Below the pieces are notes generated by a model. The model was not told the DNA's origin. It made no database searches and worked only from the letters and a program-made list of their open reading frames with translations. This document shows positions 1-64,000 of a stretch of DNA of 64,000 nucleotides, in pieces. Each line of letters starts with the position of its first letter. Within the stretch, counting starts at the first letter, position 1. Made by a program: the position numbers and the translations under genes. Source of the stretch: Macrostomum lignano (Eukaryota); the NCBI GenBank assembly GCA_002269645.1, contig NIVC01000952.1, forward strand, positions 551,220 to 615,219, in the 5' to 3' direction.

Positions 1-150
1 TTCCGGCCGGGCTTCGCTGAACGCTCGACTGCCTGAGGGGCCGCCGCGAGTGGCAGCCGCGATGGCCACTCGGTCGGGCATCTCGCGCGGCACCCAAGGA
101 TTGTCGGCCCGGCGCTGGTGCTTGCGAACCGCCGTCATCCAGGCGTGGCC
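1..150 (-). CDS. possible internal exon of an unidentified gene running off the window
   Basis: GC-rich open frame (GHAWMTAVRKHQRRADNPWVPREMPDRVAIAAATRGG...) directly after a candidate acceptor (aaatcag|GGC at 150). No family recognised. Confidence 0.25.
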
Positions 151-423
151 CTGATTTATGATTTGACAACAGCTCAAGACTTTATTTTTTTAGAGGCTGG
201 GGGCTGTGTGCACCCTGGTGCACTTGGAGGCATTACTGCTCATTCCGAAGATTTATGATCAGAGATGCAAGCGCGTACGCAAGCGCGCGGATACGTACGC
301 AGTCATACGCACAGCACACACTGACAGAGGAGTGGACAGCGGCCCTGACTTTATTTATCGGCAGGCGTGTACACTTCACTGTGCCTTGGAGGTTGGCCCT
401 CAAGGCTGGCGACGGGCCTAACC

Positions 424-608
424 AAGGTAAGTCGCAAAAATGCCCACCAAAAATAGACTAATTAGATGACGAGGCATTTGGCCTTATTATGCAGTTATAT
501 TTACACTTGCCGTTTACCCAAAATTTGCTTGTTTCTTAGGTAAGTCGCATTTTTGGTCAAAAAGTAAGTCGCACGGCCAGTGAAAATCAGGGGAGTTGCG
601 CATGTATA
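424..608. mobile_element. truncated copy of the CATACATG-TIR MITE family
   Basis: Aligns by eye to 2367-2606 (aagtcgcaaaaatgcccacc...gacgaggcattt...cgtttaccca...aagtcgcacggcc) and ends in the right TIR gttgcgcatgtat. Left TIR not found. Confidence 0.6.
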
Positions 609-812
609 TTCGAGGGGTCAATTGCACGAGCGACTCTCTTAGTGATCTTTCGTTTCTCTTCCTCTTCTCACATCGCCTTCTCAGTAGCGCGGCCACCTCT
701 ACTTTCTTATACACGCGCAACATACCGCCTGGTTCATGCTCATAAATATAACTGTTTTGGCTCGCGCTCGAGGCGCTTGGTAGTGCTACTCATAGTAGGG
801 ATGTAAAATGTA

Positions 813-1246
813 GGGAGTACGACGTTTGCTTGCGGGAACTTTGCTTGCCGAACTTTGCTTGCAAGAATTTTGCTTGCCGAACTTTGATATGTGCATAAAT
901 GTGCCCAAATCATTCGATATGTGTCCAAATCATTGTGTCCAATTTTTTGTTGAAAATATATTCCCAGTAAAAACTAAATTATTCCATTTCTGCGTTAGGG
1001 CTTTTCAAATCCGCCATATCCTCATACAAAATCATAACACTATAGGCGACTTCCACGAATCTTAATAGGTTCTTTAAGGTTCCGCAAGAAAACTGGCTGG
1101 CAAAACTCGGCAAGCAAAATTTCTGCAAGCAAAGTTCCTGCAAGAAAACTTCGGCAAGCTTATGTGCAGCAAGCAAATTTGCTGCAAGCAAAATTCGGCA
1201 AGCAAAGTTCGGCAAGCAAAGCTCGGCAAGCAAATTTCATAGATCC
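813..1246. mobile_element. foldback-type MITE (MULE/hAT-like), 434 bp
   Basis: 8-bp TSD AAAATGTA at 805-812 and 1247-1254. GG...CC termini with imperfect TIRs (gggagtacgacgtttgcttgc vs rc ggatctatgaaatttgcttgc). Inverted subterminal arrays of tttgcttgccgaac / gttcggcaagcaaa. Confidence 0.75.
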
Positions 1247-2049
1247 AAAATGTACGCTACTTAAAATGTAAGCATTAATATGAGTCAAATATAAATATTC
1301 ATGCTATCACAAGTGACTGCATACAAACCTGCTGGTAGGAGAACTTCATTTTCTTATGCAGCATGGCAGTGGTGGAAATCCTGCATGAGCATTGAGATTT
1401 TAGCAGCAAGCCCACTGCTGCCAGCTTTGACAACATTGGCTGCACATTTGCTTCAAGGCAGAATTGCATGCTTTAACTGTAATGTTAAATTAAGAACTTG
1501 CATCATATTGCAATAAATCCAATTCAATTTGTGTAAAACACCAAATATTATTACCTAAAAAGACCAAAAGCTTCATATACAAACAAATAAAAACTTAGGC
1601 CTAATTTTTATAATATTATGATTCCTTTCAATTAATTGGGGCTACCATTATATTCAAATAAAATTAAGTTATTTAAATTTTTATATTAAACTATTTACTC
1701 CAACTAATATTGTTTTTGCAATATGAAATACATAGAATAGGCCTAGAATACATATGAAATTCCATGGTCTTCTTGAACTAGAGAATGGTAAGTTTAGGGA
1801 AGGGAGATTTTTTATAGGGATTGATTGTACCTACCAAAACTTCAATAGAGGCATAGAGTAAAAATTAAGATCCATTTTTTAAATTAGCTCATTGGAAACC
1901 CACATGGAAGCAAAATTAAGATTCTATCAAACAGTTTTAGCTACCAAAACTTCGATAGAGGTTTGGTGACCTATTGAAGATTAGATAGATTGTTTATGAA
2001 GCATAAAAAGTCTTTTCTTAGTAGTCTAATAATGTAGCAAGCCACTAGT

Positions 2050-2750
2050 TGATAGAGGGTAGAGTAAGGAGTGAGAAGAGAGGAGAGGGAAGAGAAAGTA
2101 GAGAGAAGAGAGTAGAGAGCAAAGAGAAATGAGAAGAGATAAAAGAGGAAAAAGGCGAGATGAGAGAGCTGAGATGAGAAAGAAGAGAGGAGAGGGGAGA
2201 GAAAAAATAGGAGAGAGATAAGACAAGAAGAGGGGAGAGAGGCTCAGCTCAGAGAGGAGAAAGGAGAGAAGAAAGAAGAGATAAGATGAAAGAGAGAAGA
2301 GAGAGAGACCATACATGCGCAACAGTTGGCCGAGTCGGCCAATCCGGCCAACTGATTTGGCAGCCAACCAAGGAAGTCGCAAAAATGCCCACCCGAAAAA
2401 ACACCAAGTAATAGTACTAAGTAGCTGACGAGGCATTTTGGTTTTATAAGACAGTCATAGTTACTCCTACCGTTTACCCAAAGTTGCGTTAATTTTGCTT
2501 TCAGGTTTTCTTACATGTAAGTCACATTTTTGGCCAAAAACTACGTTGCATTTTTGTTAAAACTAAGTCGCACGGCCGACTGAATTTTGGAGGTTGCGCA
2601 TGTATGAGAGAGACAAGAGAGAAGAGAGGAAACAGAAGAGAAGATACAAGTTTCAAAGGATCTAATGGACATAAAGAGAGGCAGAGGTAGAAGCCAGAGT
2701 TTGCCTAACATTCTGTGCAGCATCCCAGCCAACAATATCAATGTTTGCCT
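2050..2750. repeat. GA-rich polypurine dispersed repeat (interrupted by a MITE)
   Basis: Polypurine tract. Its tail (aagatacaagtttcaaaggatc...ttgcctaacattctgtgcagca) recurs at about 63385-63507. Confidence 0.65.
2310..2606. mobile_element. 297-bp MITE, 14-bp TIR, 8-bp TSD (P- or hAT-like)
   Basis: Perfect TIRs CATACATGCGCAAC (2310-2323) and GTTGCGCATGTATG (2593-2606). TSD AGAGAGAC at 2302-2309 and 2607-2614. Confidence 0.85.
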
Positions 2751-4438
2751 TAAAATCCTAATTTTATACAAATGTATTCTATTTTTATGTTTAACTCTAT
2801 ACTAACAAATAACAAGTTTTTGTTTGAGTTTGCCTTCAGATTTTTGGAATACACGCAAAAAATAGTTGCAGGGATTGGAATTCCTTGGATTCAAAATCTG
2901 TGGGTTTCAACAGGTTATATACTATATTTATAAAAATAATAACAATTAATAGCCTATTATTATGAAAAAAAGATTAGAAAACATATTAATTAACATAGAG
3001 ATACAGTTAATTATCAGGCATATTATTAATAGATATTATTTAATATAAATAATTTATACAACTTTACAAGTCATAAAAAATTTTGTAGTAAGAAATATTA
3101 GGCCTAGGGCAAGCCTATTCTATTAGGCCTAGCCTACCTAAACCCTAGTTAAGAACACAATAGGCCTAGCAAAGGTAGCAACAAATTAAAAGAAAATGAG
3201 ATAAACAATACAAGAAACATTTTTTAAAGTGAGCTTTGATTTCACATTCTGTCCATATTTAAACAAAACAAAAATAATATTAAATTAATATTAAGAAGTC
3301 TAGTAAAACATTTTTAGTAGTAATACAATACTATAAAGTTGCAAAAAAGAGAAGCTGCCTATTTTGAGTTCTTAGGGTTAGGCTACAGGGGGCCTAATAT
3401 AATTGAAATGGAATAAGATTTGTATTATTTTCATAATCATAGAATTTTTTAGTAAGCCTAGATTACTGTTGACAAGATAAAAAATAACAAACTGATATGC
3501 TTTTACTAGGCCTAGTATTTTTAACACTAATAATAGCATTTTTTTATTCTTGCAGTTTTATCATTCTATTCTAGACATCATCCAAGTGTCTGGCAAAAAA
3601 AAGTAATGAAGAAACAAAAGTAGCGTAAGACAGACACAAAGCAATGTATTTGGAAAAAATTCGAAATCTAGAAGTTTATAAAGACGATTAAAGATAAAGT
3701 ATTTGAAAGCGCGCCAGAATTTTTTACGGTATTTTTGGACGAAAAGTGACGACTAACAACGAAACGACAAATTTAAAGTACTTAAATAAGGAAATTATAA
3801 TATGAATATGAATATGAATATGGATTAGTATAAATATGAGTTACGAGGCATTGCTTTGATTACGAGATTACGAGATAAGGCACGAATGAATTTCGAACGA
3901 AAAATCGAAAAGACAAAAAAGATGTAGACTACATATTGTAGTGAATTGGCTGAAAGCATATATTTTGATGCGAGCTCATACTATGCTGGGACAGACCTTT
4001 TAGAGGGGAACGAAAGCGAAAACGAGACGAAAAATACTTTGTCTATGGCAGTCACGAGCCAATAGGAAAGAACGGGGGAAAGGGATGTTAAAAGCGAAAA
4101 TCGAGCGAGATAAAAATAACTTGCTCAGATTAGCACTCCATTCTATTCTTTCCTCCATGGTTGAAACCACAGAATGCACCAGAATGCTCAATCAGCTTCC
4201 AAATCGAAAGCCGAAATATAAAACCATAGACACGTACTAGTCCTGAGGTGAAGAAGAGATAAGTACTGAAATATGAGAAGTAGTCACCCTTTTGTACGTC
4301 CATTCGAGAGGGGGAACATTTTTATGGACAAAAGGTCCCGATTGTATATTTGCAGCTGTAGCGACATGAAAATGTAGATATTAATTGTGAACATTAAACT
4401 CAAACTAGAACAGTTTAAAACAGCAGTATGAGCAGCAG

Positions 4439-5000
4439 TTAAGCCTCAAACAACAGCTGCAGCCTATACTTTAGCGGATAACAGGCGTCGCAGCTTTGTT
4501 GTTCTGCCGAAGCTGTACTCGCACTGTGAGCTCCGCGCTTCCTATCAGCTCGAAGTAATACCTGTTGAGCTTTGCACCAGTGTTGTAAACGCAGGCGTGT
4601 GTACAAAGATGAGAGAGATGAAAGCCATTCCTTTGTGTGCTCACTGTTGTGTAGATGTAGCTCAGTTGCAGCAGCTGCTTGTGCTGCAGGCTGGACTCGG
4701 GCACTGATATCGATTCCCTTCCATACTCTAATCGAGTCCTGCACATTGCAAATCTGGTCGAAAACTATCTCCAACTTTTGCACTGCTTTCAAGACCGCTT
4801 CACTTGGTACGTACAGACCGCCATCTTCAGTGTGTTGCATATTCTTTTTTTCCAGGAAACGCATGCCCTCATTGCAACCATCGCGACTCAGAAGACCAAT
4901 TTTGCAGCCTGGCAAGCGGTGCGCAACCGCAACAAGCAATGAAGCATCCAATCTCCAACATAGGCACACTTTTCTCCAAATATTCCTGAATCTTCATAGA
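4439..5000 (-). pseudogene. P-element/THAP9-like transposase C-terminal fragment
   Basis: GGLYVPSEAVLKAVQKLEIVF and LYTRLRLQHWCK resemble the P-transposase C-terminal GGL..PS...E..F and Y.K.R..H motifs. An adjacent upstream frame gives AYVGDWMLHCLL, resembling the YIAGY motif. Frameshifted. Recognised from memory, not from a search. Confidence 0.5.
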
Positions 5001-5845
5001 ATTGTGTCAATGCCAGGCACGCATTCTCATCAACGGAACTGATAGAGAACTTCTCACCATCCGCATGTTTTTGATGCAGCGGGGAACATCGATCAGGACA
5101 GGTATTTCTGTCTCAGTTCCGTCGCTCAGATTTATTGCCAAATTTGAATGGGCTGCAGTGGCTCCTAGTTTCAAAGACTTCCACTGCGTCGGCTAATCGT
5201 TATTCGTGCGTCTAATTTATTTGGATCGTTTATTTGGCTCGGCCTCGGACTTTAACATTGGACCATCGATTTATTTGGAGCGGCCAAAAGGGGTATAAAT
5301 CTAAGGAACGCAGGCAACTTAGCTGAGTTATTATACACTAGGCATCAAATAGATAGGATAGATGGACGGAAAGACAAACGAAAAACATCGTCTATGGCAA
5401 AATCGATCTCAATACACCCGGGTTGATGAAAAAAAGCCAGAACTACTCACAAATCACTTCATCTTAGAAGTAGCGTAGCTAGCGAATAGTTTTTGCCTCA
5501 AAAAATTTTTCGCAGGGAGCTTGATTGAGCATTCTGTGTATTCTGTGGTTAAAACCGACTATTAAACCCTTCACTCAGAAACATTGCTATGCGCTTTCGT
5601 CTATGGCATTAGTTGGCGCCGGAAGGAGTCGAGGAGGGGGGAGAGTGAGAATGGGGGTGTGAGGGCGAAGCCCCCACTTTCTACAATGAAATGAAAATAA
5701 ATTTTAGTCTATGGCCCACATCAACATTAATATGCACTGTAGTTTTTTGACCCCATAAAGAGGGAGACAGAAGGTTTAAGAGAGCTGAGTAGAAAGACAG
5801 CAGATTTGATTGCTTGCATCTTTCATTTACGCAAACAAAATCGCC

Positions 5846-6614
5846 ATGGCTGACGCAGAGCCAACTACAGTGGCAGAAGTTCTGCCTCCTCTATTTAACT
5901 ACGGAGCTATACCGAATGGTGAGATTTCAGGAGTAACATCCGGCGAGTTCGACTTGATTTGTACGTCATTCGATCATGCCCAAGGTCATTAGACAGTCGA
6001 GATGCAGCGAACCGCTATAGATTCTCCGAGAAAGGCTGCTAGAGGCTTTCGCTATCTTCTTGAGTTTATGAAGGACGTCAGTGAGAAGGCAGGCCTTACT
6101 AAGGTGTACACCAACCGCTGCATATGGTAGGTAGTTTGACCTGTACTTTTGCCCACCATATTCATGTGTCTCTGTGAACACATTTGAATCTAGACAAATC
6201 AGTTGCCAAATTTTCTTAAACTGCAGAGTAACTAGAGCGTGCCACCTGGATGCCTGTGGCCAGACTATCCAGGAGATCTTGCTCATCACTGGGCAAAAGT
6301 GTGAGCGGACTGTTAAGCGCTACTTATCGAGGCGACGTGATCGCAGTTTGTACAGGGCATCTCTGGCTGTGGATCAGGCGCTGAATCATGCAGTTTCCGA
6401 AACTAATGTCAATAAGATTGTTAAGCTAGCTCGTCCAAAATCCAATCACAATAAGCGAGGCTACGATGGAGGAATGTGCGGATGTTTATCAAGAGCCTGT
6501 CAAGACCGACGGCGCACTACGTGTGCAGGCTGCTCCGTCAAAGAAGATGAAAGTGACCCACTGGCGGCAGTCGCAATCCGATCGATATTCTTTTTGAGTG
6601 ACGTTTCTGTGTAG
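5846..6614 (+). pseudogene. degraded Crypton-type (DUF3504) tyrosine recombinase with a 100-bp intron
   Basis: Splicing GT 6127 to AG 6226 joins FMKDVSEKAGLTKVYTNRCI to (TGA)VTRACHLDACGQTIQEILLITGQKCERTVKRY. This matches the Crypton YTNHSLRAT...ITGHK...S...Y box. In-frame stops at 5990 and at the splice junction. Confidence 0.6.
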
Positions 6615-7018
6615 GCCTGGTACCAGGTATTAACTGATTAACATACGATTTCTTTGTTGGACAGTTTTTGATGTTTTTCTAACATAAAAAAATTAAATTT
6701 ACCCTTTGTTATTGTTTAAATTGCCATTGCGTGTTAATGTCCAAAATGACATTAATGTCCAAAATAACATTAACACGCATCCCACGCGCGTGTTATTGTC
6801 ACCAAAAGTGCATAGCAATGGATGTCATTACCACGCTCGCGCGAAGTATATATGATTGAAAACATTGATGAAGGAATAACACAATCGAAACATTAAAAAG
6901 TTCCCACCTATTATTTTGTTTGTCAATGATAGCAAATCTTGAAAAATTTTTGCTCCTCCGTTTGAATTTTGCTGATTCGATACACGATACCGGTATAGAA
7001 TTTCAGCGACAATATATA

Positions 7019-7624
7019 CACTCAGCAACATTGAAAAGTTTCCACCCTCGCGCCAGCCGTGTATATTTAGAGTTTCAAAACTGATATTATGGTCGCCAGA
7101 CTTGTGCCATAAACGATTGATGACATTGATGCTTCATGTGGTGGCGTGGGGAACAGCGTCCTCCAAGACGACAACGCCCCACCGCATCGCGCAGCCGCTG
7201 TGGCGCATCTGAAGGAGCTGCTGCACCTGCGAACCTTGCGCTGGCAGTCCCGATCACCGGACATGAATCCCATAGAGCACGTTTGGGATTACCTGAAGCA
7301 CTCGATTCGGCGCGACAATCCGCCGCAAAACGTTGCCCAACTGCGCGAATCACTGTCTACTGCAGGGCAACAACTACCGCAAGTTTTCTGCGACGCCTGG
7401 TTCTGGGGATGCCCCGGAGAGTGAGCGCTCTGCTGCTATACGCGTCACTGACCCTGTTCTGGGCAAGTTGTCACCCATGCTCGCGTACTTTGTTTCTTTG
7501 CTGCCTTTGCTTCGTTCGAATCCGGATTATATATTCGTCTATGGCTCAAACCAAGAATATCTCCACCCACCAAAACGTTGACCCTTCGCGCGCTTGGGTG
7601 GAAACTTTTCAATGTTGCTGAGTG
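7019..7624 (+). mobile_element. Tc1 (DD34E) internal-deletion derivative, 606 bp
   Basis: Perfect 29-bp TIRs CACTCAGCAACATTGAAAAGTTTCCACCC (7019-7047 and 7596-7624) with TA on both sides. ORF 7146-7424 has QDDNAPPH...SPDMNPIEHVW, with 34 residues between D and E. Confidence 0.92.
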
Positions 7625-7694
7625 TATTTACAAACGACAAATACCGGCACGTCTCATCAAGCACTCATCTAAAACGGCTGCTTGACGGTCAGCT

Positions 7695-9966
7695 ATGCGA
7701 GCTCTCTGCAATCGGAGAAGTCTCATCTGCTCACAAAGAGACAGAGGAGGCACATGTTTCCGCCTGTCAATCAAACTCCCATTTCTGAGTGGCTTGTGCG
7801 TCGGAGCTGTGGTCACCTTCGCGCTGTTTAGTCTGCACAACAACAATCGAGCCATAATGTCGAACAGTTAAAATCAAAAGCCACTGCGGAAACATGCAAA
7901 TACAATTTATTCAAGTTCTTCAACTGCTAAAGCGGGCTTCCGAAAAAGCGGCAGCGCTACGAATTTTATGAGAATTACAAGGAATTGTTCCGCAGCATGG
8001 ATGAGTCTATGTACCACTTCGACAGCCAGGGCGTGCTGCTTCCGCTCATGCGGCTCTCCAAGGACGAGGAGAACTGGGCGTACCGAGCAGCAGCTGGCAG
8101 GGCTTGGATCCGCAGCCAGTCGGTGGTGGTAGCAGCCACGGTGCGCAACGGCATGGCCGGCCTACCGAGCACCATGCGTTACGTTCAGCGCCTCAGAGCT
8201 CTGTTCAATGAGTCCTGGGTGGTGATAGTGGAAAACGAATCGACAGACTTGACCCGCAGCTTCTTGTACAACATGACGCTGACTGATTCCAACATGTCGC
8301 TGCTGGGCTGCGGCCGGATCAACTCCCCGCTGCCGTGCAAGACCAACTACCGATACAGCACCAAGCGCGAGCACCGGCCCGGTCCGTATCACTACCGCAG
8401 CTTCGCGGAGGAGGTCGAGCGCGGCTTGATGATGTCCGCCCTGCGCAACATGTACATGGACTACATCTACGATCACCTGGCCGATCGAGCAACGTTTCTG
8501 TTGATAATGGATCCGGACATCAGCTGGAAAGAGTGGGATCTGGACAGCATCACCCAGGGACTTTACTACTTTGCGGCCAAGCCTAAGCTGCAGCAGCTGT
8601 GCGCGCATTCCACCTTCAACACCCACCTGTACGACCCGTGCACGCTGAGCTTCTACTTGAACAAACACTTCGGCGAGGACAAAAAGTACCCGGTGGTCGA
8701 CTACGAGAAGTCGATTCGGTTCGCGCCGCGCAGCCTGCCTATACGCGTTTTTCTCTGGGGCCTTTGAGTCGGTGTTCTCACTTTCTTAAGATAGATGTCT
8801 AGCGGTCTAAGGTTCTTACAGCTCTTAGTCTCTCCTATCAGGCCGTCAGAGAAAACCGTATAAACTGACGGGATCTCCTAGTATCTAAGCTGAGCTCGAT
8901 TCTCTCTAAGATTTGCTCTATGTCACAGTTAAGGCAAATGATCGATTTGAGACTCGGGTTTCTGTCAACTGGATAATCCAGAAACTAATTCAAATGGAGC
9001 AATTCAAGGTCGAAAACTGCGCAGGAAAAACGAAGCGCCGCTCCAGTTTGAAATGAGCGTCTATTTATACTAATTAGCATTTTCGACCTCCCCTGCCGCC
9101 GGTGGGGTGTCTTCGCGTTGTTAGCAACGGCGGGGGGGGGTTTGAGCAAAAACAATCTGGGACTCAGTCCCCTAATTGTACATGAATTTAGTTAGTTCTA
9201 ATAGGTTGCTAAGTGTGAGGGTTAGAGATTATTCGGGCTTTCGCAAATCTATGTGTTGAGTTGGATAAAATTTGGGATAGAAAGATTAAGAAAAAGTGCT
9301 TAGTTTTCCGTCTCTTGACTCTGTCCATTGATGATTAAACAGTCCTCTGTTTCTCTCGGTTGTCAGGCAGCTTGGGGTTGATCTCGCATTCTTGGGCAGC
9401 TTCGGGTTGGATAGAGTCTGTAGGGGCCTCACGTTTTCTCCCTCAGGGTGCGCCAGAAGATGCCGCGTGCCGCGTTGTTCTCTAAGCTGGCCGCTGCTCA
9501 GTTTGCTTTTCCCGGCCGGTTTAGTTGCCATTGTGCCTGCGGCGGGGTGACGCTACTAACTGGAATGGAAAGAGGCTTTATTAGATTCGGCTATTCAAAT
9601 TGACTTGACAGTTGATTAATTATCTTAAAGCTGCTTCTATTTGCTCTTCTAGTAGCTATCTGGGGGTTCCATTGTACTCTTCTGCCTCGCCCTTCACTGC
9701 GCCTGGGCTTTTCATAAATTTCTACCTATCTTCTAACTTGGGGTCAAAACTTCAGATTTCTAACTCTTATACTGCCGCCGGTGAAGGTGGGGAGCTGCTT
9801 CCAGGCCGTGTCGTTCTACCGGATGTCGGCTCTGGCGCCCCGCAGGCTGCGCTATCGACGCAGTCCTGGCGAGTGGATTTGCGAACACAACACGCTCTCC
9901 AGGCAGCTGGACGAGGTGTACATCGACCCGCAGATGCGGCTGAATGTCAGCTCGGAAAGTTCTTGA
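7695..9966 (+). CDS. GT-A fold glycosyltransferase (CAP59/GT69- or GT2-like, probable type II membrane protein), interrupted by an insertion
   Basis: Short 5' ORF 7695-7866 with a TM-like segment (LPFLSGLCVGAVVTFALFSL); splice join to the main exon uncertain. Main frame open from 7931 with VVVAATVRN, VVIVENESTDLT, MSALRN and DxD (IMDPD). Removing 8740-9776 fuses in frame to ...SLPPVKVGSCFQAVSFYR...WICEHNTL...VYIDPQMRL, stop at 9966. Confidence 0.7.
8740..9771. mobile_element. 1,032-bp insertion with 5-bp TSD and TA...TA termini (solo-LTR-like or unclassified TE)
   Basis: TSD CTGCC at 8735-8739 and 9772-9776. Ends TATACGCGTT / AACTCTTATA match 8/10 as inverted repeats. Precise removal restores the reading frame. 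Confidence 0.8.
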
Positions 9967-10970
9967 GACTCCGTGCTGATGTACTTTGCATTGCTAGATT
10001 TTTAAGCCATTTAATTCTTTGCCGCTAAAATGGTTGATTCGAATTTTCACGTCAATAGAAAAATCAAAGTCAAATAGCGCTTTGTGCAAATTTACGACTT
10101 TGACTGATTCATGTCCTCTTCTTGGCGATTGTAAAATTAAACTTGCGAATGTTAGGAAGAAATTCGTCTCATCCTTGCATAGAAAAAAGTGCATTCGACG
10201 ACAGCAACTACATGTAATATTTTATAGTCAGCTCAGCAACAGCTGAACCCTTCTTGGACTTCCTCTGCGGTCAAATTAGATTACGCTCGTACAAGTTGTT
10301 CAGACCTAATTTTAATTTGATTTGAACAATGTGATGATCTGTGCACAGCTACTACATGTATTTAGTGGCATTGTGCAGACAGACGGGCGGCCCTTAAAAT
10401 GAGTCATGCCAATGGGATGGCATTGGATAAACTTTTGAGTCAAGTTAAAGCGGGGGTTCGTCTCCTGTCGAGTTCCCGATATTTTTCAATCATTGCTAAC
10501 ACGGACAATTTCTCGAGGTACTTCTACATAGAGAGGCTTCGCAGGTCGGAAGTTGCTCTCAAGACGAGTTTTTCAAGCCTAGACTACCCACCCCCACACA
10601 GGGCATCATAAGAGCACCGCTGAAGATCCCGAAAGCAGAAACGTCAGATTAAAGCAGGGGCGCTTTTATGCAACAATGATAGTGAATTTGGTGTACACAC
10701 TCGAATGCTCACAATGCTTTTTATTTCCAATATGATGCAATAAACATAACAGTTTATAAATGATTAAATATATATTACCAAGTGGGTAGCTAGCTACTGA
10801 AAGTACGACCGCAAGAGCATTTGATTTTCGCACACAAAAATTCAATAAGGTTTCTAGACGGTGCTGCGTTGGCAAAATTCGCGTCTGGCAACACTGAAGG
10901 GCAGAAAGCTGCACCTGCTGAGAAAGGCCGCCGCTAGAGGTGCTCAGCGCTTTGCGGCAAACATTGATTA

Positions 10971-11232
10971 GCTGGGCCACGCTAACAGCAGGGAATTAGC
11001 CAGTCAGCTGGGCCACGCTAACAGCAGGGAATTACCCAGTCAGCTGGGCCACGCTAACAGCAGGGAATTACCCAGTCAGCTGGGCCACGCTAGCAGCAGG
11101 GAATTACCCAGTCAGCTGGGCCACGCTAACAGCAGGGAATTAGCCGCACCCAGTCAGCTGGGCCACGCTAACAGCAGGGAATTACCCGCACCCAGTCAGC
11201 TGGACCACGCCAACAGCAGGGAATAAGCCGCA
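10971..11232. repeat. 36-bp minisatellite (about 7 copies, some 42 bp)
   Basis: Unit gctgggccacgctaacagcagggaattacccagtca. Confidence 0.9.
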
Positions 11233-11409
11233 CAGATGCAGGGGAGGCTGAGGTCTCTCCAGAAGCAGTTAAGCTAGCAGGCGCAAGAAGGGCTGGGCTG
11301 GTCACGCACTCCAGTCAAACAGTGCTATATACATGTGCATTCTCAATCTCCAATGCAGAATTTGCATAATACAGTTCAGCGCAATAAAGATAACGCATCA
11401 GGTTTTAAA

Positions 11410-11415
11410 TTTATT
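11410..11415 (-). promoter_or_regulatory. candidate polyadenylation signal of CHD1
   Basis: AATAAA on the minus strand about 620 nt after the CHD1 stop. Motif only. Confidence 0.3.
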
Positions 11416-12028
11416 TAATTTGACTGCAAAATAAAATGAACAATTATTTTAACCAGCTTGATACTGCAAGCACAGCAACAATCGGGGAGGAGGGACTGCA
11501 GGGGACTTAGGTATTTTATGAACCCCGTAGCGTAACGGTGGACATCCGGGACCAATGCAGAAAGCGCACAATTTCACTCAAGTACAAGTGGGGTGTCGCT
11601 GGTTCAGCGGCTCCAATCAGTTCGAAGAAAGATGAAATAAAAGCAGACAAATTAATAGAAGACAAACAAGCAACTAACATGGCAACCGAGAGGAAACAAC
11701 GAACTCATATAAATAAAGAATCGATTTGTCAAATTGGAAAGCGAAGCAGCGGCTGGGGGGGGACACAACTGGCAGACAGACCGACTGCTGCAGAGACTGT
11801 TGTCAAAGTTATATCAAGAAACGCAAGGCCGCGCAGTGCAGTGTAGTCCGCTATGCAAGAGGAACATTCTGCTGTCGGCAGTGGGAAAGCACCAAATCTT
11901 CTAAATTTAGGCAGAATCTCGGCCAGCCAATCCGAGCCAGATTTGGGCGGGGGCTGCGAGGTGGAGCAGAGAGAAAGCGCTGGGGCTCTGGTGAGTCGGG
12001 CTGCTGGTCAGTAGTCAGCAGCGAGTAG

Positions 12029-15000
12029 TCAGTAGTGCTTGCCGCCGGGCTGCGATGGCCGCCTGTTGTAGGCGTTATTGAATGCCGAGGAGGCGCTGTT
12101 GGAGTCCGCGCGCTTCACGCGAGCATCTGAGCGATGCTGATGTTGGCGATGGCCGTGATGCTGGTGGTGGTGATGATGATGATGATGGTGCTGCTTGTTG
12201 GCTTTGGCCTCCTTGCGGTGCTTTTTGTACAGCCGGTGCAGCTCCGAGTGTGACAGCTCGGTGAAGTAGGACACAAAAGTCCACAGCCGGTTGCGCCAGG
12301 CGCGGATCTCGTCTGGCTGGCGGAACTGCCGGATCTCGTGGCCGATGTGGCTGCCGATCTTCAGCAGGTGCGCCCCGATCAGGTTGCCGTCTCGGTCCGC
12401 CTCGCAGTCCTGCAGCCGCTTCAGCGTCTTCTTCAGCGGCCGCATGTGCTCTTTGCAGGCGTTGAACACGGACTCCGGCAGGCGCTGCTCCTCGGCGTCG
12501 CCTCCGGGCTTCCCTGCGGCCTGCTTGCCCGGCTTCTTCTGCTGCTGCTGCTGCGGCTGCTGCTGCTCCTTGGACTTGACCGGCTGGCCGCTCTTTTGCT
12601 GCTTCTTTGGATGCTGCTGCTGCTTGGACTTGTGAATGGACACCGGCTGCCGGTTGGCCGTGATGTGCAGCGCCCGGGAGCCGCTGGCCGCCGGAGAATT
12701 CGAGCGCGACTGGGCAGCGGATGAGCTGGACGATGAGTCGGAGGAGTCAACGAACTCTTTTGAGATCGGCTGCTGCTGCTGGTGCTGTTGCTGCTGCTGC
12801 TGCTGCTGCTGCTGGCTTTGGTCCTTGCCTGCCGCGCCGACCGATGCGCCCGACGGCTTCGAGCGCCGACCGCCGCCACCGCTGACGGCGCCCGCGCTTC
12901 CAGCAGCTCCACCGGCGCCGGTGCCGCCCTCCTGATGCCGCTGCAGCATCTTCAGCAGGTAGTCGGTCCTGACGGGGGAGGTTGGGGTTGGAGTTGAGGT
13001 TGAGTCAGACTCCGCCCAGCTGATGTCACATCCCAGTCATGCGAAAAGGGTGAGGGTCACACTACAAACCTGGTGCGCAGATGGGCAGCCTGAGGCTTCA
13101 AGTTGTGGTCCCTCAGGATCTTGGCCCGCAGGCCCAGGTCCGGGTCGTCCTTGATAGCGTCCCAGCTGTCCATGCCGAACTCGTACACGCCAATCAGCAA
13201 GTTCGAGTCGTCAATCTCGTCCCACACGCAGTCCCAGGTGACAGTCTTGGTGTAGAAGGGCACCCTGTACTTCCGGCGCGCCTCCCTGTCTGCTGGCATC
13301 TCCCTGTGCAGCGGGGCGAGGTCCTTCTGCGACTGCAGCAGCGGCCGGGCCTGGATCACCACCCGGCCGAGCGTGAAGGACGGCGCGCTGGGCTTCGCCG
13401 AAGCCTCCTCGCCTGTCGCGAACGTGGCAGCCTTGGCGACGGCCCGCTCGCAGCCCTGCAGGATGGCTTCGACCAGGCGGCGGACCTCCGTCTCCGACTT
13501 CTCCTGCAGCTCCGCCTCCTCCACCACGCTGTCCAGCCGGTCCAGCGGGCTGGCGAACTTGCGCATCGCCTTGGCCAGGGCGCGGATCTCGCGGTCCGAC
13601 AGCTCCTCCTCGTCCTCGGCGCCCACGTTCAGCGGCTTGACCTGCGGGGGCGTTGACATGACAAAAAGTAAGGCAAACCTGACTGAGTGTCAGACTGTCT
13701 GACTGACTGTCTGACTGACTGCCTGACTGACTGACTGACTGACTGACTGACTGCCTGCCTGCCTGACTGCCTGACTGACTGACTGACTGACTGACTGCCT
13801 GCCTGCCTGACTGCCTGACTGACTGACTGCCTCGCTGACCTGCTTGCGCTGTCGCGGCCCCAGCTCGAGCTGCAGCAGACGCTCCTCGGCCTCCTCCTGC
13901 TCGATGCGGCGCCGACTCTCCTCGGGGATGATCTCCTCCCAGGTCTTGCTGGCCGCCGGCTCCGCTGACTGCCCGGCGGAGTCCCCGGCAGCCGTGGCCG
14001 TCGCTTGGCCTTTGCGCCTGCCGGAGGGCCCGCCGCCGGACATGATGATCTCCGTGTCCTCAAGGTTCTCCAGGTTCACCACCTGCGGGCGGATTGGCAA
14101 AAGCAGGTTGTTAAAGAGAATCTTGATGAAAAGCTCGGCTGAGCACATGTCTGGGTGGACAATATCCTGCTAGAGTTCGAACCAAGGACCACTGTTAGTA
14201 TTATAAGAGGACGTAAAATTTTGAAGCCAGTTTCTTGAAAAAAATCCGTATTTTTACAATGCAGTTGTTTCAGGCGGATTTTACTAGTGGTCCTTGGTTC
14301 GAGTCGGAAAGCTTTTCACACTCCTAAGAACTCCCATCTCCCAAGCTCTAAGTTTGTCTATGGCTAAGGCTACGAGCATGTACAGAACGGCATAGCAACC
14401 ACGAGCGACAGGTTCCAACCTTGAACTGCGACAGCAGCTCCTCGGCAGCTGCGGAGGTTGGCTGCAGCTCCTCGCGAGTCTCAGCGCTGCGCAGAATGGC
14501 GTCCAGGTCCACCTCGGCCTCGGACTCCTCGCCCTCCTTCTCGCGGAACAGGTCTGCGGCGCCGAACTTGAGGATGGCGGACAGTTCGTCCTTGGAGAAG
14601 GCGGGGTTGCCGGCGTCGCCTGGCTGACGCAGGCGGCCCGTGGTGTCCATGCGCTGAATGACCAGATGGTCCAGCACCATCTTCTGCTTGGCCCGTTCGA
14701 TGATGTCCTCCTCTACTGTGGCGCGGAGCACCAGGCGGTAGACCCGCACCTGGCGCGTCTGGCCGATGCGGTGGCACCTGGAAAATTGGAACGGATTTGG
14801 GATGTTTAGCTTTCGGTTGAGGATGTTTAGCCTCCGGTTGAGGATGTTTAGCTTCCGGTTGGGATGTTTAGCTTCCGGTTGGGGTGCGGTTGCTTGCGTA
14901 AACTGACCGAGGCAAACTTTTGTTCAAGCATCGAAGACCCACCTGGCCATCGCCTGCAGGTCATTCTGCGGGTTCCAGTCGCTGTCGAAGATGACCACGG

Positions 15001-18000
15001 TGTCAGCCGAGGCTAAGTTGACGCCGAGGCCGCCAGCTCGGGTGGACAGCAGGAAGCAGAAGTCCTGCGAACTCTCCGCATTGAAGGCGTCAAGCGCCTG
15101 TTTGCGGGCCTCGCCTAGAATGGTGCCGTCCAGTCGCTGGAAGGCCCAGTTGCGCAACGACAGGTACTCGGCCAGCACGTCCAGCATCATCACCATCTGA
15201 GAGAAGATCAGAACCCGGTGCCCGCCGGCTCGCAGATTCCACAGCAGCTTGTCCAGCAGCAACATTTTGCCCGAGCCCCTGATGAGGCTCTCCAGCCTCT
15301 CGCAGCGGTCCGTGAGCTGCGGCGGCTCCTGCACCAGAAAGGTGTGGTTGCAGCACTTTTTCAGTTCCATGATCAGGTTGAGGAAGGCGTTGGGCTTGTT
15401 CAGCATCTTGTAGTTCCTGCGGGGCGATAGGGGTTGCGGTGAGTTTTAATTCGGGCACTTATTTATGCGAGATTGTCAGGTAGGATTTTGTGAGATTCTC
15501 AGGTAGATTTATGTGAGATTCTCAGGTAGATTAATGCGAGATTGTCAGGTAGATTTATGCGAGATTGTCAGGTAGATTTATGTGAGATTCTCAGGTTGAT
15601 TTATGAGAGATTCTCAGGTTGATTTATGCGAGATTCTCAGGTTGATTTATGCGAGATTCTCAGATTGATTTATGCGGGATTCTCAGGTTGATTTATGTGA
15701 GATTCTCAGGTAGATTTATGCGAGATTGTCAAGTAGATTTATGCGAGATTGTCAGGTAGGATTTTGTGAGATTCTCAGGTTGATTTATGAGAGATTCTCA
15801 GATTGATTTATGTGAGATTCTCAGGTTGATTTATGCGGGATTCTCAGGTTGATTTATGCGGGATTCTCAGGTTGATTTATGCGGGATTCTCAGGTTGATT
15901 TATGCGGGATTCTCAGGTTGATTTATGCGAGATTCTCAGATTGATTTTGCGAGATTCTCAGGTTGATTTATGCGAGATTCTCAGGTTGATTTATGCGAGA
16001 TTCTCAGATTGATTTTGCGAGATTCTCAGGTTGATTTATGCGGGATTCTCAGGTTGATTTATGCGGGATTCTCAGGTTGATTTATGTGAGATTCTCAGAT
16101 TGATTTTGCGAGATTCTCAGGTGGATGTATGCGAGATTCTCAGATTGATTTATGCGAGATTCTCAGGTGGATTTATGCGAGATTCTCAGGTTGATTTATG
16201 CGAGATTCTCAGGTAGATTTATGCAAGATTCTCAAGTAGATTTATGCGAGATTCTCAGGTAGATTTATGCGAGATTCTCAGGTTGATTTATGTGAGATTC
16301 TCAGGTAGATTTATGAGAGATTCTCAGGTGGATTTATGCGAGATTGTCAGGTGGATTTATGCGAGATTGTCAGGTGGATTTATGCGAGATTGTCAGGTAG
16401 ATTTATGTGAGATTCTCAGGTAGATTTATGTGAGATTCTCAGGTAGATTAATGCGAGATTCTCAGGTAGGACTAGCAATCTTCGCCCCCCGTTGGGGGAC
16501 ATCTGTATAGAACCTCTGTTCTCTACAAGTAACAAAAAGATAGCCAAAAAAAGCCTTCACAAAAAAAGACAAAATACTCAAAGGAAGTGCAATGCAAAAA
16601 GAAATCATCCCAAGACAGCAAGCATCCCCCAGATAGCAAGCGTCCGCCAGATAGCAAGCATCCCCTACATAGATAGCATCCCCAAATAGCAAGCATCCAC
16701 CAGACAATAAGTAGCTAGTGCGACAATTTCCTTAGCATTATAGTGGCTCCTTTAAAATTCGCTTACTTTATGTTTGAAATTGTGTAAATTTTATGTTTGA
16801 CATGGTGGCTGTTTTATGTTCTACATGGCAACTGTTTTATGTTTGAAACGATGGCTTTTTAATGTCAGACATGGTGGCTCTTTTATGTTTTACATGGTGG
16901 CTCTTTTATGTTTGACATGGTGCCTCTTTATTGTTTGACATGGTGGCTCTTTAATGTTTAACCTGGTGGCTCTTGTTTGAAACAGTGGCTCTTTTATGTT
17001 TGACACAGTGGCTCTTTAATGTTCGACAAAGTGGCTATTTAATGTTTGACAAGGTGGCTTTTAAATGTTTGACATGGTGGCTCCTTAATGTTCGAAATGG
17101 TGGCTCTTTAATGTTTGACATAAAGACACATATATAATTGACATGGTGGCTCTTAAATGTTTGACATGGTGGCTCTTTAATGTTCGAGAAAGTGGCTCTT
17201 TAATGTTTTTCATGGTATGGCTCTTTTATGTTCGACATGGTGGCTCTTTTAGGTTTGACATGGTGGCTCTTAAATGTTTGACATGGTGACTCTTTAATGT
17301 TTCAAATGGTGGCTCTTTAATGTTTTACATGGTGGCTCTTAAATGTTTGACATGGTGGCTCTTAAATGTTTGACATGGTAGCTCTTTAATATTCTACATT
17401 GTGGCTCTTAAGTGTTCGAAATGGTGGATCTTTTAGGTTTGACATGATGGCTGTTTAATGTTCAACATAGTGGCTCTTTAATATTCTACATGGTGGCTCT
17501 TTTATGTTTAGCATGGTGGCTCTTAAATGTTTGACATGGTGGCTCTTTAATGTTCGAAATGGTGGCTCTTTTGTTTTACATGGTGGCTCTTTAATGTTTG
17601 ACATGGTGGCTCTTTAATGTTTGACATAAAGTCACTTATATGTTTGAAATGGTGGCTCTTTAATATTTTACATTGTGGCTCTTAAGTGTTCGACATAGTG
17701 GCTCTTTTAGGTTTAACATGGTGGCTCTTTTAGGTTTAACATGGTGGCTCTTAAATGTTCGACATGGTGGCTCTTTAATGTTCGACATGGTGGCTTTTTA
17801 ATATTCTTCATGTTATAGCTCTTTCATGTTTGACATGGTGGCTCTTTAATGTTCGACATGGTGGCTCTTTAATGTTCGAAATGGTGGCTCTTTAATGTTT
17901 GACACAAAGTCACATATATGTTTGACATGGTGGCTCTTAAATGTTTGACATGGTGGCTCTTTATGTTTGACATGTTGGCTCTTTTATGTTTGACATGTTG

Positions 18001-21000
18001 GCTCCTTTATGTTTGACATGGTGGCTCTTTAATGTTCGAAAAAGTGGCTCCTAAATGTTTGACATAGTGGCTCTTTGATGTTCGAAATAGTGGCTCTTTT
18101 ATGGTCGACATGGTGGCTCTTTAATGTTCGAAATGGTGGCTCTTTAATGTTCGAAAAAGTGGCTCTTTTATTTTCGACATGGTGGCTCTTTAATGTTCGA
18201 AATGGTGGCTGTCTAATGTTCGAAATGGTGGCTCTTTTATGTTTGACATAAAGTCACTTATATGTTTTACATGGTGCCTCTTAAATATTAGACATGGTGG
18301 CTCGTTTAGGTTTGACATGGTAGCTCTTTAATGTTCGACATGGTGGCTCTTTAATATTCGATATGTTGGCTCTTTATGTTTGACCTGGTGGCTCTTTTTC
18401 GTTCGAAATGGTGGCTCTTTTTTGTTCTACATGGTAACTCTTTTATATTTGATACGGTGGCTTTTTTAAAGTCTGACATGTTGGCTCTTTTATGTTTGAC
18501 ATAGTGGCTCTTTAATGTTTGACAATGTGGCTTTTGAATGTTTGACATGGTGGCTCTTTAATGATAGACATGGTGGCTCTTTAATGTACGACATAATGGC
18601 TCTTTAATGTTTGACAATGTGGCTCTTTAATGTTCGAAATGGTGGCTCTTTAATGTACGACATAATGGCTCTTTAATGTTTGACAATGTGGCTTTTGAAT
18701 GTTTGACATGGTGGCTCTTTAATGTTTTGACATGGTGGCTCTTTAATGTTAGACAAAGTGGCTTTTTAATGTTTGACATGGTGGCTCTTTTATGTTTGAC
18801 ATGGTGGCTCTTTACTGTTTGAAATGGTGGCCCTTTAATGTTCGAAATGGTGGCTCTTTTATGTTTGACATGGTGGCTCTTTTAGGTTTGACATGATGGC
18901 ACTTTTATGTTTTAACATGGTAGCTCTTAAATGTTTGACATGGTAGCTCTTAAATGTTTGACATGGTAGCTCTTTTATGTTCGACATGGTGGCTCTTTAT
19001 TGTTTGACATGGTGGCTCTTTAATGTTTAACCTGGTGGCTCTTTTATGTTTGACACGGTGGCTTTTAATGTCTGACATGGTGGCTCTTTTATGTTTTACA
19101 TGGTGGCTCTTCTATGTTTGACATGGTGGCTCTTTATTGTTTGACAAAGTGGCTATTTAATGTTCGAAATGGTGGCTCTTTAAAGTTTGACATAAAGTCA
19201 CATATATGTTTGAGATGGTGGCTCTTAAATGTTTGACATGGTGGCTCTTTAATGTTTGACATGGTGGCTCTTTAATGTTTGACATAGTGGCTCTTTAATG
19301 TTCTACATGGTGGCTCTTTTATGTTCGACATGGTGGCTTTTTAATGTTTGACATGGTGGCTCTTTTATGTTTGACATGGTGGCTCTTTACTGTTTGAAAT
19401 GGTGGCTCTTTAACGTTCTACATGGTAACTCTTTTATGTTTAATACGGTGGCTTTTTAATGTCTGACATGGTGGCTCTTTTATGTTTGACATGGTGGCTC
19501 TTCTATGTTTGACATGGTGGCTCTTTATTGTTTGACATGGTGGCTCTTTAATGTTTAACCTGGTGGCTCTTTTATGTTTGACACGGCGGCTCTGTAATGT
19601 TTGACAAAGTGGCTATTTAATATTCGAAATGGTGGCTCTTTAAAGTTTGACATAAAGTCACATATATGTTTGACATGGTGGCTCTTAAATGTTTGACATG
19701 GTGGCTCTTAAATGTTTGAAATGGTGGCTTTTTAATCGTTGACATGGAGTCACGTATATATTGACATAGTGCTTATTTTATGTTTGGCATGGTGGCTCTT
19801 TAATGTTCGAAATGGCTGGCTCTTTAATGTTCTTAATGGTGTCTGTTTTATGTTTGACATGGTGGCTCTTTAATGTTTGACATGGTGGCTCTTTAATGTC
19901 TTACATGGTAACTCTTTTATGTTCGATATGGTGGCTCTTTTATTTTTGACATGGTGGCTCTTTTATGTTTGACATGGTGGCTCTTTTATGTTTGACATGG
20001 TGGCTCTATAATGTTAGACATGGTGGCTCTTCAATGTTCGACATGGTGGCTCTTTAATGTTCGACATGGTGGCTCTATAATGTTAGACATGGTGGCTCTT
20101 TAATGTTCGAGCTTTCAAAAAAAACAACAGACATTCCCTCTAAAAAGAAAACATCCCAAGAGAGCAAGCATCCCCAGACGGCATGCAAGCATCCCCCAGA
20201 CCGCAAGCATCCCCCAGATAGCAAGCACCCCCCCCCCCGATAGCAAGCAACCCCCAGATAGCAAGCATTCCCGGATATCAAGCAATCTCAGATAGCAAGC
20301 ATCCCTGGATACAAAGAGTCCTTATAGATAGCTAGCAAACCACTCTCAGATAGCAAGTACCCACCACCCCCAAGAGCAAGCATCTCCCAATAGCAAGTTA
20401 CCCTAGTAGCAAGCATATTTCCGATAGCAAGCATCCCCCTGATAGCAAGTATCTATCCTTAAATAGCAAGCATCCACCAGAGAACAAGTAGCTAGTGCAA
20501 CAATTTCTATAGCTTTATAATGGCTCCATTTTGTTCGACATGACGCTTCTTTTTTTCGTTTCAAATTGTGTCTCTTTATGTTTGACATGGTGTCTCTTTT
20601 ATGTTTGACATGGTGGCTCTTTTATGTTTTGGTGGCTTTTTATTGTTTGACATGGAGTCATATATATGTTTGACATGGTAGCCTTTAATGTTAGACATGG
20701 TGGCTATTTAATGTTCGACATGTTCGCCTTTAATGTTCGACATGGTGGCTCTTTAATGTTCGACATGGTGGCTCTTTTATGTTTGACATTGTGCTTCTTT
20801 TATGTTTAGCATTTTGTGTTTTTAAGGTGTTTTAATAAAAAAATCTTTTTGCACTACTAAGATTCGAACCCAGGTCGCTACATTAGCAGTCCAGTCTGTT
20901 CGCATCTAGGCTATCTCTTTTTAATTTGAGAACATGAATTGTGGCCCTTATACTTCAATTCTTACAGCAATTCAGTTAGAGTAAAAAGTTATGACACAAT

Positions 21001-24000
21001 CAATTTCTCAGTCAGCCAGTATCAGTCTCAATTCAAGTTAGCAATATTGGTTACGCAATTTAAATCAAGTCGTGTGCATTTCTTCGGCACTGTTTTCAAC
21101 TGGTTGGGATGTAATCCTTATCACAATTGGAATTCAGTCAGTCAGTTTTTTTCTCTAGCATTCTTACAATGCATTTCAGGTCGAAAGAGCTGCTTGACCT
21201 TTGCAGAAAGCATGTTTTTCGAATATTTAATCCCTTTATCATAGAGCAATTTCTTAGCCAAGATGCATGTACCGTCCCAGGAAAATTTCTGATCGAATGG
21301 TACAAATCTGAAGAAAATCAGTTGAGCCAATTTTTCTTAAATCAATCGCATACCCATATACCCACAGACAACTCATTTTTAGTATATAGGACTAGCAATC
21401 TTCGCCCCCCGTTGGGGGACATCTGTATAGAATCTCTGTTCTCTACAAGTAATAAGAAGATAGCAAGCATCCCCCAGATAGCAAGCATCCCCCAGAGAGC
21501 AAGCATCCCCCAGATAGCAAGCATCCCCAAATAGCAAGCATCCACCAGACAATAAGTAGCTAAGTGCAACAATTTCCTTAGCTTTATAGTGGCTCCTTTA
21601 AATTGGCATGGCGCTTTATACCTTTACATTTGAAATTGTATATCTTTAATGTTTGACATGGTGGCTCTTTTATGTTGATATGGTGGCTCTTTTATGTTCT
21701 AAATGGTAGCTCTTTTATGTTCTAAATGGTAGCTCTTTTATGTTTGATATGGTGGCTCTTTTAATGGTCGACATGGTTGGTCTTTAATGTTCTTCATGAT
21801 GGCTGTTTTATGTTTGACATGGTGGCTCTTCAATGTTCGAAATGGTTGGCTCTTTAATGTTCTTAATGGTGTCTGTTTTATGTTTGACATGGTGGCTCTT
21901 TAATGTTTGACATGGTGGCTCTTTAATGTCTTACATGGTAACTCTTTTATGTTCGATATGGTGGCTCTTTTATTTTTGACATGGTGGCTCTTCTATGTTT
22001 GAAATTGCGCTTCTTTTATGTTTAGCAGTTTTTTGTTTTTAAGTTGTATTAATAAAAAAATCATTTTGCGCTACTAAGATTCGAACCCAGATCGCTACAT
22101 TAGCAGTCCAGTCTGTTCGCATTTAGGCTATCTTTTTTTCAATTGGAGCACATGAATTGTGGCCCTTATAATTCAATTCTTACAGCAAGTCAATTGGAGT
22201 AAAAAGTTATGACATAATCAATTTCTCAGTCAGCCAGAATCAGTCTCAATTTAAGTTAGCAATATGGTTACGCAATTTTAATCAAGTCGTGTGTGCATTT
22301 CTTCGACACTGTTTTCAATTTGTTGCGATGCAATCTTTATCAGAATTGAAATTCAGCCAGTCAGTTTTTTCTCTAGCATTCTTACAATGCATTTCAAGTC
22401 GAAATTTTTCTTGACCTTTGCAAGAAAGCATGTTTTTCGAATATTTAATCCCTTTCACATTTAGCAATTTCTTAGCTAAGATGCATGTACCGTCCCAGAA
22501 AAATTTCTGATCGAATGGTGCAAGTTTGAAGAAAATCGGTTGAGCCGTTTTTTCTGAAATCAATCGCATACCCATATACATACATACATACATACAGACA
22601 ACTCATTTTTAGGATATAGGATTTTGTGAGATTCTCAGGTAGATTTATGTGAGATTCTCAGGTAGATTTATGTGAGATTCTCAGGTAGATTTATGTGAGA
22701 TTCTCAGGTAGATTAATGCGAGATTCTCAGGTAGGATTTTGTGAGATTCTCAGGTGGATTTATGCGAGATTGTCAGGTAGGATTTTGTGAGATTCTCAGG
22801 TGGATTTATGCGAGATTCTCAGGTAGATTTATGCGAGATTGTCAGGTAGATTTATGCGAGATTGTCAGGTAGATTTATGTGAGATTCTCAGGATGATTTA
22901 TGAGAGATTCTCAGGTTGATTTATGCGAGATTCTCAGGTTGATTTATGCGAGATTCTCAGATTGATTTATGCGGGATTCTCAGGTTGATTTATGTGAGAT
23001 TCTCAGGTAGATTTATGCGAGATTGTCAGGTAGATTTATGCGAGATTGTCAGGTAGGATTTTGTGAGATTCTCAGGTTGATTTATGAGAGATTCTCAGGT
23101 AGGATTTATGCGAGATTGTCAGGTAGGATTTTGTGAGATTCTCAGGTAGATTAATGCGAGATTCTCAGGTAGGATTTTGTGAGATTCTCAGGTGGATTTA
23201 TGCGAGATTGTCAGGTAGGATTTTGTGAGATTCTCAGGTTGATTTATGCGAGATTCTCAGTTAGATTTATGCGGGATTTTCAGGTAGATTTATGCGAGAT
23301 TCTCAGGTAGATTTATGCGGGATTTTCAGGTAGATTTATGCGAGATTCTCAGGTAGATTTATGCGAGATTCTCAGTTAGATTTATGCGAGATTGTCAGGT
23401 AGGATTTTGTGCGATTCTCAGGTTGATTTATGAGAGATTCTCAGGTTGATTTATGCGAGATTCTCAGGTTGATTTATGTGAGATTCTCAGGTAGATTTAT
23501 GAGAGATTGTCAGGTTGATTTATGAGAGATTCTCAGGTTGATTTATGCGAGATTCTCAGGTTGATTTATGCGAGATTCTCAGGTAGATTTATGCGAGATT
23601 GTCAGGTAGATTAATGCGAGATTCTCAGGTAGATTTATGTGAGATTCTCAGGTAGATTAATGCGAGATTCTCATGAAGATTTATGCGAGATTCTCAGGTA
23701 GAATAATGCGAGATTGTCAGGTAGATTAATGCGAGATTCTCATGAAGATTTATGTGAGATTCTCAGGTAGATTTATGCGAAATTGTCAGGTAGATTTATG
23801 CGAGATTCTCAGGTTGATTTATGCGAGATTCTCAGTTAGATTTATGCGAGATTCTCAGTTAGATTTATGCGGGATTTTCAGGTAGATTTATGCGAGATTC
23901 TCAGGTAGATTTATGCGAGATTCTCAGGTAGATTTATGCGAGATTCTCAGGTAGATTTATGCGAGATTCTCAGTTAGATTTATGCGAGATTCTCAGGTAG

Positions 24001-27000
24001 AATAATGCGAGATTGTCAGGTAGATTAATGCGATATTTTCAGGTAGATTTATGCGAGATTCTCAGGTTGATTTATGCGATATTTTCAGGTAGATTTATGC
24101 GAGATTCTCAGGTAGATTTATGCGAGATTCTCAGTTAGATTTATGCGAGATTCTCAGGTAGAATAATGCGAGATTGTCAGGTAGATTAATGCGAGATTCT
24201 CAGGTAGATTTATGCGAGATTCTCAGGTAGATTTATGTGAGATTTCAGTTAGATTCGGAGATCAATAAGTTAATTATCCTTTATTAGGGCTAAACGTGAC
24301 CAAGTGTCTCACCGAGTCAGAATCCATTTATAAAACTGCTTCTGTTGGCGGCTCATCTCCACGCGCAGGATGCTCTCAGTCTTGGGCGGCAGGCTTTTCT
24401 CCACATCCTTTTTCACCCGGCGCAGTAGGTACGGCTCCAGCAGCTTGTGAAGGCCTTCAAATCCTTTGTTATTGTCGCCGTGATCCTCCTCGAAGTCCGG
24501 CCAACTGTGGAATGTGTCGGGCTGGATGAAGTGCAGCAGGGCCCACAGCTCGCGCAGGCTGTTCTGCAGCGGAGTGCCCGTGACCAGCAGGCGGGTGTTG
24601 GTCTTGAAGTCGATCAGAGTCTTGTACAGCAGGCTGTCGTCATTCTTCAGACGGTGCGCCTCGTCAACGCCAAGGAGGGCCCAGGAGACGGCGCCAAGCC
24701 AGCCGCGGTCCTTCAGCAGGATCTCGTAGGTGGTCAGGCACACGTTGAATTTGAGACGCCTGTTCACCTGAATAGATGGGTTGGATTGCAGCTGTTGGCC
24801 GACTGCCTCAGTCCTTTAGATGGTTAATGGGAATTGCTCAGAGTGCCTATGGCTAAGGGGGAATTGCTGAGAGTGCCTATGCCTAAGGGGGAATTGCTGA
24901 GAGTGCCTATGCCTAAGGGGGAATTGCTGAGAGTGCCTATGCCTAAGGGGGAATTGCTCAGAGTGCCTGCGGCTAAGGGGGAATTGCTCAGAGTGCCTGC
25001 GGCTAAGGGGGAATTGCTCAGAGTGCCTATGCCTAAGGAGGAATTGCTCAGAGTGCCTGCGGCTTAAGGGGGAATTGCTCAGAGTGCCTGCGGCTAAGGG
25101 GGAATTGCTTAGAGTGCCTGCGGCTAAGGGGGAATTGCTCAGAGTGCCTATGCCTAAGGGGGAATTGCTCAGAGTGCCTATGCCTAAGGGGGAATTGCTC
25201 AGAGTGCCTGCGGCTAAGGGGGAATTGCTCAGAGTGCCTATGCCTAAGGGGGAATTGCTCAGAGTGCCTATGCCTGGGGGGAATTGCTCAGATGGCCTGT
25301 GGCTCATGGGGAATTGCTCAGAGTGCCTGCGGCTCATGGGGAATTGCTCAGATGGCCTGTGGCTCATGGGGAATTGCTCAGATGGCCTGTGGCTCAGGGG
25401 CAATTGCTCAGATCGCTTGCAACTTAGAGCGCATTGCTGAAGTAGCACAAGATTCAGTTCGGGAGCCTTCAGAAAGAATCGAATATGGCAAAATATATAA
25501 AAATCATTCCATCAAATCTGGTCAATTTAACGCACCTGCTGCCATTCGTAGCTGCGAATAATATTCCTAGAGTCCACGTCGCCCAGGTACAAAATAACAT
25601 TCATCTGCGGGGCCCAGTTGGCGAATTCTCGCTTCCAGCCAATCACGGTAGACAGCGGCACAACCAATAGGAACGGGCCGTAGATCTCGTGCTCGTGGAA
25701 CAGCACAGATAGGAAGCAGATGGTCTGGATGGTCTTGCCGAGGCCCATCTCGTCGGCTAGGATGGACGAGTAGCCTCTGGTCCAGGAGTGATAGAGCCAG
25801 TTCACTCCGTCTAGCTGGTAGTCCCGGAGTCGATTCTCGGCGTTCTCGGGCGACATGTACTTTGGCTGCGACTTCAGCTGGCGAAACTTTGGCCGATATT
25901 TCAACGCCTGGTTGAAGAATTGAAGAAAATATGCTTTAACGTTACTAATAGTAGTCAAATCTTTCTAAGGCAGGGTCAGCAAAGTTTTTTACCGCAAGGG
26001 CTAGAGAGAACCTAGCGCACGACTCCGGACCAAAGGAGGGGAAAGAGAGAGAGGACAGAGAGGAGAGATAAGACATGAGTGAATAAAGGAGAAGAGAAGA
26101 GACAAAGTAGGACAGGAGAGAGGAAAGGAGAAGAGAGGAGAGAAGAGAGGAGGAGAGAAGAGGAGATGAGGGGAGAAAGGTGAAGAGAGAGAAGACAGGA
26201 GAGGAGAGAGAATAGGAGAGAGGTGGAGAGAGAAGACAGGAGAGAGAAGAGAGAAGGGAGGAAACGAGAGGAGAGAAGAAGAGAGAAGGGAGGAGAGGAG
26301 AGGAGAGGAGAGGAGAGAAGGGAGGAAACGAGAGGAGAGAAGAAGAGAGAAGGGAGGAGAGGAGAGGAGAGGAGAGAATAAGAGAGAAGGGAGGAGAGGA
26401 GAGGAGAGAAGAAGAGAGAAGGGAGGAGAGGAGAGAAGAAGAGAGAAGGGAGGAGAGGAGAGAAGAGGAGAGAAGGGAGAGAGGAGAGAAGAGGAGGAGG
26501 GAGAGGAGAAGAGAGAAGGGAGGAGAGGAGAGAAGAGGAGAGAAGGGAGGAGAGGAGAGAAGAGGAGAGAAGGGAGGAGAGGAGAGAAGAGGAGAGAAGG
26601 GAGGAGAGGAGAGAAGAGGAGAGAAGGGAGGAGAGGAGAGGAGAGAAGAGGAGAGAAGGGAGGAGAGGAAGAGAGAAGGAGAGAGGAGAGGAGAGAAGGG
26701 AGGAGAGGAGAGGAGAGGAGAGAAGAGGAGAGAAGGGAGGAGAGGAGAGGAGAGAAGAAGAGAGAAGGGAGGAGAGGAGAGGAGAGGAGAGAAGAAGAGA
26801 GAAGGGAGGAGAGGAGAGGAGAGGAGAGAAGGGAGGAGAGGAGAGGAGAGGAGAGAAGAAGAGAGAAGGGAGGAGAGGAGAGAAGGGAGGAGAGGAGAGG
26901 AGAGGAGAGAAGAAGAGAGAAGGGAGGGGAGGAGAGGAGAGAAGAAGAGAAGAGATAGGAGACTATTAGAGATGAGAGCTGACAAAGACAAAAATTCAAC

Positions 27001-30000
27001 GGGCCGGACTGCTATTGTAAAGTTTTAAAGGACCCGAGGGTCGGATAGAGGCTTAGCTGCTCAAAAGTGTTCTCATTTAAATTCTTCAAATCAGCAGTAT
27101 ACTACCGAAAGTGTGAAATATTCCTTTGTTTGCGGGATATTCTCAATTTATTCCCAAACGACTGGCAGTAGAAATACAAAAGTACAACATTTTCTAAAGC
27201 ATGCTACAGTTCGAGGACGCTCGCTAACTTCTGTATTCTACCGCAGCTCTCAGAGTCAAAAATTAGAAAAATTTGGTAGCAACTCCAAAGCCAAACCTTG
27301 CAGTTCCTATTCGGCAGAGTCTGCGCCTTCAGGCGGGTCTCGTACTCCTCAACTGCGCTTAGAAACAGCTTAGTAACCAGCTGGCCGTCCTCCCAGCTGC
27401 ACTCGGAGTAGGGCAGGCCGGCCCATTTGCAATAGTAGTCTGAGTAGCCGCCGGCTGGGGCCTTGGAGTGCGCCACCACCCGCTCCACCTGGCGGTGCTC
27501 GGCCAGCAGGTTCTCATTCACCTCCTCGTGGTAATTGAAGCTCTCCAGCTCCTCCGGGGTGGCCGTCTTCTTCCATTCTCTGATTTCTTCGATTCTCTGC
27601 TTGAAGTTCACGATCTTCTTCAGGCCGTCAACGCACTTGTGCGCCAGGCTGTCCATGGACTCCCAGGTGTTGTGCAGGTGCGACCAGCCGCGCCACTTGA
27701 TGAAGAATTGCACATCGCCATCCTCCTGGCTCGGGTCGAAGCCGTCGTTGGGATCGCGCTCCTCCAGCACGTTGTAGAATGTGGTCTTGTCCCCGGTGGC
27801 GCCCTGGGGTGCGCAGGTTGGAGACGGGTGGATTGGGGTGGGGTGGCTCGGAGATTGGGATGGGGTGGCTGGCGATTGGGGTGGGGTGGCTGACGATTGG
27901 GGTGGGTGGCTGGGAGATTGGGGTGGGGTGGCTGGGGGATTGGGTCGGGGTGGCTGAGGGATTGGGTCGGGGTGGCTGAGGGATTGGGTCGGGGTGGCTG
28001 GGGGATTGGGGTGGGGTGGCTGGGGGATTGGGGTGGGGTGGCTGGGGATTGGGGTGGGGTGGCTGGGGATTGGGGTGGGGTGGCTGGGGATTGGGGTGGG
28101 GTGGCTGGGGATAGGGGTGGGGTGGCTGGGGGATTGGGGTGGCTGGCTGGGGATTGGGGTGGCTGGGGATTGGAGTGGGGTGGCTGGGAGATTGGGGTGG
28201 GGTGGCTGGGAGATTGGGGTGGGGTGGCTGGGAGATTGGGGTGGACAAACAGGTGGAGCCGCCCAGAGCGGCAGGCTGTTACCTTGCGGCCAACCCGATA
28301 GTTGAGCACCCGCTCAATGCCTTCAGCATCCTCGGTAGGCGGCGCCAGGAAGTCGGAGTGAGAGAGCCGGGCCTCCATCTCCTCCTGCGACGGCTCGCCG
28401 GCCAAGTCGGGCTCGTTATCATTGTCCGAGTCGTCCGAATCGCTGCGGGAGTTCGAATGAGCGCAGCAGGTGAGCACTCGAGGTAGGTAAAGAAAGCTAG
28501 AATACAAAAGTCACGACAGGAACGGCGAGATAGACTCGTGCTCAAAAAAGGTTGAATGCGGTGTTTAAAAGCTTCTACAATAGAAGAGTGACAATAAATC
28601 CGACTACGATTTCGTACAGTTCAGTCAAATAAATCAAAGCAGTTGGCTATAAGGATAGAGTGTGCATAAAATAACGTGCGAGAGCTTAGCAACTGCTGAT
28701 TAATGTTAATATAACTTTAACTGACTGTTACCTAATCACAGCAAGATACTTTAAGGATTGCATACTAACCGCTACCAACTTTGCTTAACCTGCTAAAAAG
28801 GATTTTTTAAAAATCTGTCAGGGCAAATTCCTGATCCCCCATGATAGCTCCGCCGCCAAGGATCAGAACAGAATTGCTAACCGCCACCAAGAACGCGCAG
28901 TGCCGCTACCAGGTAATGAGCTGCTACAGGTGAACTACAAGAGCATTGCCAACCGAAAATAGGCGCTAAGCCAGATGGAGCTTAAATAAACACAATAAGC
29001 GTAGTAAAAATTGCGGATACAATCCAGATACAAACAGAGAGACAACGCACGGCACCTCTTTTGAGCAGTCTTGGCGCCCAGACTGTGAGAAGAGAACTTT
29101 CTCAGCGGCCTCAGAGCGGCCTCGGAGGCGCCCCTGCGGTGGGTGACAGAGGCTCGGGCTGCATTGTACAATCCTGCATAATAAACCAGCATATTGCAGT
29201 ACCGCATGCCCCAGCATGTGGCACCGGGGTTGCGGATGCCAAGTTAGAAAAGATTTTTCACCTGGTCTCCGGCCGTTTACCGGCGCCTCGGGTCCCCGCT
29301 GCCTGGCGCGGCGGAGCGTCCGTAGCCGTCCGCAGCATGGGGTGCAGCTTGTTGCTCGGCTTCAGCTGGCCGCCACCGGATGATCGCTGGCCGTGCTGCT
29401 GCTGCTGCTGCTGCGACCTGCGCGGCGCCGCTGACTCCGCCACGTAGTCGCCGTCATCGGAGCTTGCATCGACCTTGGCATCTTCGCCAGACGTCGACAG
29501 CTCTCTGTAGCTGCGCACTCGGCCGCTGCTACGGCGTGACGACCGGAGCTGCCGCTGCTTCTTCTGCGATTGCGCTGAGGCGGCGCTGCCACCTCGCCGG
29601 CGCTTCCTGGCCGCGGCTGGTGCCGGCAAAGACGAGGAAGACGAAGACGTGGCGTCGTCATCGGAAGACGAGCCGGCGGCGGCTGCCGAGTTCAAACGGG
29701 TCGACGAGCCGCCGTCGTCATCGTCGCTAGAGTTGGCGCCGTTGTCTTCGTCCGACAGGCTAAAGGTGACGCCACTGCGCCTGCGCCGCTTGCCGCCGCT
29801 GGCTGAGGCGCTGCCGCGGCGTCGCTTGCGCTGAGCGAACAGCTGCTGCTGCTGTGGATGCGGGTGCTGTGGGTGGCCGCCGCCCGCCTCGTCGCTGTCC
29901 TCTTCGTCCTCGTGCCCGACGGCCAGCCGGGTGGGCTTTTGGCGGCTGCGTCCGGACCGGCGGACGCCCCACAGCTCCGGGTCATCTTCGATGGCCGCGC

Positions 30001-30844
30001 GGAGCGACTCGCCGCCACCGCTGAAAGCGAAACAAGTGAAGGAGAGCGGAGCGCTGGAGCTCAGCCTGAGCCTGGTAGCAATATCCCCACCCATCAGTGA
30101 TATCCTCACCCATCAGCAATATCCCCACCCATCAGTGATATCCTCACCGATCAGCAATATCCCCACCCATCAGCGCAATATCCCCACTCATCAGCAATAT
30201 CCCGGCCCATCAGCAATGCCCATCCATAAAGATGCAAGTCCTACCTGCCAGAGCCAGTCCTGCCGGCCCGCTGCTGCTTAACAGGAGCAGTGTGCCTTCT
30301 CTGATGCGGCAGGCGCTTGGAAGACTCCGAAGTTGATGAGGCAGCGGCTGGGGAGGAGGAATTGCTGCTGGCATCCTCAGTCTCCTTCAGCTGCTGCGGC
30401 TTCTGTTCATCGTCGCTGTCGCTGAGGCGGCCCCGGCGCTTGCCGCCACTGCTGGCAGCTTTTGGCGCCGGTTTCGCCTTCTGCTGCTTCAACTGTTGTT
30501 GCTTCAGCTGCTGGCGCTGCTGGCGTGCTCTGGTGGCCCTCCTGCTGGCCTCTGAACTGCGGTCAGACTCATCTTCTGAAGAGCTGCTAACTGCTGCTGC
30601 TGGGGGGCCGCCAGCTGATGCAGAAGCTGACCCAGCTGATGTAGCTATGGCTGCTGCAGCTGTTGCTGCCTCTTCATCACTAAAAGTTTTGGTTATTCAT
30701 CAAGTTAGAGCTACATAGTTGACTAGAAATATATAAAAATGCTTCTGAAAATTGAAAAAAAAACATATTTGCTTACTCATCTTCTTTCTTTTCTGTGTCA
30801 CCATGCTTGCCAAACAAATTTGGATTAAAGTCAGCGATATCCAG
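12029..30844 (-). CDS. CHD1: chromodomain-helicase-DNA-binding protein 1 (about 1,800 aa; 5' end not fixed)
   Basis: GT-AG, phase-consistent exons: 30844-30777, 30679-30245, 30071-29262, 28442-28283, 27803-27297, 25907-25536, 24767-24313, 15416-14943, 14777-14420, 14082-13840, 13641-13070, 12968-12029. Double chromodomain ([17 protein letters not shown]; [16 protein letters not shown]), SNF2 ATPase ([45 protein letters not shown]), SANT/SLIDE and C-terminal DUF4208 ([10 protein letters not shown]...WTFVSYFT). Confidence 0.95.
13680..13832. repeat. (GACT/GCCT)n microsatellite filling a CHD1 intron
   Basis: Direct reading; intron 13642-13839. Confidence 0.9.
14177..14302. repeat. 17-bp perfect inverted repeat in a CHD1 intron
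   Basis: tcgaaccaaggaccact (14177-14193) and agtggtccttggttcga (14286-14302). No TSD seen. Confidence 0.75.
14800..14882. repeat. 21-bp minisatellite x4
   Basis: Unit ggatgtttagcttccggttga/g, in intron 14778-14942. Confidence 0.85.
15461..16471. repeat. 23-bp satellite, left arm
   Basis: Unit gatttatgcgagattctcaggta/tt; resumes at 22622. Confidence 0.95.
16750..20110. repeat. 23/24-bp array inside Helitron unit B
   Basis: Unit tttgacatggtggctctttaatg. Shorter arrays at about 20520-20800 and 21640-22010. 18-bp tagcaagcatcccccaga blocks at about 16615-16705, 20160-20480 and 21460-21545. Confidence 0.92.
20851..20913 (-). other. tRNA-Ser(GCT)-derived Pol III-type module within a Helitron (not a functional tRNA)
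   Basis: rc tagcctagatgcgaacagactggactgctaatgtagcgacctgggttcgaatcttag: A-box-like TAGCCTAG, TGGACTGCTAAT anticodon loop, and a paired T-arm with GGTTCGAATC. No acceptor stem. Confidence 0.6.
21392..22621 (-). mobile_element. non-autonomous Helitron, unit A (1,230 bp)
   Basis: Preceded by A, starts 5'-TCCTATATCCTAAAAATGAG at 22621, has a (TGTA)n microsatellite, and ends with the same hairpin and CTAG at 21392, abutting unit B head-to-tail. Confidence 0.85.
22068..22130 (-). other. second tRNA-Ser-derived module (Helitron unit A)
   Basis: Near-identical to 20851-20913. Confidence 0.6.
22622..24250. repeat. 23-bp satellite, right arm
   Basis: Same unit as 15461-16471. Joining the arms regenerates ctcaggtagga|ttttgtgagatt. 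Confidence 0.95.
24829..25410. repeat. 30-bp minisatellite (about 19 copies)
   Basis: Unit gggggaattgctcagagtgcctatgcctaa; intron 24768-25535. Confidence 0.92.
26035..26985. repeat. about 0.9-kb polypurine GA repeat
   Basis: Almost only A/G on the plus strand (gagaagggaggagaggag...); intron 25908-27296. Confidence 0.92.
27828..28243. repeat. G-rich about 20-bp minisatellite
   Basis: Unit ggggtggggtggctggggatt; intron 27804-28282. Confidence 0.9.
30076..30222. repeat. degenerate about 20-bp minisatellite
   Basis: Unit catcagcaatatccccaccc; intron 30072-30244. Confidence 0.8.
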
Positions 30845-32377
30845 CTGTGGAAAAATATTTTCAAATAATGTCATTATTAATAAAGCAATGAACAACATAG
30901 ATTACACTAAAAAACTGAAGACAAAAAGCTTACAAGGGACATCACAGCTTCTTAAATGGTTTAGTATATACTCTGAAATTGAAATAATTTTTGGTGAAAA
31001 TAGATTGTACATTATTAATTAAAACGAAGAATTTATCAATCTAAATGACTAAAAAACAATTTAAAGAATATAAACTAAATATTCAAAAGGCAATAAGTTG
31101 TAAGAAAAAAGGAAATAATAGGAAATTACTTAACCTAAAATTTATAGCATAGATAAAATATATAATACACAACAATGTCTTTTAACCTAAAAAAATCCTA
31201 TGTATATCATTGACAGCTTAAAATATGTTATAATTCTATTGTATTATAATATAGTTAAAAATATTAAACATAGTATATAATGTTACAAAAGTTTGTTTAA
31301 AAAAAATGTCCAACTATTAAGGTCTGCATAATAATTATATTTATAGACAAAAATATTGATATATATATACCAACTCTTTTAAATAAAAAATAATTTATTT
31401 TAGTCAAATCAAAAAATGCTCATATTCAATAAATATGAAAATATTTTAAAAAACTATCATAATAAGTTGAAAATACTGTTTAACTTTAAATTAGGCCCTC
31501 ATATAAGTAGGGCTTACATATTGACATTTTGGTATCTTTTTAAAATATTAGGCTACAATCAATAAAATAAATTCAATGAATATATTATATACATTTATTT
31601 TCAAAATATTAATTTTGTATAACTAATGTTAAATGGTTTTTATTAGAAAAATGATATATTGAGAATAGAAAGTTTAAATACTAGGGTCAAAGCATGAATT
31701 TATATTGCTATACCATTATCATGCTAAACCAAAGTAGAAATTATTGATTAATTAATTATTGTTATACTGACTATATAAAATTGGCAATTTTGGTTTTAAA
31801 GGGACTAGATTCATACATATTGTATTTCTTTTTTCTTTTTATATTATTTATTAAGTCATATAAACCTAGCATATAAATTAGCCTAGCTTTGAAACCTTTA
31901 CTTTAGTTGGAAAATCAACTCCTAAATAAATTATCTGAGCTAGATTAGTTTAGAACTAAAAATGAAACAATAGACCACTAGAAAAAAATCATGTAAAAAA
32001 CAATTAAAATACTAAAAACTGATTAACACAGCAAAACACAGTAGGCCCCCCCCCTATTTTAAGTCTTCAAAATCACATCATAGGCAACAGAGGCCAAAAA
32101 GGTAAGGCTAGGCAACTAGCCCATGTATAATAAAAACTAGGCCCTAAGAATTTTAAGTTCGTCATGTTAAGAGTTTAAACTGAGAGTTTTTTATGCATTC
32201 CACTAAAAAACAATAATGTGACTTACGAAAACTAATATTAGACTACCTAGACAAGAGCGCAATTATGTGGGGTATGGAGATTCTTAATCCAAAGTGTCAA
32301 ACTCAATTATGAATTAAACGTTCATTTTTGAAAATGTAAGTGACCAAAACATCATGAGTAGTTTCAACGAAACTTAC

Positions 32378-32473
32378 TTGAATTGTAAAGTATAAATGAA
32401 CAGCTCCCTTCCAGCAATAACGTTTCTTAAATAACGAAAAAACAACAGGAGAATCTCTCAATCTCTCATGCAT
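32378..32473 (-). CDS. candidate first exon of CHD1 (may be 5' UTR)
   Basis: ATG-initiated 32-codon open frame ending at a consensus donor CAA|gtaagt, phase 0, matching the exon at 30844. No homology support. Confidence 0.3.
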
Positions 32474-33868
32474 ACAACTGACAACTAAAAAATCTTTTTT
32501 TGTCGAAGTCTAACATGCTGAAGCAACAATTAGTTTACTAAACAGAAACAATCGTAATTAATTTTAAGGAGATTTGGCCTTTTTTCGCAAAAAATGTATA
32601 CGACAATTGGTACTAAAATACATCAGTTCTTTTTATTTGTTAAATTTTACTCCTTGCGTAAGTTTTGAGTCCGATACTTAAAGTATTATTTTTTTATGTC
32701 AAGAATTGCTACGTACCCAAAATTATGTGTAAGAAAATTCTTAGTGTAAGCATTTCGTATTCTCTTTTGCTATCGTGGAGTCCCTTGAAATATCTTTCTT
32801 CTCTCTACCTTTGTAAGGTTCTTTATCTTTATTAGCCGTTCTTGAAAGTAATCTGTACTTACGAACAAAAAAATAAAACAAACGATCAGACAAGAAATTA
32901 AAAAAAAATTGTGAAGTACTGATGCCAGTTAGCATATTTTCTTAATTTAGTTTTTTATCGCTGCAAAGGTTTGAATCTGGTAAAAGAATCGGTTTATATA
33001 TTATGAACTTATAAGTTGTACTGGAATTTAATCAGAGTAAATTCGCTAATATTTTTTAAAATCAGAAAATGTTACTCTCTTCCGTCTCTCTCTTGGTCTC
33101 CGTGTATTATAATTTCAAAATGAAACTTGTAGACACATGCAAGTAGAGCTCTTATGTCCCTGAGATTGGGGGCTCAACAAACACAGGTTTTTTATGCGGT
33201 TGTTGGGGCTAAAGCTAGGATGAATGCAGTTTTTGCCAGTTCTTGTTTAGTAGTTTTACTATAAATAAATGTCAAATGAGAATGAGATACTGTTAATGAG
33301 GGATATAGGTTAAGAAATTTCAGTCATTTTTTACTCTCCCACTCTACTATAGTACATAAATGATGGGGAACTGTTGTGATTCGAGTTAAAATCATATAGA
33401 AAATTTATTTTAGGGATTTTTAGCTATAGTCCATTAGTCCATATGCTTGGATATGATTCAGATTTTTATTTGGCTATATGACTTACTTTTTAACAAAAAT
33501 GTGACTTATTTATATAAGACTTCCTAATAAAGAAAAATTAACTCCAGTTTTGGGTAAATTGTTGGAGTAACTATGACTTCATTATTAAGGCTAAATTCCT
33601 CATCAGCTAGTTAATATATATTAGGCCTATGCCTATATTTTTGGGTTGGCATTTTTTGCAACTTTTCCTTGGCCAGACCTCTTGCCACCTCGCCAAATTG
33701 GCCAGGTTGGCCAGGTGTTATACATGTATTAGTCTATTTTATAGTCAAGAGTCATAATTATTTACTTTAAGCATTGTATAAATATAATAGTGCTTACAAT
33801 CCATATATTGTATAATGTATAGATTACATGAACTTAATAAATAGCTACATTTTCACTTCAAATTCCAG

Positions 33869-43034
<9,166 letters not shown>

Positions 43035-44727
43035 GCGGCTTCCTGGGGATGGAAAATTGCAGGACAAATTATTTACATTTACTCTATTATTGACACGCAG
43101 GAATCTCGCAACGCGATCCATTACATTCCAATTTTTTTGTTTTTCTGTTTTTTTCTTTATACTAAAGTTAAAGTTCGTTGTTTAAACTCAGCTAGTTGGA
43201 ATATGATATTGGAATTATAAAATACATGGCCATTGCATTGTATTGGCGTAAACACATTTCAAATGGCCTTGCTACATGTAGGCAGACCTGGACTCTCAGC
43301 TTGTCGATGCGAGCTTGTTTATTTTAATCTAAGTTTTAATATCTAGCGAACACCCCGGTTGGAGGTTCTCCTCTCTGTTGCCTTTCGGCTGAAGATTTGC
43401 AAATCTTCATGCAAATTTGATCATATTTTGCTAAACTCTGTGAGGCAGAGCTGAGCCTTTGGTAGAGAGTGACTCATATCCAATGCACTCTTGATGCACT
43501 CTGGTAGAGATTGGCTCATATCCAATGCACTCTGGTAGAGAGTGGCTCATATCCAATGCACTCTTGCTGCACTCTGGTAGAGAGTGGCTCATATCCAATT
43601 CACTCTGGTAGAGAGTGGCTCATATCCAATGCACTCTGGTAGAGAGTGGCTCATATCCAATGCACTCTTGCTGCACTCTGGTAGAGATTGGCTCATATCC
43701 AATGCACTCTGGTAGAGAGTGGCTCATATCCAATGCACTCTGGTAGAGAGTGGCTCATATCCAATGCACTCTTGATGCACTCTGGTAGAGAGTGGCTCAT
43801 ATCCAATGCACTCTGGTAGAGAGTGGCTCATATCCAATGCACTCTTGCTGCACTCTGGTAGAGATTGGCTCATATCCAATGCACTCTGGTAGAGAGTGGC
43901 TCATATCCAATGCACTCTGGTAGAGAGTGGCTCATATCCAATGCACTCTGGTAGAGAGTGGCTCATATCCAATGCACTCTGGTAGAGAGTGGCTCATATC
44001 CAATGCACTCTGGTAGAGAGTGGCTCATATCCAATGCACTCTGGTAGAGAGTGGCTCATATCCAATGCACTCTGGTAGAGAGTGGCTCATATCCAATGCA
44101 CTCTGGTAGAGATTGGCTCATATCCAATGCACTCTTGCTGCACTCTGGTAGAGAGTGGCTCATATCCAATTCACTCTGGTAGAGATTGGCTCATATCCAA
44201 TGCACTCTTGCTGCACTCTGGTAGAGAGTGGCTCATATCCAATGCACTCTGGTAGAGATAGGCTCATATCCAATGCATTCTTTCTGCACTCTGGTAGAGA
44301 GTGGCTCATATCCAATGCACTCTGGTAGAGATTGGCTCATATCCAATGCACTCTGGTAGAGATTGGCTCATATCCAATGTGTGCGACTGTGACTGAGACT
44401 GCGCACTCTATCATTTTATTTTTTACTCTAGCCTCAAGGTTAGCAGTCAAGCAAAGACTGTGTGTGTGCGTGTTTCTGTCTATGTCATAGAATGCTATAT
44501 ATTTTGTATTTACTGTATTTTTTATGCTGAGAGCCAAGCCCGCAATTAAGCAATATAAGAGCCTGGAACAGAGGAATTCTAGACAAGCCTAACGCACAGG
44601 CAGACTTGTTGCTACAATATGGAAGACCTTCTCTTTGCCTTCCGTTAGCTGAATCACAGTCCGCTTCATAGGCAGCACAATGCACTCTTGCTGCACTCTG
44701 GTAGAGAGCGGCTTACAAGCAATGCAC

Positions 44728-45888
44728 CAATGCCGTCTACAGTAGGGCGAGGTCGTCCGCGTAGCCGAGGAGGGACAGCCTCTTCTCTGAGTGTCGCCGA
44801 CTGGTGCGCCTTTGCAGTAGGAAGCCGTCCTCTGCGGTCGGCAGGCCGGTCTTGAGCACCCAGTCCATTAGCAAAACAAAGGAAGGGCACTTCCTCTTTG
44901 TTTGCGCAGTGGCACCCTGCAGCACTTTAGAGGTTGTGCTGAACAGGTCCGACGGTCCGTCTGGCGTCGCTATCGCAGCGGTGGTGTCCTGGTACAGCGC
45001 CGTGATGGCGGGAGATCAGCTGCTGCGGTACGTTGTAGGCACGGAGCTCGTGAGGCAGCACACCGCGGGCCACCGAGTCGAAAGCCTTGAGGAAGTCAAA
45101 AAAGAAAAGATGACAACTAGGCTTGACTGGTGGAGCGGCGGAGGGCCAGGATCTGCGTCACTGTCCGACGACGATCAGGCTGAAACCCGTTCTGCTCGTA
45201 CCGCAGGTACGGGTCCAGCACAGGCTGTAACCATGCTAACAGCACCCGGTTGAACAGCTTCGCAGCGCAGGACACAAGCGAGATCCCGCGATGCTTCTCC
45301 ATCCGTGTGGCTCCCGGCTTCTTTGGGATGCCGACGATGTTGGCATGGGTCCACTCGTGGGGCGCGGCACCTTCCGCTAGGACGCCGTTCATCACGCGGG
45401 CCACCTCCATGGCAACCCTTGTGACTCTCAGCGTCTTGACGGGGACTTCGTCCGGACCGGGGTTGCGGCCTTCCGGTGCCTTGCGAACGAACTCCGCGTC
45501 AGTGCTGGTCACCGGACTGGTGTCTTGATCTTGCAGGGCGCGGAAATATCTTCTGGGGCGTTTTGTCCGCCTGTACAGCGGGTCGGAAAGCCGCAGGTCG
45601 CAGTAGAGCAGGCGGTGATCGGACCGGATGGCCAGGGGTTTCACGGTGTCGCAGTTCTTCAGCCGACTGCGTTCACGGTAGCGAACCAGCACGTGGTCGA
45701 GCTGCGCGAGGCGGGTCGTGGCGAAACGGCCTCGGGCGTTTCGCCTCCTTCGCGCTTGCAGCCGGCGAAGGTCGCCAGCCGGTAGGGCGGTTTACGGAAA
45801 CGCGTACTGGCCGACAACAGGTCGAGCCTCGCCATCAGGTCCGTTAGCGCGGTGGTGTTGGCGTTCTGGCGTGGCGACTGGTAGAAAG
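44728..45888 (-). mobile_element. degraded RTE-type non-LTR retrotransposon fragment, copy 1 (APE C-half to RT YADD)
   Basis: QLDHVLV...SDHRLL (APE); PGPDEVP, GISLVSCAAKLFNR, QNGF, GVLQG and GYADDLALL (RT). Several frameshifts. Confidence 0.85.
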
Positions 45889-46730
45889 TGGCTCATATCC
45901 AATGCACTCTTGATGCACTCTGGTAGAGAGTGACTCATATCCAATGCACTCTTGATGCACTCTGGTAGAGATTGGCTCATATCCAATGCACTCTGGTAGA
46001 GAGTGGCTCATATCCAATGCACTCTTGCTGCACTCTGGTAGAGAGTGGCTCATATCCAATTCACTCTGGTAGAGAGTGGCTCATATCCAATGCACTCTGG
46101 TAGAGAGTGGCTCATATCCAATGCACTCTTGCTGCACTCTGGTAGAGATTGGCTCATATCCAATGCACTCTGGTAGAGAGTGGCTCATATCCAATGCACT
46201 CTGGTAGAGAGTGGCTCATATCCAATGCACTCTGGTAGAGAGTGGCTCATATCCAATGCACTCTGGTAGAGAGTGGCTCATATCCAATGCACTCTGGTAG
46301 AGAGTGGCTCATATCCAATGCACTCTGGTAGAGATTGGCTCATATCCAATGCACTCTGGTAGAGATTGGCTCATATCCAATGTGTGCGACTGTGACTGAG
46401 ACTGCGCACTCTATCATTTTATTTTTTACTCTAGCCTCAAGGTTAGCAGTCAAGCAAAGACTGTGTGTGTGCGTGTTTCTGTCTATGTCATAGAATGCTA
46501 TATATTTTGTATTTACTGTATTTTTTATGCTGAGAGCCAAGCCCGCAATTAAGCAATATAAGAGCCTGGAACAGAGGAATTCTAGACAAGCCTAACGCAC
46601 AGGCAGACTTGTTGCTACAATATGGAAGACCTTCTCTTTGCCTTCCGTTAGCTGAATCACAGTCCGCTTCATAGGCAGCACAATGCACTCTTGCTGCACT
46701 CTGGTAGAGAGCGGCTTACAAGCAATGCAC

Positions 46731-47891
46731 CAATGCCGTCTACAGTAGGGCGAGGTCGTCCGCGTAGCCGAGGAGGGACAGCCTCTTCTCTGAGTGTCGC
46801 CGACTGGTGCGCCTTTGCAGTAGGAAGCCGTCCTCTGCGGTCGGCAGGCCGGTCTTGAGCACCCAGTCCATTAGCAAAACAAAGGAAGGGCACTTCCTCT
46901 TTGTTTGCGCAGTGGCACCCTGCAGCACTTTAGAGGTTGTGCTGAACAGGTCCGACGGTCCGTCTGGCGTCGCTATCGCAGCGGTGGTGTCCTGGTACAG
47001 CGCCGTGATGGCGGGAGATCAGCTGCTGCGGTACGTTGTAGGCACGGAGCTCGTGAGGCAGCACACCGCGGGCCACCGAGTCGAAAGCCTTGAGGAAGTC
47101 AAAAAAGAAAAGATGACAACTAGGCTTGACTGGTGGAGCGGCGGAGGGCCAGGATCTGCGTCACTGTCCGACGACGATCAGGCTGAAACCCGTTCTGCTC
47201 GTACCGCAGGTACGGGTCCAGCACAGGCTGTAACCATGCTAACAGCACCCGGTTGAACAGCTTCGCAGCGCAGGACACAAGCGAGATCCCGCGATGCTTC
47301 TCCATCCGTGTGGCTCCCGGCTTCTTTGGGATGCCGACGATGTTGGCATGGGTCCACTCGTGGGGCGCGGCACCTTCCGCTAGGACGCCGTTCATCACGC
47401 GGGCCACCTCCATGGCAACCCTTGTGACTCTCAGCGTCTTGACGGGGACTTCGTCCGGACCGGGGTTGCGGCCTTCCGGTGCCTTGCGAACGAACTCCGC
47501 GTCAGTGCTGGTCACCGGACTGGTGTCTTGATCTTGCAGGGCGCGGAAATATCTTCTGGGGCGTTTTGTCCGCCTGTACAGCGGGTCGGAAAGCCGCAGG
47601 TCGCAGTAGAGCAGGCGGTGATCGGACCGGATGGCCAGGGGTTTCACGGTGTCGCAGTTCTTCAGCCGACTGCGTTCACGGTAGCGAACCAGCACGTGGT
47701 CGAGCTGCGCGAGGCGGGTCGTGGCGAAACGGCCTCGGGCGTTTCGCCTCCTTCGCGCTTGCAGCCGGCGAAGGTCGCCAGCCGGTAGGGCGGTTTACGG
47801 AAACGCGTACTGGCCGACAACAGGTCGAGCCTCGCCATCAGGTCCGTTAGCGCGGTGGTGTTGGCGTTCTGGCGTGGCGACTGGTAGAAAG
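46731..47891 (-). mobile_element. RTE-type LINE fragment, copy 2
   Basis: ORFs identical to copy 1 at +2003. Confidence 0.85.
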
Positions 47892-48733
47892 TGGCTCATA
47901 TCCAATGCACTCTTGATGCACTCTGGTAGAGAGTGACTCATATCCAATGCACTCTTGATGCACTCTGGTAGAGATTGGCTCATATCCAATGCACTCTGGT
48001 AGAGAGTGGCTCATATCCAATGCACTCTTGCTGCACTCTGGTAGAGAGTGGCTCATATCCAATTCACTCTGGTAGAGAGTGGCTCATATCCAATGCACTC
48101 TGGTAGAGAGTGGCTCATATCCAATGCACTCTTGCTGCACTCTGGTAGAGATTGGCTCATATCCAATGCACTCTGGTAGAGAGTGGCTCATATCCAATGC
48201 ACTCTGGTAGAGAGTGGCTCATATCCAATGCACTCTGGTAGAGAGTGGCTCATATCCAATGCACTCTGGTAGAGAGTGGCTCATATCCAATGCACTCTGG
48301 TAGAGAGTGGCTCATATCCAATGCACTCTGGTAGAGATTGGCTCATATCCAATGCACTCTGGTAGAGATTGGCTCATATCCAATGTGTGCGACTGTGACT
48401 GAGACTGCGCACTCTATCATTTTATTTTTTACTCTAGCCTCAAGGTTAGCAGTCAAGCAAAGACTGTGTGTGTGCGTGTTTCTGTCTATGTCATAGAATG
48501 CTATATATTTTGTATTTACTGTATTTTTTATGCTGAGAGCCAAGCCCGCAATTAAGCAATATAAGAGCCTGGAACAGAGGAATTCTAGACAAGCCTAACG
48601 CACAGGCAGACTTGTTGCTACAATATGGAAGACCTTCTCTTTGCCTTCCGTTAGCTGAATCACAGTCCGCTTCATAGGCAACACAATGCACTCTTGCTGC
48701 ACTCTGGTAGAGAGCGGCTTACAAGCAATGCAC

Positions 48734-49893
48734 CAATGCCGTCTACAGTAGGGCGAGGTCGTCCGCGTAGCCGAGGAGGGACAGCCTCTTCTCTGAGTGT
48801 CGCCGACTGGTGCGCCTTTGCAGTAGGAAGCCGTCCTCTGCGGTCGGCAGGCCGGTCTTGAGCACCCAGTCCATTAGCAAAACAAAGGAAGGGCACTTCC
48901 TCTTTGTTTGCGCAGTGGCACCCTGCAGCACTTTAGAGGTTGTGCTGAACAGGTCCGACGGTCCGTCTGGCGTCGCTATCGCAGCGGTGGTGTCCTGGTA
49001 CAGCGCCGTGATGGCGGGAGATCAGCTGCTGCGGTACGTTGTAGGCACGGAGCTCGTGAGGCAGCACACCGCGGGCCACCGAGTCGAAAGCCTTGAGGAA
49101 GTCAAAAAAGAAAAGATGACAACTAGGCTTGACTGGTGGAGCGGCGGAGGGCCAGGATCTGCGTCACTGTCCGACGACGATCAGGCTGAAACCCGTTCTG
49201 CTCGTACCGCAGGTACGGGTCCAGCACAGGCTGTAACCATGCTAACAGCACCCGGTTGAACAGCTTCGCAGCGCAGGACACAAGCGAGATCCCGCGATGC
49301 TTCTCCATCCGTGTGGCTCCCGGCTTCTTTGGGATGCCGACGATGTTGGCATGGGTCCACTCGTGGGGCGCGGCACCTTCCGCTAGGACGCCGTTCATCA
49401 CGCGGGCCACCTCCATGGCAACCCTTGTGACTCTCAGCGTCTTGACGGGGACTTCGTCCGGACCGGGGTTGCGGCCTTCCGGTGCCTTGCGAACGAACTC
49501 CGCGTCAGTGCTGGTCACCGGACTGGTGTCTTGATCTTGCAGGGCGCGGAAATATCTTCTGGGCGTTTTGTCCGCCTGTACAGCGGGTCGGAAAGCCGCA
49601 GGTCGCAGTAGAGCAGGCGGTGATCGGACCGGATGGCCAGGGGTTTCACGGTGTCGCAGTTCTTCAGCCGACTGCGTTCACGGTAGCGAACCAGCACGTG
49701 GTCGAGCTGCGCGAGGCGGGTCGTGGCGAAACGGCCTCGGGCGTTTCGCCTCCTTCGCGCTTGCAGCCGGCGAAGGTCGCCAGCCGGTAGGGCGGTTTAC
49801 GGAAACGCGTACTGGCCGACAACAGGTCGAGCCTCGCCATCAGGTCCGTTAGCGCGGTGGTGTTGGCGTTCTGGCGTGGCGACTGGTAGAAAG
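48734..49893 (-). mobile_element. RTE-type LINE fragment, copy 3
   Basis: As copy 1, with a 1-bp deletion near 49561 (ttctgggcg vs ttctggggcg). Confidence 0.85.
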
Positions 49894-50263
49894 TGGCTCA
49901 TATCCAATGCACTCTTGATGCACTCTGGTAGAGAGTGACTCATATTCAATGCACTCTTGCTGCACTCTGGTAGAGAGTGACTCATATCCAATGCACTCTT
50001 GATGCACTCTGGTAGAGAGTGACTCATATCCAATGCACTCTTGCTGCACTCTGGTAGAGAGTGACTCATATCCAATGCACTCTTGCTGCACTCTGGTAGA
50101 GAGTGACACATATCCAATGCACTCTGGTAGAGAGTGACTCATATCCAATGCACTCTTGCTGCACTCTGGTAGAGAGTGGCTCGTGTGCAATTGCACCCTT
50201 GGGTAGATTAACGAGCACCTTCGGGGTATGGCAGTCTTGCGATCCTTTCGTTGCATTCTTTGC

Positions 50264-50910
50264 TAACTGCACTGGACACCTCACAACTAACTGCACTGGA
50301 CACCTCACAGCTAACTACACTGGACACCTCACAGCTAACTGCACTGGACACCTCACAGCTAACTGCACTGGACACCTCACAGCTAACTGCACTGGACACC
50401 TCACAGCTAACTGCACTGGACACCTCACAGCTAACTGCACTGGACACCTCACAGCTAACTACACTGGACACCTCACAGCTAACTACACTGGACACCTCAC
50501 AGCTAACTGCACTGGACACCTCACAGCTAACTGCACTGGACACCTCACAGCTAACTACACTGGACACCTCACAGCTAACTGCACTGGACACCTCACAGCT
50601 AACTGCACTGGACACCTCACAGCTAACTGCACTGGACACCTCACAGCTAACTACACTGGACACCTCACAGCTAACTGCACTGGACACCTCACAGCTAACT
50701 ACACTGGACACCTCACAGCTAACTACACTGGACACCTCACAGCTAACTGCACTGGACACCTCACTGCTAACTACACTGGACACCTCACAGCTAACTACAA
50801 TGGACACCTCACAGCTAACTACACTGGACACCTCACTGCTAACTACACTGGACACCTCACAGCTAGCTACAATGGACACCTCACAGCTAACTGCACTGGA
50901 CACCTCACTG
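50264..50910. repeat. 24-bp minisatellite (about 27 copies)
   Basis: Unit ctaactgcactggacacctcacag. Confidence 0.95.
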
Positions 50911-51404
50911 GAAACCCAATCCATTTTGAGGCAACAGCTCATTTCACCCAGCGCCCCTACTTCAAAGTCCTTCAATTCAGTTTTCCATAATTAATATCTT
51001 GTTGAAAGTGAATTCGAGTTGAAGCGGTGCCCACGCAAATGTTTTTAGCTTTGATTAGGCCTCTTGAATTCGCCGATGAAGACAGAAGTCCCGTCCAGTC
51101 TTCAAATGGCATTCTTTAAAATCCTTGCTTTTTGAATCACAAAGAGATCACAAAGACTAGATAAATAATTTTGCAATGTTTTTCATCAGCGCCAATGCAC
51201 TTCTCTTTTTACATCAATGTCTGGATTGTTTCTGCCAGGATCAGAAGAAAATGTTTGCAAAAGGTTAAAAAATACTCAGAGCTTTCCGTTAGCTTGCGAA
51301 TCCACTCCTGCTCCCTCTAAACCATGAGCTGCCGTGAGGTCCCTTAAAATCAAGGGAAAGGTCAGATTGGACTATCGAAAATTGATAGATTTAGTTTCAG
51401 GGAA

Positions 51405-52213
51405 GGCTGTAGCACACTGGACTGTAGCACACTGGCTGTAGCACACTGCCTGTAGCGCATTGGCTGTAGCACACTGGCTGTAGCACACTGCCTGTAGCAC
51501 ATTGGCTGTAGCACACTGCTTGTAGCACACTGCCTGTAGCACATTGGCTGTAGCGCATTGGCTGTAGCACATTGGCTGTAGCACACTGGCTGTAGCACAC
51601 TGCCTGTAGCACACTGGCTGTAGCACACTGGCTGTAGCACACTGCCTGTAGCACATTGGCTGTAGCACACTGGCTGTAGCACACTGCCTGTAGCACACTG
51701 CCTGTAGCACAGTGGCTGTAGCACACTGCCTGTAGCAACTGGCTGTAGCACACTGTAGCTCGTATGTAGCACACTGGCTGTAGCACACTGCCTGTAGCAC
51801 ATTGGCTGTAGCACACTGGCTGTAGCACACTGCCTGTAGCACACTGCCTGTAGCACAGTGGCTGTAGCACACTACCTGTAGCACATTGGCTGTAGCACAC
51901 TGGCTGTAGCAACTGGCTGTAGCACACTGTATGTAGCACATTGCCTGTAGCACACTGGCTGTAGCACACTGCCTGTAGCAACTGGCTGTAGCACACTGTA
52001 TGTAGCACACTGGCTGTAGCACACTGCCTGTAGCACATTGGCTGTAGCACACTGCCTGTAGCACATTGGCTGTAGCACACTGCCTGTAGCACACTGCCTG
52101 TAGCACACTGTCTGTAGCACACTGGCTGTAGCACATTGCCTGTAGCACACTGGCTGTAGCACACTGGCTGTAGCACACTGCCTGTAGCACACTGCCTGTA
52201 GCACACTGTCTGT
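51405..52213. repeat. 14-bp minisatellite
   Basis: Unit gctgtagcacactg / cctgtagcacattg. Confidence 0.95.
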
Positions 52214-52799
52214 ACAAGATCTCCTGCTAGTCCTGCTACCACCTAGCGTAGTAAAAGCAATTCACAAAAAATGCATCAAAAGAAATCCTAGTGAAAAAAC
52301 AATCACTCTGAAGCATTGATATTTACTCGCATTTCTCCATCAACCATTTATTAAAGCAGCCTTATTGAGCATTAGGGGAGCTGGGCAAGTTTCTTATACA
52401 TTTAGGTTGGCACAGTTGAGAACTTGAGAACAGTTGGGCCTGCAGTTGTGCAGGTAAATCACATGTATCATGCTGAATGAAAGTGCAAGTGCAGCAAAAA
52501 AGACACCGGTTGCAGGCACATGTAAGGGAAATCCTGTAATTGCTTTTTGCATGACTGCCTCTGATGTGCTGCGAGTTACTCAAGACGTCAGGAAAATTCT
52601 TCTGGAAATGAGCAGCAGAAGAAGCTCTTAAATTGCAGGAAGAATTTTGTGCATGAATTGCTTGTTATTATTATACAGGCTGAGTTCTCGTCATTCAGTT
52701 ATTCGTTTCACCAATGCACAACTTCAGACAAAAGTTTTTGTACAGGGGTTGCTTTAGTAGACCTTGAATAAAGCCTTTTATTGTCTTAGTATAGATAAT

Positions 52800-54050
52800 T
52801 AGCTGCATCACCTGACTAATAGCTGCATCACCTGACTAATAGCTGTGCATTACCTGACTAATAGCTGCATCACCTGACTAATAGCTGCATCACCTGACTA
52901 ATAGCTGCATCACCTGACTAATAGCTGCATCACCTGACTAATAGCTGCATCACCTGACTAATAGCTGCATCACCTGACTAATAGCTGTGCATTACCTGAC
53001 TAATAGCTGCATCACCTGACTAATAGCTGTGCATTACCTGACTAATAGCTGTGCATTACCTGACTAATAGCTGCATCACCTGACTAATAGCTGCATCACC
53101 TGACTAATAGCTGCATCACCTGACTAATAGCTGCATCACCTGACTAATAGCTGTGCATTACCTGACTAATAGCTGCATCACCTCACTAATAGCTGCATCA
53201 CCTGACTAATAACTGTGCATTACCTGACTAATAGCTGCATCACCTGACTAATAGCTGCATCACCTCACTAATAGCTGCATCACCTGACTAATAGCTGTGC
53301 ATTACCTGACTAATAGCTGCATCACCTGACTAATAGCTGCATCACCTGACTAATAGCTGTGCATTACCTGACTAATAGCTGCATCACCTGACTAATAGCT
53401 GCATCACCTGACTAATAGCTGCATCACCTGACTAATAGCTGTGCATTACCTGACTAATAGCTGCATCACCTGACTAATAGCTGTGCATTACCTGACTAAT
53501 AGCTGCATTACCTGACTAATAGCTGCATCACCTGACTAATAGCTGTGCATTACCTGACTAACAGATGCATCACCTGACTTACAGCTGCATTACCTGACTA
53601 ATAGCTGCATCACCTGACTAATAGCTGCATCACCTGACTAATAGCTGTGCATTACCTGACTAATAGCTGCATTACCTGACTAATAGCTGCATCACCTGAC
53701 TAATAGCTGTGCATTACCTGACTAACAGATGCATCACCTGACTTACAGCTGCATTACCTGACTAATAGCTGCATCACCTGACTAATAGCTGCATCACCTG
53801 ACTTACAGATGCATCACCTGACTAATAGCTGCATCACCTGACTAATAGCTGCATCACCTGACTAACAGATGCATCACCTGACTAATAGCTGCATCACCTG
53901 ACTTACAGATGCATCACCTGACTAATAGCTGCATCACCTGACTAATAGCTGTGCATCACCTGACTAATAGCTGCATTACCTGACTTACAGCTGCATTACC
54001 TGACTTACAGCTGCATCACCTGACTAATAGCTGCATCACCTCACCTCACC
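52800..54050. repeat. 20/22-bp satellite
   Basis: Units gctgcatcacctgactaata / gctgtgcattacctgactaata. Confidence 0.95.
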
Positions 54051-54562
54051 TGACATCAGATGCTGCTCATTTCAACTGACTCAGCAGTGATCAAAAAGTC
54101 CAGAGCAATCTGATCTCAGGTTACAAAAAATTGCTAAATATTCAATTGAAAAAGCTGCTGCCTCTTCGTAACTGAGAGCGGTTTTTTGGCAACGGGATGC
54201 GGCTCTCCTTACTTAGAAACAGCGACACTGAGCTGCCCAATTATGCCCCGTCATGATGCCGAAGAGAAAACAATGCACTGGCTAAATTAGACAAATCACT
54301 GTCTTACCTGGTTTGTACCTGTTTACCCTTTTGTATCATTGTCAAAACTCTTTAATCCAATATGAGTCCGCGTCTGTCATCTGCGAATTCGGAAATAGAC
54401 TTTGGCTCGAACTGCGATGAGCTGCGTGTAATTATGACGGGCAGTGCAGCGTGCTGCAGTCCCCCTACTTTTGCTTGTCTTTTTATCAGATCCGCTTCAG
54501 GGCCCTGAATTGCTTTCACTACTCAGTAGCACTTTCTGCTTCCAGCCTCACCTCTGCTTACA

Positions 54563-54880
<318 letters not shown>

Positions 54881-55349
54881 AGATGCAATTACTATTCTTT
54901 CTTTCAGCCCACAGTAAAGCAGAGTTCTCCCTTATTGAATTCGTTTTTGTCACAACCTTCGTTTGACACTGGCTGTGCATTGAACAGCGCAGACTGGCAG
55001 TGAGCAGTGAGCCGGAATCCGTGGATACACAGCAAACTTTTTGCTCCCCTTGTGCTCTCAGCCCTGGGCGGTCTAATTGCCAGGCCTCTCATTGACTTCG
55101 AGAGCGACTTCTGCTTGGCTAATCCGTCAGTCCACTCTTTTGATTTCGCCGCAAAGCTTTTCCAGCTGCGGCGAGAGGGGGCTTAGCAGAACCTTGCAAT
55201 CAGCCCGACTGCACTGAGCTGAGTTGCTGTGGGAAACATCTGTATGGTGGGCGCGTAACAGTCGTAATGAAAACGCCAGAATAAATCACTAACACGAGCG
55301 TAATTGCTTTTTTCCGTATCCAGCCCGGGTTTTCATTTGATAAAGTTAC

Positions 55350-57195
55350 ATCTCATTTGAGGGAGTGACATCTCATTTGATGGAGTGACATCTTATTTGA
55401 GGGAGTGACATTTCATTTGATGGAGTGACATCTTATTTGAGGGAGTGACATTTCATTTGAGGGAGTGACATTTCATTTGAGGGAGTGACACTTCATTTGA
55501 GGGAGTGACAATACATTTGAGGGAGTGACATCTCATTTGAGGGAGTGATATTTCATTTGAGGGAGTGACAATACATTTGAGGGAGTGACAATCCATTTGA
55601 GGGAGTGACAATACATTTGAGGGAGTGACATCTCATTTGAGGGAGTGACATCTCATTTGAGGGAGTGACATTTCATTTGAGGGAGTGACACTTCATTTGA
55701 GGGAGTGACATCTCATTTAAGTGAGTTATATTTCATTTGAGGGAGTGACATCTCATTTTAGGGAGTGACAATACATTTGAGGGAGTGACAATACATTTGA
55801 GAGAGTGACAATGCATTTGAGGGAGTGACATCTCATTTGAGGCCTCGAGGGAGTGGCATTTCATTTGAGGGAGTGACAATACATTTGAGGGAGTGACAAT
55901 ACATTTGAGGGAGTGACAATACATTTGAGGGAGTGACAATACATTTGAGGGAGTGACAATACATTTGAGGGAGTGACAATACATTTGAGGGAGTGACAAT
56001 ACATTTGAGGGAGTGTCATCTCATTTGAGGGAGTGACATTTCATTTGAGGGAGTGACACTTCATTTGAGGGAGTGACATCTCATTTAAGTGAGTTATATT
56101 TCATTTGAGGGAGTGATATTTCATTTGAGGGAGTGACAATACATTTGAGGGAGTGACAATCCATTTGAGGGAGTGACAATACATTTGAGGGAGTGACATC
56201 TCATTTGAGGGAGTGACATCTCATTTGAGGGAGTGACATTTCATTTGAGGGAGTGACACTTCATTTGAGGGAGTGACATCTCATTTAAGTGAGTTATATT
56301 TCATTTGAGGGAGTGACATCTCATTTTAGGGAGTGACAATACATTTGAGGGAGTGACAATACATTTGAGAGAGTGACAATGCATTTGAGGGAGTGACATC
56401 TCATTTGAGGCCTCGAGGGAGTGGCATTTCATTTGAGGGAGTGACAATACATTTGAGGGAGTGACAATACATTTGAGGGAGTGACAATACATTTGAGAGA
56501 GTGACAATACATTTGAGGGAGTGACAATACATTTGAGGGAGTGACAATACATTTGAGGGAGTGACAATACATTTGAGGGAGTGACAATACATTTGAGGGA
56601 GTGACAATACATTTGAGGGAGTGTCATCTCATTTGAGGGAGTGACATTTCATTTGAGGGAGTGACACTTCATTTGAGGGAGTGACATCTCATTTAAGTGA
56701 GTTATATTTCATTTGAGGGAGTGATATTTCATTTGAGGGAGTGACAATACATTTGAGGGAGTGACAATCCATTTGAGGGAGTGACAATACATTTGAGGGA
56801 GTGACATCTCATTTGAGGGAGTGACATCTCATTTGAGGGAGTGACATTTCATTTGAGGGAGTGACACTTCATTTGAGGGAGTGACATCTCATTTAAGTGA
56901 GTTATATTTCATTTGAGGGAGTGACATCTCATTTTAGGGAGTGACAATACATTTGAGGGAGTGACAATACATTTGAGAGAGTGACAATGCATTTGAGGGA
57001 GTGACATCTCATTTGAGGCCTCGAGGGAGTGGCATTTCATTTGAGGGAGTGACAATACATTTGAGGGAGTGACAATACATTTGAGGGAGTGACAATACAT
57101 TTGAGGGAGTGACAATACATTTGAGGGAGTGACAATACATTTGAGGGAGTGACAATACATTTGAGGGAGTGACAATACATTTGAGGGAGTGACAT
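55350..57195. repeat. 20-bp satellite with 568/608-bp higher-order repeats
   Basis: Unit gagggagtgacaatacattt. Marker gaggcctcgagggagtggc at about 55839, 56407 and 57015. Confidence 0.95.
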
Positions 57196-57634
57196 CTCCG
57201 CTCCTTCACAAACCTTGACCAACCCATCAGCAGTTTTAGGGAGCATCCGTGTCCCCCGCGAGAGTGCTTGCTCGGAGAGGTGGACAAACTTAGAGAGGCT
57301 GTCCGGGCAGCGGAGAAATCCAAAGCAAACAAAGACAGCATGCTAATCCGCAACGAGGATTTGGCCTCTGAGTTTTTTAACTTTAAAGCTTCAGAGTGCA
57401 GCTCAAATTTCCTAAGCCTGCACTTTTGGATGGAGTGCTTCGTATGAGGCTGACAGTAAATTGAATATTTCGGACGTTGTCTAAAATGAGTTTGCTAAGC
57501 TTTTTTGTTCAGCCAGCACGTTTTACTGGCAAACTACAGCCGGCGCTCAGATATGCGGATACCATTCGAAATGCACCGCCTCTTTCTCGAGAATTTGCTT
57601 AAAAATCTCGGGTATCAGTCATCTGGGATCTGGT

Positions 57635-57905
57635 AGCTGTTCGCTGGTAGCTGTTAGCTGGTAGCTGGTAGCTGGTAGAGGGTAGCTGGTAGCTAGTAGC
57701 TGGTAGAGGGTTAGCTGGTAGCTGGTAGCTGGTAGCTAGTAGCTGTTCGCTGGTAGCTGGTAGCTAGTAGAGGGTAGCTAGTAGAGGGTAGCTGGTAGCT
57801 GGTAGCTGGTAGCTGGTAGCTGGTAGCTGGTAGCTGGTAGCTGGTAGCTGGTAGCTGGTAGCTGGTAGCTGGTAGCTGGTAGCTGGTAGCTGGTAGCTGG
57901 TAGCT
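57635..57905. repeat. (AGCTGGT)n heptamer repeat
   Basis: Direct reading. Confidence 0.93.
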
Positions 57906-58622
57906 GTATTCCTGTTTCTAGGGTAATCCAGAGTCGTCATACTAGCCTCCATCCCATGAGATCCCTACTGATTACTATCTTCCCATTAGAATTGTCTCTG
58001 CCTTAACGTCTTGCAGGTTTATTGAAAATTAAAGTTTTTGATAATTTTTTATTGAAACGTAAAATACGACTCGTCTTACCAGAAGAATTTCAGTATTTAA
58101 TTTGGTATCGCCGCATGAAAGCAGAGAAAGCAATCACAACGATAAAAAGTGCAAAGGTTTGTGGAATGTACTTTTCAAGATTATTGCCACACTGAGAAGA
58201 TGCTCACGCGCCAATTGTATAAATGTGGATACAGGCCGCAGTTCACACAGCTGAGAACCAGTGGATTAAGCTGACTTGTCGCACTGGTGGACCAGGCTGG
58301 CAGTCACGCCAAGCAAACATCCGTACCTGGCCAGCAGGTGCCAGGCTGACAGCGCCAAGAACTGCAGTGGGTGAGAGCTACGGGGAATGAAAGCCACGTG
58401 ACGTAAAGAAGCAGGGATGACGCCAGGCAAGCACACTGACTATTGATAAAACATAAATTAATAATTTTCCGCCATAGTCATTAAGCTCAGAACGCGAATT
58501 CTACAACAAAAGAGGAAATTATAAGCTGGACAAAAACTCAGTTTTTCAGTTCCGAGTTGACTGAACCGAAACAATCCCAGGTCAAGCTTTGATCTGCGAA
58601 ACCTCTTTGCCACGCTGCCTGA

Positions 58623-60490
58623 CTAACGCGGGTCCTTGAAGCGCGGCCGAAATCCGCACTGCCGCAGGGCCAACTGCTGCTGTCCAGTGGAGTTGCTCCA
58701 GCCGCAGTAGCCGTTGTCGCTTCTTCCACCGCTGTTGCCGCCGCCGCCGCGCCGGAGCCGGCAGTTGCATCGGCAGCGACACGAGCAGCCCGTGAAGACA
58801 GCGTTCGTCTGCCGGCGCACGGTGGCGTGGGAGGCGTACATGAGCCCGGGGTTCACCACACAGTTGGACAGGGCCAGCCAGTGGCAGAACAGCTCCGCGC
58901 GCACCCAGCTGGAGTCGCCGGCCAGCAGGAAGACGTGCAGCGGCAGCCACAGGGCAACGAAGGCTGCCACCAGCAGAGCCGAGTACAGGAACACGCGGCG
59001 ACGGTAGGCCAGCTGACTGCGCACCCGCAGGCGTCTCATCTCGACCGTGAACTGCATCCGGTTGGCAGTCAGGATGACGCGGCACACCCGGAAGTAGGCG
59101 CCGACGATGGCGCAGCAGGGGACCAGGTACAGCAGGGCGAGCAGCGTAGCCGTGTAGGCCGTCTCCACCCGGCTGCCCAGCAGCTCCTTGGCCAGAGTCC
59201 AGTTCTCGCAGCAGATCTCCGGGTCGTGGCTCGAATTGGTTGACGCTCGCGACTGAGAATTTGAGGCAGAGAAAGAAAAGATGCAGGAGCTGGGGGCTGG
59301 CAGTCAGTATGAATGCCAATGTACTTCTAGTGGAGAACTGGCTGTGGAGAATTGCCGCAGGCTCTGGTTTTGTAAGCCCGCGTCTCTGATTCCCAAATTA
59401 GTGAGGCCTTCTCCACCCACTCCTCAGACTTACTGCAGTGGATACAAGCAGGAAAATCAGTGCCAGAAGCAATCAGCAATTGATAACCAAAGTCTCAAGA
59501 TAGCGGCCCCTAGTAGAGCAGGCTTCACTCTTTACTGAATCAATGCCTTTGACTTTTGGATTATTGGCTGCAGAAATGGTTGCCTACTATCTGGAAGTAA
59601 AAGCCTCACTAATTTTAAACTTCTGCTTTTTTTCGACTACATGTACGTATAAAAAACTTTTGCTACAGTCAGAGAAGACACGGTGTGACGCCAGTGCTTC
59701 ACACTTCAACAAGCCTTAAAAAGAGATTATCGAAGTTTGAAAAAATACTTGAGATTATGCGCTCATCATCGGGACATCGGTGAGTTCAAGTGACAGCAGG
59801 GAGCCGCAGGGACTCACCTTTCCGGCCGGCAGGGTCACCTGGCTCACCAGGCAGCTGGGCACTCCGAGCAGCAGGGAGGCGGCCCACACGCCGGCCAGGA
59901 TGACGGCGTCACGCCGGGAGGTGGCAGGGCGGCGGTGTCTGTCCGCCCATCTGGCGACGCGCACAGCAGAGGCGCGGTGCAGGCAGACGCTCGTCAGGGT
60001 GAAGACGGACGCGGCGATCAGCGCCACGGAGCCGAGGTTGCGCAGCCGGCAGCCGGCGAGGCCAGCCGCCAGGAGAAGCCGAGCAGGGAGGCCCCGGTGG
60101 CAGGCACCACCAGCAGGCCGGTGAGGAGGTCGCAGGCGATGAGGTTGCTCAGCAGCAGCCGGTGCGGCAGGTCACGCAGGCGGTGCAAAGCGGCAAGGAG
60201 GCCGCCGTTCAGGGCGACGGCGCCGGCGAAGATCAGGGCGAACAGGGTGAGCATCACTGCGACGAAGGCGCCGCTGCGCCAGTAAGTCGGCGGGCCGACG
60301 GTGCGGTTTCCCTCGACGGCTTCAAGGATGAGGTCGTCAGCTAGGCCGAGCTGTGGGTCGCTGAGCAGCTCGTGCAGCAGGCCGGAGGTCAGGTTGGCGG
60401 ACCGGAAGCGCGCGGCCAGCAGCGAGGCCGTGCCGTTGCGGCCGTAGCGGGACACCAGGCGACGCAGCAGCAGCTTGAGCGAGTCGAGAC
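58623..60490 (-). CDS. class A (rhodopsin-like, peptide-receptor-like) GPCR with a 1-bp frameshift; 5' exon not found
   Basis: Exons 60490-59818 and 59252-58623 (GT-AG). Seven hydrophobic segments: LLSNLIACDLL, W.LG..C after adding one G near 60062, HRA at the DRY position, VWAASLLLGVP, ICCENW, YLVPCCAIVGAY, ALWLPLH and NCVVNPGLMY. Confidence 0.75.
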
Positions 60491-61309
60491 CTGCGGTGGA
60501 AATTGTTGGACAGCTGATTTCCCGGTGCATGCTAGCAAGCCGCCACTGACCAATCGGCCTTCGTTTTTCACTACAGGCAGGGGGCTGTGTGCACCTGGCG
60601 CACTTTAAGCGACATTAAGTCACACAACCGGCGAGAGGCAACTCGGCCCATTCCGCCGACTCCCCTGAGCGGCACACACTCACACAAGAGTGTACAGCTG
60701 CCCTAAATTTATTTACCGTTTTAGGTACGTAAACTTCACATGGGGGTTGGCCTTCAAGGCCGTTAATTGCACGAGCAGAGCCAAGCCGATATTCCAATTT
60801 ATCTGCAAATTAATGTGACTGCTCTTGGAATCGAGCCTGGGCTGCTGGCACATCAGAGTGCCGCGCCAGACCACTAGGCCACGGCCCTCTTTCTTGCAGC
60901 CTTCAAATTTTAAATCTTTTCAACACAGGAACTAAGAGTAAAAGGACGCTAGCCACGATGAGACTGATGGCACGATTTCGTGTCAAGCCAGCAAAGCCGC
61001 CCCCGACTGACGTCTGGCCCAGACCGGTGGATTAGAGCAGTCAAACTCTTTTCATGACTGCTTTTCTATACCAAAACACCCGTTCCCGACGGCTTGGTTC
61101 GATTTCGTGCCATAGAATTCTTTAGCTCAAGTTTTTAAGCTTGTGTACAAACTTCTTCCAGACTGAAGCAACTTTTCAAGCAGTCTTTGCCAAGTAGATT
61201 TTGACACACAGCCCTAGTGTTCCCACCGGTGCAGTCAAACTTGCCTTAAGCCTTATAGCTTTGTATTACTAGCAGCGTTGTACTTGGACGAGCGTAGTAT
61301 AAATTAAAT

Positions 61310-62990
61310 CATGAGATCTGAGTCTGATTCGGAGACCGAAAACGCGACAGAGCCCCAATAGTTACCGATGACGAGTCTCTGAGCGACTATGAAGAGCTGT
61401 ATCCGGACATACATGAGGAACAGAACCTTGTGGCTCCACCTGGCGATTGGGTGCTCGTACAAGAAGGGGCGGACAACAGGCCATCCCCAGCGCCCGACTT
61501 TCTCGGATCACCTGGAGTTCGACCCGACTGGCAGCCACCTAAAACTGCCGATGGAAACGAGTCGGCCTTCCTCAAGCTGTACCTGCCGGACGATATGTTT
61601 GAGAACCTACGCAGATGGACCAACAGCAAGGCATGGAATACGTATGAAGAGTGCGAGGCCGTCGAGGTTGTTCCAAAAATTATCATGAGCTGGAAAGACT
61701 GCACGGCCGACGAGATTCGCAAGGTGATCGGCATTATGCTTTTGATGGGTGTTGACAAGAAGCCAGAGCTGGCCCAATACTGGTCGGGTGATTCCGTGTA
61801 CTAATGCAACTTTCTGGCGCAACCGTTCTCTCTGTCAAGGGATCGATTCAAACAAATATTGCCCTGCTTGCGCTTCTACGACTCGGATCAACCCATCGGT
61901 GATGAGCCGTTGGCGAAGATGCGTCCCTTTCTGGAGCAAGTGCAGTTGTTGTGCAAGGAGAACTATATGCCCCGTCAGAAACTATCCGTGGATGAGACTC
62001 TGGTCCTCTACAAGGGCAGAGTCGAATTCAAGCAGTACATCCCTTCAAAGTGAAGCAAGTATGGCATAAAAATTTACTGCCTTTGCGAGGCCGAGACTGC
62101 CTACTTGTGGAACATTGCTGTCCATACTAACTGAGGCAAACCAGCAGTTTGGCAACGGGCTCGGTTGTCATGAGCTATCGATGAGCGAGAAAGTCGTGGC
62201 CGAGCTCTGTCGTGGTCTGTACCACTTCGGCCATCATGTCTTTACGGACAGTTGGTTTACATCTGCTCGGCTTGGGAAGTGGCTGCTGGAACGTGGCAAC
62301 CTGCTGACTGGCACTGTGCGTTCGGACCGAGATGTTCCCGCAATTTTTCGCGCCGTGAATCTGCACCCGACTCCATCAGCGTTTGCTCGCTCAGGTGACT
62401 TGCTTGCCTGCAAGTTTGTCGACAGGAAGCAGAGCGGCACGAAGGTTTTGTACCTGTTGGACACCGCAGGCACTGCTGTCTGCAATCAAGTCCAGCGCAC
62501 TCGTCGCGGCGGTGAAGTCCAGATGATCGCTAAACCAGCCGGCATCACTGCCTATGCTGCCAACATCACCTGTCGATCACCTGGACGCCTCGCTGCACCC
62601 GTACCTTGCGAACCGGAAAAGCCTTCGCTGGTTCCACAAGCTTGGGTTTCACCTGATGCTTGTGCTCGTTAGGAATGCTTGGGCTGCATGTGTACCGGCA
62701 GGCGGGCGGCACGAAGAACTTCCTGGGCTTTCTGCGCCTTGCCATCAGCAGTCTGGTAGGCGGCGTCGGACACTGCCTGGGGCAGCTGCTGCCGCGGCTG
62801 CTGGCGATGGTGAGCACTTACCGAGCAAGACACCCAGGCAAGGAGACCAGCCCAGGACTCGGAAACGGTGCGAGCGTGCTACGCCGCTGGGCAGACCAAA
62901 AGGACTGTCTTCGTCTGCGAGACCTGCCCAGGACTACCCGCCCTCTGCCCTGGCGTCTGCTTCAACCAGTGGCATGCGCAGAACGGGCAC
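61310..62990 (+). pseudogene. degraded piggyBac (PGBD4-like) transposase
   Basis: Acidic N-terminus, WTNSKA, EIRKVIGIMLLMG...YW, SVDET...YKGR..FKQYIPSK*SKYGIK, FTDSWF, LTGTVRSDR, VDHLD and a Cys-rich C-terminus (CETCPGLPALCPGVCF). Several stops and frameshifts. TTAA/TIR ends not found. Confidence 0.88.
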
Positions 62991-63074
62991 TGAACGGGCG
63001 CTTCGAATGGTTTCGCACAGTTTAAAATTATTTTTTATTTTAGAAGCAAACCAGAATATAAGAAAACTCTACAT

Positions 63075-63510
63075 TCAGGGAAGAGAGGAAAGAGGACAGA
63101 GGAGAAAGGAGAGATAAGTGATTAGGGAGGACAGAGGAGAATGGAGAGAGAAGAGAAAAAAGAAGAGAGGGAGAGAATATAGAAAAGACAATAGAGAAGA
63201 CAATAGAAGAGAGGAGAAAGGAAACAGAGGAGTCAGAAGAGGGGAAAGAAAAGAGTACAGAGGAGAGAGTTGAGAAGAGAGAAGAAGAGAAGAAGGGAGA
63301 GGAGAAGAGAGAGAAAAGAGTAGAGAGGAGAGAGGAAAGAAGAGAGGAGAGGAGAAACGAGAGAGAAGAGAGGAAACAGAAGAGAAGATAGAAGTTTCAA
63401 ATGATCCAAGGGACGTAGGGAGAGGCAGAGCAGAGGGTCAGAGTTCGCCAACAGACAGACAGACAGAAAGTGCTTTAGACAGATTGCCTGACATTCTGTG
63501 CAGCACCCTT
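63075..63510. repeat. GA-rich dispersed repeat related to 2050-2750
   Basis: Polypurine tract plus shared tail aagtttcaaa.gatc...ttgcct.acattctgtgcagca. Confidence 0.7.
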
Positions 63511-64000
63511 TAACTTTAACTTTAATTAACAGGTTTAGACTTGAGTTCTGGGCTTGACTATTTGTCTGCGAGTCAGCTTGTTATTGTTGACTGTGTTCAA
63601 CCTTAACGTGCACTTTCGTTAATGGCTTTCTGAATATTCTAAAAGCTTACTGTTTGAATTCAGTTAGGTGTCGTTGTAATGCTTATGTTCCTGAATCTTT
63701 CCTAAGCTTTTTCTGTATTTTTCATGAAAATGTGCATCTTAGCTCGTATGTTGTGGTTATCGGATTGTTTTTATAGTTGTTTTTTTTTACTCTGTTTCAC
63801 ACCCCTTATTGCATTCTCTCGAACTCTTGAACAGTCATACTGTTGCAACACCGGTATATCAGGTCAATCAACGCACGCTTGCTGGCTCGATTGGTTTTCA
63901 CATCATTTCACGTTTTCTTTTTATCAAATATATACACAATTCCCTATTATGTTCTGCTCTATCTGTTGAAAAAAAAATATTTGTGTCTTTCGACAAAAAA

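What the first reader, a model, noticed from the sequence alone, without database searches (positions are those of the whole stretch)
7695..9966. Microbial/fungal-type glycosyltransferase in an animal genome: HGT candidate
The reconstituted protein (about 330 aa catalytic part plus an N-terminal TM exon) has the motif order RN...ENxSxDxT...LRN...DxD...SCF...Y...CEH...YIxP. From memory this resembles CAP59/GT69-like and related GT-A enzymes of fungi, bacteria, protists and giant viruses, which are not standard in bilaterian models. The catalytic region is intron-free while neighbouring host genes are intron-rich, but an added TM exon suggests domestication for the Golgi. It could represent an undescribed glycosylation capacity.
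Basis: partly seen in the sequence, partly recalled or inferred. Interest (0 to 1): 0.75.

Follow-up and report, generated by a model that had tools for sequence, protein, structure and literature searches.

The report
Broken flatworm copy of virus-like glycosyltransferase
This is a disrupted copy of a sugar-transferring enzyme gene from a family that, among named organisms I could check, occurs only in the flatworm Macrostomum, and whose nearest traceable relatives are in giant viruses; an old gene transfer is plausible but unproven.

Summary
The window is Macrostomum lignano or a very close relative, 95-97% identical and syntenic to GenBank contig NIVC01000180.1, with CHD1 next door.

The protein models confidently as a GT-A glycosyltransferase (pLDDT 84). 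It matches Pfam CAP59_mtransfer over the whole domain but below threshold (25.9 vs 28.8 bits).

Among hits that carried a source name, only M. lignano appeared, with at least seven paralogue groups. The score then drops to about 25-30% identical proteins. Every relative with enough contig to judge lies in giant-virus-like DNA or in Bacteroidota polysaccharide clusters.

- The sister locus is one uninterrupted exon.
- The "TM exon plus intron" is an in-frame TAA (7869-7871) plus a 1-nt frameshift near 7929.
- The "1-kb intron" (8740-9771) is an insertion flanked by a CTGCC duplication and absent from the sister locus.

This copy is therefore probably a pseudogene, although intact near-identical copies exist elsewhere in the genome. 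Viral homologues also carry the N-terminal membrane anchor, so it is not a host add-on. Gene transfer remains an open candidate: neither refuting outcome occurred, but no tree with eukaryotic outgroups could be built.

The parts
7695..7868 (+). N-terminal cytoplasmic tail and signal-anchor (TM about 7776-7835), codons 1-58 of the ancestral single-exon gene
   Evidence: ORF. Hydropathy above 1.9 for residues 28-47. Identical over all 58 residues to the N-terminus of P0001 and differing from P0178 at one residue.
7869..7871 (+). In-frame TAA stop where the sister locus has TAC (Tyr)
   Evidence: Pairwise alignment of the window with L001. P0001 and P0178 read ...MSNSYDQKP... here.
7929..7932 (+). 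1-nt deletion plus a substitution, shifting the frame between the anchor and the catalytic part
   Evidence: No GT/GC-AG intron restores the frame.
7931..8739 (+). Stem region and first part of the GT-A catalytic domain: beta1-RN, ENESTD nucleotide-binding motif 8231-8248, LRN 8441-8449, DPD (DxD) 8510-8518
8735..8739 (.). Left copy of the 5-bp target-site duplication CTGCC
   Evidence: The blastn segments overlap by 5 bp on L001 (11042-11046). Sequence read.
8740..9771 (.). 1032-bp insertion splitting the catalytic domain. It is absent from the sister locus, single-copy in the window, shows no RNA or protein signature, and contains an internal copy of the target site at 9093-9104
9772..9776 (.). 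Right copy of the duplication CTGCC
9777..9966 (+). Last part of the catalytic domain (PVKV-SCF 9793-9801, CEH 9880-9888, YIDP) and the stop codon at 9964-9966
7146..7424 (+). Context: remnant of a DDE_3 (Tc1/mariner-type) transposase just upstream, shared with the sister locus
   Evidence: Pfam DDE_3 E 3.8e-7. It lies inside the aligned block 6734-8739.
12029..13659 (-). Context: 3' exons of the host gene CHD1 (CHD1-like_C, HTH_CHD1, SANT-HL1). Similarity to the L001 block that holds CHD1 runs upstream to at least 25.4 kb

Best explanation
The locus is a disrupted, probably pseudogenised, copy of a Macrostomum multigene family.

What intact members encode: type II membrane proteins of about 400 aa. 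They have a short cytoplasmic tail, one signal-anchor helix, a poorly conserved stem, and a luminal GT-A catalytic domain.

Inferred mechanism for intact members:
- VEN(D/E)SxDxT at the end of beta2 is the counterpart of the GT2 'DDGSTDGT' motif and binds the nucleotide of a nucleotide-sugar donor.
- DPD after beta4 is the DxD motif that holds Mn2+ and the diphosphate. The C-terminal CEH histidine probably completes the metal site.
- Conserved cysteines fit a secretory-pathway enzyme.
- Donor and acceptor are unknown. By analogy with Cmt1/CAP59 the donor could be GDP-mannose.

Why this copy cannot make that protein:
- A TAA stop and a frameshift separate the anchor from the catalytic domain.
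- A 1-kb insertion cuts the domain before the SCF and CEH motifs.

Origin: the family is a very divergent branch of the CAP59-like GT-A group. Its nearest traceable relatives are giant-virus glycosyltransferases. An old transfer followed by expansion in the flatworm lineage is the leading but unproven account.
For: Identity and synteny:
- The window is 95-97% identical to M. lignano NIVC01000180.1, including CHD1.

Family and fold:
- PF11735 matches at E 9.3e-6, 25.9 bits, over profile 4-228/242.
- An exhaustive profile search gave 795 hits at E <= 0.001.
- 60 of 66 members hit PF11735 and 42 hit Glycos_transf_2.
- Invariant columns are E-N-x-S-x-D..R, LRN, DxD and CEH.
- AF2 gave pLDDT 84.2 and pTM 0.84.
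- All top PDB matches are GT-A enzymes.
- The best viral match is a Marseillevirus LCMAC102 glycosyltransferase, E 2e-24, TM 0.73-0.80.

Lesions:
- Stop, frameshift and insertion are defined against L001.
- No splice rescue exists for the stop and frameshift.
- dN/dS against L001 is 0.72, from 10 nonsynonymous and 4 synonymous changes.
- Intact copies more than 90% identical exist: P0178, P0176, P0177.

Residence in the host genome:
- GC3 is 0.82, against 0.77-0.92 for CHD1 exons.
- Paralogue P0004 has a 677-nt GT...AG intron inside the catalytic domain.
- The Macrostomum-type clade has 100/100 NJ bootstrap support.

Relatives' contexts:
- 26 IMG/VR giant-virus loci.
- Giant-virus-like contigs L030, L032, L037, L041, L043.
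- A bacterial Wzx/Wzy cluster and Bacteroidota genomes.
Against: - The three lesions could be assembly errors or belong to one haplotype. I have no reads.
- A canonical GT (8747) ... AG (9786) pair could remove the insertion in frame, giving LPIRVGS instead of LPPVKVGS. The insertion alone therefore need not be fatal.
- dN/dS rests on only 14 changes.
- No Macrostomum paralogue reaches the Pfam gathering score; the best is 27.6 bits.
- Metal and donor roles of residues are inferred from GT-A enzymes in general, not measured.
- About 100 of the top 150 hits have no known source, so other animals may be hidden among them.
- Giant viruses often take genes from their hosts, so viral neighbours do not fix the direction of transfer.
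Confidence: 0.75

Rival explanations
1. The gene is functional. The stop codon and frameshift are sequencing or assembly errors, or are allele-specific, and the 1-kb insertion is spliced out as a newly gained intron.
For: - A GT (8747) ... AG (9786) pair restores an open frame across the insertion.
- The remaining catalytic ORF has no other stops.
- Coding divergence from L001 (1.6%) is lower than in the flanks (3-5%).
- The GenBank sister copy also carries a 1-nt indel at its 3' end, which might reflect long-read error.
Against: - Three independent lesions are present.
- One is a substitution (TAC to TAA), which is not a typical long-read error.
- No canonical intron rescues the 7869-7930 region.
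- The cryptic splice would replace the conserved PVK before SCF; K is invariant in alignment A4.
- The insertion has a target-site duplication, which marks an insertion rather than an old intron.
Confidence: 0.15
2. The family is an ancient eukaryotic CAP59/GT69-type gene, inherited vertically and lost from most animals. Giant viruses captured it from protist hosts, and no transfer into flatworms occurred.
For: - GT69/CAP59 is widespread in fungi and occurs in a cryptophyte (PMC6260743).
- Macrostomum paralogues are as little as 40-46% identical to each other, one has an intron, and codon usage is host-like, so the family is old in this lineage.
- Identity to viral proteins is only 25-30%, so there is no recent donor.
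Against: - No named animal, fungal or protist protein appeared among the hits whose source I could read.
- Proteins of fungal Cmt1/CAP59 size (which I recall as about 450-600 aa) are nearly absent from the top 150 hits, which are mostly 280-370 aa.
- The Pfam model, which I take to be built mainly from fungal sequences (from memory, not checked), scores the flatworm proteins at only 17-27 bits, while the flatworm profile scores virus-type proteins at 100-138 bits.
Confidence: 0.3
3. The sequence is contamination or a mis-assembled piece of viral or microbial DNA, not a flatworm gene.
For: The closest traceable relatives are viral and bacterial.
Against: - The same gene sits beside CHD1 in two independent assemblies, inside an 832-kb contig.
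- GC3 is host-like.
- At least seven paralogue groups lie on different large contigs.
- One paralogue has a spliceosomal intron.
- Host minisatellites and a transposase remnant flank the gene.
Confidence: 0.02

Closest known systems
Giant-virus (Nucleocytoviricota) CAP59-like glycosyltransferases, e.g. A0A481YUL9 of Marseillevirus LCMAC102, the Marseilleviridae-size genomes in IMG/VR, and homologues in Mimiviridae sp. ChoanoV1 and Sylvanvirus
   Same: - Same domain over its full length, with the same invariant residues (ENDSxDxTR, LRN, DxD, SCF, CEH).
- Same type II layout with an N-terminal anchor.
- Best structural match by far, E 2e-24 and TM 0.73-0.80.
   Different: - Only 22-30% identical.
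- Flatworm proteins are about 70 aa longer in the stem.
- They carry a roughly 13-residue insert before the LRN helix, have DPD instead of D(L/M)D, and SCFQA instead of SCFGG.
- None of these viral proteins has a tested function, as far as I found.
Cryptococcus Cmt1/CAP59 family (Pfam PF11735, CAZy GT69, alpha-1,3-mannosyltransferase)
   Same: - Weak but full-length profile match.
- GT69 is itself predicted to be GT-A (PMC8476585).
- Golgi-type membrane glycosyltransferases.
   Different: - The window protein and all flatworm paralogues score below the Pfam gathering cut-off, 17-27.6 against 28.8 bits.
- Mannosyltransferase activity is not shown for this branch.
GT2-type GT-A enzymes and solved GT-A structures (COLGALT1/GT25, L. 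monocytogenes RmlT, GalNAc-T2, ArnC)
   Same: Same fold, the DxD motif after beta4, and an N-terminal acidic nucleotide-binding motif. 42 of 66 family members also hit Pfam Glycos_transf_2.
   Different: Sequence identity is 9-15% and TM is only about 0.5. The C-terminal half (SCF...CEH) is specific to the CAP59-like group.
Bacteroidota CAP59-like transferases in Wzx/Wzy polysaccharide gene clusters (P0172; Flavobacteriales, Vicingaceae, Flavobacterium sp. P21)
   Same: Same Pfam family and the same motifs.
   Different: They are more distant from the flatworm proteins (22-23% identity), have no N-terminal anchor, and lie in an operon context.

Membership tests
GT-A fold glycosyltransferases | Single Rossmann-like alpha/beta/alpha domain that superposes on solved GT-A enzymes | tested here: met
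   AF2 pLDDT 84.2. The 50 Foldseek PDB matches shown are GT-A enzymes or their complexes; the best is COLGALT1 at E 3e-8, TMq 0.53.
GT-A fold glycosyltransferases | DxD metal-binding motif directly after the fourth beta strand | tested here: met
   D194-P-D196 (8510-8518) follows strand 189-193 in the model. D196 is invariant and D194 near-invariant across 28 sequences.
GT-A fold glycosyltransferases | Metal-dependent transfer from a nucleotide sugar | not testable with these tools
   Needs an enzyme assay on an intact paralogue.
Pfam PF11735 CAP59_mtransfer / CAZy GT69 | Score at or above the curated gathering cut-off (28.8 bits) | tested here: not met
   Window protein 25.9 bits. Paralogues score 16.7-27.6 bits or give no hit. 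Nearest outgroup P0011 passes at 32.8 bits.
Pfam PF11735 CAP59_mtransfer / CAZy GT69 | Match spans the whole domain and homology is linked through intermediate sequences | tested here: met
   Profile positions 4-228 of 242. The flatworm profile finds virus-type proteins at E 1e-35 to 1e-13, and 60 of 66 of these hit PF11735, best E 5.8e-12.
Pfam PF11735 CAP59_mtransfer / CAZy GT69 | GDP-mannose alpha-1,3-mannosyltransferase activity; CAZy/dbCAN assignment | not tested
   No dbCAN tool and no assay were available.
Horizontally acquired gene in an animal | Physically linked to undoubted host genes (not contamination) | tested here: met
   Adjacent to CHD1 in the window and in the 832-kb contig NIVC01000180.1.
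Horizontally acquired gene in an animal | Absent from other animals | tested here: inconclusive
   All named hits are M. lignano. However, only about 55 of the roughly 175 proteins seen could be traced to a source, and hits 151-795 were not listed.
Horizontally acquired gene in an animal | Nested within a donor clade in a phylogeny | tested here: inconclusive
   In the NJ tree the flatworm clade has 100/100 support. Its sister is an unplaced metagenome protein, P0011 (73/100). The rest is mostly virus-like. No fungal or protist outgroups were available.
Pseudogene | Premature stop, frameshift or disrupting insertion relative to intact relatives | tested here: met
   TAA at 7869-7871, 1-nt deletion near 7929, and a 1032-bp insertion at 8740-9771. 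Intact copies P0178 and P0176 exist.
Pseudogene | Relaxed selection; lesions confirmed in reads; no full-length transcript | tested here: inconclusive
   dN/dS is 0.72 on 14 changes. Reads and RNA-seq were not available.

The most novel reading that the evidence does not exclude
A glycosyltransferase gene passed between a giant virus (or its protist host) and an ancestor of Macrostomum. It acquired host codon usage and an intron, then expanded into at least seven paralogue groups. This would give this flatworm lineage a glycan-building activity that other animals lack. The window shows one recently decayed copy of that family.
Probability: 0.35. Interest if true: 0.65.

Novelty: new member of a known kind. 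Interest (0 to 1): 0.42.

Why it matters
If the family really is confined to Macrostomum among animals and came from a giant virus or a microbe, it would be a rare, well-anchored case of an animal keeping and expanding a foreign glycosyltransferase. It would also point to unusual glycans in a regeneration and bioadhesion model organism.

It would give a first functional handle on a large, uncharacterised group of giant-virus glycosyltransferases.

For annotation, this locus should be marked as a disrupted copy, not as a three-exon gene. In addition, the GenBank model Mlig030790g1 has a frameshifted C-terminus.

Tried and rejected
- Splice rescue of the 5' lesions. I scanned all GT/GC-AG pairs between 7760 and 8000 for one that joins the anchor ORF to the catalytic ORF. 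None exists.
- First junction guess. I joined 8746 to 9787 at GT...AG, giving LPIRVGS. I dropped it as the ancestral structure because every homologue reads LPPVKV and the sister locus has no intron there. I kept it as a possible cryptic splice.
- Insertion as a known element. It has no second copy in the window or in L001, no tRNA, no Rfam match and no clear terminal inverted repeats.
- PDB sequence search with the single protein gave only chance hits.
- The first AF2 run on a 7-sequence alignment was too poor to use, pLDDT 57.5.
- Two profile searches of the word-indexed protein database were swamped by the 8000-candidate limit and returned few relatives.
- Literature searches for this family in Macrostomum, for CAP59 in giant viruses, and for PF11735 found nothing relevant.
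- Contamination was rejected on synteny, codon usage and an intron in a paralogue.

Full report
**What is in the sequence**

On the + strand an ORF runs from 7931 to 8739 and continues in frame at 9777-9963, with the stop at 9964-9966. This gives a 331-aa product. An ATG at 7695 opens a 58-codon ORF with a hydrophobic segment at residues 28-47.

- RN 8144-8149
- ENESTD 8231-8248
- LRN 8441-8449
- DPD 8510-8518
- SCF 9793-9801
- CEH 9880-9888
- YIDP

These are the invariant or near-invariant columns of the protein family.

**Which genome, and the true gene structure**

A protein search returned four Macrostomum lignano hypothetical proteins, at 93, 74, 69 and 54% identity, plus two environmental fragments.

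The best hit, P0001 (Mlig030790g1), lies on the 832-kb GenBank contig NIVC01000180.1, next to CHD1. It is encoded by a single 1212-nt exon. The window aligns to that locus at 95-97% identity from about 740 to 25,400, including CHD1. The window is therefore M. lignano or a very close relative, and this is a second copy of the same chromosomal region.

Against that locus the window shows three lesions:
- TAA at 7869-7871 where the sister locus has TAC.
- A 1-nt deletion plus a substitution at about 7929-7932.
- 1032 extra bases at 8740-9771, flanked by a 5-bp direct duplication, CTGCC.

No GT/GC-AG pair can splice around the stop and frameshift.

The insertion is single-copy in the window and has no tRNA or Rfam signature. 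It contains an exact 12-nt copy of the target site (CTGCCGCCGGTG at 9093-9104, also at 9772-9783), which suggests a composite event.

A canonical GT (8747) ... AG (9786) pair could remove the insertion in frame. That splice would change the conserved LPPVKV to LPIRV.

Intact copies more than 90% identical exist elsewhere in the genome: P0178 (411 aa) and P0176/P0177 (398 aa). The GenBank sister copy has its own 1-nt deletion, which scrambles its C-terminus. dN/dS between the two copies is 0.72, based on 10 nonsynonymous and 4 synonymous changes. This is consistent with relaxed constraint but weak.

**What the protein is**

Sequence evidence:
- Pfam gives a single hit, CAP59_mtransfer (PF11735), at E 9.3e-6 and 25.9 bits. 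It covers profile positions 4-228 of 242 but falls below the 28.8-bit cut-off.
- No flatworm paralogue reaches the cut-off; the best is 27.6 bits.
- An exhaustive profile search of 1.84 billion representative proteins found 795 relatives at E <= 0.001.
- Of 66 aligned members, 60 hit PF11735 (best E 5.8e-12) and 42 hit Glycos_transf_2.

Structural evidence:
- With a 28-sequence alignment, AlphaFold2 gave pLDDT 84.2 and pTM 0.84.
- The 50 Foldseek PDB matches shown are GT-A enzymes or their complexes: COLGALT1, RmlT, K4CP, GalNAc-T2 and ArnC, with E down to 3e-8.
- In the model, VENESTD ends beta2 and DPD follows beta4, which are the canonical GT-A positions.

The assignment of VEN(D/E)SxDxT as the nucleotide-binding counterpart of the GT2 DDGSTDGT motif is inference from general knowledge of GT-A enzymes. 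So are DPD as the metal-binding DxD and the CEH histidine as a further metal ligand. GT69 itself has been predicted to be GT-A (PMC8476585).

**Who else has it**

After the Macrostomum proteins, scores fall from about 1e-94 to 1e-35, and identity falls to 25-30%.

The flatworm has at least seven paralogue groups: Mlig030790/003076/029645, 023516, 031518, 008975/021081, 008488, 033934 and 026086.

Every other hit I could trace is unnamed metagenome or SRA-derived sequence. Where the contigs are long enough, the context falls into three groups.

Giant-virus-like contigs, with dense intronless ORFans plus hallmark genes:
- DNA polymerase B (L030).
- dUTPase, intein-bearing AAA protein and patatin (L032).
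- A 311-kb TARA scaffold with kinases (L037).
- Topoisomerase IIA and RNase III (L041).
- Ubiquitin-conjugating enzyme and XPG nuclease (L043).

IMG/VR viral contigs:
- A scan gave 26 loci, including GVMAGs and genomes of 346,754, 380,011 and 369,360 bp.
- From memory, not tested here, these sizes match Lausannevirus, Tunisvirus and Melbournevirus.
- The best predicted-structure match is a Marseillevirus LCMAC102 glycosyltransferase at E 2e-24, TM 0.73-0.80. Sylvanvirus and ChoanoV1 proteins follow.

Bacterial members:
- A more distant branch sits in Bacteroidota Wzx/Wzy polysaccharide clusters.

The viral proteins also begin with a hydrophobic anchor. The anchor is therefore not something the host added.

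**Phylogeny and domestication**

- In an NJ tree of 84 sequences the Macrostomum-type proteins form a clade with 100/100 bootstrap support. Their sister is a metagenome protein of unknown origin, P0011 (1342-bp contig, 37% GC), at 73/100.
- GC3 of the gene (0.82) matches the CHD1 exons (0.77-0.92).
- Paralogue P0004 has a 677-nt GT...AG intron inside the catalytic domain. P0001 and P0002 are single-exon.
- Paralogues are as little as 40-46% identical to P0002.

The family has therefore been resident in this lineage for a long time. It is not contamination.

**Verdict on the HGT idea**

The best hits are not a broad metazoan clade, and the fold is GT-A.

The evidence still falls short of showing transfer:
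- Most hits are unnamed.
- Only the top 150 of 795 were listed.
- No fungal or protist sequences were available as outgroups.
- Viruses often capture host genes, so viral neighbours do not fix the direction.

I put about 0.35 on a virus- or protist-linked transfer and about 0.3 on ancient vertical descent with loss. The remainder is other or unresolved.

**Verdict on this locus**

This locus is a decayed copy and adds no activity of its own.

I found no paper describing this family in Macrostomum. The proteins are in public databases as hypothetical or "glycosyltransferase family 2" proteins.

Noticed in passing
window 7146-7424 (+): Remnant of a DDE_3 (Tc1/mariner-type) transposase ORF immediately upstream of the glycosyltransferase start. 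It is also present at the sister locus (Pfam E 3.8e-7).
   Followed up: partly
window 9093-9104 and 9772-9783: An exact 12-nt copy of the insertion target site (CTGCCGCCGGTG) lies inside the 1-kb insertion. This suggests two nested insertion events or a templated rearrangement rather than a single simple insertion.
   Followed up: partly
L001 11133 (M. lignano NIVC01000180.1), GenBank protein PAA88663.1: The annotated sister gene Mlig030790g1 has a 1-nt deletion relative to the window (window position 9863). This replaces the conserved C-terminus (SPGEWICEH...YIDP) with unrelated residues. Both copies of this locus carry different ORF lesions.
   Followed up: partly
window 15461-16467, 16789-20107, 22620-24255, 35688-38926, 39468-41398, 52800-54041, 55331-57195: Very long minisatellite arrays with 18-36-bp units and up to 169 copies, several of them inside CHD1 introns. 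The array at 35688-38926 produces a spurious 1120-aa ORF on the - strand.
   Followed up: partly
window 44401-46403 and 46404-48406: Two 2003-bp units that are 100% identical in tandem, with a third diverged unit following. Each holds a fragment resembling a non-LTR retrotransposon reverse transcriptase (by eye; not tested against Pfam). This could be a very recent duplication or an assembly artefact.
   Followed up: partly
window 26034-26962: About 930 bp of almost pure purine (GA-rich) low-complexity repeat on the + strand, with GC skew 0.9 and AT skew 0.9.
   Followed up: no
P0010 (UniRef A0A1I8FAJ4) and P0127 (A0A1I8FN47), M. lignano: Two older M. lignano gene models, named RING-type E3 ubiquitin transferase and DHC_N2 domain protein, contain fragments of this glycosyltransferase domain. 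These are probably fused or mis-joined models.
   Followed up: no
L034 (Logan SRR31628434, 1193 bp) and L035 (JGI 3300040801, 932 bp): Environmental or SRA contigs encode Macrostomum-type members at 57% identity and 51-58% GC. L034 has a frameshift between its N- and C-terminal halves. They probably come from other macrostomid-like animals, but the source organism is unknown.
   Followed up: partly
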